Positions 1 through 64,000 of a stretch of DNA of 64,000 nt are shown piece by piece. Within the stretch, counting starts at the first letter, position 1, and each line of letters starts with the position of its first letter. The position numbers and the translations under genes were made by a program. Source of the DNA: Candidatus Hydrogenedentota bacterium. Lineage in GTDB: Bacteria; Hydrogenedentota; Hydrogenedentia; Hydrogenedentales; SLHB01. Below the pieces are notes generated by a model. The model ran no database searches, was not told the DNA's origin, and worked only from the letters and a program-made list of their open reading frames with translations. The stretch is taken from positions 640,001-704,000 of the forward strand of contig CAXXTH010000017.1 in NCBI GenBank assembly GCA_963668025.2. Reading direction: 5' to 3'.

Positions 1-153
1 CGGAAAATGGCAAAATTCTGTCATAATGACAAACATGCTATCCGGTTGGCGCTTATAAAACGCCAAATCGTTGCCACATCATCCGCGTCTTCCCGAGGAT
101 CAAAATCTTCGGACTCTTCGCGGAAGCTCCAACATACTGGTGGAGAGCCAGGC

Positions 154-355
154 CAGGCAAATCACGTTAAAAACTACCCCGAATTGGCCTCAAGAGACAC
201 AAAAAACGCAATAATCCGTTCATTTTGTGTCTTTTGCGCCTTTTGTGGCTCATTTTCTGGAAATGAGGGGAGTGGCATGTCAGATATGTTTGGACGAACA
301 AACACAAATACGCTGATAAGAGGGAAAAGCACCCTTTCTTAATGCGATTGCCCTG
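154..355. mobile_element. Putative ~200-bp MITE with ISAs1-like ends
   Basis: Imperfect terminal inverted repeats CAGGCAAATCACGTTAAAAA (154-173) and the reverse complement of 336-355 (CAGGGCAATCGCATTAAGAA). Flanks gagccaggc / ctgccaggc resemble a target duplication. Internal palindrome at ~187-250. Confidence 0.4.
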
Positions 356-437
356 CTGCCAGGCCCCATTGCATCCTGCATTTCAACGGGCTACAGTATA
401 CAAGTAAAATCCATTACATCGGTTCAAGGAGGTTTAT

Positions 438-878
438 ATGACGATTCGAACTCTCGTCCAAGATGCGCTCAAAGAGGCCATGAAAAACAAAGATACCTTT
501 CGGCTCGAATGCCTGCGTATGGCGAAAGGCGCTTTATTGCTCAAAGAAAAGGAATCCAGCTCAGAGATTACGGAAGAACAAGCCATGGCGGCCCTGCGCG
601 CGGAAGTAAGAAAGCGGCAGCAGAGCATCGAGATTTTCCGACAACACGGGAAAGAAGAGGAAGCCCAAGAGACCGAGCGCGAGATTAGTGTCTTCAACGA
701 GTTTCTCCCCCAGCAACTATCCGAAGAAGAACTCGAAAACCGGGTGCGGGCGTATTTGGCGGCGCATCCCGAGATGAACCATCCCGGCAAACTCACGGGA
801 GCGATAAAAAAAGAACTCGGCGAACAAGCGGATGGCAAAGCCCTCAACGCCATATGCCAGCGAGTGCTTGGCGCATAA
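438..878 (+). CDS. GatB/YqeY domain protein
   Basis: 146 aa, LKEAMKNKD...EVRKRQQSIEIF...E..V..EFLPQQLSEEEL...ADGK pattern typical of YqeY. AGGAGG RBS at 428-433. Confidence 0.9.
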   Translation: MTIRTLVQDALKEAMKNKDTFRLECLRMAKGALLLKEKESSSEITEEQAMAALRAEVRKRQQSIEIFRQHGKEEEAQETEREISVFNEFLPQQLSEEELENRVRAYLAAHPEMNHPGKLTGAIKKELGEQADGKALNAICQRVLGA

Positions 879-891
879 AAAACAAAGTAAA

Positions 892-920
892 GCCTCGGAG
901 AGCTTCAAACCCTCCGAGGC
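892..920 (-). terminator. Intrinsic terminator of the flagellin-flaG operon (possibly bidirectional)
   Basis: GCCTCGGAG...CTCCGAGGC hairpin. The A-rich run at 877-891 gives a U-tract on the minus strand. Confidence 0.7.
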
Positions 921-940
921 GTTCCAAAATTCCAATCTAT

Positions 941-1312
941 TCAGGCCAGTTCGTCGAACAAGAGTCCTTGCACCTGCCGAACCCGCTCCATGATTTGAAG
1001 CTGTTCCTCGGGAGGAATCTGCTGAATGATCTCACCGTCTTGCCCCATAATCTGGGCAATGACCTGTTTGCTTGCTTCATCGAGACGTAGTTTTGTCCCG
1101 GTACGTTCCAGTGCAGCACTCTGAACAGATTGCGCCTTTTCCGTTTGCGAATCGTCGGAAGCTGTCTCCGGCTCCGTCTTTGGCAAGCGCACCATGGGCG
1201 CACTCGCAGCCGCTTCCTCATTCGAGGAGCTTTCTTGCTGCGTAGTCCGAGGCTGGAACTGGGCAGCAAGGGCGGCGCGCACATCTTGACTGGCCACGCT
1301 ATTCACTGCCAT
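941..1312 (-). CDS. flaG: FlaG family flagellar protein
   Basis: C-terminal pattern LRLDEASKQVIAQIM..DGEIIQQIPPEE.L...GLLFD. Directly downstream of flagellins. Confidence 0.85.
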   Translation of the reverse strand: MAVNSVASQDVRAALAAQFQPRTTQQESSSNEEAAASAPMVRLPKTEPETASDDSQTEKAQSVQSAALERTGTKLRLDEASKQVIAQIMGQDGEIIQQIPPEEQLQIMERVRQVQGLLFDELA

Positions 1313-1349
1313 GATCCATTCCTCCTATCAAACACCCGGCACACTGCCG

Positions 1350-2198
1350 CTACCCCAACAACGTAAGTGCATTTTGAGGCAGGATATTTGCCTGAGCAAG
1401 CACCGACGTGCCTGAACTGACGAGGATCTGGTTCCTGGTGAAGCCTATCGTCTCTTTGGCGATATCCGCATCACGAATCTCGCTCTCGGCAGCCGTCGCA
1501 TTTTCTTCCTGCGTCGCCAGATTATTTATCGTGTAATCCAAGCGATTCTGATACGCACCCAACTGGGAGCGCATGGAAGATACGGCGTTAATCGCGTTAT
1601 CAAAGGTTGTGATGGCTGTCTGAGCCGTTGCTTGAGTCGTGAGCGAAGAAGCAACAATCGATGTCGCTCCAATGCTGCCTGCGTTGACCCGGATGCTGTC
1701 CGTCGAGAAATTCAACGTAAACGTCTCGCCGTTCTTCGCGCCGATTTGCAGAGTGATGTTGCCATACCCTGTACCGGTGCTGCTCAGCATATAGATGCCG
1801 TTGAAGTTCGTCTGCGACGCGATCGACTCGATCTGCGCCGTGAGCTGGGCGCGCTCCTTATCGAGTTCCGTCCGGTTGGTGTCCGTATTCGTGCCGTTCG
1901 CGGCCTGCACCGCCAATTCACGCATACGCTGGAGCATATTGCCCACTTCGACCAGCGCGCCTTCCGCCGTCTGCACCATGCTGATGCCGTCTTGCGCATT
2001 GCGCTGCGCCACCTCCGAACCTGTCGCCTGGGCCTTGAATCCCTCAGCGATATACAGGCCAGCCGCATCATCAGCGGCGCGGTTAATCTTCAAACCGCTC
2101 GATAAGCGCTCCAACGACGTATTCAACGCGTCAGATGACTTTTCCAGTGAACGCGAGGCGTTCATTGCCGGAATATTCGTATTGATATTGAGACCCAT
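1350..2198 (-). CDS. fliC: Flagellin (copy 3 of tandem array)
   Basis: INTN...ERLSSGLKINRAADDAAGL, QRMRELAVQAANGT, RSQLGAYQNRL, SEIRDADIA. RBS AAGGAGGG upstream of ATG 2198. Confidence 0.97.
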   Translation of the reverse strand: MGLNINTNIPAMNASRSLEKSSDALNTSLERLSSGLKINRAADDAAGLYIAEGFKAQATGSEVAQRNAQDGISMVQTAEGALVEVGNMLQRMRELAVQAANGTNTDTNRTELDKERAQLTAQIESIASQTNFNGIYMLSSTGTGYGNITLQIGAKNGETFTLNFSTDSIRVNAGSIGATSIVASSLTTQATAQTAITTFDNAINAVSSMRSQLGAYQNRLDYTINNLATQEENATAAESEIRDADIAKETIGFTRNQILVSSGTSVLAQANILPQNALTLLG

Positions 2199-2429
2199 GT
2201 TCAAACCCTCCTTGAGTGCTATACGGGGAGTCCCATCCCCGATCTAAAGGCTCGCCTGTTCAGGCCATCCTCCCATTGGATCACCCTCTTTAGCTCGCCG
2301 CCGGCCTTTCTGCACGGTGTGTCCCTCACCTTACAGTACCGGTTCTCAATCTGTTGGCTTCACCTCCTTCACGCAACGATGTTGCTGGATTGGCGGCATA
2401 CTTCCTCTTTCGCTAACCCATTATTCCCG

Positions 2430-3278
2430 TTATTGAAGCAGTTGAAGCGCTGACTGCGGCAACACATTAGCTTGCGCCAGCATGGAAGTGCCCGCGCTCA
2501 CCAAGATCTGGTTTCGCGTGAAACTAATAGTCTCTGTTGCGATGTCCGCATCACGAATCGCACTTTCCGCCGAGGTCGCATTCTCTTCCTGAACCGCAAG
2601 ATTATTAATCGTATAATCCAAACGATTCTGGTATGCGCCCAACTGGGAACGCATGGAAGACACCGCATTGATCGCGTTGTCAAATGTCGTGATAGCCGTC
2701 TGTGCGGTCGCCTGGGTCGAGAGCGATGACGCCAGAATCGATACCGTCCCAATTGTTCCTGAATTGATCCGGATGCTATCCGTCGAGAAAGTCAACGTGA
2801 AGGTTTCGCCATTCTTCGCGCCGATTTGAAGCGTGATGTTGCCATACCCGGTGCCCGCACTATTGAGCATATAGATGCCATTGAAGTTGGTTTGGGTGGC
2901 GATCGATTCGATCTGCGATGTAAGCTGGGCGCGTTCTTTATCCAATTCCGTCCGGTTGGTGTCCGTATTGGTGCCGTTCGCAGCCTGAACGGCCAATTCG
3001 CGCATCCGCTGGAGCATGTTTCCTACTTCAACCAGCGCGCCTTCCGCCGTCTGCACCATGCTGATGCCGTCTTGCGCATTGCGCTGCGCCACATCCGAAC
3101 CCGTAGCTTGCGCCTTGAATCCTTCTGCAATATATAAGCCCGCGGCATCATCCGCTGCGCGGTTGATCCGCAGACCACTGGATAGCCGTTCCAGCGAGGT
3201 TTCTAAGGCCGATGTCGATTTTTCAAGCGAACGGCTAGTATTCATCGCAGCTATATTTGTATTGATATTAAGGCCCAT
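2430..3278 (-). CDS. fliC: Flagellin (copy 2 of tandem array)
   Basis: Same D0/D1 flagellin motifs, 282 aa, RBS AAGGAGGG. Confidence 0.97.
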   Translation of the reverse strand: MGLNINTNIAAMNTSRSLEKSTSALETSLERLSSGLRINRAADDAAGLYIAEGFKAQATGSDVAQRNAQDGISMVQTAEGALVEVGNMLQRMRELAVQAANGTNTDTNRTELDKERAQLTSQIESIATQTNFNGIYMLNSAGTGYGNITLQIGAKNGETFTLTFSTDSIRINSGTIGTVSILASSLSTQATAQTAITTFDNAINAVSSMRSQLGAYQNRLDYTINNLAVQEENATSAESAIRDADIATETISFTRNQILVSAGTSMLAQANVLPQSALQLLQ

Positions 3279-3490
3279 GTTCTTTCCCTCCTTGAGCGCC
3301 CGGCGGGGAGTCCCTTCCCGCCATAGGGCTAAGTTGAATGTGGTCCATTTCCCAGCGGCCAGCTATGCTCACGCATTGTCCCTTGGCCAGCCGCCGGGAC
3401 ATTTATCTATTCGATATGCGCCCCCTTTCTTGCAAATCGCTTCATTCGTATTACCCTTCCCTTGAGCGCGCTCTACTCTTTCCAGTGTCC

Positions 3491-4342
3491 CTACTGGAGG
3501 AGTTGGAGCGCTGTTTGCGGAACCACGTTGGCCTGTGATAACACCGACGTGCCCGCGCTCACCAATATCTGATTCCTGGTAAAGCTAATCGTCTCTTTAG
3601 CCATATCCGCGTCACGAATCGAGCTTTCAGAGGACGTTGCATTTTCTTCTTGCGTTGCCAAATTGTTAATCGTGTAATCCAGCCGGTTCTGGTAAGCGCC
3701 CAACTGGGAGCGCATGGAAGATACCGCATTGATGGCGCTATCAAATGTCGTGATAGCCGTCTGCGCTGTCGCTTGAGTTGTCAGCGATGACGCCACAATT
3801 GAGGTCGTTCCAATAAGGCCGCCGTTGATGCGGATGTTATCCGTCGCAAAAGTCAGCGTAAGCGTTTCACCCGTTTTTGCGCCAATCTGGAGCGTAACAT
3901 TCCCATACCCCACACCTGCGGCGTTGAGCATGTACAATCCATTGAAGTTGGTCTGGGTGGCGATGGACTCGATCTGAGATGTTAGCTGCGCTCGCTCTTT
4001 ATCAAGCTCCGTCCGGTTCGTATCCGTATTCGTGCCGTTCGCCGCTTGAACGGCCAATTCACGCATCCGCTGGAGCATATTGCCTACTTCAACCAGTGCG
4101 CCTTCCGCCGTCTGCACCATGCTGATGCCATCTTGCGCATTGCGCTGCGCTACCGCGGAACCTTTCGCCTGCGACCGCAATCCCTCTGCAATATACAGCC
4201 CGGCTGCATCATCCGACGCGCGGTTAATGCGTAATCCACTTGATAGACGTTCGAGGCTGGTATTCAGAGCTTTTGTCGATTTGTTAAGGTTGCGGTTCGT
4301 GTTGATGGCCGCAATATTTGTGTTGACGACTAAACCTGCCAT
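3491..4342 (-). CDS. fliC: Flagellin (copy 1 of tandem array)
   Basis: Flagellin motifs. Start re-called at ATG 4342 (MAGLVVNTN) behind an ACGGAGG RBS rather than the longer track ORF. Confidence 0.95.
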   Translation of the reverse strand: MAGLVVNTNIAAINTNRNLNKSTKALNTSLERLSSGLRINRASDDAAGLYIAEGLRSQAKGSAVAQRNAQDGISMVQTAEGALVEVGNMLQRMRELAVQAANGTNTDTNRTELDKERAQLTSQIESIATQTNFNGLYMLNAAGVGYGNVTLQIGAKTGETLTLTFATDNIRINGGLIGTTSIVASSLTTQATAQTAITTFDSAINAVSSMRSQLGAYQNRLDYTINNLATQEENATSSESSIRDADMAKETISFTRNQILVSAGTSVLSQANVVPQTALQLLQ

Positions 4343-4984
4343 TGCTACATCCTCCGTGAGTACATTGTTGCGTATCCGTACGCAACTGCCCAAAATGCTT
4401 GCACGTTTTCCATAAACGCATCGTCCCAACGCGCCTGAACTATGGAAAAACATGCTCCGCTTCCAAACAATAGGCCCGAAAGCAGAACCCAGCACCGCAT
4501 CCCAGTTCGTATGGCCCCGGCTTCATGCACCTGTCCTTGTGTTATTCCCAAACAGGTATCGCATGCAGCCGCAGGCCCACGGGTCCCATGGAGTGCGCTA
4601 CTGGCGCGGCCACCCCGTTTCATTCCAGCGGCGCGTCCCACCACGCCAGACTAGAAATCCCTCAGCGCCAACTTGGCTTTCCCTGCCTGAACACGCCCGC
4701 CGCGCCGCATCTAACCGTCCCGAAAGAGTGCTTCACGCCTGCCGTGCTCGAGTCGCCGCCGAGCCTCCCCGTGAAAGGGAGACCGGATGTCCGCTCATTC
4801 AACTGTATATCCAGGTCTTGCCCTGGTTAAAGTGCTACTCCTTTCAACCGTCCTCCGTGACGGCCCCTCCGGCTTCTCGCAGCGCCCAGTCCCACCGTGC
4901 GCCACTCGCCGCCTTCGGCGATTTCCAGCATCCTTGCCTTCCGAGCCTCTGGGCGGCTTCACCAGCCACTTTCCAGCGCTCTCG
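4343..4984 (-). promoter_or_regulatory. Long GGA-rich 5' leader of the flagellin operon (candidate CsrA-binding array)
   Basis: Lies between a consensus sigma28 promoter and the first flagellin start. Manual count gives 28 GGA on the transcript strand vs 4 on the other. Includes GCAAGGATGC and the hairpin GTTGCGTA-CGGA-TACGCAAC. Confidence 0.6.
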
Positions 4985-4990
4985 ACGTAT

Positions 4991-5017
4991 TTATCGGCAG
5001 GCTTGAGCCAAACTTTA
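4991..5017 (-). promoter_or_regulatory. Sigma28 (FliA) promoter
   Basis: Minus strand TAAA-GTTTGGCTCAAGCCT(15)-GCCGATAA, an exact match to the sigma28 consensus. Confidence 0.9.
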
Positions 5018-5150
5018 GTCATTTTTTTCGAAACAACTCATTTTTTTTGAAAACAGTTTTTTAGGCGTAAAAACGCTTTGCGCCTGGCCAATCATTGTTC
5101 TAGAATATGCCCATATAAAACCGTACGGTAGTTTCGAGGAGCATACCCAC

Positions 5151-5657
5151 ATGCCTGACGCCGCCAATTTCCGCTTCGACCACTCTCTTGGCCCTATTTA
5201 TGGCTGGTTCAGCGAACGGGGCTTGCGCTGGTTGAAATTGCCCAATCCGGCTCATCAAGCTCCACGCTTGCCCCTACTCCACTCCTCCGTGAACGATATG
5301 CGCGTCTGGACACTCCATGCCGCTCTGGAACGGTATTTCGCGGGCATTCGCCAAGACTTTCAAGAGGTGCCGCTCGACCTTCAGCAAGGCACTCCTTTCC
5401 AGCACAGCGTCTGGCTCACGGCCCGGGATACCGTATGGGGTTGCGCTTCCTCATACGGCGCACTTGCCCGTCAATTGGGTAATCCCAACGCCTCCCGCGC
5501 CGTAGGCCAAGCCCTTGGCGCCAATCCTGTCCCCATACTCGTGCCTTGCCACCGCTTTCTCGCCCACGATGGCCGCTTAGGCGGATTCTCCTGCGGCCTA
5601 GAATGGAAACGGCTCTTGCTCGATACCGAAATAATCTCCGCCAAAACCCGCGATTGA
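5151..5657 (+). CDS. ogt: Methylated-DNA--protein-cysteine methyltransferase
   Basis: GTPFQ..VW, SYGALA, RAVGQALGANP, active-site PCHR. Confidence 0.92.
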   Translation: MPDAANFRFDHSLGPIYGWFSERGLRWLKLPNPAHQAPRLPLLHSSVNDMRVWTLHAALERYFAGIRQDFQEVPLDLQQGTPFQHSVWLTARDTVWGCASSYGALARQLGNPNASRAVGQALGANPVPILVPCHRFLAHDGRLGGFSCGLEWKRLLLDTEIISAKTRD

Positions 5658-5750
5658 TTTCTCCACACAAGAGAGAAATAATGCTTCTACAGATCCACTC
5701 TGACGGCATAGTGAGTATTATAATTATAGTGAGATTAGGGAGAATTCTGA

Positions 5751-6581
5751 ATGCCGGCATGCATCCATGCTCCATTTGAGGTGATTTTTCTAGGCACAAG
5801 CGGCGGATTCATGATTCCCTCGTTTCATTGTCCATGCGAACGATGCCAGGAAGCCCGGCAATCTCCCGCCAAGGCCCGGACCCGTGCATCCGTATTAGTC
5901 CGTGGCGTAGAAACCATCCTCATTGACGCGAGCGCGGACATGGCTCTCCAGTTGGAGCGGGAATCCATTCGCCAAATAGATCGCATGTTTATCACCCACT
6001 GGCACTATGACCACATCCAAGGCTTGCCCGACCTCTTAATGCCCGCTAAGTTCGGAGGATGGAAACCGGTCGAGTTATATTTTCCCTCTCAGATGGCCCA
6101 CCACTTCGATGAAGACTTGGATTACCTGAATGGCATTGTGCAGCTTCATCCCGTTGAGCCAGGCGATTGCCTCGAGCTGCCCGATGGGCGCTGGGAGGTC
6201 GTCAAGACCACCCATACCCCGGAAAGCATCGGATTCATCTTCGGAAAAAAGGAGCGCCTGGCCTATCTGGTCGATGGGGTTGTACCGCCGCTGGAAACAC
6301 AGGAAAGGCTCAAGGACGTCTCTGTCTTGGTATTGGAATCCACCTTCGATGAAATCGAACCGCCCGAGGCGAGGCAATGGCCAAACTTCCATGCCCAGGC
6401 CGCTATCGATTTCTGGAAAAAGACCGGCATTCCTAAGTGCTATCTCACCCATCTGGCGTGCCATAGCTTCATCAATGGCCTGGTCGTGGCGGGCTTTTCA
6501 GACGAGAAACGAAAAGAGCTGGAACAGGCATACTCAGGGCTGGTTTTCGCTCATGACAAGATGCGTTTTCAATTGGCTTAA
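5751..6581 (+). CDS. MBL-fold metallo-hydrolase (PhnP/YycJ-like)
   Basis: FLGTSG..P...CPCERC, THWHYDH (HxHxDH), LTHL, AHD motifs. Confidence 0.85.
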   Translation: MPACIHAPFEVIFLGTSGGFMIPSFHCPCERCQEARQSPAKARTRASVLVRGVETILIDASADMALQLERESIRQIDRMFITHWHYDHIQGLPDLLMPAKFGGWKPVELYFPSQMAHHFDEDLDYLNGIVQLHPVEPGDCLELPDGRWEVVKTTHTPESIGFIFGKKERLAYLVDGVVPPLETQERLKDVSVLVLESTFDEIEPPEARQWPNFHAQAAIDFWKKTGIPKCYLTHLACHSFINGLVVAGFSDEKRKELEQAYSGLVFAHDKMRFQLA

Positions 6582-7338
6582 AGTAAAAACTGATAAAAAG
6601 AAACTCAGCAGCTTCATTTTATCCTTTACATTTTCAACTCCCCTATCAATTAAAAGGGACACGAACATCGAGTGCCATTTCCATATGCAATATCTCCTTT
6701 CCCACATTCCATTGAAGGTGGAACCGCCCATTTATTCCAACATCACCAATGTAATGCGAGCTATACATAAAAGATCCTTTCTCCCCAACAGAATCAAACA
6801 TGCTGGGAGCCTGCCATTTTCTCCTATCAAAATAGTCCTTCCACTTTTTCCTAAACGCCAAGGGGATACTGTATCCTATCCCACGGGAATTGATGTCAAA
6901 ATAGACTTACATCCATCGTTTGTGTATCAGCGAATATCCTCGCATATATCCGAAATATTCATCGATAATCCGGGATGTCTATATAATCATGCTTAAAAAG
7001 CCGCAAAGCGAATGGGTCAATTTATATGTACATTTTGATTTCGGAAACGTTGAGCCGGGACGAGCCGCCCACCTTCCGCACTGCGCCATGCAACCAAAGC
7101 TGCTGGATGAATTTTCAAGCGGCAGCCCCGTTACCTGAAATGATGAAATGTATTATGTATTTAACAATGCCATCCGAAATGATGCCCAAAAAAGCAGCTC
7201 AACATCAGATAGTTCTAAATCCAGCCACGTAGACAGCCAAGATGAACGCTCATCATGGAGATTCCATGCGTGATGTAATTTAGGATTTACTTTTGTGGTG
7301 GGACTGAAAAATGCCTTGTGTTATGCTAAGGGCTTCCA

Positions 7339-8181
7339 TCAGGGATTGATGGGTCCACGACGCTGCTTCTCGAAATCGTCCAATTTACCTCGAGTATGCC
7401 ATCGCAATACGGCCCGAAATAACCATGGCAAGTGCCTTGAGAACAGAAGTAGGAGCTTTCCGTGGCCGGATACCACTACCTCGAAGCGCCGCTTTTCGAG
7501 GCCGTGAAGAATAGTTTTTGCCGCTTGCTGGGGTGATATGGCGAGCCAATTGGGAGCAGGATCAGGGGCGTCCGCATGGAAATTTCCTTCATTATCCACC
7601 TTCCGAAACTCCGTCGCGACAAGGCCGGGCTCGATGCATGTGACCGAAATTCCTCGTTCCGCAAGCTCGTAATAGAGTGATTCCGCAAGGCCGCAGAGGG
7701 CGAATTTGCTGCTGCAATACGCCGAAGCCGATGGAGAAGCCATGCGCCCCATCACGCTGGAAACGATTCCAAGACGCCCTTTGGACACCGCCAAGTGCGG
7801 TAAAACAGCATAAATGGTATCGAGTACGCCGAAGAAATTGGTGTCGAATTGGCGGCGATAATCGCCTGTTTGGAGCTTTTCAAAAGGCCCGCTGACGCCA
7901 AATCCGGCGTTGGCAACCACCACATCGATGCCTCCAAAGGCCTCCACGACGGTCTTCACGGCGGCGTCCAGACTCGCGCGCGACGTGACATCGCACGCTA
8001 CCGCCAGCGATTTCCCTCCCGCCGATTCGATACGCCGCGCCAGCGATTCGATCTTTTCCATCCTTCGAGCAGCCAACGCGACACGCGCTCCCTGCTGGGC
8101 GAAGGCCTCCGCGAGGGCCGCGCCAATCCCCGCCGAAGCGCCCGTGATGAAGACGGATTGGCCTTGATACGTCTGTTTCAT
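7339..8181 (-). CDS. Short-chain dehydrogenase/reductase
   Basis: TGASAGIG, ANAG, YCSSK catalytic motif. Start taken at MKQTYQGQ. Confidence 0.9.
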   Translation of the reverse strand: MKQTYQGQSVFITGASAGIGAALAEAFAQQGARVALAARRMEKIESLARRIESAGGKSLAVACDVTSRASLDAAVKTVVEAFGGIDVVVANAGFGVSGPFEKLQTGDYRRQFDTNFFGVLDTIYAVLPHLAVSKGRLGIVSSVMGRMASPSASAYCSSKFALCGLAESLYYELAERGISVTCIEPGLVATEFRKVDNEGNFHADAPDPAPNWLAISPQQAAKTILHGLEKRRFEVVVSGHGKLLLLFSRHLPWLFRAVLRWHTRGKLDDFEKQRRGPINP

Positions 8182-8223
8182 GCTTGTCACCTTCTTGCGT
8201 TAACTTCAGATTTCCCGAATATG

Positions 8224-9309
8224 CTACCTTGGCGGTTCTCCAGTTGCCCGCTGCAACGGCAGCCGAATCTCGAACAACGCCCCGCCTTCCGCCCGGTTAC
8301 GGTACGTAATCCGCCCGCCATGCGCTAAAATCGTGCGCTGGGCGATGGTAAGGCCAAGCCCTGTCCCGCCTTCTTTCTGGGTAAAGAACGGTGTAAACAG
8401 ATCTTCATCCGCATTAAGATGAATGCCAGGCCCATCGTCGGCGATTTCAAACACCGCATCGCCTCCTTTTTGGATGGCCCGAAACGTCACCTCGCCATTC
8501 TCCGGCGCGGCATCGACCGCATTCACCAAGATATTTCCAAGGGCCTGCGCCACCATTTCGGCATCAACATAACATGTTGAAAGATGCTCTTCGCTCTCAT
8601 ACGCGATCCGAACTTGCTTAGTTTGCGCCCGGCGTCCTCCAAACTGAAGCGCCCGCTCCACGAGATCCCGAGGCGCACACCATTCCGGTTGCATGTCAAA
8701 TGGCTTTGCAAAACCAAGAAACTGGGCTATCGAACGCTCCAAGCTGGTAGCTTCTTGCAGAATGGCCTTGGCATGGCTCCGGCGGGTGTCATCAGCCTCC
8801 ATTCTGCGCATCAACAATTCCGCCATGCCGCTGATCACACTCACTGGATTGCGCAATTCATGCACCACCCCGGCGGTTAATTCCCCCAAGGCGGCCAATT
8901 GTTGATTAGCAGACGCGGCGCGCTCGAGGCGGCGCCACTCCGTAAGGTCCGTAAACAATAAAATGGCACCATTAAAAGGCGCTTCCCCTTCAAGTAAACT
9001 CGCGGATAATCCCACTTCCCGCTCGCCATTTCCGGGCAGCGCCAGCAATACCTCCCGGCGGCTCACCGCTTCGCGGGTCCGGGCCACTTCATCGAAAACA
9101 TCCGCCAATGGCCAGGCCGCCTCGAAATCGCGCAAGCGCATGCCAGGGCGAAGCGCGTGGGGGGGAACACCAAGGCAAGCGCGCGCCGCGGGATTGATAG
9201 TGATAATGGCCCCATCGGCATTCAGGGCGACCACTCCACTGGAAAGGCTCGATATGATTTGTTCGTTATGATCTCGCGAATACGGTGCTGGCTGATTGTT
9301 TTCGTCCAT
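8224..9309 (-). CDS. PAS-domain sensor histidine kinase (NtrB-like, cytoplasmic)
   Basis: N-terminal PAS-like segment, H-box VVHELRNP, N-box NILVNA, DDGPG, FTPFFT, GGTGLGL. Confidence 0.92.
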   Translation of the reverse strand: MDENNQPAPYSRDHNEQIISSLSSGVVALNADGAIITINPAARACLGVPPHALRPGMRLRDFEAAWPLADVFDEVARTREAVSRREVLLALPGNGEREVGLSASLLEGEAPFNGAILLFTDLTEWRRLERAASANQQLAALGELTAGVVHELRNPVSVISGMAELLMRRMEADDTRRSHAKAILQEATSLERSIAQFLGFAKPFDMQPEWCAPRDLVERALQFGGRRAQTKQVRIAYESEEHLSTCYVDAEMVAQALGNILVNAVDAAPENGEVTFRAIQKGGDAVFEIADDGPGIHLNADEDLFTPFFTQKEGGTGLGLTIAQRTILAHGGRITYRNRAEGGALFEIRLPLQRATGEPPR

Positions 9310-9322
9310 GCCGCCTGCCTCC

Positions 9323-10198
9323 TCACTCCTGCGTCGGCCCCTTTTCCGCGCGTAATCCCGCCTTCACCGCTCGCGCAAGACTGGCGAATTCATCCAGCGA
9401 AAGGGTTTGTGGGCGGCGCTCCCCATCGATTCCAACGGCATCCATGGCGTCGAGCACGACTTCCTTAGGCGCTCCGAAAGCGCCTGAGCGTGTGAGCGAA
9501 TTGCGCAGCGTTTTCCGTCGCTGGCTAAATGCCGTCCGGATGATGCGCATCAAAAAAGACTTTTCGAGATCTGGATAGAGTTCTTCCGTTCGATTGCGCA
9601 AACGCACCACGCAGCTATCCACGGCGGGGATGGGGCGGAAACACGTCCGCGGCACTTTACGCACGATATCCGCTTCCGCATGCAGTTTTGTAGCCAGCGC
9701 CAGCACGCCATAATCTCCGCCGCCAGGCTCCGCCACCATGCGCAGAGCCACCTCCTCCTGCACCATCACCACCATATGGGCGAAAAAAACGGACGATTCC
9801 CAGAAATGAAACAGAATGGGCGTGGTGATGTAATACGGCAAATTGGAGACCATCTTGCGGCTGGTTCCGTCTGGCAGGTATTCATCGAGCAATTTATTTA
9901 CATCGTGATTCAGCACGTCGCCCCGGAAAAGCTTGACATGCTCGAGCGCGCCAAACCGGTCTTCCAGGCACGGCATGAACGTGCGATCAATCTCGATGGC
10001 CAGCACGCGGCCCGCCTGCTGGCTCAATCGCTCCGTCAACGCACCGAGCCCCGCTCCCACCTCGATGACATCATCCGCTTTAGTGAGCAGGGCCGCGTCG
10101 CACATAATGCGGTTGATATTCTCATCCAGCAGCAGATTCTGGCCCAATTGCTTCTTAAATTGGATGCTATATCGCTTGCACAATTCCTGAAGCGTCAT
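9323..10198 (-). CDS. rsmA: 16S rRNA m6,2A1518/1519 dimethyltransferase
   Basis: KKQLGQNLL, EVGAGLGALT, SNLPYYITTP, F.QRRKTLRN. Confidence 0.95.
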   Translation of the reverse strand: MTLQELCKRYSIQFKKQLGQNLLLDENINRIMCDAALLTKADDVIEVGAGLGALTERLSQQAGRVLAIEIDRTFMPCLEDRFGALEHVKLFRGDVLNHDVNKLLDEYLPDGTSRKMVSNLPYYITTPILFHFWESSVFFAHMVVMVQEEVALRMVAEPGGGDYGVLALATKLHAEADIVRKVPRTCFRPIPAVDSCVVRLRNRTEELYPDLEKSFLMRIIRTAFSQRRKTLRNSLTRSGAFGAPKEVVLDAMDAVGIDGERRPQTLSLDEFASLARAVKAGLRAEKGPTQE

Positions 10199-10334
10199 CG
10201 CCTGTTCCCTACCGTTGTTGCAGATCCCATTATTTCAGGAACACGCCATTTTTGGCAATGGCTTCCCGAGCGGAACATGGCTTCCACGCCATGCAAAATA
10301 CCCCGCTTTTGCTATAACAGATACAGGCAGCCCA

Positions 10335-12596
10335 TTATGCGCCCGCTTCAAAAACAAGCCGCCGAACTTGGGACTGCCGCGCCGCTTCATGAATAAGGCT
10401 TGCGGCCATGGCTGGCGTCGAATCTTCTTCCGGCAGCCGGATGGCGGCAGGCGGAGCCATGGGAAAGATTGAGTGGAAACGCCCCATCATATGGATATAA
10501 CCGGCTGATGACTGGCGCGCCTTGCTGGCGTACTCCACGCCAGGGGTATAATATAAATCGTGTGTAATCGGGTTGCTCTTGATCACCCCGCGCGCGGGAT
10601 CACGGAACGCTCGGATATCAAGCGCTGCAAACCGGGCGCACACCTCGCTGTCGCGAACGGGGACCGCCTCGAAATGCAGGCCGAATTCCTCGCTCAGGCA
10701 CACGCCCTGTTCACGCACGTACGAAGCGAGCCGCAAACCCAATTCGAAGGCTTCCTCGCTCTCATGCATCTGGCGTCCGGACAGCATTTGCACACATTCA
10801 TTTAATCCCGCGATGCCAATGGCATAACACACATCATCCAAATCAAGAAGCGGCGTTCCTTGGTGTTCCGCCGACAGGAAACTCGATGGCCCGAATGACT
10901 TAGCCACGAACAGCCGCTCGAGAAACGCCCGCTTTGCCGTGTGGGCTTGTGCGGCAAGCCGGGCCAAATGCGCCAGTTCAGTGCGCACCCCTTCTTCGCC
11001 GCCGCCCCGATACGCCGCTCGAGGCAAATTCAACGTCACCTGATTGGCCCATACGCCTCGGAGCTGCCAAGCCTCCCGCGGCGGCTCCCCATTCAGGGAG
11101 TCCGTATCTTCCCGCTCGAACGCCACCATCATAGCGCCGCCAGAAGCCGCATATGCGGCGGCGCGCTCGAGCCATTCCGATGGCAGGGGCCGTGAAGGAT
11201 CAGCCGCGTCAAAATGCACGCATAGCACCGGATCCACCGCATCCCCTCGGGAAAAGCGTTCTTCCGTACAGACATCGAACAGAGCCAGCGCCACCCGGCG
11301 GGCCAGGCTGCGTTCTCCCTCCTCGCCAGGCGGCCCTTCCCATGCGATATGCACCACCCCAGGGGTAACGGGATAGCGAGGCGGGGGGGATCGATACGCA
11401 AGGCCGATCAGCGCCAGGCGCACAAACTGGCGCAACGCGTCTTCACTCAGTCCCGCCGCATAAGGGGCCAAATGACTATTCAAGGCGTCCCATCGCACGG
11501 CGCCCATGAAATGCGGCCGAATCGCCGCGCTAAACCGGCCCAGATGGGAGAGAAAGCTTTCCGCATTCCGAGGCGGGCGCGCATGCCGCGGATGGCCTGG
11601 CGCAGGCATCCCAAACCGGGTTACATACGCGAGAGAAGCGCTGCATGCCTGGAATCGGTCAATAAACCCCAAATCATGGAGGTGGATGTCGCCCAGCATA
11701 TGGGCGTCCGCCTCCTCACGGCCATACACGCGTGTCAAGGCGAACTCACGCTTAACCCGTTCCGCCAGCTCTAGATCCGTCGCCAGGGGATCACGCGGAT
11801 AGGACGATTCATCCCGGTTCGGCACACAGATGATCTGTTCTGCATCAAACAGCGGAACGCCCAGGCGCATGTGCCGCAAGCGAAATTCTTCGAGGCCATG
11901 CTCGATAAGCTTCGCATCCACCAGCTCGCGCACCAGGGAAGCGGTGAGCGTCTTCACCTCCGAGGAGAGTATCTGCTGCTCGACTTCCAGCGCCACCAGC
12001 CGCGCGCGATCCTCATCCATACCCGTTTCGCGCATGAGCGCTTCCACGATTTTATGCGTATCCCAAGCAGCCAGGGTGTCGCCGCTCGTGCGCACAAACA
12101 TCGAAGCGGGCGAAGCCGTCTCGCTCTCCAAGCGTCCCCGCCGGGCCTCCGCCAATTCATAGAGAAGCGGCTTCATATTTCCTTCGCGCAATTCCCGGAT
12201 CCGGGCGCGCTTATCCCGGTACCGCGCATACACAAGGGCGATATCACCGTGGCCCAATTCGATCAGGACGCGTTCGACCGCGTCATTCACTTGGTCCACG
12301 GTAGGCGTTTGGACGCGAAGGGATTTAGACAGATACAGCGCCACCCCCGAGGCCAGGCTCTCGGCGCGGTCCCGGTCGATCTGGCCCACGGACTCCATGG
12401 CCCGGATAATCGCGCTGGCGATCTTAGCTTTTTCAAAAGGGGCTTGGCGTCCATCCCGTTTAATGATCGAGGTGAATGCTTCCGGAGGCGCGCCAATTAA
12501 GGAAGGAAACAACAACTGCGCGTCGTACGTCCCTTCTTGGGCGTGCGGCGCGTCTACAGGCTTTTCATACGGATTGTCGGCTTGGGATGCGGTCAT
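10335..12596 (-). CDS. NrdD (class III ribonucleotide reductase)-like protein with two ATP cones, apparently catalytically degenerate
   Basis: IIKRDG ATP cone, second cone FVRTSG..W...IVEAL.RE, AHMLGDIHLHDLGFIDR, NQVTLNLPR, GLNE. No CxxC zinc site and no R-[IV]-x-G-Y glycyl loop at the C-terminus. Confidence 0.8.
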   Translation of the reverse strand: MTASQADNPYEKPVDAPHAQEGTYDAQLLFPSLIGAPPEAFTSIIKRDGRQAPFEKAKIASAIIRAMESVGQIDRDRAESLASGVALYLSKSLRVQTPTVDQVNDAVERVLIELGHGDIALVYARYRDKRARIRELREGNMKPLLYELAEARRGRLESETASPASMFVRTSGDTLAAWDTHKIVEALMRETGMDEDRARLVALEVEQQILSSEVKTLTASLVRELVDAKLIEHGLEEFRLRHMRLGVPLFDAEQIICVPNRDESSYPRDPLATDLELAERVKREFALTRVYGREEADAHMLGDIHLHDLGFIDRFQACSASLAYVTRFGMPAPGHPRHARPPRNAESFLSHLGRFSAAIRPHFMGAVRWDALNSHLAPYAAGLSEDALRQFVRLALIGLAYRSPPPRYPVTPGVVHIAWEGPPGEEGERSLARRVALALFDVCTEERFSRGDAVDPVLCVHFDAADPSRPLPSEWLERAAAYAASGGAMMVAFEREDTDSLNGEPPREAWQLRGVWANQVTLNLPRAAYRGGGEEGVRTELAHLARLAAQAHTAKRAFLERLFVAKSFGPSSFLSAEHQGTPLLDLDDVCYAIGIAGLNECVQMLSGRQMHESEEAFELGLRLASYVREQGVCLSEEFGLHFEAVPVRDSEVCARFAALDIRAFRDPARGVIKSNPITHDLYYTPGVEYASKARQSSAGYIHMMGRFHSIFPMAPPAAIRLPEEDSTPAMAASLIHEAARQSQVRRLVFEAGA

Positions 12597-12859
12597 GGCT
12601 CCACAAGGCGCTTGGGGCAACCGGAAACCTGCTCCGCCGTGGAGAGGCTTTTCTGTTTACATTATAGACAGCCGCCCATGCGAACCGAAGTGTACCGGAT
12701 CCAACCCCTGGCAGACAACATGCATCTAGAAAATGGCATGCCGCCATTGCCCCGGCTAGGTTTCACCGGCTCCCATTCCTGGCAAGAACAAACAACAAGT
12801 GCAAGATATATGCGCCCGGCAGGTTCGCTGCACGCAAACCGCCGGGCCATTTATGAAAA

Positions 12860-13144
12860 CTAATAACGCGATTGATAACCGCCACGGGCCGGGCTTCTTT
12901 CCTCACGCGGACGCGCCTCATTCACCTTGAGGGTCCGGCCGCCCAAATCCGCGCCATCCATTTTCTGGATAGCCGTATGTCCTTCCGAATCGTTCTCCAT
13001 CTCGACAAATCCGAAACCACGGGAACGATTGGTCATCTTGTCCATGATGACACGCGCCGACGTAACCTGGCCGAATTGTGCAAACGCATCTTCGAGGTCC
13101 GAATCGTTGGTCTGATACGACAAATTGCCTACATAGATCCTCAT
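12860..13144 (-). CDS. RRM RNA-binding protein
   Basis: RNP2 IYVGNL, RNP1 RGFGFVEM, LKVNEARPRE, short Gly/Arg tail. Confidence 0.95.
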   Translation of the reverse strand: MRIYVGNLSYQTNDSDLEDAFAQFGQVTSARVIMDKMTNRSRGFGFVEMENDSEGHTAIQKMDGADLGGRTLKVNEARPREERSPARGGYQSRY

Positions 13145-13360
13145 AATAATCCCCTCTTACACTGTACATTTGGGTTGATGCGCGTGGAAATCCATGGCGG
13201 CAGGCCGGACACAGGCATATATGCCGTTCGCGGCGGCGTTGCTTTAGCCGCTCGCGACCGAACTCTCTCGCGAATTCTAGGCGCTCTCCCCTTTTCCGAC
13301 AAACACCTCCCGTGTCCGGTGAGCGGGCAGCAGATCCCGTTACCCTCGTGAGGCTGTTTT

Positions 13361-13389
13361 AGCATATCCATGAACTCTTAAAGAGTCAA
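13361..13389 (-). promoter_or_regulatory. Sigma70-type promoter of the RRM gene
   Basis: TTGACT-N17-TATGCT on the minus strand. Confidence 0.55.
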
Positions 13390-13515
13390 GTTTCTGTGCT
13401 TGTTTCCCATTTCCGCCTAGAAGCCAACACAGCAGTCGAATAACCATCCATCACGCCCATACGCGCCAGGCCGTTTCTTTTCATCCGCCCCGCGCATTTG
13501 TTAGGATATCGGATA

Positions 13516-14373
13516 ATGGGTGCATATGTATATACCGGCTCAGACCAGCGCCGCATCACGCGCGTGATTCCCGATCTTATCCGCCATCGGGAGCTCCTGA
13601 TGGAACTCATCTGGAAAGATTTGCGCGTTCGGTACCGGTATGCCGCCGTCGGTTTTTTGTGGGCGGTGCTCGAACCCCTATGCATGACGGTCATTCTGTC
13701 CCTAGTGTTTTTTATCTTGGTGCCGTCGAAGACTGGCCAGCACGGGCTTACTCCCTTATTGGTGCTGGGCGGATACGTCCCTTGGCAGTTTTTTTCCAAT
13801 TCCATCTTAACCGCCACCCGTTCGCTGGTGGATAATCCCCATCTGGTGAAGAAGGTCGCTTTTCCCCGCGAGATCATCCCACTGGCGGCGGTAGGCGGCG
13901 GATTGGTCAATCTAGTCATCGGCATCGTGCTCTTGGGCGTCATCGGCGCTTTTCTCGGCCTGCGTCCCGGCATCGAGCTTCTCTATCTCCCCCTCGTGCT
14001 GACGATTCTGATAGCGATGGCCATCGGCCTGTCACTGCTGCTATCCAGTTTGAACGTATACTTCCATGATGTCAGCTATTTGGCCAGCGTGGCCCTGATG
14101 TTCGCTTTTTACGCCTCGCCGGTGTTTTATAGCATCGATTTGGTCCGGGGGGCCCTTGAACAACATGGCGCGCCGAGGCTGTTGTATCTCTACCTCGCCA
14201 ATCCCATGGCGGGGCTTATTGGCGCGTTTCGCCAAGCCGTGGGAGTTCCCATAGAATCACCTGCTCCCATCCCGCATATGCTGGTTTGGCCCGCCATTTG
14301 TGCTGTTCTCCTGCTGGCGGTGGGCGTCGTGGTGTTTCGGCGCAACGCCCCCACCTTATCGGACAATTTGTAA
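13516..14373 (+). CDS. ABC-2 polysaccharide export permease (Wzm-like)
   Basis: WKDLRVRYR...GFLWAVLEP, LVKKVAFPRE, FYASPVFY, NPM. Multiple TM segments. Confidence 0.9.
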   Translation: MGAYVYTGSDQRRITRVIPDLIRHRELLMELIWKDLRVRYRYAAVGFLWAVLEPLCMTVILSLVFFILVPSKTGQHGLTPLLVLGGYVPWQFFSNSILTATRSLVDNPHLVKKVAFPREIIPLAAVGGGLVNLVIGIVLLGVIGAFLGLRPGIELLYLPLVLTILIAMAIGLSLLLSSLNVYFHDVSYLASVALMFAFYASPVFYSIDLVRGALEQHGAPRLLYLYLANPMAGLIGAFRQAVGVPIESPAPIPHMLVWPAICAVLLLAVGVVVFRRNAPTLSDNL

Positions 14374-16466
14374 TGGCGCTCATTGAAGTAACAAACGTCA
14401 CGAAGCTTTTCCGAATGCACCGGGGAACGCGCGTGCTCGTTGGGCGCGGCGGGCTTGCTGACTGGCTGCATGGCCGGAAACGCGAAACGTTCGCCGCCCT
14501 TAAGAACGTGAACTTCCACGTCGAGCCGGGCGAATCCGTGGGCATCATCGGCCGGAATGGCTCCGGGAAAAGCACCCTCCTTAAAATCATCGCGGGCGTC
14601 ACGGTTCCTACGAGCGGCGGCATCACCGTGCGCGGGCGCGTCGCCTCCCTCCTCGAGCTAGGCGCGGGCTTCCATCCCATGCTCACCGGGCGCGAAAATA
14701 TCTACCTTAACGGAAATCTGATCGGCATGCGCCGGTCGCAGATCGACGAGGTCTTTGACGATATTGTGTCTTTCTCCGGCATCGGTGAATTTATCGATAA
14801 TCCGGTGGACACCTATTCGAGCGGCATGTTTGTCCGTCTCGGATTCGCCGTCGCGGTCCATTCGGATCCCGATGTCTTTCTCGTTGATGAAGTGTTGAGC
14901 GTGGGAGACGAAGAATTCCAGCGGCGCTGCCAGCAGCGCATCAGCGAATTAATGGCCCAAGGCAAAACCATTGTATTCGTTTCGCACGACCTCAATATCG
15001 TCAACACCATATGCCGCCGGGTGGTGCTCATGCAGCATGGCGAAATGCTCATGCGCGACACCCCGCAATCCACCATTGATTTCTACCTGCGCCAGATAGG
15101 TTCCGAGCAGGGCATTCACAATTTCTCGAATGAACCTATCGAAGCCATTGCCTGCCATGGCCGCTTGTCCATGTTTTATGAACGCCGTGAAACCACCGCG
15201 CCCAGCGGATTTCTCGCCGCCGTACGCTGCATGGAGCAACTCCATTATTCCACTTCCGCCACATGGGCCATCGAGCAACGCCAGTCCTCGGGCTGCCTGA
15301 TGCTTGGCCGCATGCCTCGCGTCCCCATCACCCATATATGGACCCTGCGTATCGAGAATGGACGGCTCTTCTGGGATATCGCGATTGATTGCAGCCAAGA
15401 CGCCCCCATACAAATGCTCGAAATCCAAATGCAATTCCCCGCGCGCTACACCCAATGGATCAATGGCGATTTTAACGGGACTTTCCCGGATATACTTCCT
15501 TCCGATTTGGAATGGTCGCTCGTAGCCCCCGCACAACATGGGTATCATGAAGCCGCCATTTACGGAGAAGAGGCATGCGAATTGCCGCCGCTCCTCATCC
15601 ATGTGCATGCGCACAATCCCTACGTGTCCCTGCAATGGTTCAACACGGACTACATGGCAAGCGCCCGGGCGCTCACAGTGGCTTGCCGCATACCCGAAGC
15701 CGAATGGCCGCTCAAGGCGGGACGGCACGAATTGATGTCCATTGAAGTGCGGCCCGCGGAAAACCATGCGGAAGTGAGCGACTGGGCGCATAACCGCGAA
15801 GCCCAGCGCCATCTCATTCTGGGAGCGCTTCAAGCGCGATATTACCGAGGCGCTATCCAATTAATGTATGCCGGTGAAACGCTCACCGCTTTTCTGGGCT
15901 TCTATGCATCCATGCTCATCGGCGGGTTATGGAATGACAGTACGGCTTTGAAATGGAATGCAGCCACACGCACCGGCGATTGCATCGAAGCCACGGGCGA
16001 ATCGAGGCGGTTCCCCTTCCGCCAGCATTGGCGTATTGAAATCACACCGGAAGGCCTTGCCGTGTCCATCGAACTGGAGGCGCTCGAGCCGCTCGATGTC
16101 GAGGAATATCACGCCTGCATATGCTTGCGGCCAGAATATGAACACTGGCGGACCGAACACGAATCAGGTGCATATCCTGATTTTGATCCCGACGCCGAAG
16201 ACTGGCGGCATGCGAACCGCCTCTATGCGCCTGGGCGATTCGGCGCGGCGTTGAGTTCAACCTATCCGCGTGTTACCATGGCCAGCGTAGCCAATGCGAT
16301 ACCATTTCGGTTCACCGCAATCAATTCAGGCTATATGCAACACGCCCGCGTGCTGGAAGCGTTGCGCACGCCGGATGTCGGCTGTATCCACTTCGAGCCA
16401 GGCCGGCGCCTGTATTTTGCAGGCCTCATTAACGTGGGCGAACCAGACCCGCCGACCAACGGCTAA
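14373..16466 (+). CDS. Polysaccharide ABC exporter ATPase (Wzt-like) with a long duplicated C-terminal extension
   Basis: TAATG coupling with wzm. GRNGSGKST, YSSGMFVRLGFA, LVDEVLSVGD, VSHD, then ~450 aa of extension. Confidence 0.88.
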   Translation: MALIEVTNVTKLFRMHRGTRVLVGRGGLADWLHGRKRETFAALKNVNFHVEPGESVGIIGRNGSGKSTLLKIIAGVTVPTSGGITVRGRVASLLELGAGFHPMLTGRENIYLNGNLIGMRRSQIDEVFDDIVSFSGIGEFIDNPVDTYSSGMFVRLGFAVAVHSDPDVFLVDEVLSVGDEEFQRRCQQRISELMAQGKTIVFVSHDLNIVNTICRRVVLMQHGEMLMRDTPQSTIDFYLRQIGSEQGIHNFSNEPIEAIACHGRLSMFYERRETTAPSGFLAAVRCMEQLHYSTSATWAIEQRQSSGCLMLGRMPRVPITHIWTLRIENGRLFWDIAIDCSQDAPIQMLEIQMQFPARYTQWINGDFNGTFPDILPSDLEWSLVAPAQHGYHEAAIYGEEACELPPLLIHVHAHNPYVSLQWFNTDYMASARALTVACRIPEAEWPLKAGRHELMSIEVRPAENHAEVSDWAHNREAQRHLILGALQARYYRGAIQLMYAGETLTAFLGFYASMLIGGLWNDSTALKWNAATRTGDCIEATGESRRFPFRQHWRIEITPEGLAVSIELEALEPLDVEEYHACICLRPEYEHWRTEHESGAYPDFDPDAEDWRHANRLYAPGRFGAALSSTYPRVTMASVANAIPFRFTAINSGYMQHARVLEALRTPDVGCIHFEPGRRLYFAGLINVGEPDPPTNG

Positions 16467-16520
16467 CCCAAAACCGGCAGGGCATCGTATGCGCCGCCGC
16501 GAAAGAATAGGTTATTTACA

Positions 16521-17819
16521 ATGGATAGCGTGGAGACTCGCGGCAAGCAAGCGGCCCAATACCTTTCGGCGATAAAAAAAACCAAACGCAGGGTGATCAC
16601 GCGGCGCGCCGTGATGTGGCTCGGGCAGACCTGCAATCTCCGCTGTTATTTCTGCTATTTCGTCAACCGTATCAGCGATTTCCGCCACCCCGAGCACCCA
16701 TTCATGTCGGTGGAAAAAGCAAAAGCCATCTGCAAGACCGTTCGCGAATATTATGGATGCAGCTCGATTGACATCCAAGGCGGCGAACCTACTATTCATC
16801 CCGATATACTCGAATTGATCACCTATTGCCGCGATATCGGCTTATACCCCACCTTGATCACTAACGGCCTGCGCCTCGCCCACCCTGGCGAACTGGAAAA
16901 ATATGTGGATGCGGGCGTGCGCGATTTCTTAGTCAGCCTCCACGGCATCGGCGCAGTGCATGACCAAGTCGTCGGCCGCCCTGATGCATACGAAGACATC
17001 ACGACCGCCATTGGGCGCATGCGCGAATTGGGCGTTCCATTCCGCTTCAACTGCACCATGTCGGAGCCGGTCGTGCCGCTGCTTCCGGAGATTGCCCAGA
17101 AGGCTATTGAATACGGCGCGCTTGGCGTGAACTATATCGCCTTCAATCCGTTCGGCGACCAGGAAACGGGACAGCGCACCTCCAAAAACGTGCCCCAGTA
17201 TGGCCAGATACAAGCGCCGCTCACGCAAGCCCTTGATATGCTTGAAGAAGCACACATCGAAGTGAACGTCCGCTATATTCCGCTGTGTATTGTCGAGCCG
17301 CGCCATCGGAAAAATGTCTACAATTACCAGCAATTGTCATATGACCTGCATGAATGGAATTATGCGAGCTGGCTTTGGACCATGATGCAGCCCCAAATGA
17401 TGCAGGAGGGCAAACTCGCACCGGTATTTCATGCAGGCGCTACCGGCAGCAAATATTACCGCTCGCTCCCCACGTATTGGCGCGATTACGCCGCCGCCCA
17501 TCCCATCGCGGCGCGGCTGCGCTTTGGGCTTCATAACATATTGGGCGCTCTAGACATGGCCATGCGGGGAAAAGACGCCATCTTCCGGGATGAGGCGCGA
17601 ATCCGCGCCGCGCAAGACTGTAAATACCGATATCACGAAGCGTGCGCCCGCTGCGCCGTGAAGAGCATCTGCGATGGTTTCCATGGCGATTACGCGGATC
17701 TGTTTGGCACCGAGGAAGCACGGCCCATGACGGATATGCAACCCGTCGATGATCCATGCTTTTTTATTCGCGAGCAAGAAAAGATCGTCGAACCAGAAGA
17801 GCAGGGCTGGGCGTTATAG
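16521..17819 (+). CDS. Radical SAM protein with a C-terminal Cys cluster
   Basis: CNLRCYFC, GGEPT, ITNG, VSLHG. C-terminal C..(6)..CARC....ICDG auxiliary-cluster-like motif. Confidence 0.9.
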   Translation: MDSVETRGKQAAQYLSAIKKTKRRVITRRAVMWLGQTCNLRCYFCYFVNRISDFRHPEHPFMSVEKAKAICKTVREYYGCSSIDIQGGEPTIHPDILELITYCRDIGLYPTLITNGLRLAHPGELEKYVDAGVRDFLVSLHGIGAVHDQVVGRPDAYEDITTAIGRMRELGVPFRFNCTMSEPVVPLLPEIAQKAIEYGALGVNYIAFNPFGDQETGQRTSKNVPQYGQIQAPLTQALDMLEEAHIEVNVRYIPLCIVEPRHRKNVYNYQQLSYDLHEWNYASWLWTMMQPQMMQEGKLAPVFHAGATGSKYYRSLPTYWRDYAAAHPIAARLRFGLHNILGALDMAMRGKDAIFRDEARIRAAQDCKYRYHEACARCAVKSICDGFHGDYADLFGTEEARPMTDMQPVDDPCFFIREQEKIVEPEEQGWAL

Positions 17820-17841
17820 CCTTTATTGAGACGAAAATACC

Positions 17842-18708
17842 CTATTCCATGATTATCATTTCTTCACAATACGGGAAATAGGGCCGTAATTTATTATAAT
17901 TGCGCTCGAATCGCAGTTTGGAATTGATTTGTTTCACCAATAGATCCGTTGAATGCTCATTGTATCTTTTACAGATAAATCTGGTATCTAGGCCGAGGAT
18001 TTTGCACGCTTCCAATGTAGGGCAAAAATTGATGGAATGAAAAACTATCTTGCCGCGCTCCCGAGTAGTGATGGGCGCCTCCTCTTCGACAATGCCAAAC
18101 CGGCATAACAATAGCTTGTAGGCGCTTTCCACTGGCTCTTTATCAAGAAATGAAAATGATTCTTTGTTTTCTTTAAACCACGCGAGGCGGCGCTGGACAG
18201 AGTCTTCGTTGAACGCGGCCAGCTTTTCTTCGGTGATATGGCGCAATCGCTTTATTTCATCCCGGACACTCTTTAAGTAGAGTACTTCACATTCCTTATG
18301 CAATATATCTGGATAGATGGCGACTGTCTTGCCAGCCCTGTCAAATATCTCGCTACAGGATATACAAATCCGGTTTCTTCCTTGTTTGCGTGATTGCTCT
18401 ATTGAATATCCATATGCGACTTCCGTAATCCCTGCCCATACAATCGCGGAAGAACACATCGGACAGGGTTCATGTGTGGATACCATCACGCATCCAGTAA
18501 GGTCTTTCCCGATTTCTTTTGAAGCCCGCTTTATTGCATTGATTTCCGCATGGGATGTGGGATCGTTCGCCGTTTCTTCCTCATCATGAGCCTGAGACAA
18601 AATCTGGCCATTCTTGATGATTACTGCACCAAATCCATGATTTCCTTCCCGCAGGCTTAACCGAGCCTCCGTAAGTGCTGTGTTCATGCCGATTTCATGC
18701 AGGTTCAC
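17842..18708 (-). CDS. Cytidine/guanine deaminase-family protein fused to a C-terminal Cys-containing domain
   Basis: FGAVII, DPTSHAE, THEPCPMC. Extra ~140-aa C-terminus with FCPTLEAC...C and CEE. Visibly AT-richer than neighbours. Confidence 0.85.
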   Translation of the reverse strand: MNLHEIGMNTALTEARLSLREGNHGFGAVIIKNGQILSQAHDEEETANDPTSHAEINAIKRASKEIGKDLTGCVMVSTHEPCPMCSSAIVWAGITEVAYGYSIEQSRKQGRNRICISCSEIFDRAGKTVAIYPDILHKECEVLYLKSVRDEIKRLRHITEEKLAAFNEDSVQRRLAWFKENKESFSFLDKEPVESAYKLLLCRFGIVEEEAPITTRERGKIVFHSINFCPTLEACKILGLDTRFICKRYNEHSTDLLVKQINSKLRFERNYNKLRPYFPYCEEMIIME

Positions 18709-18829
18709 TGTCCCCCCCCAAAAAGCATCTTTGGTGATGAAACCCGTAGGACATTACGACTTAGCCGCGCGGCTTTATGCGCCGACTGTATTCAACGAGG
18801 AAAGAGCCGATAAAGGCCGTTCACCGCCT

Positions 18830-20737
18830 TTATTCTTCGCGAATCCAGACCTGCATTTCGCCCGGTTTCCGGTTGTCCCATAAGGCATAGGGAATAGCCA
18901 CGACATGGCAGGGCCGCCGGAGAGGCTCACTCGATGTATACAGCCCTTCTTTCCAGCCTTTCTCGGGAATCTCCCATCCTTCCGTCTTCAAGGCGACAAT
19001 GCCACCCAAAATCCGCTTCTGCATCGTGCGAATCGGAGCGGAACGCGGCAGCACGATGCGGTCCAAATTCGCGCCATTATCCGCTTCTTCCAGACAATAC
19101 ACGATCGGCCCGCGCTGGAGGGCGATGCGTCCCATATCATGACGCACCCGAGGATGGGCGCGCATCCGTTCCACCGGCATGGGCAGCTCAAGCTCCAAGA
19201 CATCTCGTTTGTTCCAAGTCCGGGTGATATGCGCATATCCATTTTTCATGAGGTCCGCAAGTGCTTCCGTCCGGCCATTGACCTTGACCGAAGCATTACG
19301 GCACCATCCCGGAATGCGCAACGCCAGCGTAAATGCGCAGGTCGCATCAGGTTCCACCGAGACTCGAATACGTCCATCCCAAGGATACTGGGTGCGCTGT
19401 TTCACGACGACCGGCACGCCTTCCATATCGAAGCGCGCCTCGCTCTGTCCATATAAATGGATGAAGCAAGCGCCCGGGCGCACGCCATAGAAATATTGCC
19501 CAAGAGACGCCAGCAGCCTTGCCACATTGGGCGGACAACATGCGCATCCAAACCATTCCTGGCGCGACACGGTCCCGAATTCGCCTCCGTGCCGTTCTTC
19601 ATTCGGCCGGACCGCCAGCGGATTGACATAAAAAAATCGTTTGCCGTCCAGCGACACCCCGCTCAACACGCCGTTGTATAGCGCCCGTTCCATGGCGTCG
19701 CCATATTTTCCTTGCGGGTCGATGGCAAGCATGCGGTGTGCAAAAAACACCAAGGCAATGGACGCGCATGTTTCGGCATATGCCGCCTCGTTGGGCAGAT
19801 GGTAGTCGGACGTGAAACCTTCATTTGACGCGGTGGAGCCGATGCCCCCGGTGATATACATGCGCCGCTCGGTGAGGCTGGTCCAAAGCCGGCGGCATGC
19901 ATCCAACAGGGTGGAATCTCCTGTCTCCGCCGCCACATCGGCCATGCCGGAATACAGGTACAAGGCGCGAACGGCGTGCCCAACAGCTTCCCGCTGCTCC
20001 CGCACCGGTTGATGGGCCTGGAAATATTCTTCGGAAAACGGAAGTGATTCACCGCGTTCAAGGGCTTCTTGAATAAAATAATGCGGCTCCACCCCCCGTT
20101 CATCAATAAAATACGCGGCCAAATCCAAATATTGCCGTTCGCCTGTGGCGCGGTAGAGCTTGACCAAGGCCAGCTCGATCTCCTCATGGCCCGGATATCC
20201 CCGGCGCTGGCCTACACCCCGGCCAAAAGTGCCTGCGATGTGCTGGGCATACCGGCGCATGACATCCAGGAAACGTTTTTTACCCGTTGCGCTGGCATAT
20301 GCCACGGCCGCTTCGATTAAATGGCCCGCGCAATAGAGCTCATGCATCAGGGCTAGATTGGTCCAGCGCTTTCCAGGCTCAACCAGTTGGTAGTAAGAAT
20401 TCAGATAGCCATCATCGAGCTGGGCCTTCTCCATGCGCGTGACCGCGCGGTCGATCTCCCGCTCGAGTTCAGGATTGGGATGGGTGGCAAGGCTATAAGC
20501 CGCCGCTTCGATCCATTTGGCCAGGTCGGAATCCCAGAATGGATGCGGCGTGTTGGGCATGCCTGGCCGCCATTCCATTTTCCACACATCGAGCCGGCCG
20601 GTGTCCCGCAGATTCTTCAATTCCACTGGCAGCGTAACTTCCCGATTGGTGGCGGCACGGGCGGACCAGAACGAATCGGACAAGGTGACGGCTTGATAGG
20701 GAATGGGCGTCAGAGGTTCAGCCTTTGCGGCATGCAT
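18830..20737 (-). CDS. Glycoside hydrolase family 127 (beta-L-arabinofuranosidase-like)
   Basis: FWDSD..KWIE, HELYCAGH, GHEEIELAL, GHAVRA.Y, YAETCA, CACCPPN. Confidence 0.93.
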   Translation of the reverse strand: MHAAKAEPLTPIPYQAVTLSDSFWSARAATNREVTLPVELKNLRDTGRLDVWKMEWRPGMPNTPHPFWDSDLAKWIEAAAYSLATHPNPELEREIDRAVTRMEKAQLDDGYLNSYYQLVEPGKRWTNLALMHELYCAGHLIEAAVAYASATGKKRFLDVMRRYAQHIAGTFGRGVGQRRGYPGHEEIELALVKLYRATGERQYLDLAAYFIDERGVEPHYFIQEALERGESLPFSEEYFQAHQPVREQREAVGHAVRALYLYSGMADVAAETGDSTLLDACRRLWTSLTERRMYITGGIGSTASNEGFTSDYHLPNEAAYAETCASIALVFFAHRMLAIDPQGKYGDAMERALYNGVLSGVSLDGKRFFYVNPLAVRPNEERHGGEFGTVSRQEWFGCACCPPNVARLLASLGQYFYGVRPGACFIHLYGQSEARFDMEGVPVVVKQRTQYPWDGRIRVSVEPDATCAFTLALRIPGWCRNASVKVNGRTEALADLMKNGYAHITRTWNKRDVLELELPMPVERMRAHPRVRHDMGRIALQRGPIVYCLEEADNGANLDRIVLPRSAPIRTMQKRILGGIVALKTEGWEIPEKGWKEGLYTSSEPLRRPCHVVAIPYALWDNRKPGEMQVWIREE

Positions 20738-20823
20738 GGGCGGGTGCTCCTTATTATGGGAGAGTCTTATGTAAGCTTTTAGGAAAATTCGTCAAAAAGA
20801 CGGGAAACACCGCGACAGCGCCC

Positions 20824-22002
20824 TTAACCTACCGCTTGAGCCGTATCCTCGACAGCCGAACACCCCGCGAATTGCGATGAGGCGCGGCGGAGGGCTGGCT
20901 TTCGTTTATCAAATAAACTGCGCCATTTCTCGCTCTGTGCATAAGCCATCAATCTGCGAAAATATTCAGGGTTCATATCGGGGAACGCATGAGCGCCTCG
21001 AAGCGCCTTATCCGTATTGGTGCGGTCAAAACTGGGCTCGAGGCCCATATAAGGCCGGTAATTGCTGAAACTCGATGCGATCAATCCCTCGAGTGAGGTG
21101 AGTTCTCCTTCGATTTCAGATACCAGCTCGATCCGCTGGCTTTTTTCACTCAACAGCACATTGGACCACATTTCCATCTCATAATGGGTCATCGGGTTGG
21201 AATTCGTGAGATGGTACGCAAGGCCGGTCGGGCCTTCAAGCTCGATAATGTGCCACATGGCCTGAACCGCCCAGTCCACGGGGATGAGGTTTTTGGTGCC
21301 GCGTATATCGGCCTCGACTCGGATGAGGCATTCCTGATTCGTGCGCCGTTGCGAAAGAAGGTCTATCATGCGCATCACGTTGTAAAAATTCATGAACTGG
21401 AGAATGCGTCCATCCGTCGACGAGCCCATAATAATGCTTGGGCGGAAAATACACCCGGTGGCGCGCCCTTCCTTGAAGGCGCGGCGGACCATTTTCTCCG
21501 ACTCAAATTTGCTTCGTTCATATGCGTTATTGAATTCTTGGCCTTCATCCAATTCCGTCTCATGCGCCACGCCCACGCGCTTGCCCGCCACATAGGCCGT
21601 GCTTACATGATAGAGCGGTATGCTTGTGCCTTGAATGAACTCAAGAATATGCGCCACGCCGTCTACATTCGTGGCCCAAATCTCATCATCTTGGCTGGGA
21701 TTAAAGCTCGTGCATGCCGCGCAATGAACAAACGCGCCTATACATTCCCGCAACTCCGCTTCTTCCCGAGGAGCAAGCCCTAAATGGGGATGGCGCGCGT
21801 CACCCAGTACGATGCGAATGCGCTCCATGTCGTCTGGCCTGCCCAAATGCTCGAGCACCGTCTCGATGCGCGCCGCCGCTCGGGCATGGTCCGGATCCCG
21901 CAACAACACGACGGGCGAGAAACCCCGAGCAAGAGCTTCGCCCAACACCCAACTTCCCATGATCCCTGTGGCCCCGGTCAGCAGCACATTCCGGTTGCGC
22001 AT
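20824..22002 (-). CDS. Extended SDR / fatty acyl-thioester reductase-like (male-sterility NAD-binding) protein
   Basis: LLTGATGIMG, HCAA, HVSTAYV.G, YERSK, FRPSII.G. Start re-called at ATG 22002 behind GAGAGG. Confidence 0.82.
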   Translation of the reverse strand: MRNRNVLLTGATGIMGSWVLGEALARGFSPVVLLRDPDHARAAARIETVLEHLGRPDDMERIRIVLGDARHPHLGLAPREEAELRECIGAFVHCAACTSFNPSQDDEIWATNVDGVAHILEFIQGTSIPLYHVSTAYVAGKRVGVAHETELDEGQEFNNAYERSKFESEKMVRRAFKEGRATGCIFRPSIIMGSSTDGRILQFMNFYNVMRMIDLLSQRRTNQECLIRVEADIRGTKNLIPVDWAVQAMWHIIELEGPTGLAYHLTNSNPMTHYEMEMWSNVLLSEKSQRIELVSEIEGELTSLEGLIASSFSNYRPYMGLEPSFDRTNTDKALRGAHAFPDMNPEYFRRLMAYAQSEKWRSLFDKRKPALRRASSQFAGCSAVEDTAQAVG

Positions 22003-22354
22003 CAGTTTCCTCTCTAGGAGTAATCCACGATCTTTATGAGACACACTACCTCCCGGCTCAGGAATCCGAAAACCCCTAGTACGGCGGGCATGAAGGGCAT
22101 TCAGCCACCCAGTAATGAACCTATCCACTAAGCGGATAGGCAGTTAGAGGGTTGCATTATGCCCGTTTGGCCTCATAAAAGTCAATGAGTGATTTATATG
22201 TTCCAAATACTAACAAAATAATCACGCCCATACAAAACCTCTCGCGCGGCGCGATACAATTGTATATACTACAGACTAAAGCCAAGCTTGTCACGTATCC
22301 TGGAAGAATGAAGCAAACCAGAAGCCCGCACGCGGCATCAAGGAGAAGGACCGG

Positions 22355-22723
22355 TTGGCTCGCATTCTTATAGTGGACGACGACGAACAAGTTCGTAACG
22401 TCTTTCACCGATTATTCGAAAATGAATCCTTCGAGGTCCATGAAGCCGCCGACGGCAACGAAGCCCTGGAAAGTATCCGGAGGTTTCCAGCCGATATCGT
22501 CATCACTGATATCGTCATGCCGGAAAAAGAAGGCTTTCAAACTATTCGTGAATTGCGCAGGGAATTCCCAGCGCTGAAGATCATCGCCGTTTCAGGAGGC
22601 GGGCTGCTCGATCCCGGCCTCTATCTGGAATGCGCCAAACAAATCGGGGCAAGCTACGCATTTTCCAAACCAGTTGACCGGAATGTCTTGTTGGACGCCG
22701 TACGTAAACTTCTAGAGACATAA
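22355..22723 (+). CDS. Single-domain response regulator (CheY-like receiver)
   Basis: ILIVDDD, ITDIVMPEKEG, IIAVSGG, FSKP. TTG start behind GAAGGA. Confidence 0.92.
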   Translation: MARILIVDDDEQVRNVFHRLFENESFEVHEAADGNEALESIRRFPADIVITDIVMPEKEGFQTIRELRREFPALKIIAVSGGGLLDPGLYLECAKQIGASYAFSKPVDRNVLLDAVRKLLET

Positions 22724-22733
22724 GGGGGAACCA

Positions 22734-23222
22734 ATGCCCAGGCGGAATGCCTGCCAACTAGGCGTATGGGCCATGCTCTGCGCCCTGCTCGCAATCGCTT
22801 TATCTGGATGCCTGACTCGCTCCTCGCATGCCACGGCTCCGCCAAGCATTTGGCCGTTGCCGGCATCGTACCGGGAGGTCACGAGCGAGTTTGGCCGCCG
22901 GGCGAATGGCCACTTCCATAAAGCCATTGACATCCGCGCCCCGAAAAAAACTCCCGTTTGCGCCACCGCCCCCGGCGTCGTGATTAGCGCGGAACGGAAC
23001 GGCGATTACGGCAAAGTCGTACGCATTGACCACCAAAACGGATACGAAACCTGGTATGCCCATCTAAACCGCATCAAGACAAAACCGGGACGGTACGTAA
23101 AAAAGGGGAAAGTCATTGGCAAGGTCGGAAAAACAGGAAACGCCACGGGCTATCATTTGCATTATGAGGTGCGCAAGAATGGGCAGCCGATCGATCCTCG
23201 AACCGTGCTTCCCCGCCAATAG
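22734..23222 (+). CDS. M23 family metallopeptidase, probable lipoprotein
   Basis: Signal with LSGC lipobox, HKAID (HxxxD), YAHL, TGYHLHYEV. Confidence 0.9.
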   Translation: MPRRNACQLGVWAMLCALLAIALSGCLTRSSHATAPPSIWPLPASYREVTSEFGRRANGHFHKAIDIRAPKKTPVCATAPGVVISAERNGDYGKVVRIDHQNGYETWYAHLNRIKTKPGRYVKKGKVIGKVGKTGNATGYHLHYEVRKNGQPIDPRTVLPRQ

Positions 23223-23266
23223 AACCGATCTGACTGATCGGACATATTGGACCGATCATACAAAAA

Positions 23267-23288
23267 TAAGCGCCTTATAGAGCGCTTA
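23267..23288. terminator. Hairpin between convergent genes
   Basis: TAAGCGC-N8-GCGCTTA flanked by A-rich and T-rich runs. Confidence 0.5.
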
Positions 23289-23312
23289 GTTTATTTATTT
23301 AGGTTTCTTGGC

Positions 23313-24731
23313 TTATGCCAGGTGGCTCGCCACAATGGCGAGGCCGCTCGCCACACTGGTAAAGGTGTCCCGATGGATTAAGCGCTCCCAGCCGAACCGT
23401 TCCGCAAGCATATGGCGTACAGCGGGGATCAAGCTGGTGCCACCCGTCGTCAGCACATAGTCGAGTTCATCCGGCTGCACGCCTGCGGCTCGTTCGGCTT
23501 CTTTGACGCTGTCAAGCATGTATTCAAGAGCCGCTTCGATGATATGGCCGAATTCCTCGCGATTAATCATCACGCCGATCTGCATGGCGTCGCCATGCCT
23601 AAGCTCGATAGGAGCCTCTTGCTCTTCGGATAACCGCCGCTTGGCATACTCGACCCGGCGCACCAGCGGATATCCATAATTCCTCTGGATAAGGGTCCGC
23701 AACGCGCGGATCGCCTCCGGACTCGGACAGCTTGCCTCCACGGCGATCAGCCAATTCACAATCTCTTCCGTGTTGAGCTTGTACATGCTTTGCCAATCGA
23801 GAATATTATTATAAATGAACTGCGGCATGGGCAAGTTCGATGGGCCATAACGCGTCCGGCTGCCTAGGCAGGGGAATATCTTGGCGCGCATGATTTCCCT
23901 GTCCAGCACATCGCCTGCGATGGGAACGCCCGCGACACCCAGAATGCGGCTCTCGGCAAGCCGTTCCGCGACATCCTGTGCGCCGCCAAATTCCATGATG
24001 CACACATCACAGGTGCCGCCGCCGATATCCACCACCATCAGCCGCTGCCGCTTCAAGGTGGCTACGGCATACTCCACGCAAGCAGCCACCGGTTCATAAA
24101 AGAATGCCACCTGCTTGAATCCGGCCAGATAGGCCGCCCGCTGCAAACGTTCCTCGGCAAGCGCTCCTCCGTCGTCATCGCCGCTGAACCGCACCGGCCG
24201 CCCAAATACCGCCGTCTGCACATCTTCTTGCGCTTCCGCATCCACCGCCGCTTTTATCGGTTGCAAGATATGCGCCACCAATTCCTCAATCTGGAAATGC
24301 GTCCCGAAAACTTCTGTTCCCTTGAACGAACGGTTGCCCAGCGAACTCTTGATGGACTGGAAGAGGCGTCCTGGCGAATTCACCTCGATTATGGCCCGCG
24401 CCCGCACCGCCTCCCGGACGCCTTCGCCTTCCGAGGGGGGGCGGTAGCCATCTTCTTTATCCGGTTCGGAGGCGACGTATCCCTCGATATCAATCCCGAG
24501 GTCCACTTGTTTCAGGATGACTTCCCGGTCCACATTGCGTTCGATGAACGCATTGGCTGCACCGCGCCCGACAATATGCTCCCCATCCCGCGATATATAC
24601 AACAACGAGGGAAGAGAACGCGGATTATCATTCAAGGCGTCCAGTTCGAGCACCCGCACTCCGGAAGCGTCCTGAACCGCCGCGCTCGAGTTGGTCGTCC
24701 CAAAATCTATGCCACAATTTAAAACAGCCAC
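23313..24731 (-). CDS. Hsp70-family protein (YegD-like)
   Basis: GIDFGTTNS, VFGRPVRF, EPVAA, VVDIGGGTCD, TGGTSLIP, SVASGL. No peptide-binding lid domain. GTG start assumed. Confidence 0.88.
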   Translation of the reverse strand: MAVLNCGIDFGTTNSSAAVQDASGVRVLELDALNDNPRSLPSLLYISRDGEHIVGRGAANAFIERNVDREVILKQVDLGIDIEGYVASEPDKEDGYRPPSEGEGVREAVRARAIIEVNSPGRLFQSIKSSLGNRSFKGTEVFGTHFQIEELVAHILQPIKAAVDAEAQEDVQTAVFGRPVRFSGDDDGGALAEERLQRAAYLAGFKQVAFFYEPVAACVEYAVATLKRQRLMVVDIGGGTCDVCIMEFGGAQDVAERLAESRILGVAGVPIAGDVLDREIMRAKIFPCLGSRTRYGPSNLPMPQFIYNNILDWQSMYKLNTEEIVNWLIAVEASCPSPEAIRALRTLIQRNYGYPLVRRVEYAKRRLSEEQEAPIELRHGDAMQIGVMINREEFGHIIEAALEYMLDSVKEAERAAGVQPDELDYVLTTGGTSLIPAVRHMLAERFGWERLIHRDTFTSVASGLAIVASHLA

Positions 24732-24947
24732 GTGTACGCTACCATATCTTGAACGCCAAAAAGCGGCCACGCAGCCGCTTCAGAAACAACACTCATTTTA
24801 CATTGCGTGCCATCAGGAGCCAACGCGGCGCCCGAACCCCGTATCAATATACGATCCACCCTGCCTAATGCAACAGTGTATACCAACCCCTTGCCAAACT
24901 TCATTCGTAAGCATACACTACTCAAGGCTTAAATGGGAGAACGCCCT

Positions 24948-26417
24948 ATGCTCGAAACCATCGATCTGAACGTTTCGCTTCCCAAAGAGGAAACCCGGAA
25001 GACCCTCGAAGAGTTAGACATCCGGCTGGGGCTGCTGCAACGCGAACTGCGCGACAAGGGCATTCCATCCATCATTATTATGGAAGGATGGGACGCCGCA
25101 GGCAAGGGCACCGCCATCAATCGCTTTTTGCGCCCATTGGATCCCCGTGGATTCCAAGTGCATGCCACACGCTCCCCTACGGCCGAAGAGGCCTATCATC
25201 CCCCCATGTGGCGGTTTTGGCAGCGCTTGCCCAAACAAGGCGCCATTGCCGTGTTTGATAAAAGCTGGTATGTCCACGTACTCGAAGACCGGGTCGAAGA
25301 AAACAAATCCACGGATGAGTGGAAGCTGGCCTATGAGCGCATCCGCACCTTCGAACGCCAGCTCGTGGATGACGGAGCCGTCATCCTGAAGTTCTGGATG
25401 CACATCAGTAAAAAGGAACAGGCCAAGCGCTTCCAGGAACTCGAGAATGACAACGCCCTATCCTGGCGGGTCACGAAGGAAGACCGGCGCCGCCATAAAA
25501 AATACAACGAATACTACCAAGCCGTCGAGGATATGCTGGTCGAGACTTCCACCGCCAACGCGCCATGGACGGTTATTCCCGCCCATGATCGCCGGTACGC
25601 GCATGTCCGCATCGCGGAGACCATTGCCGCCGCCTTCGAGCAGGCCTTGGCGCGGCCCGCGCCCTTGCCCGCGCCTGCGGCCAAAATCCCCAAGCGCCGG
25701 GTCAGCCCCCTCGATCGCGCCGACCTCACTCGGTCCATTGCCCGGGAAGAATATGACAAAACAATCCCCAGCCTTCAAGATGAGATGCGCCAGCTCGAGC
25801 ATCTTCTCTATGGGCAGCGCGTTCCCGCCATCATTCTGTACGAAGGATGGGACGCCTCCGGGAAGGGCGGGAATATTAAGCGGCTCACCCGCGAGCTCGA
25901 CCCCCGGGGATACGAGGTCGTTCCAGTCGCCGCTCCGGCGGGCGATGAAAAGGTTCACCACTATCTGTGGCGATTCTGGAAGGCCATTCCCAAGGCGGGG
26001 CACATCGCCATCTTTGACCGAAGCTGGTATGGCCGGGTATTGGTCGAGCGCGTGGAAGGTTTCGCGACTCCTCAAGAGTGGCAGCGCGCCTACCGGGAGA
26101 TCAATGAGTTCGAGCAAGAGCTGGTCTCCTACGGAACCGTCTTAGTGAAATTCTGGATTCACATCTCTCCCGAGGAGCAACTGGCCCGCTTCAACGAGCG
26201 CCAAAACACACCCTATAAGCAATGGAAAATCACGGATGAGGATTGGCGAAACCGGGAAAAATGGGGAGCCTATTGGGACGCGGTTTCCGAGATGATCGAG
26301 AAGACTTCCACCACGTTCGCTCCATGGACCATTATCGAGGGGAACGATAAACTCTACGCCCGCATCAAAACTCACCGCGCCGTCATCGAAGCCTTATCTA
26401 GCCGCTTGAAAAAATAA
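24948..26417 (+). CDS. Polyphosphate:AMP phosphotransferase (two-domain PPK2)
   Basis: Two PPK2 domains: EGWDAAGKG...FDKSWY and EGWDASGKGG...FDRSWYGRVLVERVEG. Confidence 0.93.
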   Translation: MLETIDLNVSLPKEETRKTLEELDIRLGLLQRELRDKGIPSIIIMEGWDAAGKGTAINRFLRPLDPRGFQVHATRSPTAEEAYHPPMWRFWQRLPKQGAIAVFDKSWYVHVLEDRVEENKSTDEWKLAYERIRTFERQLVDDGAVILKFWMHISKKEQAKRFQELENDNALSWRVTKEDRRRHKKYNEYYQAVEDMLVETSTANAPWTVIPAHDRRYAHVRIAETIAAAFEQALARPAPLPAPAAKIPKRRVSPLDRADLTRSIAREEYDKTIPSLQDEMRQLEHLLYGQRVPAIILYEGWDASGKGGNIKRLTRELDPRGYEVVPVAAPAGDEKVHHYLWRFWKAIPKAGHIAIFDRSWYGRVLVERVEGFATPQEWQRAYREINEFEQELVSYGTVLVKFWIHISPEEQLARFNERQNTPYKQWKITDEDWRNREKWGAYWDAVSEMIEKTSTTFAPWTIIEGNDKLYARIKTHRAVIEALSSRLKK

Positions 26418-26449
26418 AGCCAAGATAAAGCCACCTCCAAAGCCGGATC

Positions 26450-26477
26450 CACAGCGCTCTTATTCAAGAGCGCTGTG
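26450..26477. terminator. Perfect 12-bp hairpin downstream of ppk2
   Basis: CACAGCGCTCTT-ATTC-AAGAGCGCTGTG. No clear U-tract. Confidence 0.45.
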
Positions 26478-27417
26478 TCATGTCTACTAGACATATCAAA
26501 ACTCCGCACCAGAAAACGAGAAAGAAATCATATGTAAAATAAAATAAAAATGCTTAATAGAAGATTATAAATTTATTTGACAATATATTACTTGTTTGCA
26601 TTTTCTTTCACCGGTCCTGAAAACCCATCCTCGTTAGTTCCGGGCTTTTAGAAAGGCTGCCCAGTTTTAATGAAAAGACAAGGATGCTTGTCATTTCGCG
26701 AGCATTGATGGCGAAAGATAGATTCAGAAAAAAACTATTCCTTCATTTTGGAAAAGGCCCTCAAATTCGAGTGGCCAACGAAATGAAAAGCAGCCGCACC
26801 TGAAGCGGATTATTTGCCCTCCGTGGCCATTCCAAAGGAGCAGGCGTGAAAAATCCAACCTTCCCCACCTCAGTTTTTACTTCAGTTCGCCGTGTATATC
26901 ATACAGCATTTTCCCTGATTTCATGTTGAGTCATGCTGGATTTTGCGGGTAAATCCATCCTTCCCTTTCTCATGCCTTGTTGAAGGCATATACCCATCTT
27001 TTTGCGCTTTTTCCAAAACAGCACGCCAGCATGGACATGTTTAATTATGCAACAAACCTTATGCGGGTGCTTCTGTAGGAGAGGAAGCATCCATATCATG
27101 TGGGCATGTCCTGATAAACACTAGAATATTTCGCCAGAATCAAACATATAAAGGGCTGCTTACTGGATTAAACGCATAATGCCTCGCTATCTAGAATCTC
27201 ATTTACAGATAAAGAATATCCCATATGTCATGTAAGCAAGCAGAGAGCATTCGCATCGAAACTTCCCGCAGATCATGGATGCACAAAAATGTACGTCCAT
27301 ACCGGTGTAAATCTGCTTTTGATCAGTGTTTGCACAAAAATGTACGTGAAAATCCAGGGGTATGCCCTCCAAAACATATCCTTGCCAATGCGCACTCGCT
27401 TTGGTACACTGATGTGC

Positions 27418-27972
27418 ATGGAAACTAAACTATACGTTGCAAATCGAGTCCGGGAGATTCGCTGCCGCTTACGGATGAGGCAGCAAGATCTAGCGGATCA
27501 GGTTGGTGTAAGCCGGCAAACGATCATTTCCATTGAGCGCGGGCGCTTGTTTAATCCGACGGTGCATACCTGCTTGATGCTATCGCGCGTGCTCCGCGAA
27601 CCTGTGGATTTTTTGTTTTACCTGGTGCCTCATCATGCCGCCATTCAACAGGAAGCGTTTCCTGAGCCCAAAGAAGGAGCGCATGATTTGCGCGCGCCTG
27701 ATGATCAGTCCGCCTTGAACACGGATACTCCTCTTGAATCGTTTGCGGAACGAAATGAACCCCAAGCAGAAGCTGCTCCCGTTCGCTCCTCGGGATATGG
27801 CGCGGATGCTTTGCAAGCGGAATCCAATGCGGAGAAGCCATTCCACACACCCCAGTACGAATATGCTCAAAATGAAAATAAAGATATTTCTTCGGAAGAG
27901 CCGAAGTTGCCTTCTGAAGAAGAAAATGAGGAGCCTATCGCACAAACGGTGTGGGATTTTTCGAGGGCATAA
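27418..27972 (+). CDS. XRE/Cro-family HTH regulator with an acidic low-complexity tail
   Basis: NRVREIR...MRQQDLADQVGVSRQTIISIERG..NP. Start re-called at METKLYV. Confidence 0.85.
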   Translation: METKLYVANRVREIRCRLRMRQQDLADQVGVSRQTIISIERGRLFNPTVHTCLMLSRVLREPVDFLFYLVPHHAAIQQEAFPEPKEGAHDLRAPDDQSALNTDTPLESFAERNEPQAEAAPVRSSGYGADALQAESNAEKPFHTPQYEYAQNENKDISSEEPKLPSEEENEEPIAQTVWDFSRA

Positions 27973-28037
27973 TAAGGCGGCAGGACTGGGAGCGACGCGC
28001 CTGTTCTTTGACGGCGGGAACGAGGTATATAAACAAG

Positions 28038-29021
28038 ATGGACATCCGAGAGCAAATTGAGAAAATCGACAGCTTATCTCTAGGTTTCCAGCATTCGCAA
28101 ATCTTGTTCACCGCCCTTCGGGCAGGCGTATTCCCGTTGCTCGATACGCCCCGCACGGCCCCAGAAATGGCCCAGCTCTTGGGCTGGAGTGAGCGGGGAA
28201 CCCGAATGCTCTTGAACGCCTTGGCGGCGCTTGAGCTTCTTACGATTCAAGAAGGCCAGTACCAGAATACCGAGACAGCCGCCAACTGCCTTGTATCAGG
28301 CGCCCCCGGCGATCAGACCCATATCGCCGCGCACCGGGCGGAAGGATGGGCGGCATGGTCCCGCCTGGCGGAATCCGTACGTACGGGTGGGAGTGTGGTT
28401 CCAGGCGCTCAGGTGCGCAACACCGAACAACTGCGCGCCTTCATCTGCGGCATGTCTGACATCGCCCGTCACAGCGCCCAATCCATTCTGGACGTGTTGG
28501 ACCTATCACCTTATCACCGCCTCCTCGATTTAGGTGCAGGGCCCGGCTCCTATTCCATCGCATTTTTGGAACGCCATCCGGAAATGTGGGCTACCCTTTT
28601 TGACCGCCCGGAGGTATTGGATATCGCCCGTGAAGAAGCTGGGCGAGCGAGTTTGGAAGCGCGCATGAACTTTATGCCGGGGGACCTGTTGCGTGACACA
28701 TTGCCGCCAGGCCATGACCTGATGCTGTTGTCAAACATCCTTCATTCCTTTGGCCCAGATGAAAACGAGTCACTCGTCTCCCGCTGTTATGCCGCTATCG
28801 AGCCAGGCGGCTTGCTCATCATTAAAGATTTTCTTCTCGATAATGACAGCGCAGGCCCGGCATTCGGGCTGTTATTCGCTCTGCAAATGCTGCTCCATAC
28901 CCCTAATGGCGACACGTACTCCGCGGCTCAAGTGGCCGAATGGACCAGCCGAGCTGGGTTTTCGGCGGGCGAACTCCTTTCTCTCACGCCCCACACACGC
29001 CTTTGGCTCGTGCGGAAATAA
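28038..29021 (+). CDS. SAM-dependent O-methyltransferase (dimerisation domain + methyltransferase_2)
   Basis: N-terminal wHTH-like dimerisation region, LLDLGAGPG, LFDRPEV, GDL, SNILH, PGG.LII.DF. Confidence 0.9.
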   Translation: MDIREQIEKIDSLSLGFQHSQILFTALRAGVFPLLDTPRTAPEMAQLLGWSERGTRMLLNALAALELLTIQEGQYQNTETAANCLVSGAPGDQTHIAAHRAEGWAAWSRLAESVRTGGSVVPGAQVRNTEQLRAFICGMSDIARHSAQSILDVLDLSPYHRLLDLGAGPGSYSIAFLERHPEMWATLFDRPEVLDIAREEAGRASLEARMNFMPGDLLRDTLPPGHDLMLLSNILHSFGPDENESLVSRCYAAIEPGGLLIIKDFLLDNDSAGPAFGLLFALQMLLHTPNGDTYSAAQVAEWTSRAGFSAGELLSLTPHTRLWLVRK

Positions 29022-29183
29022 GGTTTGGCGCGTGAAGACATTGCTTCCCGGACAGAAAAGCATGCCTATGCCAGAAAGGCAATCATTCGCCACACACATC
29101 CATATTCTTTTTTGCCCGACGAAATGGTAAAATAATTAGACTATGAATCCAATATTGATCTGGTTGAGAAAGGCAAGACAACG

Positions 29184-29522
29184 GTGTTTTTTCACAAACG
29201 CAATAAAGCGGTTCCTCCTGAAGTCCGGCAGCAAGCTGGCCAAGACAAGATGGCGCCTTCCGGTTTTTTCCGTATTGATTATGACATGATGCGCAAGGGG
29301 AATATCACCATGCGCAAACGTACGCCCATCCGCCAATTTTGCGTCACGGTGGACGGCGCGTCCCGGCTGGTGACTAGCGGCGACACCGTGGACCGCAAAA
29401 CGTATCTGGCGCTTGTGGCCGCAGGCGCGATTGACCCCATACCGGAAGCAATGCCCTCCCATGCGGAGGAGCACGTTGCCGTACCTATTCTAGAAGCCGA
29501 CGAGCCCATTGACATGCCATGA
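29184..29522 (+). CDS. Hypothetical protein
   Basis: 112-aa ORF with a protein-like core (FFRIDYDMMRKG...IRQFCVTVDGASRLVTSGD). No recognisable family. Confidence 0.55.
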   Translation: MFFHKRNKAVPPEVRQQAGQDKMAPSGFFRIDYDMMRKGNITMRKRTPIRQFCVTVDGASRLVTSGDTVDRKTYLALVAAGAIDPIPEAMPSHAEEHVAVPILEADEPIDMP

Positions 29523-29650
29523 TGCCGCGCATGAGCACCCATATCTAGCAGGCATTCCACATGCTTGCCGTCATGCTGCGTATACATTGGTAGATGCGGG
29601 AGATAGGGCTGTCTTTAGAACGGCTTAATGCATGTATCCAAACCAGATAC

Positions 29651-29678
29651 TAAAGATTTGTCCGGTTTCCGCCGATAC
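29651..29678 (+). promoter_or_regulatory. Sigma28 promoter of the solitary flagellin
   Basis: TAAA-N16-GCCGATAC. Downstream are two CsrA-type sites, TGCAAGGATGCA and CATTCAAGGAGGAATG (overlapping the SD). Confidence 0.8.
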
Positions 29679-29753
29679 ACCAATCGGAATCAGTAAGAGA
29701 TTCCAGCCGATGCAAGGATGCAAAGGCGACAATCATTCAAGGAGGAATGAACC

Positions 29754-30665
29754 GTGGGTCTCCGGATCAATACCAATGTAGCCGCCATCAACGCCGCGCG
29801 CACACTTCAAAAATCCACCCGCGCCCTCAATGTTAGCCTCGAACGTCTTTCTTCAGGGCTTCGTATAAATAGTGCTAAGGATGATGCGGCAGGATTAGCC
29901 ATTTCTGAGGGCTTGCGAACGGTCACCAAAGGTTCAATCGTAGCGCAGCGCAATGTACAAGACGGAATCAGCTTGCTGCAAACCGCGGAAGGCGCTCTGA
30001 CAGAAACCACCAACATGTTGCAGCGAATCCGTGAACTCGCTGTCCAAGCATCCAACGGCACGAATACGACAGATGATCGAGAAGCCATTCAAGCCGAAGT
30101 AGACCAGTTGATCGAACAGATCAATTCGGTTGCCAGGGATACGGAATTCAATGGCATCCGCCCCCTGGACCCTTCTAATACCTTGCAAACAGTGAACACT
30201 GCTCCTGTTTCCACCACCGGAAAGCTGACGCTTCAAGTGGGATTGCGGGAAGGCCAGACGATGCAAATCGATTTGAAAGCGGGAATGTCCGGGATTGGAG
30301 GGTCTTCCGCCGCCGCTCTTCCAGGTGCTGGAACCTTCACGACAATCGCCGATTTGACAACGACAGGCGTCTCTACCCAGGCGAATGCAAGTGAAGCCAT
30401 TACCGCCATCGATAGCGCGATTAGCTACATATCCGATTTACGGGCCCAATTTGGAGCGCAGCAAAACCGGCTCGAATACAACTTGGATACGTTAGCAATC
30501 CAGGAAGAAAACTCATCGGCTTCTGACAGCGCGCTGCGCGACGCCGATATCGCCCGCGAGACCACTAATTTCACCCGAAACCAAATCTTGGTGAGTTCAG
30601 GCACTTCAGTCCTCGCGCAATCGAACGTCATCCCGCAAACCGCATTACAATTGCTGGGACAATAA
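29754..30665 (+). CDS. fliC: Flagellin (solitary copy, 303 aa)
   Basis: GLRINTN, ERLSSGLRINSAKDDAAGL, QRIRELAVQ, RAQFGAQQNRL, RDADIA. GTG start. Confidence 0.97.
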   Translation: MGLRINTNVAAINAARTLQKSTRALNVSLERLSSGLRINSAKDDAAGLAISEGLRTVTKGSIVAQRNVQDGISLLQTAEGALTETTNMLQRIRELAVQASNGTNTTDDREAIQAEVDQLIEQINSVARDTEFNGIRPLDPSNTLQTVNTAPVSTTGKLTLQVGLREGQTMQIDLKAGMSGIGGSSAAALPGAGTFTTIADLTTTGVSTQANASEAITAIDSAISYISDLRAQFGAQQNRLEYNLDTLAIQEENSSASDSALRDADIARETTNFTRNQILVSSGTSVLAQSNVIPQTALQLLGQ

Positions 30666-30692
30666 CCAAAAACGGAACAGCACATATACAAG

Positions 30693-30721
30693 AAGGCCCC
30701 TGGAAGCACCAGGGGCCTTTT
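30693..30721 (+). terminator. Intrinsic terminator
   Basis: AAGGCCCCTGG-AAGCA-CCAGGGGCCTT followed by T residues. Confidence 0.8.
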
Positions 30722-30762
30722 ACATAAATAACCGATTCCGCATAGGTAGAAGACGAAAGGTT

Positions 30763-31212
30763 CTAAGCAAGCAGCGTTTTTAGTTCATCCATAAATTCAT
30801 TGAGATCACGGAATTCACGATACACCGAAGCGAACCGTACATACGCCACGCCGTCCAACCGTTTCAATCGGTCCATGACCGCCAAGCCTACTGTCTCCGT
30901 GGAGACTTCGTGTTCACTCGAATTGAATAGGGAGCGTTCCACATCATCAATAAGCGACTCGATCTGCTCCAAACTCACGGGGCGTTTTTCGCAGGATTTG
31001 AGAATGCCGCTTTTGATCTTCCAACGGTCGAAAGGCTCCCGCCTTCCGTCTTTTTTGATGACCATTTGGGCGACTTCTTCGATTCGCTCATACGTCGTGC
31101 AACGGCGGCCGCATTTAAGGCATTCCCGCCGCCTGCGAATGGAATCGCCTTCTTTTGACGCTCGAGAATCAACCACCTTGCTCTCGAGATGCCCGCAAAA
31201 TGGACAGCGCAT
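30763..31212 (-). CDS. nrdR: Transcriptional repressor NrdR
   Basis: MRCPFC...VVDSR...[18 protein letters not shown] cone [19 protein letters not shown]. Confidence 0.97.
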
Positions 31213-31322
31213 TCTAGTGCCTGCTCCTGTTTCTCTCGCTCTAACACCACAATAGGTTCTAATCTAACGCGAGAAGTTTCTACATATTGTGCATCACACT
31301 CTAACAGACCTGTGCCTTGGGG

Positions 31323-31871
31323 TCAAGAAAAAAACGAAAGACTCGTTTGTCCATATCGGACGTTACGAACGCATTGAAATCCCGCCCTATCGAGGGGGGG
31401 CTCTTGCCGGGCGTCATGCTCGATGATGATGCATCCTTCCTGCGCCAACACGCCGCCCGCCTGGAGGGCATCCAGCAATGCGGGAAAATCCACCTGCTGA
31501 TAGGGCGGATCGGCAAATACAATGTCGAAAGAGGATTCCCGCCCGCCAATGAGGCCTATTAACCCGTTCGGAAGCGTTCCGGTGATGCAATGCCCTGAGG
31601 AGGCAACCTTTGCGCGCTCGAGGTTCTCATGAATGAGGGCGATGCTGCGCTTGTCATTATCGACAAACACGGACCTGGCGGCTCCACGGCTCAACGCCTC
31701 GATCCCATTGGCCCCTGTTCCTGCATATAAATCTAAAAAGCGGGCACCTGACATTCGAGGTGTTAGGATATTGAATAACGATTCCCGGACCCGGTCTAAC
31801 GTAGGGCGGACTTCTTCTCCTTTTGGCGTAGCGAGCCGGACGCCTCGGGCGGTTCCCGCAATGATCCGCAT
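31323..31871 (-). CDS. rsmD: 16S rRNA m2G966 methyltransferase
   Basis: MRIIAG..RG, RPT.DRVRESLFN, LDLYAGTG..GIEALSRGA, DPPY, YG.T. Confidence 0.95.
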   Translation of the reverse strand: MRIIAGTARGVRLATPKGEEVRPTLDRVRESLFNILTPRMSGARFLDLYAGTGANGIEALSRGAARSVFVDNDKRSIALIHENLERAKVASSGHCITGTLPNGLIGLIGGRESSFDIVFADPPYQQVDFPALLDALQAGGVLAQEGCIIIEHDARQEPPLDRAGFQCVRNVRYGQTSLSFFS

Positions 31872-32083
31872 AGCTACCCCCGATTCCGCATATTCCCACG
31901 GCAAGGGCGCTAAGCCCGCGCGACATGGGCAAGAAGACCTGTGAGATGATCAGTGCTGGCAACGGGCTCGGCGCTTACCGAACCGACGATATCCTCGAAA
32001 TTCTATTGTGGACAACCTTCCGCCAGGAGGGCTCCGATATGCGATTTTCCCTTATTCCACCGCAAAAATCACGCAAAGCGGGC

Positions 32084-32103
32084 TGTGGATAACTTGTGGA
32101 TAA
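32084..32103. promoter_or_regulatory. Two tandem perfect DnaA boxes (plus a near-match at 32007-32015)
   Basis: TGTGGATAA at 32084-32092 and 32095-32103 (reverse complement TTATCCACA). TGTGGACAA at 32007-32015. Confidence 0.65.
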
Positions 32104-32206
32104 CTTGCTCATCCGCACACTCCGCAGAACTCGCAGTTTCCGCTTTTTTGGCCAGATAGTCAGGCACCTGCATTCCCTGATTCTCGAATGCCACGCGCGG
32201 TGCGAA

Positions 32207-33736
32207 TCAATGTTGTGTGCCTGCCGCGCGGGCGGTCTTAATCGTATCAAGACGCGGAATAGAGTATGTGCCCATAATCATTTGATCCACCAAGCTCTGC
32301 TCGGTGGCGTATTCCTGGGCATGCTCGACCGAGATGCTGCCTTTTCGATATAAGCGGTGCAAGTATTCCTCGAACAAGAACGAATGCGAGACCGATTGTT
32401 GCATGCCGATGCGCATGGCGTCCGTATCACCTGCCACAATGGCGTCATTTATGGGTTTGATATCGTTGAACATGAATTCGAGCGCGGGAACCCGGCCGCC
32501 GCCGACTCGAGGCACCAGGCGCTGGCAGATGACGCAGCGCATGCAGTCGCGCAATTGGAGCTTGACGAGGTCGCGCTCGACAGGATCGAAGAAGCTGATG
32601 ATGCGGTTGACGACCTCGGACGCCGTGTTGGCGTGGAGCGTGCTGATGACGAGGTGGCCGGTGGCTGCGGCATTGATGGCGGCGCGAATGGTGTCGGGAT
32701 CGCGCATTTCACCGATGACGATAACATCGGGGTCGTGGCGCAACGCGCCGGTGACCGCATCGCGGAAATCGATCACATCCTTGCCTGTATTGCGCTGGGA
32801 GATCACGGCGCGTTTGTTCCGATGCACATACTCGATGGGATTTTCGATGGTTAAGATATGCACGTTCTTCGTGGAGTTGATCCAATCCACCAGGGCGGCG
32901 ACGGTCGTGGATTTGCCGCTGCCCGTCATGCCGGTCACCAGCAAAAGCCCCCGGTGCATTTCGCCGAGTTTTTTCATAGTGTCCGTCGGGATATTGAGTT
33001 CTTCGAAGGAGGGTATGATTTCAGGAAGAAAGCGGAATGTGATATGCGGAGCGCCCTGCTTCATGAACGCGGAAACGCGGGAATATCCAAGGCCTACTTG
33101 GTGGAAATTAAAACTCGTCTGCATCGTCTCATGGAATTCTTTCCATTCGACTTCCGCCGTAATCCGCTGGATAAGGTCTAGGATTTGCACGGCGGAAATA
33201 TCGCCGATAAGTTCGGAATTGCGGATGTCGTTATCCACACGAAATACGGGAGGCTGGCCCGGGCATAGATGGACATCGCTTGCTTTATATTGGAGCATGG
33301 CCAAAAAGAGCAACTCGACGCTGATGGGTTCGACGCGATAATCTTCCCCATGCACGCGCCAGATTTCCGGGAGCGCCAAGGCGCTCGAGAACGTCTCGAT
33401 GGCGGCGCCAATGCGTTTTTCATCGGAAGCGTCTTTGCCTGCGCCAGGGCATTCGAATATGCGCCATTCGTTATCCGGCAGGAATGTGCAGACATCCGCA
33501 TACTGTTCCACGATGGGCTTTAGCTGTTCATCTAGTTCTTTGCTGGCCAGGACGCGCAACTGGTACCACTCGAATGGCCCCTTGAATTGTGGCCGGGTGG
33601 CGGTGATCTCCGCAGTAGCGCCGTGTGCGATGATTTTGCGTGGAAAGCCTTCCACCTTGCCCAATATCTCGAGGCTAAGGGAGATAATCTCCCGGACGCT
33701 TTTCTTGGTTCCCATGCCGAGAATATGCTCTGCCAT
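32207..33736 (-). CDS. PilT/PilU-family ATPase with an N-terminal extension
   Basis: ASDVHL, GMTGSGKSTT, TIENPIEY, ALRHDPDVIVIGEMRD, TGHLVISTLH. Confidence 0.9.
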   Translation of the reverse strand: MAEHILGMGTKKSVREIISLSLEILGKVEGFPRKIIAHGATAEITATRPQFKGPFEWYQLRVLASKELDEQLKPIVEQYADVCTFLPDNEWRIFECPGAGKDASDEKRIGAAIETFSSALALPEIWRVHGEDYRVEPISVELLFLAMLQYKASDVHLCPGQPPVFRVDNDIRNSELIGDISAVQILDLIQRITAEVEWKEFHETMQTSFNFHQVGLGYSRVSAFMKQGAPHITFRFLPEIIPSFEELNIPTDTMKKLGEMHRGLLLVTGMTGSGKSTTVAALVDWINSTKNVHILTIENPIEYVHRNKRAVISQRNTGKDVIDFRDAVTGALRHDPDVIVIGEMRDPDTIRAAINAAATGHLVISTLHANTASEVVNRIISFFDPVERDLVKLQLRDCMRCVICQRLVPRVGGGRVPALEFMFNDIKPINDAIVAGDTDAMRIGMQQSVSHSFLFEEYLHRLYRKGSISVEHAQEYATEQSLVDQMIMGTYSIPRLDTIKTARAAGTQH

Positions 33737-33785
33737 CGCGCCTCCCCTTTTGCAGCCTCGCTCGCGCCCTATCGAACATTACCCA

Positions 33786-36353
33786 TTACTTCTTAATCGT
33801 AACCTTCTCTCCCACCTTGATGACATGCTTCTTATCCCAGGCGTTCCACTGGGTCAAATCGGCTACTTTAACTCCATACTGCTTGGCGATGCCCGAGGGC
33901 GTGTCGCCAGCGGCTACGATATGAACCGCGGAAGCGGGAGAGGCCTCTGCCTTGCTTGGTTCTGCCTTGCTTGGTTCTGCCTTGCTTGGTTCTGCCTTGC
34001 TTGGTTCTGCCTTGCTTGGTTCCGCCTTGCTTGGTTCCGCCTTGCTTGGTTCCGCCTTGCTTGGTTCCGCTGCGGGCGCTGTTTCGGAAGCGCCGCCCTG
34101 AAGGGCATATGCATCTCCTACTTTGAGCACTTTCTTGGCGTCCCAGCCATTCCACTTACAGAGGTCTTCGACGCTTACGCCATGCTTCTTCGCAATGGTC
34201 CACGCGCTTTCACCCGAGGCAACCTGGAAAGCCCCTTCTTTCTTCGATACGGGTTCCGCTTTTTCTTTCTTCTCCGGTTCTTGCGCCGCAGGCGAAGCCG
34301 CCGATTTCGGATCAGAAACGTAATACTCTTTGCCTGCTTGGATGTTCGAGGAACGGGCCAGCCCGTTCCAAGCCAAAAAGTCGGAGGTTTTGATGTTGTA
34401 TTTTTGCGCGATGCAGCCCGGAGTCTCTCCGGAAGCGACTTTGTGCATCTGGGTGGATGAAGATGAAGCGGGAGTCGATTTCTCGACGGAAGCCGTTTGT
34501 ATCTCGTCCGGTTTAGGTGTTTCGGGTGCGGCGGCAGGAGCCGCATACACCACCAGTTTATCGTTCGCCCGAATGACGGATTTATTGGTCATGTTGTTCC
34601 ATTTGAGCAACTCATCCACGGATACGCCATATTTCGCGGCAATGGTGCCGGGGAATTCGCCTGCTTTCACGACATGCAACCGCTTTTCTTGCCCGGCGGA
34701 AGCGGATTTTTTCTCTTGCGTATCGCTTGGAGGGGCGACGCGCAATTCCTGGTTCACTTGGATATTGTGATCATCCAAGCCATTCCATTGCTTCAGGTCG
34801 CCCGTGGAAATATCGTATTTATCGGCAATTTTGGAAAGGGTGTCGCCTTTTCGGACCTGATGGATATCCACGCCTTTTGCGGAAGCCAGCTCGACTTCTT
34901 CGGGGGCATCGCCATCTTTCCCCGGGATTGTGAGCGTTTTGCCTGCCGCCAGATTCTTTGACGAACGCAATTGATTGGTTTTCATCAAATCTTTGAGCGG
35001 CACACGGAACCGGGAGGCGATGCCGGCCAGCGTGTCTCCCCGGCGCACTTTGTACTTCATGGTCGATTGGGTCGAACGGCTTGTGGTGACGCTCGATTCG
35101 TCGTCAATCGAAGCCAGCGCGACGCCGCCGCGTTCTTCGGGGATTTCACTCAATGCGGTAATCAGGCGTGCATTCGCCTCTCCCGGAACCGCCAGGGCGA
35201 ATTCGCCCGAAGGGGGAGTCACGCCGCGTACGAGATCCGGGTTGAGGCTTTTCAGGGTGTCATCGGGAAGCCCGCACGCCTTTTCGAGCTTGGCGAGGGA
35301 ATACATGCCTTTGACCGGCACGCGGAGATATTGATCGGGCGGCTGGGGATTGACCTCGAAACCGTAGCGTTCTGGGCTGCTCGCCACTACGACGCTAGCC
35401 ACCAGCTTGGGGAAAAATTTTTGCGTCTCGCGCTGCATCCGGTCGGCGGCGGGGCCCTCGAGGATCTTCCACAAATCCTTCTCCCCTCCCGCCATGGCGA
35501 CGGTGCGCTCCATGCCGTATTCGCCGCAATTGTAAGCCGAAATGGCCAGCGGCCACTCGCCAAACATCTGGTATAAGTCTTTCAGATAGGTGACCGCCGC
35601 ATCGGTGGCTTTTTCCCAATTCCGGCGCTCATCCACATAATTATCGACACGCAAGCCGTAGCGGCGTCCGGTGGCGGGCATAAATTGCCACATGCCCACC
35701 GCGCCTGCGGTAGACTTTGCTTGATTCTTAAATTGGCTTTCGACCATGGCCAGCCAGACTAAGTCTTGCGGCAGACCGGCCTCGGCCAGTTTATGGCGCA
35801 CCATGGGCGCATATTTGAAGCTGCGATCAAGACCTGATTGATATCCATTCCGATAGACTTCTTGGATCTCTTCGATCTCGGCGATAATGCGTTCGTTCAG
35901 TGGAAATGGAATCGGCAGATCCCCCACCACGCCCGTGTCGGACATGGCGACATCGCTATATTCACGAGGGCGGCCTTTTTCGAGAATATAGGCCTGCTGC
36001 GTCGTGTTATCTAGTATGCGGCCGAATTCGTTACGCAGATTATAAAAAATGACGGGATCAGGATCGGCCTCGATGAGGAGCTCGAGCATCTGCTTGTAGT
36101 TGCGCAAAGCGGCTTCGGTATCCCCGGATTCCTGGGCTTTATTGCCTTCCTGGAAGGCCCGGTCGGCAGCGCGCAACAGCTCCGTGGTGGAACGAGGCTT
36201 TGCGGGTTCTAAATTGGCTGTTTTAACTTGAGGAGTTGGAAGTGGAGTGAAACGGTGTGTCTTGGCTTGCTGAGGGGTCGAGGCGCAACCGGCCACGGCG
36301 ATAATAGACCCCACGGCAAACAGACGAGTGCATAATCCGAATACGCTCTTCAC
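33786..36353 (-). CDS. Membrane-bound lytic transglycosylase (MltD-like) with six LysM domains
   Basis: Lipobox VAGC. SLT motifs MVES, AVGMWQFM, SAYNCG. Six LysM repeats (V..GD/E..S.IA.KY). Confidence 0.92.
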   Translation of the reverse strand: MKSVFGLCTRLFAVGSIIAVAGCASTPQQAKTHRFTPLPTPQVKTANLEPAKPRSTTELLRAADRAFQEGNKAQESGDTEAALRNYKQMLELLIEADPDPVIFYNLRNEFGRILDNTTQQAYILEKGRPREYSDVAMSDTGVVGDLPIPFPLNERIIAEIEEIQEVYRNGYQSGLDRSFKYAPMVRHKLAEAGLPQDLVWLAMVESQFKNQAKSTAGAVGMWQFMPATGRRYGLRVDNYVDERRNWEKATDAAVTYLKDLYQMFGEWPLAISAYNCGEYGMERTVAMAGGEKDLWKILEGPAADRMQRETQKFFPKLVASVVVASSPERYGFEVNPQPPDQYLRVPVKGMYSLAKLEKACGLPDDTLKSLNPDLVRGVTPPSGEFALAVPGEANARLITALSEIPEERGGVALASIDDESSVTTSRSTQSTMKYKVRRGDTLAGIASRFRVPLKDLMKTNQLRSSKNLAAGKTLTIPGKDGDAPEEVELASAKGVDIHQVRKGDTLSKIADKYDISTGDLKQWNGLDDHNIQVNQELRVAPPSDTQEKKSASAGQEKRLHVVKAGEFPGTIAAKYGVSVDELLKWNNMTNKSVIRANDKLVVYAAPAAAPETPKPDEIQTASVEKSTPASSSSTQMHKVASGETPGCIAQKYNIKTSDFLAWNGLARSSNIQAGKEYYVSDPKSAASPAAQEPEKKEKAEPVSKKEGAFQVASGESAWTIAKKHGVSVEDLCKWNGWDAKKVLKVGDAYALQGGASETAPAAEPSKAEPSKAEPSKAEPSKAEPSKAEPSKAEPSKAEPSKAEASPASAVHIVAAGDTPSGIAKQYGVKVADLTQWNAWDKKHVIKVGEKVTIKK
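33951..34070. repeat. 15-bp tandem repeat x8 encoding (AEPSK)8 linker
   Basis: CTTGCTTGGTTC(T/C)GC repeated eight times in frame inside the LysM protein. Confidence 0.95.
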
Positions 36354-36428
36354 TGGGCAAATACCTCCCGAAACGCTACAGGCTCTTGTGTTCTGTTGTC
36401 AGAAACAACAAGATGTTCCTGATTACGT

Positions 36429-36457
36429 AGTGTAAACATCAATCTGTGGTGTGTCAA
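36429..36457 (-). promoter_or_regulatory. Sigma70-type promoter of the transglycosylase gene
   Basis: TTGACA-N17-TACACT. Confidence 0.6.
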
Positions 36458-36592
36458 GGATTATCCCTGCTAGATGCGGTATATGACACACTCGTGGACC
36501 CCCGTGCGCGGTCCATTATGAACCCCAACTACGGTATATAACGCTTATTACACGTAAAAAAGCGACTTCCCCTTTTCCTCCAAAACGTATGT

Positions 36593-37471
36593 TTACTTAG
36601 GCGCTTTCATGCGCCATATAGCAGACTTGCCTTCAGCTCCTTGCCGTTTCGTAAAATAAATGTAGTCCTCCCGGCTCCAGGAGGGTTGCATTTCATCCGC
36701 CGGGTCCGCTGTCAATTGGCGCACGCTACCGCCCGTGGCGTCCATCACGTACAAGTCTAAATTGCCTGTGCGTTTCGTGGCAAAAATAATCTGGCTGCCA
36801 TCTGGGGAAAAACTGGGATTGATGTCGTCGCCCGGGCTGGAGGTGAGCTGGGTTTGCATGCTGCCGTCGGCATTCATGATCCATATTTCATTATCTTTGG
36901 TGCGGCGCGATACGAATACAATTCTTTTGCCGTCGGGACTGAACCGAGGTTCATCCCCATCCGCCAAAATAATGCCCGGAGCCAGCGACGCATCGTCCTG
37001 GAATACGATGCGCATATCATGGCGTATCAAGTTGCGGGCCACGGCGCGGGCAAAGAGGAGGCCTTTGCCCTTGGGCGCATAGGAGGGAAACTCCTCCATG
37101 CCTTTTTGGTCTGAAAGCTGAAGGTATCCCGAACGGCCCTTGGCGCTCACCTCGTATATATCGCCGCCGCCTGTGCGTTTGGAGGAAAAGAGGATCTTCG
37201 AGTTATCCGGCGACCAACTGGGATAGCGGTCGTCTTTTGGGCTTTCCGTCACTTGATAGGTGCCGCCGGTCCGATAGTCAAAGATATAGATGTCGTGATT
37301 GCCTGTCTGGTCGCTCGCAAAAGCCAGCATATTTCCATCCGGCGAGATCATGGGGTCCACCTCGCGGTGTACGCCCGATGTCATTTGCCGGGGCTCCTGG
37401 CCCAAGGCGTGGATGGAGCACAGTAAGCCGCCTATCATAGCGGCTATAAAAACGTATGGCGCTCGGTTCAT
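36593..37471 (-). CDS. Secreted TolB-like PD40 beta-propeller protein
   Basis: Signal peptide, repeated P.[FW]SPDG..I.F.S.R.G..DIY motifs. Confidence 0.88.
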   Translation of the reverse strand: MNRAPYVFIAAMIGGLLCSIHALGQEPRQMTSGVHREVDPMISPDGNMLAFASDQTGNHDIYIFDYRTGGTYQVTESPKDDRYPSWSPDNSKILFSSKRTGGGDIYEVSAKGRSGYLQLSDQKGMEEFPSYAPKGKGLLFARAVARNLIRHDMRIVFQDDASLAPGIILADGDEPRFSPDGKRIVFVSRRTKDNEIWIMNADGSMQTQLTSSPGDDINPSFSPDGSQIIFATKRTGNLDLYVMDATGGSVRQLTADPADEMQPSWSREDYIYFTKRQGAEGKSAIWRMKAPK

Positions 37472-37514
37472 GACAGCCCTCCGATCTTCAGGCCGGATAC
37501 TTCATCAACTTAAG

Positions 37515-37543
37515 AGGGTAGCAAGCAAGCGCTTCTCTGTCAA
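37515..37543 (-). promoter_or_regulatory. Sigma70-type promoter of the TolB-like gene
   Basis: TTGACA-N17-TACCCT with an extended TG. Confidence 0.5.
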
Positions 37544-37852
37544 GCTTTCCTTTCGAGAAAAATCTTGCCGTGCGTGCGGCGCCATCTGCACGTGCGGTGT
37601 CCTCATTGCATTCACCCGCTGGATACAGAAACCGCATGGGCGTATCGAGCAAGCAGCGCAGGCTCGATGGCCGTTTTTTTGGGGGCGGTATGGCCATGCG
37701 CTGATTAGCCAAGTGGAGAACAACAAAAAGGCGGTTGATGAAACGCATGTAACGTTGCGCAACTATGCAAATTTGCAAGTCCGAATGGAACGCTAATCAG
37801 AAAAAATAATATAAATCTTTATAAAAAAAGACGTTATATAAAATATGGTTCG

Positions 37853-37868
37853 TGGCACAACATTTGCT
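37853..37868 (+). promoter_or_regulatory. Sigma54 (-24/-12) promoter 1
   Basis: TGGCAC-AACAT-TTGCT consensus match. AT-rich IHF-like tract and palindromes upstream. Confidence 0.8.
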
Positions 37869-37879
37869 TACTTACCGGT

Positions 37880-38035
37880 AGGGTAGAATAGTTGTCCCTC
37901 CCTCTCCTCGTTCTAGGAGCCAGCCCCCCTGATGGCTTCTAGGCAAGTGAGCGCAAGCTTGCTTTTTGGAGAGTTCTTGAGCCAGGCGGGGTACGCCTCG
38001 ATGTTATCGAGCGATACCCCGCCTTGGTTCTTATA
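37880..38035 (+). ncRNA. Candidate sigma54-dependent small RNA
   Basis: No ORF or RBS after promoter 1. CU-rich 5' stretch, three hairpins (C-rich loop, GCAA tetraloop, long GC-rich 3' stem). Confidence 0.55.
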
Positions 38036-38175
38036 TGGACCCGCCAATACGTAACGTTACATGTGTTGCGCAACGCTTCTGAACGTTACCTCTCATTTGA
38101 CGTCTTCTCCTACTTTCAAAAGGCTACACTCGTAAATCCTTATAAAAAAGCGTTTTACGTATCAATATGCCGGAT

Positions 38176-38191
38176 TGGCACACATCATGCT
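38176..38191 (+). promoter_or_regulatory. Sigma54 (-24/-12) promoter 2
   Basis: TGGCAC-ACATC-ATGCT with correct GG-N10-GC spacing, upstream of the thioredoxin/MMPL genes. Confidence 0.65.
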
Positions 38192-38237
38192 TTAGTTATA
38201 TTGAAAGCCGGATACCAACTCGATGTATAGGTGAAAT

Positions 38238-38558
38238 GTGTTGCTTCTTGAGGAATGGACGGAAACCATATTGGCGCGCATGTTGTGCGAGCCTCGGTTG
38301 GTAATGGTGGAATTTTTCGCCCACTGGTGCGCGCAAAGCGCGGCGCAAGAGCCGGTCATGCGCGCGCTGGCCCAGAAGTGGAGCGGGCAAAGCGTTTTCG
38401 GTCGGGTAGAGGTCGAACGCTGGCCCGGGGCGATGGAGCGCCACCATGTATCGAGCATTCCGACATTGATTATTTTTAAAAACGGGGAAGAGTTGAGCCG
38501 GTTTGTCGGCGTTCAGCCCCAAGACACGCTGGAGGCCGCATTACGGTCTTGCATGTGA
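38238..38558 (+). CDS. Thioredoxin-fold protein with an atypical WCAQS site
   Basis: VMVEFFAHWCAQS, V.SIPTLIIFKNGE...RFVG. The resolving Cys is replaced by Ser. Confidence 0.75.
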   Translation: MLLLEEWTETILARMLCEPRLVMVEFFAHWCAQSAAQEPVMRALAQKWSGQSVFGRVEVERWPGAMERHHVSSIPTLIIFKNGEELSRFVGVQPQDTLEAALRSCM

Positions 38559-38619
38559 ACCAACTGGCGGATAGGGCAGCATCGCCTTTCGGGCGAGCCA
38601 TCCAAGAAGGAGAGTGAAC

Positions 38620-41457
38620 ATGAAATTCAGCGACCGTATCGTTGAAGCGTCTGTAGACAGGCCCGTGCTAGTGACTGCGGGCATGGTGCTGCTCACACTG
38701 GCGCTGGCGCTGCTGGCGGCATTGCCATCGCTGGCCCCCCAGACATTTTCGATGCTGTATCCGCTCAAGGTCGATACGGACCCGGAGAACATGCTCAGCA
38801 AGAGCGAACCGGTGCGGATTTTCCACGAACAGATGCGCGAAGCGTTGAGCCTGTACGACATGGTGGTGCTGGGCGTCGTCAACGAGAAGGATCCGAACGG
38901 CGTGTTCACGCCGGCATCGCTGGGGCGCATTTATGAGCTGGCCCAATATGCCAAGACTTTGCGGGGCGAGGCGCTGGGCGTGAAAGATCCCGATGCGGGC
39001 GTCATAGAAGTGGATGTGATCGCCCCTTCGACCGTGGACAATATCGAGCAGGGCGGGCCGGGGGAAGTGAAATTCGAGTGGCTGATGCCACAGCCTCCAA
39101 AAACCGAGGAAGAGGCCGTGGCCGTGCGGACGAAAGCGCAGCGAGTCCCGTTTCTCGATGGCACACTGGTCTCGGAAGACGGCAAAGCCCTTTGCCTGTA
39201 TCTGCCGCTCACCTCCAAGGACCTTAGTTACAAGGTCTACCGGAAGCTGAACGCGAAGATTGACGAGATCAAGGCGCGGAACACCGTTCTTGGCGATGAG
39301 GAGCAATACTATATCACCGGCCTGCCGGTGGCGGAGGATACGTTCGGGGTCGAGATGTTCATCCAGATGGCGATCTCGGCCCCCACTGCCATGCTGGTTA
39401 TTTTTTTGCTGATGCTATATTTCTTCCGCAAGCTGGCGCTGATCATCGCGCCAATGATTTTGGCGGTGGTATCGTGCATTATCACGATGGGACTGCTGAT
39501 CGCCACGGGCAACACGATCCATATCATGAGTTCGATGATCCCGATTTTTATCATGCCCATCGCGGTGCTGGACTCGATCCATATCTTGTCGGAGTTTTTC
39601 GACCACTATCAGCGAACACGCGACCGGCGCAAGACCATCATCGAGGTCATGCGATCATTATATACGCCCATGCTGTACACCTCGCTGACTTCGATGGCGG
39701 GCTTCGCATCGCTGGCGCTGACACCCATTCCGCCGGTGCAGGTGTTTGGCCTCTATGTGGCCTTCGGCATCATGATCGCCTGGGTTTTCACCGTGACCTT
39801 CATCCCGGCGTACGTCATGTTCATCCCAGAGCGGCGGCTGCAAAACTTCGGCACCGCCCACGTGGAAGGCGAAGACACCCATGCCAAGACCTTCGTGGGG
39901 CGGCTCCTGCATGGAGCGGGGGAATTCACCTATAACCATGCCAAACTTATTATTGGCGCGAGCGCCGTGATCGCGGCCGTAGCCATCTATGGCATCAGCT
40001 TGATCCATGTCAACGACAATCCGACGAAATGGTTCCGCGCCTCGCATCCCATCCGCGTGGCTGACCGGGTATTGAACGCCCACTTCGGCGGCACATATAT
40101 GGCGTATCTGGCGCTGTTTCCTCAAGGGGAATCCGTGGAGGACATTTTAGCGAATCCGCAAAAGCCTATGGCGGATACCAAAACCACACCCGCAAAGGCG
40201 GAGCCTTCCGTGCCGCAATTGCCGGGCGGCTTAGGCGGCGCATCGGAAATGCCCGCTTTGCCGGGCGGACTCGGAGGCGCGCAGGAAAGCGCCGCACCCA
40301 CGCCTGCACCCTCGGCCACACCCGCAAAGGCGGAAATATTTAAAAATCCAGAAGTGCTCCGGTATATGAACGAGCTCCAACAGTCCATGCTGGATTCGGG
40401 GATGGTGGGCAAATCGAATTCGCTGGCGGATATCGTGAAAACGGTCCACCGGGAATTGATCGACGGCAAACCGGAATCATTCCGCGTGCCGGAGACCTCG
40501 AGCGGCGTGGCGCAATGCCTGCTGCAATATCAAAGCAGCCATCGCCCCAACGACTTGTGGCACTTCACCACGCCCGATTACCGCGTCTCGAGCATTTGGG
40601 TGCAACTCCAAAGCGGAGATAACCTGGATATGCAAAAAGTCGTGGCAGTGGTGGCAGATTATATGAAAGCGCATCCGCCTGTCTTCACCATTGATGGCCA
40701 GCAAGTAGCGCTGCGCGGTGAATGGTTCGGCTCGACTTATATCAATGTCATTTGGCAGGAGAAAATGGTCAAGGGCATGCTCACTACGTTCCTGGGCAGT
40801 TTCCTGGTCGTGCTGCTCATGATGATCATCCTGTTCCGGTCGGGCCTATGGGGGATCCTGTCCATGATACCGCTCACGATCACGATCGGGTTGATCTACA
40901 GCGTCATCGGCTTCATTGGAAAAGACTATGATATGCCGGTGGCCGTGCTGTCGTCGCTGACGCTCGGGCTTGCGGTGGATTTCGCCATTCACTTTCTTGT
41001 GCGGGCGCGCGCCCTCTACGCCGAACATGGAAGCTGGGAAGCCACGCACGCCCACGCCTTCGGCGAACCGGCCCGGGCCATCACGCGCAACATCATTGTG
41101 ATCGCCGTAGGATTCCTGCCGCTGCTCCTGGCGCCGCTGGTGCCGTATAACACCGTGGGAATTTTTCTTGCGGCGATTTTGTCGGTCTCGGGTGTAGGCA
41201 CGTTGTTGCTGTTGCCCGCCTTGGTGCGCGTATTCGAGCCCTTGCTGTTCCCGAAGAGCCGTGTAGCGGGAATCACGTGCCGCTGCGGCACATGCATGCT
41301 TACGGCGGTAGTCGCGGTGGGGACGGTTTGGGTCAACGTGGTGCAGTTTTTAACAAAAGGCGTGACCACGTTTACGATAGCCTCGATCATCGCTGTCCCC
41401 GTGCTGTTGCTGGTTTGTTTCGTGGCGGGACGCCGTTCGAGCTGCAAGACGCCATGA
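38620..41457 (+). CDS. MMPL/RND-family membrane transporter
   Basis: Two repeats of TM bundle + periplasmic domain, IAVLDSIH, TSLTSMAGF, LGLAVDFAIH. Confidence 0.9.
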   Translation: MKFSDRIVEASVDRPVLVTAGMVLLTLALALLAALPSLAPQTFSMLYPLKVDTDPENMLSKSEPVRIFHEQMREALSLYDMVVLGVVNEKDPNGVFTPASLGRIYELAQYAKTLRGEALGVKDPDAGVIEVDVIAPSTVDNIEQGGPGEVKFEWLMPQPPKTEEEAVAVRTKAQRVPFLDGTLVSEDGKALCLYLPLTSKDLSYKVYRKLNAKIDEIKARNTVLGDEEQYYITGLPVAEDTFGVEMFIQMAISAPTAMLVIFLLMLYFFRKLALIIAPMILAVVSCIITMGLLIATGNTIHIMSSMIPIFIMPIAVLDSIHILSEFFDHYQRTRDRRKTIIEVMRSLYTPMLYTSLTSMAGFASLALTPIPPVQVFGLYVAFGIMIAWVFTVTFIPAYVMFIPERRLQNFGTAHVEGEDTHAKTFVGRLLHGAGEFTYNHAKLIIGASAVIAAVAIYGISLIHVNDNPTKWFRASHPIRVADRVLNAHFGGTYMAYLALFPQGESVEDILANPQKPMADTKTTPAKAEPSVPQLPGGLGGASEMPALPGGLGGAQESAAPTPAPSATPAKAEIFKNPEVLRYMNELQQSMLDSGMVGKSNSLADIVKTVHRELIDGKPESFRVPETSSGVAQCLLQYQSSHRPNDLWHFTTPDYRVSSIWVQLQSGDNLDMQKVVAVVADYMKAHPPVFTIDGQQVALRGEWFGSTYINVIWQEKMVKGMLTTFLGSFLVVLLMMIILFRSGLWGILSMIPLTITIGLIYSVIGFIGKDYDMPVAVLSSLTLGLAVDFAIHFLVRARALYAEHGSWEATHAHAFGEPARAITRNIIVIAVGFLPLLLAPLVPYNTVGIFLAAILSVSGVGTLLLLPALVRVFEPLLFPKSRVAGITCRCGTCMLTAVVAVGTVWVNVVQFLTKGVTTFTIASIIAVPVLLLVCFVAGRRSSCKTP

Positions 41458-41504
41458 CATGGATTTTTGAATCACGTAATACATAGCGCGACATGGCCGC
41501 AACC

Positions 41505-41580
41505 AAAGATCTGGATTTGAGACCACTAAATACACCAAACACACGAAGATTTGTAGGGAGGGGCTTGCCCCACCGCTCAA
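41505..41580. repeat. Dispersed ~76-bp repeat ending in a GTAG-type REP-like palindrome (copy 1)
   Basis: Aligns by eye with 55114-55191. Ends in GTAGGGAGGGGCTTGCCCCACC. Confidence 0.7.
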
Positions 41581-41614
41581 GGCTAATACGGTAAGTAACC
41601 AAAGGAGCCAAATC

Positions 41615-42415
41615 ATGAGGCATCTTAACTGGATCACGTGTTCAGCGGTCTTCGCCCTGCTGGGAATCACCGCCGCGGCGCAGGACGCGCCATCAGTGGA
41701 TGAGATCGTCAAGAAGACCAACCATATGGCGTATTACCAAGGCGCGGATGGCCGGGCGCAGGTGAAAATGACCATCACGGACTCGCAAGCCCGGACCCGC
41801 GAGAAGGCCTTCACTATCTTGCGCAAAAACATGGACGACAAGGAAGAAGCGCAGGATTTCTATGTGTATTTCACCGAACCGTCGGACGAACGCGGTACGG
41901 TCTTCATGGTGCATAAGTTCATGGACAAGGATGACGACCGCTGGCTGTATCTGCCCGCCCTTGATGTGGTGAAGCGCATCGCCGCTTCGGACAAGCGCAC
42001 CAGCTTCGCGGGGTCCACATTCTTTTACGAGGACGTGACGGGCCGAAACATCAACGCGGACACCCATGAACTCTTGCAGACCACGGACGTGTATTACGTC
42101 TTGAAAAACACCCCGAAAGATCCCATCACGGTGGAGTTCGACTCGTACACCATGTATATTCACAAGGAGACCTTTATACCGGTGCAGATCACGTTCGAGA
42201 AAGGCGGCGAGATTTACCGCACGGCCACGACGCTGGACGTGAAGGATATCCAGGGTCATAAAACGGTCGTTAAAGGTAAAATGGAAGACAAGAAGATGGG
42301 CACGACGACCGTGCTCGAATACCCGAGCGTCGAGTACGATGTAAACTTGCCCGCGGATATCTATACGGAACGGTATCTGCGCAACGCGCCGGTGGATCAA
42401 CTGAATCTGAAGTAG
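41615..42415 (+). CDS. LolA-like outer-membrane lipoprotein-sorting protein
   Basis: Signal peptide, F.EP.D.RGT.F, DDDRWLYLPAL..VKRIA..DKR.SF.GS.F.YED. Typical partner of MMPL genes. Confidence 0.88.
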   Translation: MRHLNWITCSAVFALLGITAAAQDAPSVDEIVKKTNHMAYYQGADGRAQVKMTITDSQARTREKAFTILRKNMDDKEEAQDFYVYFTEPSDERGTVFMVHKFMDKDDDRWLYLPALDVVKRIAASDKRTSFAGSTFFYEDVTGRNINADTHELLQTTDVYYVLKNTPKDPITVEFDSYTMYIHKETFIPVQITFEKGGEIYRTATTLDVKDIQGHKTVVKGKMEDKKMGTTTVLEYPSVEYDVNLPADIYTERYLRNAPVDQLNLK

Positions 42416-42451
42416 GACGTTATGTCCCGCTGGACATAACAGGAGACGGAC

Positions 42452-43747
42452 ATGCTGAATCATCTGGAATTGAAGCATGTTGGCCCCGCGACGGAAATGA
42501 CGATTGACTTCGCGCCAAGGCTTAACATCCTTACCGGAGACAACGGCCTCGGCAAGACGTTTGTTTTGGATGTCGCCTGGTGGGCGCTCACCGGTTGTTG
42601 GGCCACGCAGCCCGCGTGGCCCCAACCGGGCAAGGCCCGAGAAGCTGAAATCTCTTACGATTTTCAAACGCTGCCGGAAGCCAAGTGTCACGGCACAAGT
42701 CATTATGATATCAAGTATGAGGACTGGCGAGAGATTGGCAAAGGACCGGATAAACATGGCCTTGCGCTCTATATTCGTGCGGATGGCGGTTTCTCTGTTT
42801 GGGATCCAGCGCGGGATCGTGGGAGAGGAACGCCTTTATCCACGTACGATAGTGAGGAATTCCCCGCCACATATGATTTTACTGCGCGGGAAGTATGGGA
42901 TGGGTTGCCCGGTCCAAAAGGAATACCTGTTTGTAATGGGCTCATACGCGACTGGGTTTCATGGCAAGATAGAGATGATATCGAATTTGAAAAACTCCGC
43001 GAAGTACTTCACGTCCTTTCCTCAATTAAAGAAGAGAACCCTGAACCCGGTGAAGAGAACCTAGAACCCGGTAAGCACACACGCGTTTATGTGAACGACG
43101 CCCGAGATCATCCCACCATCAAGCTGCCATACGGCGAAATCCCTGTGGTATTCGCTTCGGCTGGCATGAAGCGCATTCTGGCGCTCGCATACCTCATTGT
43201 ATGGGCGCAAAGGGAGCATGTTAGCGCGTCCAAGCTACTAGGCGATGCCCCTGCGGAAAATGTCACCATACTGATTGATGAGGTGGAGGCGCATCTCCAT
43301 CCACAATGGCAGCGAATGATCCTGCCTGCCTTACTGAGCACCTTTACTGGCATGAAGCATCAGATCATCGCCAGCACACATGCGCCTTTGGTGATGGCTT
43401 CCGCCGAGCCCATTTTCCAAGAAAATAACGACAAGGTATTGAGCTTCGACGTTGAAGAAAATGAAGTGCGCGTGAAGGAGGTGGGGTGGAGGAGGCGTGG
43501 CGACGCCACCGCATGGCTAACGAGCGAAGTCTTTGGGCTTGAATACGCTCGTTCGCGTAAAGCAGAAGAGGTCATGGAAGAAGCATTCCAAATCATGAAG
43601 AGCGACGTGATAGATGTGGTGAAGGCGCGGCAAGTTCATGAAAAGCTATCAAATCTGCTGAGCGACATCGATCCTTTCTGGATTCGCTGGCGGTATGTGG
43701 GGGAAAAGAAGGGGTGGCTGCATGATACCGGTACATCCGAAGCCTGA
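42452..43747 (+). CDS. AAA/ABC-type ATPase (PtuA-like)
   Basis: Walker A GDNGLGKT, SAG signature, Walker B LIDEVEAHLHPQWQR, STHAP. Confidence 0.85.
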   Translation: MLNHLELKHVGPATEMTIDFAPRLNILTGDNGLGKTFVLDVAWWALTGCWATQPAWPQPGKAREAEISYDFQTLPEAKCHGTSHYDIKYEDWREIGKGPDKHGLALYIRADGGFSVWDPARDRGRGTPLSTYDSEEFPATYDFTAREVWDGLPGPKGIPVCNGLIRDWVSWQDRDDIEFEKLREVLHVLSSIKEENPEPGEENLEPGKHTRVYVNDARDHPTIKLPYGEIPVVFASAGMKRILALAYLIVWAQREHVSASKLLGDAPAENVTILIDEVEAHLHPQWQRMILPALLSTFTGMKHQIIASTHAPLVMASAEPIFQENNDKVLSFDVEENEVRVKEVGWRRRGDATAWLTSEVFGLEYARSRKAEEVMEEAFQIMKSDVIDVVKARQVHEKLSNLLSDIDPFWIRWRYVGEKKGWLHDTGTSEA

Positions 43748-44384
43748 ACCGGCGGATTTTGATGCAAAGGTGCGCCAAAAGGGCTTGGCGTGGCTCAACA
43801 AGAATGGATTTCTTGTTTCTGGACCCATTCCCGCTGGCACCAAATTGCCTTCATATTGGAGAGACTGCCTAAAAGAGCTGCATGCCGCTTATAATGGCAT
43901 TTGCGCGTATGTCTGTATCTATATCGAGCCCGTTACTGGCTCTAGAACCGTCGAGCATTTCGTAGCAAAATCTAAAGACATTGGCCTTGCATATGAATGG
44001 AGCAATTACAGACTCGCATGCGGCAAGATGAACAGCCGCAAATGTGACTTCGACGATGTTCTAGATCCTTTCCTTATTCAAGATAAGATTCAAGATAAGA
44101 CTTTCTTTCTTGATTTGGTGACGGGAGGGATCTTCTCCAATCCGGCATTGGAAGCGGAAACCAAGCAAAAGGCAGATGACACCATTAAGCGTTTGGGGCT
44201 TGATGATCCCGAATGCCGTCAAGTGAGATCCGCTTACTTCGACGATTATATCAATGGCCAAATAACCAGTGATTACCTGCGACGAAAAAATCCTTTTGTA
44301 TGGATAGAAGCATTCAGGCAGAATCTACTCAAACCGGAAGATCTAGCATATGACTACTTCGACGCTTTACAGAATATCAAGTAG
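43722..44384 (+). CDS. HNH endonuclease (PtuB-like)
   Basis: MIPV..KPEP..F start, CAY.C, VEHFVAKS...LAYEWSNYRLAC..MN.RK. Overlaps the ATPase stop. Confidence 0.82.
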   Translation: MIPVHPKPEPADFDAKVRQKGLAWLNKNGFLVSGPIPAGTKLPSYWRDCLKELHAAYNGICAYVCIYIEPVTGSRTVEHFVAKSKDIGLAYEWSNYRLACGKMNSRKCDFDDVLDPFLIQDKIQDKTFFLDLVTGGIFSNPALEAETKQKADDTIKRLGLDDPECRQVRSAYFDDYINGQITSDYLRRKNPFVWIEAFRQNLLKPEDLAYDYFDALQNIK

Positions 44385-45852
44385 CGTGATTAGTCTGTGT
44401 CTCCTACTCTTCTGCTCAACGCAGGCGGGGTTCGCAGAAGACGCGCCGCCCTTGCCGCCGGGACTCGGCGGTGGCGCGTCGGATGCCGGTCCGGCGTTGC
44501 CTGCGGGACTGGGCGATAGCGCCTCCTCGACGACACCGTCGCTCCCACCGGGCCTAGGCGGAGGCGAGACCAACGGACCTGCGTTGCCGCCTGGACTTGG
44601 CGCTGAAAGCGCCGATTCGGCGAAAGAAGCGCAAACAGCGGGACCGCAAACACTGTTCGAGCGGCTGAGGCTGCATGGATTCTGGGAGGCGCGCGGGGGC
44701 GTCCGCACGCAGGAAGACGCCGCGCAACCCGCTGACGCCATCATCGGTGAAACGCGTTTGCAGTTAAAGTCTCGCTATGATTTCGAGGCCCATGCCAACG
44801 CGCGCATCGAAGCCACCGCGGACCTGTATCTCGACGGCGTCCTCGAGGACCCCGAGGCGGACTTGCGGATGCTGCGGCTCACATGGCCCGTGTCGGACAC
44901 CGTGGACGTGCGCATCGGACGGCAAGTGCTCACGTGGGGTACGGGCGACATGCTGTTCATCAACGATTTGTTCCCGAAGGACTGGCCGTCGTTTTTCATG
45001 GGGCGCGACGCCGAATATCTCAAAGCGCCTTCGGATACGGTGCGCATCGGCTGGTATCCGGGGCCTGTAAATATCGAGTTTGTCTACACGCCGCAGTTCA
45101 CGCCGGACCGTTTCATCACGGGCGAACGGATTAGCTACTGGAATCCGCTCCTCGGGCGGCATGGCGGCCAGCACGAGCAGGTGGATTACAACGCCCCGAG
45201 CACGTGGTTCGAGGACGATGAATTCGCCCTGCGGATTTATAAGAACATCGGGGGCTATGAATTCGCGGTCTACGGATACTCTGGTTACTGGAAAAGCCCC
45301 GGCGGGCAGCGGTTGATTCCGCTCATGCAGGCGTCGTTCCCGAAATTGAACGTCTATGGGGCCAGCGTGCGCGGCACGGTGGGGCGGGGCATTGGCAACA
45401 TCGAGGTGGGTTATTACGATTCTAGGCAAGACCGCCCGGGCGGCAATCCGCTTATCAACAACAGCGAATTCCGCCTGCTGGCAGGATATGAACAGGAACT
45501 AGCGAAGGAATTCACCGGCGCGTTCCAATATTATCTGGAACATATGATGGACTATGGCGAGTACGAGCGCGCCCGGTTCTTCTTCGAGCCGAAACGCCAT
45601 CAAAACCGCCAGGTGCTCACGGTCCGTTTGACGAAGCTGCTCATGAACCAAAATCTGACGCTGTCACTATTCATGTATTACAGCCCCACAGATGGCGACG
45701 CGTATTTGCGCCCGCTCACTCAATACAAGATGAACGATCATTGGACCTTCGAGCTGGGCGGGAATGTGTTTGTGGGCAGGTTGGATACGTCCTTCTTCGG
45801 CCAATTCGAGGACAACACGAATGTGTATGCCTCGGCGCGGTATTCCTTTTGA
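44350..45852 (+). CDS. Outer-membrane beta-barrel protein with Pro/Gly-rich N-terminal repeats
   Basis: Signal peptide, four PxLPxGLG repeats, RIGRQVLTWGTGD, C-terminal ARYSF barrel signature. Confidence 0.8.
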   Translation: MTTSTLYRISSSVISLCLLLFCSTQAGFAEDAPPLPPGLGGGASDAGPALPAGLGDSASSTTPSLPPGLGGGETNGPALPPGLGAESADSAKEAQTAGPQTLFERLRLHGFWEARGGVRTQEDAAQPADAIIGETRLQLKSRYDFEAHANARIEATADLYLDGVLEDPEADLRMLRLTWPVSDTVDVRIGRQVLTWGTGDMLFINDLFPKDWPSFFMGRDAEYLKAPSDTVRIGWYPGPVNIEFVYTPQFTPDRFITGERISYWNPLLGRHGGQHEQVDYNAPSTWFEDDEFALRIYKNIGGYEFAVYGYSGYWKSPGGQRLIPLMQASFPKLNVYGASVRGTVGRGIGNIEVGYYDSRQDRPGGNPLINNSEFRLLAGYEQELAKEFTGAFQYYLEHMMDYGEYERARFFFEPKRHQNRQVLTVRLTKLLMNQNLTLSLFMYYSPTDGDAYLRPLTQYKMNDHWTFELGGNVFVGRLDTSFFGQFEDNTNVYASARYSF

Positions 45853-45860
45853 AAAAACAT

Positions 45861-45896
45861 ATCCGGGGAGCCGATAAATCAGTAAGCTCCCCGGAT
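45861..45896. terminator. Terminator hairpin between the OMP gene and the small peptide gene
   Basis: ATCCGGGGAGC-N14-GCTCCCCGGAT. The A-run at 45852-45857 gives a minus-strand U-tract. Confidence 0.75.
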
Positions 45897-45940
45897 TTGG
45901 CGGCGCAGTTGCGCCGAAGGGCCTGTATTCCCCACGCGAT

Positions 45941-46054
45941 TTATACGCTGGCTTTTAATTTGTTAACGTCTTCGGTGGAATAAAGGTATTTGCCGGAATC
46001 ACATTCGGCTTTAGATGGGATGGAAGTGACACTCATGGGACGGACATGCTTCAT
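45941..46054 (-). CDS. Unannotated 37-aa peptide MKHVRPMSVTSIPSKAECDSGKYLYSTEDVNKLKASV
   Basis: Below the ORF-track cutoff. Strong RBS AGAGGAGA 8 nt upstream, TTGACA at 46141-46146, terminator downstream. Confidence 0.65.
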   Translation of the reverse strand: MKHVRPMSVTSIPSKAECDSGKYLYSTEDVNKLKASV

Positions 46055-46204
46055 TAGATAATTCTCCTCTTTTTCAGATGCAGCGGCAACTACACAAAAA
46101 ACATTGCCCCAAACAAATTGTGCGCCATAAGAAGGCGGCTTGTCAAGAAGTAAATAATTTACTTCAACATATATGTCTCAAATACATATGGAACGGTGTG
46201 GCTG

Positions 46205-49200
46205 TTATGGCTGTTTCTCCGCTTCATGCAAACATTCATTCAGCCGCTGGGTGAGCACCTCGACATAGGGGGAGGCGAAAATCGCGGCATGGTTGCCGGG
46301 GATGGATATTTGGGTGACGCCGCCGTGTGCATAGTCGCGCCATCCGCAGGCCGTAGCTTCCATTATAGCCGCATAAGCGGGTTCGGGGGCCGTGTGCATC
46401 AGCGTGATGGAGCCGCCGTAAGGCTTTGGCTGGTAGGCGTTGTACTCGCGGGTGTTGGCCCGAAGAGTCGAGAAAACTTGGCGCGTCTCGGGTATGTCTA
46501 TCATCGACAGGCGCTCACTATTGGAGAGCGTGTCGGCCACATTCGCTTTGCGGCGCAGAATGCGGTATACGCCATCGAGCAAGGCCCAATTCAGAAAATC
46601 CCAGAATGCCATGCGATTGCCTTGGCCTTGCATACGCTTCTGTAGCACCTGTAGCATCATGTAAATCCCGTCGCGGATGTACGGTATGGAGTCGCGCGTG
46701 TAGGCGGCGGTGACGTGTAGTATGCGCCAGATTCGCCCGAGGCGTCCCAGTATGCCTCGAGGAGGCTGCATGATGTCATGCTTCAACACGGCATCAAACA
46801 GGATGAGGCTGTCCACGCGCTCGCCTTCGGCTTCGAGCTGGCGCGCCATTTCGAATGCCACGACGCCGCCATAAGACCAGCCCCCGAGAAAATACGGCCC
46901 GTGCGGCTGCACACGCCGCATCGCGGCGATGTAGTGCGTGGCCAGTTCCTCGATGCTGGATATGGATACGGGCTGGCTGCCCACGCGCGGATCTTGCAGG
47001 GCGTAGAAGGGCCTGCCCGGCTCGATATGCAAGGCCATGCCATAATAAGGAAACGCAACGCCAGTGGCGGGAGCGGCGCAGAAAAATGGGCGCTTGCCGC
47101 CTTCGGCGCGCAGGGGGACCAGCACCCCGCCTTCGACCACGGGAGCAGAATCAGGCGCATCCGGGCCGCCCGACAGTGACGCGGCGAGGCCTTCGACCGT
47201 GGGAGTCGAGAACAGCGCCTGGATGGATACTTCCATCCCCGTGGCTTCCTTGAGGCGGGACAGCAACTGTATGGCGGTGAGGGAATGCCCGCCTAACTCG
47301 AAATAATTATCATGCACGCCCACGCGCTCGACACCGAGGACTTCTTGCCATACACGCGCGATGGTTTCTTCCTCGGGCGTTCGCGGGGCCACATAGGCGC
47401 GCGTGGCGGCCAGAGGCTCATCGAGTTCGGGCAGCGCCCGCCGGTCCACTTTGCCGTTGGGCGTGAGGGGGATGCGTTCGATGGCCATGTAGCGGGCCGG
47501 AACCATGTGGTCCGGCAGGGCCGCGCGGAGATGGGCCGCCAAGTCTTGCGGCGCGGGCGCGCACCCTTCCGGTGCATAATAAGCGACAAGCTGTTTGCCG
47601 CCGCGCCCGTCGTCGCGTGCGTCCACCACGGCCTCGCGCACTTGCGGGTGGCTGGCCAGCACGGCCTCGATTTCACCTAGTTCGATGCGGTAGCCGCGCA
47701 CTTTTACTTGCGTGTCGATGCGGCCCAGGAACTCGATTTGGCCGTCGCTCCGGTATCGGACCAAGTCGCCCGTGCGGTACATGCGCGCGCCGGGCGTGTT
47801 CGAGAAGAGATCTGGCACAAAGGCTTTCGCGGTCAAGTCCGGGCGGTTCAAATAACCGCGCGCAAGGCCATATCCGGTGATGTGGAGTTCGCCCGGCACG
47901 CCGATGGGCGTGGGGCGGCCATGCGTATCGAGAATGTAGACGCGCACGTTGGACATGGGGCGTCCGATACTGGGTGCGCCATCGATGCCCGGTTCGAGAA
48001 TGCTGCCTGTCGCCATGACCGTATTTTCCGTGGGGCCATATAAATTCGCGAATTGGGATGGAAACGATTTGGGCGGATAGCGGTGGAGCGTGTCGCCGCC
48101 AGTATAGATAAACCGCATCGAAACCGAAGTGGGCCATTCCAGGCCGAGTATGCCTTCCGCGATGGAGGTCGGCAAGAAGCAACCTGTTAGCCGTTCCGAC
48201 AGGATCCAATCGCGCACGGCTTCATATGACGATAAGGAATTCAGATCCTGGACGTGCAGGCTGCCGCCCGCCGTGAGGGCCCACCACGTTTCATACGTTG
48301 CCGCATCGAATGCGGGGCCGGAGACGCAGGTCGAGCGGTCTTCAGGCGTACAGGCGAATGTCTCATGGTGCCACTGCAACAGATGCCGGAGCGGGCCGTG
48401 GTTAATCTCGACTCCCTTGGGCTGGCCCGTCGAGCCGCTGGTGTAAATGACATACGAGCGGTCCTCGGGGCCTATCGGAATATTCAGCTCCGAATCCGGC
48501 TCTTGGGCGAAGGCCGTCCATTCGGGGTCCACGGAGAACATGCGTACGCCGCTTCCCTCGAACTGGGCGGCGCATTCCGGCCCGGCCAGGAGCGCACGTG
48601 CGGCGGAATCCTCGAGCATAAAGGCGATACGGCTAGGGGGATAGGCGGGGTCGATGGCCACATAGGCCGCTCCGGCTTTCCATACCCCCAGCCACGCCAC
48701 AGGCAATTCCGGGCAGCGTTTCATACACACCGCCACGAGATCGCCGGGTTGCACGCCATGGCGGCGCAGCGTATGGGCGATCTGGTTCGCGCGGGCGTTC
48801 AGTTCGCCATAGGTGAGGCGGCGTCCGCGCCCTTCGATGGCCAGCGCCTCGGGGCGGGCCATGGCGTTGTCGCGCACCCAATCGGGCGGGCATGGCGCAT
48901 CAGGATATGTACGCTCCGTGGCGTTCCATTCGACCAGCACGCGGTGGCGTTCCGCTTCGGACAGCGTGGCAATGGTTCCCAAAGGCGCGTCTTCATTTGC
49001 GGCGATGTGTTCGAGCGCCGTGCGCCATTGTCCAAGAACGCGCTCCACTTCCGCTTCGCTGAAATAGCGGCGGTCGTATACCAGCCGGAGCAGAAGGGTT
49101 TGCCCGACGGCCACGGCGGTGAGGGGATAATTGGTGCGTTCATACATGCCGTGTTCGAGGAGCCGCAGATCGCCCATGCCATCTCGGAGGGAATCATCCA

Positions 49201-52200
49201 TGGGGTAATTCTCGAACACCAAAATACTGTCGAACAGGGATTTCGAGGCCGGGATTCCGCTCCAGCGCTGGATATGCGCCAGCGGGGCGAAATCAAACGC
49301 GCCCGATTCGATGGCGCGTTCATGCAGGGAGCGCAGCCACGCGGATGCCGGCTCGTCTTCCGGAATGGACACCCGCACGGGGATAGTGTTGATGAATAGG
49401 CCCACCATGGACTCGATGCCGGGAATTTCCGGTGGGCGGGAGGTCACGGTGGCTCCGAAAACGATATCGTCTTCATCGCTCCGGCGCGCCAGCACAAGCG
49501 CCCATGCGCCTTGGAGTATCGTATTGAGCGTGATGCGATGCCGCCGCGCCAAGGCATTCAACGATTCGCGCATTTCCGGCGGCAGCGTGGCCTGCATGTT
49601 TCCCCGCCCTGCGTCCGCACCCGCCGCGCCTGCGCGGTCCGCGCACAATGGCGTGGGATGGGTGAAACCATCCAATACGCCCCGCCAATACGATTCGGCG
49701 GCGGCGTGGTCTTGAGATTCGAGCCATGCAATATAATCGCCGTAAGGTGGAGCAGCAGAGCGCGCGCCCGCGCCGCCTTGGCGCATGGCTTCGTAATCAG
49801 CCAGCGTTTCCCGCAGCAGGACGGGCATGCTCCACCCGTCAATCAATAGATGGTGAGTGGTCCATACGAGCCGCCAGGCAGTGTCGCGCAGGTGCAGCAA
49901 GGTGAACCGGGTCAGCGGCGCGCGTTCGAGTGCAAACCCGCGTGCGCGGTCGGCCTCGATGAAGGATTCGAGGCGAGTAGCTTGTTCTATTTCGTCAACG
50001 CCGCGCCAGTCTTGCACGGTAAACTCGGGTTCGGCGCGGCGGAACACCACTTGGCGGGGTTCGCCCGCGCCTTCATACACAAAAGCCGTGCGCAGAATGG
50101 AATGGCGGGCGCAGGCGTTGCGCCAGGCTTGTTGGAATGCCGCCACATCAAGGACGCCGCTCAACAGGCCGTTCCACTGCTCGATGTACATGGCTTCCGA
50201 GGGAGCAAGAAGCGTGTGGAAGAGCATGCCTTCCTGCATGGGTGACAGGGGGTAGATATCTTCGATATCACGCGGGCCTGCCACGCCTTCAAAACGCGCG
50301 ATGAGGCGGTCGAGCTGTTCCACATCCAGGTGGGATCGAGGGAAATCGGAAGGCGTGCACCCCCCTGAAGCGGGGTCTTGGCAATGGGCGATCAAGGCGC
50401 GCAAGGCGTTCATGTAGTATTCGGCCCATTGCGCTATCGTTTCGGTGCGATGCAGGTTCTCACTATAGCTCCATTCCAATCCCAAGCGGCCATTGAGCAT
50501 CATGGCGTTAATGACGATGGCATGAGTCCGGCGGTTTCTCGGATCGTGCATCGGGCCGGCCGACTCATCCGCTAGAGACATCTGGGGCGCATCGAACTGG
50601 CCTAAGTAATTGAACGCCACATCTGGCTCGGGGGTTGAAGCGAGAGCGTCACGGTACGTGGATTCTTTACGGAGATACCGCAGCAATCCATATGGCGCGC
50701 CATGCCCTGGTATGTGGCGAAGCTGTTCTTTGATAGACTTGATGCGCTTTCCGAGGTTTGCGCCAGGCAACGTTTTCAGTAGGACAGGATACGCGGACGT
50801 GAACCAGCCCACCGTGCGCGAACAATCCGGCCCATCGGGCAAAACGTCGCGCCCATGGCCCTCGATAGTTAAGGAAACGGCCCGTGAACCTGTCCATGCG
50901 GTTAAGGTATCCGCCAACGCCGTGAGCAACAGATCATTAATCTGCGTGCGATACGCCCGTGAGATGTCCTGAAATAAAACGCGGTTCTCTTCGGGATTGA
51001 GGAAAACCAAATGCACTCGAGCCGAGGCTTCGGAATTCCCTCCCCCAGGAAAATCGAGTGGAAGGAGCGCGGCCTGTTTCCAGGAGGCATCCAGCCAATA
51101 TGCAGCGCAAGCAGCCACTGTCTCGGACTCGGCGTATTCGGCCAAGGCGTCCGCCCAACATTTATACGAGGCTGTTTTCGAAGGGAGCACAATTGCCCGG
51201 CCTTCCCGGACTTGGGCGTATGCGGATTGCAGATCCTCGATCAGGATACGCCAAGAGACGCCATCCACAACCAAGTGATGCGCCGCCAGCAGCAGCCGCG
51301 AAGAGCGTTCCGCGCCAAGGTTCATGTATAACGCCCGGAACATGGGGCCGCGTGTGATATGAAGGGTTGCTTGGAACGCGGAAGCGGCAGCCTCGATGGC
51401 GGCGGGCAGGCGTTCGGAATCCCATTCCGATAAATCGCACGTTTCCAGCAAGCCATCGAATGAAGGCTCCGCATATGACTGGACCCATCCATCCACGGAT
51501 GGCGCATACCTCAGCCGCAAGGCGTCGTGATGCTCGACCAAGGCCTGCAATGCTTTTTGCAATGCTTCCGATTCAAATCTCTCCCGAATCTCAATCAGGG
51601 GCGCTTGGTTCCAATAATGCTGTGTTTGGGCGTCCGCGCCCGGGCCTTCGAAGAACCAGCGCTGGATAGGCGTCAGCGGGACGGTTCCCGATGCGAGGCC
51701 CTGTTCCGCGGCGGGCAGCGCTTCGCGCCCGCCCATGGCCGCGGCGAGGCCCGCCACCGTCTGATGCTGAAAAAACAACTTGGGCGTGATGGCCAGCCCG
51801 GTTTGATTGGCCCGGGCCACGACCTGAATGCTCAAAATTGAATCGCCGCCCAGCTCGAAGAAGTTGTCGCGCCTTCCCACACGCTCGACGCCGAGCACTT
51901 CGCGCCAGATGCCCGCGAGACGCTCCTCGGCGGCATTGCGCGGGGCTTCGTAGGCATCGGATTCGCGTGCGTCATAATCGGGGGCAGGCAGCGCGCGGCG
52001 GTCAATCTTGCCGCTTGCCATTAGCGGCATGGCGTCGAGAAAGACGAAGTGCGCGGGAATCATATACGTGGGCAGGCTCGATTCGAGAAACGCACGCAAA
52101 ACCAGCACATCGAGCGGCGCGCCCTTTGATACGGCATACGCCACGAGACGCTTGCCGCCGGATGCGTCCTCGAGCGCCACGACGGCGGCTTCGCGCACGT

Positions 52201-55012
52201 CCGGATGGCGCTGCAACGCCGTTTCGATTTCGCCCAATTCGATGCGGAACCCACGTATTTTGACTTGGAAGTCCGCGCGCCCGGTGAATTCAATCTGCCC
52301 ATCCGGCAGGAAGCGCACCACGTCGCCGCTTCGGTAGAGCCGTGCGCCTGGGGCGTCTGAGAACGGATGAGGCACGAAGCGTTCCGCAGTGAGTTCGGGC
52401 CGGTTCAAATATCCTCGTGCGAGATTCGCGCCGCCGAGATAGAGTTCGCCCGGCACGCCCATCGGAACGGGCTGCATCTGGGCATCGAGGATGTACGCCT
52501 GTGTGTTGGCGATGGGGCGTCCGATGGTGGGCGCGCCATGGGTGGCTCCGGGTGGAAGATCGAGGTACGTCGAGACAATGGTGTTTTCCGTCGGCCCGTA
52601 ATTGTTGCCCACATGGGCGCGGAATGAGGAGGGCGGTCCGAAATGGAGCTTGTCGCCCCCCGTGAGCAAGAGGCGCAAAGCGGCGTGCGGAGGCCATTCG
52701 GCCACGAGGGCTTGTTCGGCCATGACCGACGGCATCGTGGCGATCGTGAGGCGCTCGCGCGCAATCCAGTCGATCAAGTCCGGCAAGGAAGTGCGAAGCG
52801 TCTCGGGCATTATCACCAGCGACGCGCCCGCGCACAACGTGGGCCAGATCTCCGACGCCGAGGCGTCGAACGTCATGCTAATGAACTGCGTTTGCCGTTC
52901 GCCCGGGGCAAGGCCGTAGGTTTCAATGGCCCAATGCACGAGATTGAGCAGGCCGCCATGTTCGACTTCGACGCCCTTCGGGACGCCCGTCGAACCGGAA
53001 GTGTAGATGACATACGCGCGGTTGGACGGCGACAGTGCGGCGCCTATATTTCCGGCGCTTTCACCCTCGAAGGCGGACCAGTCCGGCCCGAAGCGCACTA
53101 GGGGGCCGCATCCCGCAGGGAGTTCCACCGAGACGCCTTCGTATGCGAGCACCACGGCGGGGCGGGCATCCTCAAGTATCGTCTGAATGCGGCCCGGCGG
53201 GTACGCCGGGTCGATGGGCACATAGGCTCCGCCCGCTTTGAAAATCGCCAGGTACGCTACGATTAAGTCGGCGGAGCGCGGCGCGCATACCGCCGCCAGG
53301 GATTCCGGCCCCACGCCGAGGCGCAGTAAATGATGGGCCAATTGGTTGGCCCGTGCGTTCAGTTCCCGGTATGTGATGCGGCGGCCTTCGTCCGCCAAGG
53401 CTTCGGCGTCCGGCATGGACAGGGCGAGGGCTTCGATGCAGCCAGGAACGAGCGGCGTAGTGGAATACGGCTTGGCCGTTTGATTCCATTCCACCATGAT
53501 GCGCCGCCATTCGGCATCCGGCAATAGCGGCAGCCGCGCGATGGAGCAATCGGGGTCCGTGGCGGCGGCTTCGAGCAGGCGCATGAAATGCCCCGCCATT
53601 CGCGCGATCGTGTCTTCGCGGAACAAGTCAGAATTGTATTCGATATGGGCGTTGAGGTGATCCTCGAATTGCACGAGCGAAAGGCTCAAGTCGAATTTGG
53701 TGGTCGAGCGCTCTTGGGCCATGGTTTCGAGCGCAAGCCCCGCGAAGCGCATGGGGGGCAGCGCCATGTTTTGCAGCACGAACATGGCCTGGAACAAGGG
53801 CGGATGGGCAGGCTCGCGCGGGATGCGCAGATGATCCACCAGCGTCTCGAAAGGCGTATCCTGGTGGGCGAACGCGCCGAGGGCGGTTTCGCGCGCGCGG
53901 GCCACGAGAGCGCGGAACGTCGGTTCGCCTGATATGTCCATGCGCAGCGGCAGCACATTCACGAAGAAGCCGATCAATTGCTCCGTTCCGGGCCGGGTGC
54001 GGCCTGCGACGGGAGAGCCCACCACGATGTCGTCTTGGCGCGAATAGCGGTGGAGCAGCACGTTGAACGCGGAAAGCAAGGTCATGAACAGTGTCACGTG
54101 TTCGCTACGGCTGAAGGCTTTCAACTGCTCCACGAGGGGGGCGTCCACCTGGAAGCGGTGCGCCGCTCCCGCGAAAGATTGGGCTTGGGGGCGGGGAAAA
54201 TCCGTGGGCAGTTCGAGCAGCGGCGGTGCGCCTTTGAGCTGTTCCCGCCAATACTCGATTTGTTCGCTGATTTCCTGTCCCGAAATATGGCGGCGCTGCC
54301 ATTGGGCGAAATCGGCGTACTGGCTGGCTAGCGGGGCATCCAACGCCTCGCGGCCCGCCGTGAAGGCCTCGTAGTACCGCGCCAATTCCTGCACCAGCAC
54401 GACCAGCGACGAACCGTCCGAAATGATATGGTGCAAGGTGACAAAAAGCCCATATGCCGCTTCGCCGGTTTGCACAAGCGTAAAACGGACTAAGGGGCCT
54501 TTGGCCAGATCAAATGGGCGGGACGCCTCTTCGCGTGCGAGGCGGCGCAGGCGTTCCTGCCGCTCGATTTCGGGTAATTCACGGATATCCAGATATGCCA
54601 GGGGCACATCCAAGGAGGGATGAATGAGCTGGGCCGGCTCGCCGCCCACGTCGATAAAGGTCGTGCGCAGGGCTTCATGGCGCGCGGCTACGCGCTGGAT
54701 ACTCGATGACAAGGCGTCCCGGTGGACACGCCCGCTGACCTGAAGGGCAATCGGCGTGCTATAGGCCGTGCCGATGGACTCGAATTGTTCGAGAAACCAG
54801 AGGCCGCGCTGGGCGAAAGACGCGGGGGCCACTTTGTAGCCGCCTGCGAGAAAATCGAGCAATTCCGGTTTGTTTTCGGCCAGCGCCTTGCGCAATGGCC
54901 CACTGAGCGCGCCTTCGGGCGCACGAAAACACAAGCCGCCCGCATCGGTCCATAACTGCACATTTTGGCGTATCACTTCTCCCAGCACGCTGGGAATCGC
55001 GGCGACAGTCAT
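46205..55012 (-). CDS. Two-module NRPS: docking domain-C-A-PCP-E-C-A-PCP-TE
   Basis: HHIISDG (C), YTSGSTG x2 (A), LGGDSI (PCP before E), HHLVVDGVSW and EGHGRD (E), HHLLIDGWS (C), LGGHSL (PCP), GWSYGG (TE). Start re-called at MTVAAIP. Confidence 0.95.
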   Translation of the reverse strand: MTVAAIPSVLGEVIRQNVQLWTDAGGLCFRAPEGALSGPLRKALAENKPELLDFLAGGYKVAPASFAQRGLWFLEQFESIGTAYSTPIALQVSGRVHRDALSSSIQRVAARHEALRTTFIDVGGEPAQLIHPSLDVPLAYLDIRELPEIERQERLRRLAREEASRPFDLAKGPLVRFTLVQTGEAAYGLFVTLHHIISDGSSLVVLVQELARYYEAFTAGREALDAPLASQYADFAQWQRRHISGQEISEQIEYWREQLKGAPPLLELPTDFPRPQAQSFAGAAHRFQVDAPLVEQLKAFSRSEHVTLFMTLLSAFNVLLHRYSRQDDIVVGSPVAGRTRPGTEQLIGFFVNVLPLRMDISGEPTFRALVARARETALGAFAHQDTPFETLVDHLRIPREPAHPPLFQAMFVLQNMALPPMRFAGLALETMAQERSTTKFDLSLSLVQFEDHLNAHIEYNSDLFREDTIARMAGHFMRLLEAAATDPDCSIARLPLLPDAEWRRIMVEWNQTAKPYSTTPLVPGCIEALALSMPDAEALADEGRRITYRELNARANQLAHHLLRLGVGPESLAAVCAPRSADLIVAYLAIFKAGGAYVPIDPAYPPGRIQTILEDARPAVVLAYEGVSVELPAGCGPLVRFGPDWSAFEGESAGNIGAALSPSNRAYVIYTSGSTGVPKGVEVEHGGLLNLVHWAIETYGLAPGERQTQFISMTFDASASEIWPTLCAGASLVIMPETLRTSLPDLIDWIARERLTIATMPSVMAEQALVAEWPPHAALRLLLTGGDKLHFGPPSSFRAHVGNNYGPTENTIVSTYLDLPPGATHGAPTIGRPIANTQAYILDAQMQPVPMGVPGELYLGGANLARGYLNRPELTAERFVPHPFSDAPGARLYRSGDVVRFLPDGQIEFTGRADFQVKIRGFRIELGEIETALQRHPDVREAAVVALEDASGGKRLVAYAVSKGAPLDVLVLRAFLESSLPTYMIPAHFVFLDAMPLMASGKIDRRALPAPDYDARESDAYEAPRNAAEERLAGIWREVLGVERVGRRDNFFELGGDSILSIQVVARANQTGLAITPKLFFQHQTVAGLAAAMGGREALPAAEQGLASGTVPLTPIQRWFFEGPGADAQTQHYWNQAPLIEIRERFESEALQKALQALVEHHDALRLRYAPSVDGWVQSYAEPSFDGLLETCDLSEWDSERLPAAIEAAASAFQATLHITRGPMFRALYMNLGAERSSRLLLAAHHLVVDGVSWRILIEDLQSAYAQVREGRAIVLPSKTASYKCWADALAEYAESETVAACAAYWLDASWKQAALLPLDFPGGGNSEASARVHLVFLNPEENRVLFQDISRAYRTQINDLLLTALADTLTAWTGSRAVSLTIEGHGRDVLPDGPDCSRTVGWFTSAYPVLLKTLPGANLGKRIKSIKEQLRHIPGHGAPYGLLRYLRKESTYRDALASTPEPDVAFNYLGQFDAPQMSLADESAGPMHDPRNRRTHAIVINAMMLNGRLGLEWSYSENLHRTETIAQWAEYYMNALRALIAHCQDPASGGCTPSDFPRSHLDVEQLDRLIARFEGVAGPRDIEDIYPLSPMQEGMLFHTLLAPSEAMYIEQWNGLLSGVLDVAAFQQAWRNACARHSILRTAFVYEGAGEPRQVVFRRAEPEFTVQDWRGVDEIEQATRLESFIEADRARGFALERAPLTRFTLLHLRDTAWRLVWTTHHLLIDGWSMPVLLRETLADYEAMRQGGAGARSAAPPYGDYIAWLESQDHAAAESYWRGVLDGFTHPTPLCADRAGAAGADAGRGNMQATLPPEMRESLNALARRHRITLNTILQGAWALVLARRSDEDDIVFGATVTSRPPEIPGIESMVGLFINTIPVRVSIPEDEPASAWLRSLHERAIESGAFDFAPLAHIQRWSGIPASKSLFDSILVFENYPMDDSLRDGMGDLRLLEHGMYERTNYPLTAVAVGQTLLLRLVYDRRYFSEAEVERVLGQWRTALEHIAANEDAPLGTIATLSEAERHRVLVEWNATERTYPDAPCPPDWVRDNAMARPEALAIEGRGRRLTYGELNARANQIAHTLRRHGVQPGDLVAVCMKRCPELPVAWLGVWKAGAAYVAIDPAYPPSRIAFMLEDSAARALLAGPECAAQFEGSGVRMFSVDPEWTAFAQEPDSELNIPIGPEDRSYVIYTSGSTGQPKGVEINHGPLRHLLQWHHETFACTPEDRSTCVSGPAFDAATYETWWALTAGGSLHVQDLNSLSSYEAVRDWILSERLTGCFLPTSIAEGILGLEWPTSVSMRFIYTGGDTLHRYPPKSFPSQFANLYGPTENTVMATGSILEPGIDGAPSIGRPMSNVRVYILDTHGRPTPIGVPGELHITGYGLARGYLNRPDLTAKAFVPDLFSNTPGARMYRTGDLVRYRSDGQIEFLGRIDTQVKVRGYRIELGEIEAVLASHPQVREAVVDARDDGRGGKQLVAYYAPEGCAPAPQDLAAHLRAALPDHMVPARYMAIERIPLTPNGKVDRRALPELDEPLAATRAYVAPRTPEEETIARVWQEVLGVERVGVHDNYFELGGHSLTAIQLLSRLKEATGMEVSIQALFSTPTVEGLAASLSGGPDAPDSAPVVEGGVLVPLRAEGGKRPFFCAAPATGVAFPYYGMALHIEPGRPFYALQDPRVGSQPVSISSIEELATHYIAAMRRVQPHGPYFLGGWSYGGVVAFEMARQLEAEGERVDSLILFDAVLKHDIMQPPRGILGRLGRIWRILHVTAAYTRDSIPYIRDGIYMMLQVLQKRMQGQGNRMAFWDFLNWALLDGVYRILRRKANVADTLSNSERLSMIDIPETRQVFSTLRANTREYNAYQPKPYGGSITLMHTAPEPAYAAIMEATACGWRDYAHGGVTQISIPGNHAAIFASPYVEVLTQRLNECLHEAEKQP

Positions 55013-55113
55013 TGTAAACTTCCTTGCCTGCCCCAGATGAACCAGAGCCAACTGCCGATATATTGGAAACCGCGAATGGATGCCAATAAACTTATCGCAG
55101 TATAGCTGCAATT

Positions 55114-55191
55114 AAAGATCCGGATTTGGGGACCACGAAACACACGAAATACACTAAACTTTTGTAGGGCGGGGCTGGCCCCGCCACTTAA
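55114..55191. repeat. Dispersed ~78-bp repeat ending in a GTAG-type REP-like palindrome (copy 2)
   Basis: Similar to 41505-41580. Ends in GTAGGGCGGGGCTGGCCCCGCC. Confidence 0.7.
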
Positions 55192-55352
55192 AAGATACGC
55201 TCAAACAAAATTTTACTCAGGTTTTTACACGGATATATGGAAACATATAGATTTACGGAGTAAAACATCCGAGTATTCATCATGTGGTGAAAGCGTCATA
55301 AAAGAAACAATCTTGTTTATTCTTTTTCGCCGACCTTGAATTGAGCCATTTT

Positions 55353-55491
55353 CAACGCAAGGCGCAGAGGCGCGGAGAACGCAAAGTATCGCAGAGATCC
55401 ACTTTTCTCTATTCTCGAATGTGCGAATAAGCGGTTCGAGAGTATTTTCTCTACTTTGCGGATCTCTGCGTTCTCCGCGCCTCTGCGTTGA
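55353..55491. repeat. Long imperfect palindrome built from 9-nt CGC(A/G)GAG-type units
   Basis: TCAACGCAAGGCGCAGAGGCGCGGAGAACGCAAAG... pairs with ...CTCTGCGTTCTCCGCGCCTCTGCGTTGA. Confidence 0.8.
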
Positions 55492-55788
55492 TAATAACCG
55501 TCCACCGGCCGTTCTTCACCACTGGGCTAAATTGTTACAATGTTTTTTCGTGCAGCGGAATTGCCATTAACGAATCTTGTCCATCTTGTAAATCATGTCG
55601 AAAAAAAATCTCCTCTTCACGGAGGTTTGCCATGTATTCGTGCCATGTATTTACGTTTATTCGAATCCATTCGCGGTTCAAGAATCGGCCCGGTGCTTGA
55701 AAGGGCAAATACCGGAACAGAAGCTCGGTTCGTCGTACGGCCATTTGCTCCCCTGGAGCGAATGTCGTAAGAGAACCGGCATGCGGAT

Positions 55789-56577
55789 TCAAGCGACGTT
55801 CCGGGCCTCCTGGGCCAATATGCGCGCAAGCGTCCATAAGAGTAATTGGGGGCGTTCGAGCAGGTAGAAATGGTCGCCGGGGAACATATGCTTGTCAAAT
55901 GCCGCGCAAGTTTGTTCGGACCAAGCCCGAATGCTCTGTTCCGGCACCATGGAATCTTGCAGGCCGCCTAATGCCGTGATTGGGCACTCGAGGGGCGCTT
56001 CGTCCGTATACGAATAGGTTTCACACACCTCGAAATCGGCCCGTAACACAGGCAACAGCAATTCGAGCCATTCTTCATGTTGCAACGCTTCTTCGGGCGT
56101 GCCGTTGTAGCCGCGCACGCATTCGAGGAAAGTCTCGTCGGGCAAGCCGTGTATGGGCGGGCCTGGATACGGCAGTTGCGGCGCGGAATGGCCGGATACC
56201 AGCAGCCGCATAGGTAATGACGCGCCTTGGCGGCGCAGATGCCGCGCCAGCTCGAAACCGATCAATGCACCCATGCTGTGCCCGAAAAAAATGAACGGTT
56301 TATCTAAAAATGGCTCGATAGTTCGCGCGAGGGAGTCGACCAGCGGGGCCATGCGCGTGAAAGGCGCTTCATGGGCTTGCCCGCAGCGCCCGGGAAGCTG
56401 CATGCAGCAAAGCTCGATGGACTCGGGCAGATGCTCCGCCCATGGCCGGAAAACAGAAGGATTGCCCCCTGCGTGGTGGAAGCAGAAAAGACGCATGGCC
56501 GCCGACGGATTCGGCTTGACCATGCTCCCTGGCTGGCTAATCCACTGCGAAGACTTCATGCGTTTCCTTTTCGGCAC
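55789..56577 (-). CDS. Type II (editing) thioesterase
   Basis: RLFCFHHAGG, QLPGR, FFGHSMGA, LLPVLRADF, FPGDHFYL. Confidence 0.92.
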   Translation of the reverse strand: MPKRKRMKSSQWISQPGSMVKPNPSAAMRLFCFHHAGGNPSVFRPWAEHLPESIELCCMQLPGRCGQAHEAPFTRMAPLVDSLARTIEPFLDKPFIFFGHSMGALIGFELARHLRRQGASLPMRLLVSGHSAPQLPYPGPPIHGLPDETFLECVRGYNGTPEEALQHEEWLELLLPVLRADFEVCETYSYTDEAPLECPITALGGLQDSMVPEQSIRAWSEQTCAAFDKHMFPGDHFYLLERPQLLLWTLARILAQEARNVA

Positions 56578-56638
56578 ACCGCTTCTAGCCTGCTAGGCTT
56601 GGCGACGCGCCATCCTCGTTTCAACGTTGGCGCAATTA

Positions 56639-59600
56639 TTATATGCGCCCTTCCTCGAATACTTCCGTTTCCGTGGGATGCACCCTAGCATCCGCTTCGG
56701 CGGGAAGCTCATAACCTAATTCCACCGCAATCTGGCGGGCAGCTTCTCCCAGCGGATTCGGCAGATGAATACGCCGCCACGCTTCGCCCAAGCCGCCTTC
56801 GATGCGGCTGCGCGCGAGAAAGTTTGGATCGCCAATACCTAGCGACGATTCCTTGACGCCGTCGGTCATTCGTTTCCCATTATACGGTTCCAGCACCGCT
56901 GGATCGAATAAAATATCTAAAAAGCCGCATACTCGGCGCATCACTATTTCGGGAGCGCTCACGAGTTCTTCATATTTCACAAGCAAACAACGTTCTTTAC
57001 CGACACTTCGTCCAAATTCGAGGAGGTTTCGGTTGCTGCGAACCCATACTTCTTCCGCGAGTGCATAGGGATCCACCCCGCCCGCTCCGATCAATTTGTC
57101 GAAACGGTTTCGCACAAATGACTCTATCACCGCATACGGGTGCCGCGCCAGATGTATATATCGAGCCCCCTCGAACCACATCTCCGCCCGCAAGAGCGTA
57201 CCCTGTTCTACCGCGTACGACGGTGATTTGTCCAATAACAGTTTTGGGGCCGCCGCTTCCAGAAGGAGGCGGTACATTTCCCATGTGGGCTGCTCCGCCG
57301 CCACCTGCTCGGATACGAGTGCTTCGGCGGATGCCAGGGCGCGGCCGTCCAACTCCATCAGCGCCCGCTGAAGGCCTTCTCCAAGATAGCTCAAACCCAG
57401 TGCTTCTTGCCGTTCGCTCATGGTCGCGAAGGGCAGCAAATGCAATTCCGGCGGGCAAAATAGCCCGGGATGCCCCGCCAGCATGACGCGCATGAGCGTC
57501 GAACCCGAACGTGGGCTCGATAGCAAGAACGCCGCACCTGGAAGCCGCCGTGGCGGAGCTTCATCTGGCGTGCCGCCGCCCCGCACCCAGCGGGCCAGCG
57601 ATTCGCTGTCAATGGCTCCCGAGGATGCGCCGCCCCGGCCTTCGGCGCGCTCTAGTTCTTCCGATAAATAAGCCGCCAGCTCGGCGACAACGGGGCGCTC
57701 GAAGACTTCGCGCGGATGCACGCGGAATCGCAGATCGTGCTCGAGTGTCCGCACAATCTCCATAACCATAATAGAGTCAAGGCCCAACTCGAGCACGTTT
57801 TGCTCATCGGGTATCGCGGAACCCGCCATACCCAATACGCGGGCCAGTTGCACCCGAATATAACCCCGAAGGAGGGCGATTCGTTCCATTGGAGCCGCCG
57901 TGCGAATAGCTTGCGGGCTGGGGCCTTCTTCTTCCAGCACCGGCGCGGATAGAAGGCTGTCCAAAAATCCCGAATCCGCCAGCGCATGGCTTGCATGGGC
58001 CAGTTTTTCCCAATCGGCGCGAAAAACGCATACATGCGTCCAGTCGGCTTCGAGGGCGCGCCAGAGCGCCGCCATGGCTTCTTGGGGCGGAAGGCCGGTG
58101 ACGCCCCGGCGTTCGAGCTGGGCGTTCATGCCCGTCTCGACGGCCATGCCCACTTCGGACCATGGCCCCCAATTCATCGCCAAAGCGTGCAGGCCTTGGG
58201 CGCGCCGCCATTGGACAAAGGCGTCGAGCCAGGCGTTGGCCGCCGCGTAATTGCCTTGTCCCGGCGAACCCAGGAGCGAAGCGGCGGATGAATATACGAT
58301 GAAGAAATCGAGGGGCTGGCCCTGAAATAGCTGATGGAGCGCCCATGCCCCCGCAGCCTTGGGCTTGATCACGGACGCCAGCGACGCGGCGTCCAGATGA
58401 AGCAGGAGCTTGTCGTCTAGAATCCCCGCGCCGTGCAACACACCGGCGATGGGCGGGGCTGGGGCCTGGAGGAAGCCCGCATGCCACGCGCGTAGCGCTT
58501 CGAGTTCCGACACATCCACTGAGGCCGTATACACGGTTGCGCCTAGGGCTTCGATGCTCCGGACCGCCGCCACGCGCAATCCGTCCCGGCTATTCGGCTC
58601 CAAGGCGTTCCACGCTTCGCGCGGGGGGAGAGGCGTGCGCCCGAGTAAAATAATATGCCGTGCGCCTTGTTCCGCCAGGCCGCGCGCCGCTTCGAGGCCC
58701 AAACCGCCCAATCCGCCGGTGATGAGATAGCTGGCGTCCGGGCGTATCCGCATCGGCGGCATGGGAGCATTGGACGTTTGTTTACGGGCCAAACGCGCTT
58801 CATACCGCACCGCGCCGCGCCAGGCGGCTTGCCGTGCGCCGGGGGCGTTCATGGATTCGCGCCATAATGCTTCCACTTCCGGCGGTGCGCTCATCGGATC
58901 GAGGTCAACGAGCACCGGCCCGAATTCGGGATGCTCCTGCATGACCACCCGTCCCAGCCCCCATAATAGCGATTGCGCCAGCGCCGGCGACTCCAAGCTA
59001 TCCGCGACGGCTTGCGCGCCGCGCGTCACGATCATCAGGCGCGCATCGGTCACGATGGGGCGCGTCAGCAGGGCTTGGAGCAGATAGACCAGGCCCTCCG
59101 CCGCCGTGTGGTGCGCAAAACCCTCGGAATGCGCATCGAGGCCCCACGCATAAAGCACGGCGCATGCGGCGGCATCGCCGAGTGCCTTGTCGAGCAATTG
59201 CCGGTATTGCATGGGGGAGGCGGACGCAAGCTCCGCGCGTTCGCCCTGATACGTAAATGCAGCGCCGGGATAGGCCACGACACATCGCCCGCCCGCCGCG
59301 CGCGCTTGCGCCGCGAATGCCTCCGCCACGCCAGACGCATCGGCGAAAATCAACCAGGGCGCTTCGGTGAGGAAAGCGCCGTTCCCTGCGGACGCGCCGG
59401 TTTGTTTCCATTGCAATTCATATAACAGCCCATCCACATCGAGCGCCGCCTTCGGCGGTGGTGTGGCTTGCCGGGCGGCGGTGCGCGCCTGCCCATCGGC
59501 GATCCAATAGCGTTGCCGTTGGAAGGGATACGTGGGCAGCGCCATGCGGCGTCCTGGGCGAGCCTGCTCGAAGGCCGCCCAATCCACGGGCGCGCCTTGC

Positions 59601-62404
59601 ACATATAGCGCCGCCAGCGAAGGCAGCAAGGATTCCCAATCGCCGCGTCCTTGTTTGAGCGATGGCAGCCAGGAAGCCGTGTTTTCTGGCAGACAACGGC
59701 GGCCCATCGGAAGCAACGCGGGCGTAGGGCCGATTTCGAGATAGGTGTCTATACCCGATGCGGCAAGCGATTCAATACCCGCCTGGAAGCGCACGGCGGC
59801 CCGGGCGTGACGCCGCCAATACGCGGCGTCGAGGACGGTTCCCGGCGGCAGCAGCGTCCCATCCACATTGGACGCCAGCGGCATCGTGAGCGGGTGATAC
59901 GCCACGCGCTGGGCGAACGACTCGAAGGCGTCCAGCATAGGTTCGATGCAGCGGGAATGGAAGGCGTGCGACACATCCAGGCTTTTCGTGCGTATCGCAC
60001 GCACTTTGGCTTCCTGCAACACGGCTTCTAGCGCGTCCGAACGCCCGGAAATGACGGTGAGGTCCGGGGCGTTCACGCCCGCGATGGACATATCCGCCCC
60101 ATGGGGTGCGAGCAATTCGGCGGCGGCATCTTCGCTGGCATACACCACGGCCATGCCGCCTTCGCGGGGCAAGGCGTCCATCAGCCGGGCGCGTTCCGCC
60201 ACGAGGCGCAGGCCGTCTTCTAATGAAAACGCCCCCGCCACGCAGGCCGCCAAATATTCGCCCAAGCTGTGTCCAAGCGCCGCCACGGGCTGGACGCCCC
60301 AGGCGAGTCCGCATTGGGCCAGGGCGTATTCGAGGGCGAACAACGCGGGCTGCGCCCAAGCAGTCTGGCTAATAATCGAGGGGTCTGGGCATGCGCCGAA
60401 CAGCACATCCCGCAGCAGCAGGGTCCGATGCGGGCGCAAGATTTCTTCGCACTGCGCGATGATTTGGCGGAACCGGGGCTCGGTTTCGTACAACTGCCGC
60501 CCCATGCCCGCGTATTGCGCGCCTTGCCCCGTGAACAGAAATGCGATATGGCGCGAATGGGCGTCCGTACGCGCCATCGTGCGCGCATCCGTCTCGCCAC
60601 ACGCCAGGGCTTCGAGGCGCTGGGCAAGGGCCGCCATGTCTTCACCGGGCGCGAGCAATAGCGCCGCACGGCGTTCATGGTGCGTGCGCCCCGCCGCGAC
60701 GGTATGGCAAACGTCGCGCGCGCTTATATCGGGATGCTGTTTAAAATATCGGGCGTAGACGCGTGCGAGGGCGTTCAACGCGGGTTCGGTCTTCGCGGAA
60801 AGAAGCAACACCTCGCTGGGCCGGGCAGGCAAAACCTCCTTCACGGTCGTTTCGGGCGCTTCCTCGATGATGACATGAGCGTTCGAGCCGCCGAATCCGA
60901 AAGCGCTCACGCCCGCGCGGCGGGGCTTTTCGCTCTTGGGCCATGCGGCGGCTTCTGAAGAAACCGCTAATCCGGCGCCGAGTGCAATTAAGGGATTAAT
61001 GTCCTTAAAATGTAGATGCGCGGGAATAAGTTCGTGTTGCATCGCGAGCACGGTTTTGATGAGGCCCGCCATGCCCGCCGCGGATTCGAGGTGCCCGATA
61101 TTGGTTTTCACGGACCCGACGAGGCAAGGCTTGCCAGGCGCGCGCCCTTCGGCATACACGCGCTGGATCGATTCCATCTCGATGGGATCACCCAGCGAGG
61201 TGCCCGTACCGTGGGCTTCTATGTACTCCACGTCCGAAGCGTCCACGCCCGCGCGCGCGAGGGCGTCGCGCATGACGGATTGCTGCGCCGCGCCATTGGG
61301 GGCAGTCAGGCCATTGGTGCGCCCGTCGTGGTTGACCGCCGCACCGCGAATGATCGCCGCGATGGGATCACCATCGGCGAGGGCGTCGCGCAGGCGTTTC
61401 AACACCACCACGCCACAGCCTTCCGAGCGCACATAGCCGTTTGCGCTGGCGTCGAAGGTTTTGCATCGGCCATCTGGGGCGAGCATGCCCGCCTCGGAAA
61501 AGGCGATGGTGATATCCGGCGTCAGGATCAGGTTGACGCCCGCCGCCAAGGCGCAATCCGCATCGCCGTAGCGCAGGCTTTGACAGGCCTGATGCACCGC
61601 CGCGAGCGAAGCCGAACAGGCCGTATCAAGGGCCACGCTGGGGCCATGCAAATCGAGCAAATAGGACAGCCGGTTCGCCGCGATGCTGAAGGCGCTGCCC
61701 GTGGACGTATAGACGCTCAACGGCCCGCCGCCAAATTGGAATTGAGAGTAATCGCTGCTGCTGATGCCCACGAAAACCCCCGTGCGCGAGCCCGCCAGCT
61801 TGGTGGCTGGAATGCCGGCGTCTTCGAGGGCCGCCCAGGCCGTCTCGAGCAGGATGCGCTGTTGCGGGTCCATGGCCGTGGCTTCGCGGGGGGATATGCC
61901 GAAAAAAGCGGCGTCGAATTGGTCCACGCCGTCCAAATATCCACCGAAACGGGTGCAGGTTTTGCCGGGCGTTCCCGGTTTTGGGTCATAGAGCGCATCG
62001 GCGTCCCAACGGTCCGGGGGCGTTTCACGGATGGCGTCACGGCCGCCGCATAACAGCTCCCAGAATTCTTGAGGGGAAGAAGCGCCGGGGAACCGGCAGC
62101 CTATGCCAATGATGGCGATGGCGTCCTCGATGGCCCCGTTACTGGAAGCGGAATGGGCGGATGATTCCGCTTCACCGGCGAGATGGGCGGCCAGCGCGGC
62201 TACCGAAGGATAATTGTATACGATGGTAGGCGACAAGCTGCGGTCCAGCAAATCCTCGAGGTCGCCTGATAACGTTACGGCGTCGCGTGACGACAAGCCA
62301 TAGCTCTCGAAGGGGGCGCCGGGATCGATGGCTTCAGGGGGAATGTCCAGTTCGGATGCAATCTGGGCGGTGAGCCATGCCTGGATGTCTGCTTTGCTCT
62401 TCAC
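56639..62404 (-). CDS. Type I PKS: ACP-KS-AT-KR-ACP-sulfotransferase
   Basis: GLSS (ACP), DTACSAS/HGTGT/NIGHLE (KS), GHSLGE and HAFH (malonyl AT), TGGLGGLG, LDD and YAAAN (KR), LGLDSI (ACP), SSPRSGSTLMR/PELHLL/DKSPSY (ST). GTGA coupling with the FAAL gene. Confidence 0.93.
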   Translation of the reverse strand: MKSKADIQAWLTAQIASELDIPPEAIDPGAPFESYGLSSRDAVTLSGDLEDLLDRSLSPTIVYNYPSVAALAAHLAGEAESSAHSASSNGAIEDAIAIIGIGCRFPGASSPQEFWELLCGGRDAIRETPPDRWDADALYDPKPGTPGKTCTRFGGYLDGVDQFDAAFFGISPREATAMDPQQRILLETAWAALEDAGIPATKLAGSRTGVFVGISSSDYSQFQFGGGPLSVYTSTGSAFSIAANRLSYLLDLHGPSVALDTACSASLAAVHQACQSLRYGDADCALAAGVNLILTPDITIAFSEAGMLAPDGRCKTFDASANGYVRSEGCGVVVLKRLRDALADGDPIAAIIRGAAVNHDGRTNGLTAPNGAAQQSVMRDALARAGVDASDVEYIEAHGTGTSLGDPIEMESIQRVYAEGRAPGKPCLVGSVKTNIGHLESAAGMAGLIKTVLAMQHELIPAHLHFKDINPLIALGAGLAVSSEAAAWPKSEKPRRAGVSAFGFGGSNAHVIIEEAPETTVKEVLPARPSEVLLLSAKTEPALNALARVYARYFKQHPDISARDVCHTVAAGRTHHERRAALLLAPGEDMAALAQRLEALACGETDARTMARTDAHSRHIAFLFTGQGAQYAGMGRQLYETEPRFRQIIAQCEEILRPHRTLLLRDVLFGACPDPSIISQTAWAQPALFALEYALAQCGLAWGVQPVAALGHSLGEYLAACVAGAFSLEDGLRLVAERARLMDALPREGGMAVVYASEDAAAELLAPHGADMSIAGVNAPDLTVISGRSDALEAVLQEAKVRAIRTKSLDVSHAFHSRCIEPMLDAFESFAQRVAYHPLTMPLASNVDGTLLPPGTVLDAAYWRRHARAAVRFQAGIESLAASGIDTYLEIGPTPALLPMGRRCLPENTASWLPSLKQGRGDWESLLPSLAALYVQGAPVDWAAFEQARPGRRMALPTYPFQRQRYWIADGQARTAARQATPPPKAALDVDGLLYELQWKQTGASAGNGAFLTEAPWLIFADASGVAEAFAAQARAAGGRCVVAYPGAAFTYQGERAELASASPMQYRQLLDKALGDAAACAVLYAWGLDAHSEGFAHHTAAEGLVYLLQALLTRPIVTDARLMIVTRGAQAVADSLESPALAQSLLWGLGRVVMQEHPEFGPVLVDLDPMSAPPEVEALWRESMNAPGARQAAWRGAVRYEARLARKQTSNAPMPPMRIRPDASYLITGGLGGLGLEAARGLAEQGARHIILLGRTPLPPREAWNALEPNSRDGLRVAAVRSIEALGATVYTASVDVSELEALRAWHAGFLQAPAPPIAGVLHGAGILDDKLLLHLDAASLASVIKPKAAGAWALHQLFQGQPLDFFIVYSSAASLLGSPGQGNYAAANAWLDAFVQWRRAQGLHALAMNWGPWSEVGMAVETGMNAQLERRGVTGLPPQEAMAALWRALEADWTHVCVFRADWEKLAHASHALADSGFLDSLLSAPVLEEEGPSPQAIRTAAPMERIALLRGYIRVQLARVLGMAGSAIPDEQNVLELGLDSIMVMEIVRTLEHDLRFRVHPREVFERPVVAELAAYLSEELERAEGRGGASSGAIDSESLARWVRGGGTPDEAPPRRLPGAAFLLSSPRSGSTLMRVMLAGHPGLFCPPELHLLPFATMSERQEALGLSYLGEGLQRALMELDGRALASAEALVSEQVAAEQPTWEMYRLLLEAAAPKLLLDKSPSYAVEQGTLLRAEMWFEGARYIHLARHPYAVIESFVRNRFDKLIGAGGVDPYALAEEVWVRSNRNLLEFGRSVGKERCLLVKYEELVSAPEIVMRRVCGFLDILFDPAVLEPYNGKRMTDGVKESSLGIGDPNFLARSRIEGGLGEAWRRIHLPNPLGEAARQIAVELGYELPAEADARVHPTETEVFEEGRI

Positions 62405-64000
62405 GTCGCCGCCCGGACTCCTTCCAATGCTCCCGATAGATATAGCGCCTTGCAGGCGCGCCGCTGGAGTTTGCCACTGGTGGTCATGGGGACGCTGCCC
62501 GTTTTCACGAGCACGATGTCATGAACATGCAGTTCATGAACTTGATTTACTGCCGTGCGGACCGCGCGTTCGACTTCCTCCGCGTTCAGGTTGCGCAAAT
62601 AAGGCAAGGCGACTTCCTGTATGATGACGAGCAGTTCCTGGCCGTCTTCTTCGATGGAGAAGGCGGTTCCTATCGCGCCCTCGAGGGCGGGGTGGCTTTG
62701 GGAGGAGGTTAATTCGATGTCTTGCGGATAATGGTTCACGCCATCAATAATGATGAGATCCTTGATGCGCCCCGCTACAAAGAGCTCGCCGTCGTGCATA
62801 AAGCCCAGATCGCCGGAGCGAAGATAGGGGCCTTCGCCCGTATCGGAGATATAGGTGTTGACGACGCGGGCCGATTCTTCCGGCGCTTCCCAATAACTGG
62901 ACATCACACACGGCCCGGCCACCCAAATCTCGCCTACGCGCCCCTCGGGGCAGCGCGCCAAGGTTTCCGGGTCCACGATGGCCAGTTTCGTTTCGGGCGA
63001 TGGCTGCCCGGAACCGGCATGGATGCGCCCCGTTCCTGGCGCGGCAAGGACGACTTCCCGGCGCGTGAGGGCTTCGGGATCGACTTCGAGCCCCACGGGG
63101 CGTTTCGGCCCGCCACCCGCGACAAACAGCGTAGCTTCGGCCAGCCCGTAGCAGGGCAAAAACGCCTCCTTGCGGAATCCGCATGGAGCGAATTTCTCGG
63201 AGAATCGCTCGATGGTGCTGTATTGCACCGGCTCCGCGCCATTGAACGCCACTTTCCACGAGCTGAGGTCGAGCTCCTTGAGTTGCTCGGGCTTGACTTT
63301 GCGCACGCAGAGGTCATACGAGAAATTCGGCCCGCCGCCGGTGCGCCCTTGATAGCGAGTAATGGCCCGCAGCCAGCGTATCGGGCGCTGCAAAAACGCC
63401 AAAGGCGACATGACCACGCCAAAAGAACCGAGATACATGGGCTGCAAAATATTCCCGATAAGGCCCATATCGTGGTAATAAGGCGTCCAACTGATGACCG
63501 AGGATTCTTCGGTGTGCTGGAAGGCCTGTTGGATCATCACCTGGTTATGCAGAATGTTGCCATGGGTGACTTGCACGCCCTTCGGGAAGGCGGTCGAGCC
63601 GGAAGTATATTGTAGAAACGCCAGCGTATCTGGTTCCGAGCAGGGGTCTTCCCATGGCTCGTCCGGCAGGCTGTCCACATCTTCCATGAACAACCATTCG
63701 AGGCCGGCGGCCATACCAGTCTCTTCACGCAAGGGAATGAGCCGCTCAAAAATGCCGTGTTCCGTAAGGGCGAAGCGCGCCCGGGAATTGTTCAGGATAT
63801 TTTGCAATCGAGGCATGGTGCGGTTGTTATGGGGCGGGCACACGGGCACCGCCACCACGCCGCCATATAAACATCCGAAGAATGCGAGGATGAAGTTCAG
63901 TCCCGGTGTGAACAGGAGCACGGCCCGTTCACCATGGCCGCCCCGGCGGGCCAATTCCGCTCCGAGCGCCCGGGCGCGCCGGTCCAGTTCGGCATAGGTT
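62401..64000 (-). CDS. Fatty acyl-AMP ligase (5' end outside the window)
   Basis: LAFLQYTSGST..PKGV, W.P.YHDMGLIG, NGAEP, CYGLAEATL, GRIKDLIIIDG.NHYPQDIE, TTSGKLQR. The frame is open to the window edge. Confidence 0.92.
   Translation of the reverse strand, partial: TYAELDRRARALGAELARRGGHGERAVLLFTPGLNFILAFFGCLYGGVVAVPVCPPHNNRTMPRLQNILNNSRARFALTEHGIFERLIPLREETGMAAGLEWLFMEDVDSLPDEPWEDPCSEPDTLAFLQYTSGSTAFPKGVQVTHGNILHNQVMIQQAFQHTEESSVISWTPYYHDMGLIGNILQPMYLGSFGVVMSPLAFLQRPIRWLRAITRYQGRTGGGPNFSYDLCVRKVKPEQLKELDLSSWKVAFNGAEPVQYSTIERFSEKFAPCGFRKEAFLPCYGLAEATLFVAGGGPKRPVGLEVDPEALTRREVVLAAPGTGRIHAGSGQPSPETKLAIVDPETLARCPEGRVGEIWVAGPCVMSSYWEAPEESARVVNTYISDTGEGPYLRSGDLGFMHDGELFVAGRIKDLIIIDGVNHYPQDIELTSSQSHPALEGAIGTAFSIEEDGQELLVIIQEVALPYLRNLNAEEVERAVRTAVNQVHELHVHDIVLVKTGSVPMTTSGKLQRRACKALYLSGALEGVRAAT

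What the first reader, a model, noticed from the sequence alone, without database searches (positions are those of the whole stretch)
4343..4990. ~640-nt sigma28-driven flagellin leader packed with GGA motifs: a CsrB-like CsrA sponge fused to the flagellin mRNA
Seen: a perfect sigma28 promoter (4991-5017) lies ~640 nt upstream of the first flagellin start, with no credible gene between. By manual count the transcript strand has 28 GGA triplets and the opposite strand 4. Several sit in CsrA-like contexts (GCAAGGATGC, ACAAGGAC, TCACGGAGGA twice, hairpin GTTGCGTA-CGGA-TACGCAAC). Known: CsrA binds GGA in hairpin loops, Bacillus hag leaders carry two such sites, and CsrB/RsmZ sRNAs titrate CsrA with many GGA repeats. 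Inference: this leader is a cis-encoded, flagellar-stage-specific CsrA sink in a lineage that may use the FliW/CsrA/flagellin switch.
Basis: partly seen in the sequence, partly recalled or inferred. Interest (0 to 1): 0.8.

Follow-up and report, generated by a model that had tools for sequence, protein, structure and literature searches.

The report
Long GGA-hairpin flagellin mRNA leader
The 648 bases between a flagellar (sigma-28) promoter and the first of three flagellin genes look like a non-coding, tightly folded RNA leader studded with likely binding sites for the regulator CsrA, and the same design is kept across a whole little-known bacterial phylum.

Summary
A consensus sigma-28 promoter (5017-4991, minus strand) lies 648 nt upstream of the flaA start codon (4342). 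The transcript strand has 28 GGA and the opposite strand 4.

G-richness (37.5% G) accounts for about 18 of the 28. The excess survives dinucleotide shuffling (2 of 5000 reach 28). Nine GGA sit in predicted hairpin loops, against 2.8 in shuffles (0 of 150 reach 9). The RNA folds far better than shuffles (z = -6.1). It shows no coding signal and no Rfam or Pfam match. The genome carries an adjacent fliW-csrA pair.

New here: the design is conserved across the order, probably in the phylum Hydrogenedentota. A signature promoter occurs once per genome in 78 of 135 genomes. It was followed 110-690 nt later by a flagellin gene in all 60 loci examined. Every leader ends in a hag/flaA-type two-site CsrA operator whose hairpin shows covariation. 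Nearly all leaders display extra hairpin GGAs.

The "CsrA sink" reading is plausible but unproven. No RNA data and no binding data exist. The concept has a short-leader precedent in Campylobacter jejuni flaA.

A sigma-28-driven sRNA family with paired ANGGAN hairpins turned up elsewhere in the genome and in 91 of 135 genomes.

The parts
4991..5017 (-). Sigma-28-type promoter TAAAGTTT-N11-GCCGATAA, with CTCAAG inside the spacer. This is the signature promoter of the long-leader flagellin class.
   Evidence: The signature pattern occurs once per genome in 78 of 135 genomes of the phylum, with no hits to the reversed control.
4343..4990 (-). 648-nt non-coding, G-rich, highly structured flaA leader. 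The transcription start near 4985 is inferred, not mapped.
   Evidence: GGA statistics. MFE -293.5 against -255.2 +/- 6.3 in shuffles, z = -6.1, 0 of 20 shuffles fold as well; 9 hairpin-loop GGA; not coding and not a flagellin remnant.
4949..4976 (-). Stem-loop near the 5' end. It contains the conserved GCnGGAA(t)G sequence block found just after the promoter in related leaders.
   Evidence: A common structure was not found by RNAalifold (0 predicted pairs), so only the sequence block is conserved.
4928..4937 (-). 5'-proximal BS1-like site GCAAGGATGC. This is the first half of a decoy of the translation-start operator.
   Evidence: The same motif lies at +43 to +66 in 18 of 51 leaders.
4882..4902 (-). 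Hairpin GCGCACGGTG-GGA-CTGGGCGC, which presents a GGA.
4848..4863 (-). Hairpin CCGTC-ACGGAG-GACGG. Its hexaloop is of the ANGGAN type and it carries the SD-like CACGGAGGA (4859-4851). Only a 6-codon ORF follows.
4797..4804 (-). AGTTGAAT motif of unknown role. It is conserved in long flagellin leaders and also occurs in the sigma-28 sRNAs.
   Evidence: 37 of 51 leaders carry AGTTGAA; it is also present in the sRNAs.
4630..4647 (-). Hairpin GGCGTG-GTGGGA-CGCGCC, which presents a GGA.
4675..4687 (-). Hairpin GGC-AGGGAAA-GCC, which presents a GGA.
4444..4488 (-). Terminator-like hairpin followed by ATGTTTTTCC. It could be an attenuator or merely a structural helix.
   Evidence: It is not conserved: terminator-like sites by a loose criterion occur in 14 of 51 leaders, at varying places.
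4415..4435 (-). Hairpin GGCGCGTT-GGGA-CGATGCGTT. This is the third GGGAC-type hairpin upstream of the operator.
4367..4386 (-). Operator hairpin (BS1 equivalent) GTTGCGTA-CGGA-TACGCAAC.
   Evidence: Over 51 leaders, 85.4% of cells are paired, 50 cells changed on both sides, 0 of 500 shuffles reach this, and slid controls give 13-50% paired.
4350..4358 (-). CACGGAGGA: a GGA site overlapping the Shine-Dalgarno sequence of flaA (BS2 equivalent).
   Evidence: the columns A-GGAGG are invariant in 51 of 51 leaders; the two-site pattern has only 3 hits in the 6.1-Mb genome, and 2 of them are flagellin start sites.
3491..4342 (-). flaA, flagellin, 283 aa.
   Evidence: Flagellin_N 5.3e-43, Flagellin_C 5.7e-26.
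2430..3278 (-). flaB, flagellin. It has its own hairpin GGCGGG-AAGGGACTC-CCCGCC (3322-3302) and CTCAAGGAGGG (3296-3286) upstream.
1350..2198 (-). flaC, flagellin. It has the hairpin CGGGGA-TGGGACT-CCCCG (2241-2224) and CTCAAGGAGGG (2216-2206) upstream. flaG follows at 941-1312.
29651..29765 (+). Comparison case in the same window: a fourth flagellin with a sigma-28 promoter and a leader of only about 75 nt. It carries GCAAGGATGC (29712-29721) and TTCAAGGAGGA (29736-29746).

Best explanation
The interval is the 5' leader of a sigma-28-dependent flaA-flaB-flaC(-flaG) flagellin transcript. It belongs to an order-wide class of long flagellin leaders (110-690 nt), probably in the phylum Hydrogenedentota.

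The leader is a folded, non-coding RNA. At the flaA start it carries the classical two-site CsrA operator: a hairpin with an ANGGAN loop, and about 25 nt further on a CANGGAGGA overlapping the Shine-Dalgarno sequence. Upstream it carries further GGA hairpins, including a second copy of the operator motifs that has no gene behind it.

Most likely several CsrA dimers bind each transcript. That would (a) shut off flagellin translation until FliW, released when flagellin is exported, removes CsrA, and (b) tie up CsrA in proportion to sigma-28 activity. The flagellin mRNA would then be both a target and a cis-encoded sink.

Shown by sequence and comparison: the promoter, the non-coding nature, the structure, the GGA-in-loop enrichment, operator covariation, phyletic conservation, and the presence of fliW-csrA.

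Inferred: the transcription start, read-through to flaA, CsrA binding, its stoichiometry, and any effect on other CsrA targets.
For: - The consensus sigma-28 promoter is the only sigma-28-like site within 1500 nt upstream of flaA. No sigma-70-like site lies on that strand inside the leader.
- The leader is unique in the genome and shows no flagellin similarity. Pfam finds nothing. In 9 leader pairs, mismatches are even over the three codon positions and 9 of 47 indels are multiples of three.
- MFE z = -6.1.
- 9 of 28 GGA lie in hairpin loops against 2.84 +/- 1.49 in shuffles; 0 of 150 shuffles reach 9.
- fliW and csrA are adjacent in the genome. In the phylum csrA occurs in 104 of 135 genomes and fliW in 105 of 135.
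- In 30 same-family loci a near-identical promoter lies 160-689 nt upstream of the first gene of a flagellin array. The signature promoter occurs in 78 of 135 genomes with no control hits. In 30 of 30 out-of-family loci a flagellin starts 110-611 nt downstream.
- GGA-in-hairpin counts exceed the shuffle mean in 25 of 26 same-family leaders and 24 of 24 out-of-family leaders. No shuffle reaches the observed count in 12 of 26 and 16 of 24.
- The operator hairpin covaries.
- A 5' decoy with both motifs 21-27 nt apart, the same spacing as at the real start, occurs in 13 of 51 leaders. 11 of 17 5'-proximal SD-like decoys have no start codon 3-11 nt downstream.
- Five leaders of one genus share 150 predicted pairs, 40 with compensatory change.
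- The same phylum has sigma-28-driven sRNAs with paired ANGGAN hairpins. RNA-borne CsrA-type sites made at the sigma-28 stage are therefore a lineage habit.
- Precedent: the C. jejuni flaA leader titrates CsrA (PMC4894983, passages read).
Against: - No transcript data exist. No RNA run was listed.
- The raw 28:4 asymmetry is mostly G-skew. 3.3% of genome windows with similar G content reach 28 GGA.
- A terminator-like hairpin with a T-run at 4488-4444 could stop transcripts before flaA.
- The full 5' decoy module is present in only 13 of 51 leaders. In this window its two halves are 78 nt apart, not about 25.
- The 5' stem-loop has no common structure by RNAalifold.
- The middle of the leader is not conserved in sequence beyond genus level.
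- Loop counts rest on minimum-free-energy predictions of long RNAs.
- Related genomes are not independent samples.
- The co-occurrence of csrA, fliW, promoter and sRNA may simply track whether a genome has flagella.
- FliW antagonises CsrA without competing for the RNA pocket (review PMC7652899, passages read), so an RNA sink is not needed for the known switch.
Confidence: 0.58

Rival explanations
1. Cis-only leader. The long leader serves the flagellin transcript itself and has no meaningful effect on the free CsrA pool or on other targets. Possible roles are tighter or cooperative CsrA repression through tethering sites, mRNA stabilisation by a 5' stem-loop and an untranslated SD-like element (as with STAB-SD elements of Gram-positive bacteria, which I recall rather than checked), or mRNA localisation.
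For: - The conserved sequence block and stem-loop lie right after the promoter.
- The SD-like CANGGAGGATG element has no usable start codon in 11 of 17 cases.
- Each downstream flagellin has its own operator.
- The B. subtilis system is reported to run at about 1:1:1 stoichiometry (abstract of PMC6529632, seen in the listing).
Against: - Neither tethering nor stabilisation needs 4-9 hairpin GGAs per leader.
- The same genomes make separate sigma-28 sRNAs with similar hairpins. That is hard to explain by cis needs.
Confidence: 0.27
2. Separate RNA. The promoter at 5017-4991 mainly makes an independent non-coding RNA of about 190-540 nt. It would end at the terminator-like hairpin 4488-4444 or be released by processing near AGUUGAA. 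flaA would be expressed by read-through or from an unrecognised promoter.
For: - The terminator-like site with TGTTTTT.
- The 5' part of the leaders uses the same elements as the free sigma-28 sRNAs: GGA hairpins followed by AGUUGAA.
Against: - No promoter-like site lies between 4444 and 4342.
- Terminator-like sites occur in only 14 of 51 leaders, at non-homologous places.
- The promoter-to-flagellin link holds in 60 of 60 loci examined.
Confidence: 0.1
3. Fossil or neutral spacer. The leader is what remains of a decayed first flagellin gene. Its old start site would be the 'decoy', and the GGA excess would be a by-product of G-rich composition.
For: - One relative (L025) carries a truncated flagellin ORF with its own start site inside the leader.
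- The decoy motifs sit at the distance from the promoter that short-leader flagellins use: 70-85 nt.
- G-richness explains about two-thirds of the GGA count.
Against: - The leader has no similarity to flagellin; the best tblastn E-value is 0.14.
- Structure z-scores are negative in all 51 leaders tested.
- Hairpin-loop GGA enrichment recurs across 13 families.
- The decoy has its own conserved form, (c)atCANGGAGGATG, distinct from the real start sites.
- Helices are kept by compensatory change.
Confidence: 0.05

Closest known systems
Bacillus subtilis hag leader and the Hag-FliW-CsrA partner switch (Yakhnin 2007; Mukherjee 2011, as described in review PMC7652899, passages read)
   Same: - A sigma-D/sigma-28-type promoter.
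- Two CsrA sites in the leader, one overlapping the Shine-Dalgarno sequence.
- fliW and csrA in the genome.
- The last ~45 nt before the flaA start (4386-4343) fit this layout, and the hairpin covaries.
   Different: The hag leader is short (about 90 nt by my recollection) and has just the two sites. Here 110-690 nt of extra structured RNA with further GGA hairpins precede the operator, and the promoter drives a tandem array of flagellin genes.
Campylobacter jejuni flaA mRNA leader, a dual-function target and antagonist of CsrA (Dugar et al. 2016, PMC4894983, passages read)
   Same: - A sigma-28-dependent flagellin mRNA whose leader binds CsrA at GGA hairpin loops.
- It titrates CsrA away from other flagellar targets, alongside FliW.
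   Different: The C. jejuni leader is about 45 nt, has two GGA hexaloops, and according to the paper probably binds one dimer. The present leader is about 14 times longer, with about 9 predicted loop GGAs plus a decoy operator. No binding or genetic data exist here.
CsrB/CsrC/RsmY/RsmZ sRNA sponges of Gammaproteobacteria
   Same: Many GGA motifs displayed in hairpin loops on a structured non-coding RNA. The GGA density (1 per 23 nt) is of the same order as CsrB by my recollection.
   Different: There is no Rfam match. The RNA is fused to an mRNA rather than being a free terminated transcript. It is driven by sigma-28, not by BarA-UvrY/GacSA. It occurs in a fliW-bearing lineage, and the review states that fliW is anti-correlated with BarA-UvrY.
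Salmonella fimAICDHF mRNA leader that sequesters CsrA (cited within PMC4894983; I did not read the paper itself)
   Same: An mRNA 5' leader acts as a CsrA sink that orders the expression of surface structures.
   Different: That leader is said not to be a CsrA target itself and cooperates with CsrB/C. Here the leader also carries the operator of its own gene.

Membership tests
CsrA-regulated flagellin leader (hag/flaA type) | Sigma-28/sigma-D promoter upstream of a flagellin gene | tested here: met
   TAAAGTTT-N11-GCCGATAA at 5017-4991. The flagellin identity is confirmed by Pfam. The consensus sequence itself is recalled from the literature.
CsrA-regulated flagellin leader (hag/flaA type) | Two GGA sites, one in a hairpin loop and one overlapping the Shine-Dalgarno sequence | tested here: met
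   Hairpin at 4386-4367 and CACGGAGGA at 4358-4350. A-GGAGG is invariant in 51 of 51 leaders. The hairpin covaries: 50 cells changed on both sides, 0 of 500 shuffles reach this.
CsrA-regulated flagellin leader (hag/flaA type) | csrA and fliW present in the genome | tested here: met
   Adjacent genes at G000:C17:1385181-1385736. Pfam CsrA 3.6e-26 and FliW 2.3e-34.
CsrA-regulated flagellin leader (hag/flaA type) | CsrA binds the leader and blocks ribosome binding | not testable with these tools
   This needs a gel shift, footprint or toeprint with purified CsrA.
CsrB/RsmZ-type sponge sRNA | Match to a curated covariance model (CsrB, CsrC, RsmX/Y/Z and relatives in Rfam) | tested here: not met
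   No match in 3000-6000 at E <= 10 other than two unrelated weak hits outside the leader. Nothing reaches gathering score in the whole window.
CsrB/RsmZ-type sponge sRNA | A free, terminated non-coding transcript | tested here: inconclusive
   One terminator-like hairpin lies at 4488-4444. It is not conserved: 14 of 51 leaders have such sites, at varying places. No RNA data are available.
CsrB/RsmZ-type sponge sRNA | Multiple GGA motifs displayed in hairpin loops | tested here: met
   9 of 28 in predicted loops against 2.84 in shuffles, 0 of 150 reaching 9. This recurs in 49 of 50 related leaders. The structures are predicted, not probed.
mRNA-leader-derived CsrA antagonist (C. jejuni flaA type) | The leader relieves CsrA repression of other targets | not testable with these tools
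   This needs genetics or reporter assays. Only the sequence prerequisites are met.

The most novel reading that the evidence does not exclude
Flagellated members of this phylum (probably Hydrogenedentota) run an RNA-based CsrA titration system, timed by sigma-28, on top of the FliW protein switch. One part would be a cis sink built into the major flagellin operon leader. The other would be one to four free sRNAs with paired ANGGAN hexaloop hairpins. Both share an AGUUGAA motif of unknown reader. This would be an independent invention of CsrB/RsmZ-like sponges outside the Proteobacteria, in a lineage where such RNAs are thought to be absent.
Probability: 0.35. Interest if true: 0.85.

Novelty: new variant of a known kind. 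Interest (0 to 1): 0.66.

Why it matters
CsrA control is usually described as two separate solutions. Proteobacteria use sponge sRNAs under BarA-UvrY. Other motile bacteria use the FliW protein. The review read here states that fliW and BarA-UvrY are anti-correlated.

A fliW-bearing phylum that also places CsrB-scale arrays of GGA hairpins on its main flagellin mRNA, and on separate sigma-28 sRNAs, would blur that division. It would also supply a natural series of leaders, 110 to 690 nt long with 1 to 9 loop GGAs, for testing how site number sets the threshold of the flagellin checkpoint.

The phylum is uncultivated. These RNA elements, a single-copy signature promoter and a 30-nt double-hairpin motif, are also handy markers for annotating its flagellar regulon in metagenomes and metatranscriptomes.

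Tried and rejected
- **Decayed flagellin:** rejected for this window. tblastn of the flagellins against the leader gave a best E-value of 0.14.
- **Repeat or mobile element:** rejected. The leader matches only itself in the genome.
- **Known RNA family:** none found.
- **Small protein or upstream ORF:**
  - No Pfam match and no codon-position pattern.
  - ORFs starting at the TTG of AGTTGAA, or after the decoy SD, are not conserved in frame, length or sequence.
- **Pairing of AGUUGAAU with its exact complement ATTCAACT in the flaA-flaB spacer (3339-3332):** not supported. TTCAACT occurs 11 times in 88,279 nt of downstream array sequence against 5.4 expected, and apart from the two in this window (one the spacer site itself) the hits lie inside coding sequence.
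- **Common 5' stem-loop structure:** RNAalifold predicted 0 pairs on 51 aligned 5' ends. Single-sequence folds show a hairpin in most, but in shifting register.
- **Leader conservation by DNA search in 40 relatives:** only a 43-nt match at the start site of one genome. Homology is detectable only at the two ends or within genera.
- **Expression data:**
  - No RNA holder was listed among 18 runs.
  - Laying contigs of 4 runs only confirmed the assembly. One contig covers 4098-5400 with no differences. A near-identical strain shows 0-1 differences in two leader pieces.
- **Literature searches:**
  - Searches found no paper on long flagellin leaders or CsrA RNAs in this phylum.
  - The single paper holding both 'Hydrogenedent' and 'CsrA' was seen as a listing only.
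  - Supplementary files were not consulted.
- **Correction to my notes:** the count of same-family leaders in which no shuffle reached the observed hairpin-GGA count is 12 of 26, not 13.
Full report
**What is there.**
- On the minus strand, a sigma-28-type promoter (TAAAGTTT 5017-5010, 11-nt spacer, GCCGATAA 4998-4991) lies 648 nt upstream of the ATG (4342) of the first of three tandem flagellin genes.
- The genes are flaA 3491-4342, flaB 2430-3278 and flaC 1350-2198, followed by flaG. All were confirmed by Pfam.
- Upstream and divergent is a methylguanine-methyltransferase-like gene (5151-5654, plus strand).
All quoted motifs are present.

**Is it more than chance?**
- The transcript strand is 37.5% G, which places it in the top 0.28% of genome windows. 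Composition alone predicts 18-19 GGA.
- The excess is real but modest. Dinucleotide shuffles give 18.4 +/- 3.0 and 2 of 5000 reach 28. Only 0.07% of all 648-nt genome windows reach 28, but 3.3% of windows with similar G content do.
- The arrangement is stronger evidence. The RNA is predicted to fold at -293.5 kcal/mol against -255.2 +/- 6.3 for shuffles (z = -6.1).
- Nine GGAs lie in hairpin loops against 2.84 +/- 1.49 in shuffles, with 0 of 150 shuffles reaching 9.
- Several loops are of the ANGGAN or GGGAC kind, for example CCGTC-ACGGAG-GACGG at 4863-4848.

**Not a gene, not a remnant, not a known RNA.**
- The short ORFs in the interval have no Pfam match.
- The flagellins find nothing in the leader (best E = 0.14), and the leader matches nothing else in the genome.
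- Rfam finds nothing.
- In nine pairs of related leaders, substitutions are spread evenly over the three codon positions and only 9 of 47 indels are multiples of three.

**Prerequisites for the CsrA reading.**
- The genome has adjacent fliW and csrA.
- The last ~45 nt before the flaA start (4386-4343) have the layout known from B. subtilis hag and C. jejuni flaA.
- That layout is a hairpin displaying GGA (4386-4367) and a CACGGAGGA overlapping the Shine-Dalgarno sequence (4358-4350).
- A pattern for this two-site module has only three hits in the 6.1-Mb genome. Two of them are flagellin start sites.

**The main new result: the long leader is a conserved design.**
- In the same GTDB family, flagellin genes fall into two classes.
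  - The short-leader class has its promoter 70-85 nt from the start. There are 24 cases, including a fourth flagellin in this window at 29754.
  - The long-leader class heads a tandem array. Its promoter lies 160-689 nt upstream and has a nearly fixed sequence, including CTAAAG inside the spacer. There are 30 loci.
- That signature promoter occurs in 78 of 135 genomes of the phylum, once per genome (twice in one), with no hits to the reversed control.
- In 30 of 30 loci from 12 other families a flagellin gene starts 110-611 nt downstream.
- All leaders are G-rich relative to C.
- Hairpin-loop GGAs exceed the shuffle mean in 25 of 26 same-family and 24 of 24 other-family leaders. No shuffle reaches the observed count in 12 of 26 and 16 of 24. 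Every leader folds better than its shuffles.
- Related genomes are not independent, so these numbers describe a shared trait. They are not a probability.

**Modules.**
- Alignment of 51 leaders shows an invariant A-GGAGG at the start site.
- It also shows a nearly invariant GCGCA-N-GGA-(T/C)-GCGC hairpin about 25 nt upstream. Its outer pairs covary: 85.4% of cells are paired, 50 cells changed on both sides, 0 of 500 shuffles reach this, and slid controls give 13-50% paired.
- Near the 5' end, 18 of 51 leaders carry a second GCANGGANGC. In 13 of 51 it is followed 21-27 nt later by CANGGAGGA, the same spacing as at the real start.
- In 11 of 17 cases no start codon follows the 5' SD-like element. 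Where one does, the peptides are unrelated.
- In this window the two halves of the decoy are at 4937-4928 and 4859-4851, 78 nt apart.
- A 7-mer, AGTTGAA, occurs in 37 of 51 leaders at one of two preferred positions. By my arithmetic about one or two occurrences would be expected by chance. Its role is unknown, and a pairing partner was sought and not found.
- Within one genus, five leaders share a consensus fold of 150 pairs, 40 of them with compensatory change.
- A common 5' stem-loop could not be established.

**Context from the rest of the genome.**
- At G000:C17:1420790-1420020, outside the window, three tandem sigma-28-type promoters each drive 130-230 nt without an ORF. Each unit ends in a similar terminator.
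- Five of the genome's 13 GACANGGANGTC hairpin motifs lie there.
- The double-hairpin pattern occurs in 91 of 135 genomes, against 3 hits of the reversed control.
- In 17 of 19 sites examined, a sigma-28-type promoter ends 15-19 nt upstream of the first hairpin.
- AGTTGAA occurs in these RNAs too.
- Family f11 lacks csrA (1 of 23), fliW (1 of 23), the leader promoter (2 of 23) and the sRNA motif (2 of 23) together.

**Taxon.** The best named flagellin relative is a MAG titled Candidatus Hydrogenedentota. Its locus is identical to a stretch of handle G072, which is in the same order as the window's genome. The phylum is therefore probably Hydrogenedentota.

**How it most likely works.**
- Sigma-28 transcribes the flagellin array with a long leader that binds several CsrA dimers. 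Binding at the start site blocks translation.
- FliW, freed when flagellin is exported, removes CsrA.
- Because each transcript holds many sites, rising sigma-28 activity would also soak up CsrA. The free sRNAs would help, sharpening the switch and freeing weaker targets.
- Only the sequence-level parts of this account are shown. The transcription start, read-through, binding, stoichiometry and trans effects are inferred.
- I put 0.58 on the reading that the leader is both a multi-site CsrA target and a sink, 0.27 on a cis-only role, 0.10 on a separate RNA, and 0.05 on a fossil or neutral spacer.

**Comparison and novelty.**
- The start-site operator is an ordinary member of the hag/flaA type.
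- The idea that a flagellin leader titrates CsrA is published for C. jejuni, but for a leader of about 45 nt with two sites that probably binds one dimer.
- The present element is not a CsrB/RsmZ family member: there is no model match and it is not a free transcript.
- What is new is the scale, the decoy operator, the phylum-wide conservation, and the occurrence together with sigma-28 sRNAs in a fliW lineage. The review read here describes fliW as anti-correlated with the sRNA-inducing BarA-UvrY system.
- Searches of the paper library found nothing on this.
- Verdict: a new variant of a known kind.

Noticed in passing
Outside the window: G000:C17:1420790-1420020 (minus strand; loci L165, L167): Three tandem sigma-28-type promoters each drive 130-230 nt with no ORF, and each unit ends in a similar terminator. 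Five of the genome's 13 GACANGGANGTC hairpin motifs lie here. The double-hairpin pattern is in 91 of 135 genomes of the phylum against 3 control hits. 17 of 19 examined sites have a sigma-28-type promoter ending 15-19 nt upstream. There is no Rfam match. These are candidate CsrA-sponge sRNAs in a fliW-bearing phylum.
   Followed up: partly
window 4797-4804 (minus strand) and 36 related leaders; also the sRNAs above: The motif AGTTGAA(T) occurs in 37 of 51 long leaders, at about +27 to +44 or about +120 to +160 from the promoter, usually just after a hairpin. It also occurs in the sigma-28 sRNAs. No function or pairing partner was found.
   Followed up: partly
window 4991-5017 (minus strand) and 77 other genomes: The long-leader promoter has a conserved CT(A/C)AAG inside its spacer, almost a second copy of the -35 box. 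It is single-copy per genome. Short-leader flagellin promoters lack it. The reason is unknown.
   Followed up: partly
window 29651-29765 (plus strand): A fourth flagellin, about 56-60% identical to FlaA, has its own sigma-28 promoter and a leader of only about 75 nt carrying the two-site module. In many relatives such a short-leader flagellin sits directly upstream of the long-leader array.
   Followed up: partly
locus L025 (G002:C110), leader of the flagellin array: This 689-nt leader contains a complete start-site module followed by a 51-aa ORF that joins a flagellin N-terminus to a flagellin C-terminus. It looks like an internally deleted flagellin gene inside the leader, and hints at how decoy start sites may arise.
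   Followed up: no
window 3332-3339 (minus strand), flaA-flaB spacer: ATTCAACT here is the exact complement of the leader's AGTTGAAT. It is not conserved in relatives and is probably coincidence.
   Followed up: yes
phylum-level tallies (handles G077-G098, family f11): One family of 23 genomes lacks csrA, fliW, the leader promoter and the sRNA motif together (1, 1, 2 and 2 of 23). Presumably it is a non-flagellated branch. Flagellin itself was not searched there.
   Followed up: partly
Outside the window: G000:C10 about 1095400-1096500 (minus strand) and C17 about 345000-354000 (minus strand): These hold the genome's highest GGA counts (up to 38 per 648 nt) and highest G content (up to 286 of 648). 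I did not look at what they encode.
   Followed up: no
window 437-853 (minus strand): A 139-aa ORF downstream of flaG has no Pfam match at E <= 0.001.
   Followed up: no

Follow-up and report, generated by a model that had tools for sequence, protein, structure and literature searches.

Qrr1-5 of Vibrio (RF00378) are trans-acting small RNAs (sRNAs) that depend on sigma54 and LuxO. GlmY (sigma54/GlrR) and CrcZ (sigma54/CbrB) are also driven by sigma54 and act by titrating proteins, a mode of action shared by the CsrB family. Other sRNAs derive from the 3′UTR of an mRNA, as CpxQ does from cpxP. In the Firmicutes, RsaE/RoxS employs unpaired C-rich motifs that pair with G-rich ribosome-binding sites and requires no chaperone. 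The same chaperone-free pairing of C-rich motifs with G-rich ribosome-binding sites is reported for 6C of Actinobacteria (PMC6486639) and sX13 of Xanthomonas (PMC3771888).

A 64,000-nucleotide stretch of a Hydrogenedentota genome (hereafter, the window) harbors an undescribed structured RNA gene of ~155 nt. The gene is real and conserved, and its role is most likely that of a small regulatory RNA. It resembles the Qrr genes in being free-standing, with a −24/−12 promoter and an activator-like site ~100 bp upstream, and in specifying a multi-hairpin RNA of ~100–150 nt with a conserved single-stranded candidate seed. However, the RNA is predicted to form a three-way junction and a long hairpin, has no Rfam match, and belongs to another phylum; in addition, no Hfq was found in a search of the genome (93.75% complete), and sigma54 control is absent from the RNA's own relatives. 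With GlmY and CrcZ, it shares a sigma54 promoter and an upstream activator site before a noncoding RNA, but it lacks repeated protein-binding motifs and again matches no Rfam family. The likeness to RsaE/RoxS, 6C, and sX13 lies in a predicted-unpaired run of five cytosines (C5) in an apical loop, a CU tract, and the apparent lack of Hfq, while the fold is different and a Shine-Dalgarno (SD)-like GGAGRG within the RNA pairs with half of the CU tract. The parallel with CpxQ is found in a related genus (g6), in which the RNA follows the stop codon of an inner-membrane protein gene by 15–33 nt and would come from the 3′ end of its mRNA; in contrast, it is free-standing here and in a third genus (g5).

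Architecture and Predicted Fold

All sequence elements listed in the original prediction are present at 37853–38035 on the forward strand. The parts of the RNA, all on the + strand, are the following:

37879–38036, +: predicted primary transcript of ~155 nt, both ends being predictions
37894–38033, +: core kept across genera, from homologue comparison
37894–37909, +: CU-rich stretch GTCCCTCCCTCTCCTC
37896–37907, +: invariant tract CCCTCCCTCTCC, the candidate seed, the same in 7/7 homologues
37902–37907, +: 5′ strand of P1, CUCUCC, whose partner is 37968–37973
37912–37943, +: P2 hairpin, TCTAGGAGCCA / loop GCCCCCCTGA / TGGCTTCTAGG
37923–37932, +: P2 loop GCCCCCCUGA
37945–37964, +: P3 hairpin, AAGTGAGC-GCAA-GCTTGCTT, with a GCAA loop
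37968–37973, +: 3′ strand of P1, GGAGAG (GGAGGG in genus g6), followed by a conserved UU
37979–38030, +: P4, a long terminator-like hairpin with a GC-rich stem, followed by TTGGTTCTTATAT

In the predicted fold, pairing of CUCUCC with GGAGAG (P1) closes a three-way junction, a UUCUU linker joins P3 to P4, and UUAUAU lies 3′ of P4. P2 and P3 are the hairpins with a C-rich and a GCAA loop that had been anticipated at this locus, and the long closing stem is recovered as P4. An alternative contact is available in the predicted transcript, in which the leader AGGG (37880–37883) is able to pair with CCCU (37896–37899). The minimum free energy of 37880–38035 is −74.6 kcal/mol, compared with −49.8 ± 4.1 kcal/mol for 200 dinucleotide shuffles (z −6.12), none of which is as stable. 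Behind the P4 stem (GGCGGGG…CCCCGCC), the sequence reads TTGGTTCT, where five of eight positions are T by eye, and the tails in g5 and g6 are weaker; a terminator scan of 37300–38700 called no canonical terminator.

The RNA had been proposed to be undescribed, which agrees with the Rfam 15 search: no family, including Qrr, GlmY/GlmZ, RsaE, 6C, sX13, and CrcZ, matches the window at the gathering threshold. A permissive scan of 37600–38300 returned two chance-level matches far below gathering (E 2.4 and 4.2), and nothing was found at the RNA position in a scan of four relatives' loci. A literature search found no paper joining the phylum name with sRNA terms. The proposal that the ~155 nt are free of open reading frames (ORFs) holds for ORFs of at least 45 aa but not for mechanically called ORFs of 40–44 aa, which overlap the region. 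In the g6 homologues, no start codon was read by eye 3′ of GGAGRG, and a small-ORF reading of the RNA was discarded, as the conserved positions are without a start codon.

Homologues and Covariation

At the DNA level, the element matched none of 40 relatives, and homologues were therefore sought via synteny and a covariance model. Orthologues of the downstream MMPL-family gene led to an element in g6 that shares both the 12-mer (CCCTCCCTCTCC) and the overall layout. A covariance model (R1) built from four sequences finds full-length matches in 7 of 54 genomes of the family and 7 of 135 genomes of the phylum, corresponding to three of 66 genera and one family. The scores are 88 bits for the element in the window, 105–179 bits for five of six g6 genomes, and 52 bits (E 1.9e-8) for the single g5 genome. 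These searches score just the top candidates per genome under strict filters, so that weak relatives may be missed. All seven sequences share the invariant CCCUCCCUCUCC tract, half of which pairs with the conserved GGAGRG in P1, as well as P2 with its C5 loop, P3, and P4. The 12-nt CU tract is identical in all seven, and the P2–P4 stems have fully drifted between genera. The element is single-copy in its own genome, and folding energies prefer the + strand in five of the seven homologues.

Further candidates were drawn by sequence patterns. A loose pattern applied to genome contigs yielded at least 116 stretches, nearly all of them chance occurrences; among the 100 of these 116 loci that were scored with R1 (L033–L132), three are strong matches, with the same scores as three of the g6 matches. 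A tighter metagenome pattern yielded 16 loci, among which the sole clear homologue is L157 at 52.1 bits, the score of the g5 copy; L164 reaches 19 bits. L167 (22.9 bits) was rejected as a tRNA 3′ end by eye, and the remaining motif-bearing metagenome loci look like tRNA ends or G/C-rich repeats.

Members of another genus, g4, carry a different 151-nt element directly behind a ygaP-like gene. It occupies the equivalent place, starts with CAGGGTTCCCTCCCT, has 97% mean column identity over six species, and contains two hairpins that show a few compensatory changes. No significant similarity to the RNA was found (5.5 bits and E 2.8 with R1; local alignment z ≤1), so that this element may represent either a further, unknown RNA family or a relative that has diverged strongly. 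Its copies are located as follows:

L192:1747-1897(+): 151-nt element of g4
L193:1747-1897(+): 151-nt element of g4
L196:1308-1458(-): 151-nt element of g4
L197:1747-1897(+): 151-nt element of g4
L198:1299-1449(-): 151-nt element of g4
L202:877-1027(+): 151-nt element of g4

Each of the seven RNA sequences, when folded alone between the invariant anchors, gives the same P2–P3 pair and a long P4, and in four homologues the fold has z scores of −4.8 to −6.7, none of the 150 shuffles made for each sequence reaching its stability. Compensatory change was quantified in a seven-sequence, three-genus alignment (A4) that was fitted to the model and in which the P1 register was set to CUCUCC/GGAGRG. 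Here, 91.9% of the cells form a standard pair versus 78.3 ± 1.3% in shuffled alignments, and 22 of 43 pairs are changed on both sides versus 7.9 ± 2.0; none of 500 shuffles reaches either observed value, in tests that are inflated by the relatedness of the few lineages and by the fitting of the alignment to the model. Sliding the 3′ partners by 1–3 columns as a control leaves 2–6 pairs with two-sided change and 38–49% of cells paired. Homologues with covariation, which had been named as a check on the prediction, thus exist, and in the seven sequences the helices appear to be kept through compensatory changes, as in a conserved structured RNA. A manual alignment made from the individual folds is canonical by construction and hence serves for illustration.

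P1 stands apart from the other helices. All of its cells are paired in the seven sequences, yet it has no covariation support because five of its six pairs never vary. In the original P1 register of R1, CCCUCC/GGAGGG, the sequences of the window and of g5 contain a C-A mismatch. Thermodynamically, this register is preferred in g6, whereas CUCUCC/GGAGAG is preferred in the window. The 12-nt tract consists of two near-repeats, and either half can pair.

Constancy is also seen over a shorter evolutionary distance. A wastewater-metagenome contig (X5) that is ~92% identical spans 37600–38700 with 87 differences in 1101 positions and one gap. Among the differences listed (40 of 90, apparently in positional order), 39 fall within 37635–37851 (217 nt, ~18%), none at 37852–38002, a span that runs from the promoter through the RNA as far as the tip of P4, and one within the RNA at 38003, in the apical loop of P4. 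The activator-like site at 37747–37763 is untouched and is flanked by changes at 37746 and 37764. In a near-identical strain (X4), the sole differences lie at 37674–37704.

Predicted Sigma54 Promoter and Candidate Activator Site

The RNA is preceded by one promoter module and followed by another. Strand is given for the promoters:

37747–37763: activator-like site ATGTAACGTTGCGCAAC, which holds the palindrome GTTGCGCAAC at 37754–37763
37812–37828: A/T tract TAAATCTTTATAAAAAA, downstream of the activator-like site and ahead of the promoter
37853–37868, +: sigma54 (−24/−12) promoter TGGCACAACATTTGCT, an exact match to TGGCAC-N5-TTGCT
38065–38074: second copy of the palindrome GTTGCGCAAC
38133–38149: second A/T tract TAAATCCTTATAAAAAA
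38176–38191, +: second sigma54 promoter, TGGCAC-N5-ATGCT, for the downstream operon, 323 nt 3′ of the first

The consensus sigma54 promoter of the original prediction is exact, although the motif by itself is not beyond chance. The window holds three matches with at most one mismatch where 2.67 would be expected, and at least as many occur in 50 of 100 shuffles; genome-wide, there are 16 strict matches versus ~12 expected from base composition by our own arithmetic. The promoter is judged credible because of its context, namely, the palindrome, the twin module, the occurrence of the palindrome in other genera, and the constancy of the region in the close relative X5. The GG/GC spacing predicts a transcription start at ~37879, ~11 nt 3′ of the promoter.

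The two modules are collinear, sharing GTTGCGCAAC (37754 and 38065), TAAATCYTTATAAAAAA (37812 and 38133), AATATG, TGGCACA, and TGCTT, with 77 of 162 columns identical when one is aligned with the other. The palindrome lies 99 nt upstream of the first promoter and 111 nt upstream of the second, both distances falling in the range of ~80–150 bp expected for a sigma54 activator site. The decamer GTTGCGCAAC has seven sites in the 6.1-Mb genome, two of them in this locus. The pattern TAAATC.TTATAAAAAA occurs nowhere in the genome but in this locus, where its two sites precede the promoters by 41 and 43 nt. The A/T tract at 37812–37828 may be a DNA-bending site that is bound by a protein. In four g4 genomes, the palindrome CGTTGCGCAACG is found 112–113 nt upstream of the sigma54 promoter of thioredoxin/MMPL genes; across these and the present genome, the distance from palindrome to sigma54 promoter is 98–113 nt. 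The same palindrome precedes the ygaP-like promoter in one g4 genome, and variants occur in g8 and g13. Its recurrence ~100–113 nt upstream of ygaP/thioredoxin/MMPL sigma54 promoters was noted at L019, L020, L023, L015, L009, and L004.

The machinery for sigma54-dependent transcription is encoded in the genome, which contains one Sigma54_DBD match (rpoN; E 7.5e-64) and 16 full-length Sigma54_activat matches (E 6.5e-76 to 7.8e-60). In g4, a PAS-AAA+-HTH_8 activator gene, L184:350-1825(-), adjoins the cluster. Its orthologue here, G000:C10:9862-11307(-), has the same domains and is 63% identical, compared with 43% for the next best. The distribution of CGTTGCGCAACG suggests a site to which a single, conserved PAS-domain activator binds.

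Sigma54 control is not family-wide but specific to the lineage of the present genome, since the relatives have extended −10 sigma70-type promoters or a 3′UTR location of the RNA. A sigma70 promoter in the leader (GGGTAGAAT, 37881–37889) was considered and discarded, as it has no TG and a −35-like hexamer at a spacing of 14–15 nt by eye. The motif GGTAGAATA is common to the present genome (GGGTAGAATAG, 37881–37889) and g5 (TGGTAGAATAT, L155), in both cases just 5′ of the RNA core. In g5, it has the form of an extended −10 promoter; here, it falls within the sigma54 transcript as predicted and may be left over from an earlier promoter.

Genomic Context

The genes of the operon downstream of the RNA are the following:

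38238–38558, +: thioredoxin-family gene (PF00085, E 1.2e-17)
38614–41457, +: MMPL-family (RND-type) transporter gene (PF03176, E 6.4e-23)
41615–42415, +: LolA-like lipoprotein-sorting protein gene (PF17131, E 2.1e-50)

The MMPL orthologues in relatives are 64–69% identical. Upstream of the RNA, there is no same-strand ORF, the upstream gene being on the other strand; the opposite-strand genes there encode a LysM-rich lytic transglycosylase (33786–36353, −) and a PD40 beta-propeller protein (36593–37471, −). Farther downstream in the window, an AAA_15/AAA_21 ATPase gene (42452–43747) is followed by overlapping ORFs at 43695–44384 and 44350–45852 without a Pfam match, and the whole (42452–45852) could be a defense-type module; a 2968-aa ORF occupies 46205–55111 (−). 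Elsewhere in the genome, an IS-like repeat that includes AGAGGGAGG and the beginning of a ~149-aa ORF is present in at least seven identical copies (e.g., C6:116171, C8:16594, C10:91163, C10:251563, C11:159540, C14:100727, and C18:8262 of G000). A second repeat, with GAGGGAGGG, has four copies.

The setting of the RNA varies among its relatives. In all five RNA-bearing g6 genomes, it starts 15–33 nt after the stop codon of a ygaP-like gene, as would a 3′UTR-derived sRNA, an arrangement that is not present in the window. This gene encodes a small membrane protein (YgaP-like_TM, PF11127) and stands behind an extended −10-type TGCTATAAT; 3′ of the RNA, a sigma54 promoter is followed by an MMPL gene or an efflux adaptor. 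In g5, the RNA is free-standing behind an extended −10-like TGGTAGAAT, and the ygaP-like and MMPL genes are on another contig. The present genome has its own ygaP-like gene at G000:C3:21408-21629, with the next gene directly behind it and without the RNA. Overall, ygaP-like genes occur in 54 of the 135 phylum genomes. Among 22 ygaP-like loci beyond the known RNA holders, the four in g4 have a CU-rich element immediately behind the ygaP-like gene, another 15 have just the next gene or intergenic DNA, and three are unreadable. As the downstream genes differ between genera, the RNA is not bound to one downstream gene.

The position of the RNA, on the same strand as the thioredoxin operon and 200 nt away, raises the question of whether it acts in cis, a caveat that the original prediction had itself entered in the form of a mere 5′UTR. 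In such a scheme, the sequence at 37853 would be a second promoter of the thioredoxin–MMPL operon and the RNA a long 5′UTR serving as attenuator, stabilizer, or sensor, with P4 as a conditional terminator and the AGGG/CCCU and CUCUCC/GGAGAG alternatives as the switch. It would draw on the activator-like site shared by both promoters, which would then be co-induced, on the lack of a called canonical U-tract terminator, on the alternative pairings of the CU tract, and on the occurrence in g6 and g4 of an RNA element just upstream of MMPL or thioredoxin genes. A cis-acting leader is nevertheless unlikely. Between the RNA and the operon stands an entire promoter module, activator site included, and a sigma54 promoter again intervenes between RNA and downstream gene in g6, where the copies stand behind a sigma70-type ygaP-like unit. 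Moreover, the class of the downstream gene is not constant, as it would be for a leader or riboswitch: the genes behind the homologues are unrelated, encoding an efflux adaptor in the case of G050 and G051 and a glycine-zipper-like lipoprotein in g5, and GGAGRG has no start codon behind it.

Candidate Seeds, Targets, and Proposed Mechanism

The best reading of the element, and as a prediction a plausible one, is trans-acting repression via C-rich seeds. Invariant unpaired pyrimidine motifs, drifted helices, a free-standing unit, and the apparent absence of Hfq together make a base-pairing sRNA with C-rich seeds the best fit. With respect to the seed expected of such an RNA, the CU tract is invariant in 7/7 sequences and is predicted to be accessible. 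The single-stranded, CU-rich character originally ascribed to it applies to six of its nucleotides, which are predicted to be unpaired in all seven, but not to CUCUCC, which pairs with GGAGAG. The availability of the C-rich seeds is likewise divided: the C5 run of the P2 loop has an unpaired probability of 0.81–0.99 in 7/7 sequences, whereas half of the CU tract is held in P1.

Tentatively, then, the RNA may be a free-standing, ~155-nt, sigma54-driven regulator that blocks translation by pairing of its C-rich seeds with SD regions. The mechanism that we infer for it, from transcription and RNA ends to activator identity, action in trans, and targets, would run as follows. Sigma54 RNA polymerase would start transcription of the RNA in this genome upon binding of a PAS-domain enhancer-binding protein, for which G000:C10:9862-11307(-) is the candidate gene, to CGTTGCGCAACG ~100 bp upstream. 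Since the same activator site precedes the thioredoxin–MMPL–LolA-like operon, RNA and operon would be co-induced. The RNA would fold into the three-way junction (P1–P3) followed by the terminator-like hairpin P4, exposing two invariant pyrimidine motifs, namely, six nucleotides of CCCUCCCUCUCC and the C5 run in the P2 loop. These motifs would pair with G-rich SD regions of target mRNAs, and the pairing would block translation initiation without Hfq, in the manner of RsaE/RoxS, 6C, and sX13.

Target searches gave no preferred partner. Complements of CU-tract 11-mers are no commoner than those of a reversed control in five genomes; they precede unrelated genes, and no target gene is common to the five, so that the target prediction that had been proposed yielded neither enrichment nor a shared target. 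When 8151 candidate start regions of the genome were scored for pairing with the CU tract, the thioredoxin gene ranked at the 97th percentile, the MMPL gene at the 38th, the LolA-like gene at the 78th, and the flagellin gene (at 29754, SD AAGGAGGA) at the 45th, and the suggested link to flagellin ribosome-binding sites was accordingly not borne out. The top-ranking start regions in this computation were G000:C17:1473157, C23:172897, C17:457869(-), and C3:21667, which are predicted candidates. The number of start regions that match an anti-SD-like seed is very large, and such a seed hence offers little specificity. For the C-rich loop seed, the start of the opposite-strand gene at 36593–37471 (SD GGAGGG) is at the 3.5th percentile. 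Outside the window, a 14-nt perfect complement of the CU tract (GAGGAGAGGGAGGG) lies at G000:C17:715876-715889 (+). This intergenic site, which may be due to chance, is ~40 nt after a histidine-phosphatase-like ORF and has no start codon nearby; a strict sigma54 promoter match is found ~700 nt beyond it.

The same invariance could reflect recognition by a protein. The pyrimidine motifs and the SD/anti-SD-like helix would then be bound by, for instance, a C/U-specific RNA-binding protein, an RNase, or a ribosome-associated factor, and the RNA would act by titration, as the sigma54-driven GlmY and CrcZ do. That the CU tract, the C5 loop, and GGAGRGUU are strictly invariant in genera whose helices have drifted would be in keeping with such a decoy, as would the lack of target enrichment in the searches above. 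It is quite unlikely, however, as no candidate protein partner and no conserved RNA-binding neighbor gene were seen, and each motif is present once, whereas sponges typically carry repeated sites. The genome encodes CsrA, yet the GGA motif of the RNA lies within helices rather than loops.

A more elaborate version of base pairing, in which the RNA is an anti-SD mimic half masked by its own SD-like strand, is very unlikely as a whole. Here, the element would have moved between the 3′UTR of a ygaP-like gene and a free-standing gene, capturing in this lineage the enhancer/sigma54 module of the neighboring envelope operon, and, when induced by the PAS activator, it would lower the translation of a broad set of mRNAs whose ribosome-binding sites are strong and G-rich, as part of the response to envelope or redox stress. 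Most improbable is a functionless relic, in which a 3′UTR element of the ygaP-like gene (a terminator, stabilizer, or RNase barrier) was stranded here after loss or movement of the ORF, as the RNA's place behind the ygaP-like stop in g6 and the RNA-less ygaP-like gene of the present genome might suggest, since the RNA here is equipped with its own, complete promoter module, shows no change over 151 nt in X5 among the differences listed versus ~18% just upstream, and has a second free-standing copy in g5 behind TGGTAGAAT. Furthermore, neither the three-way junction nor the invariance of the 12-nt tract would be required in a plain terminator.

Significance

Trans-acting repression via C-rich seeds would introduce no new principle, as sigma54-driven sRNAs and sRNAs with C-rich seeds are both already known. 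Hydrogenedentota, however, are known almost solely from metagenomes, and the RNA would be their first candidate regulatory RNA family. It would also come with a defined regulon, made up of the RNA and the thioredoxin–MMPL–LolA-like operon together with a candidate PAS activator and the one palindromic site through which it would act. Finally, the occurrence of the same RNA as a 3′UTR element and as an independent gene, with different sigma factors, bears on the origin of sRNA genes.
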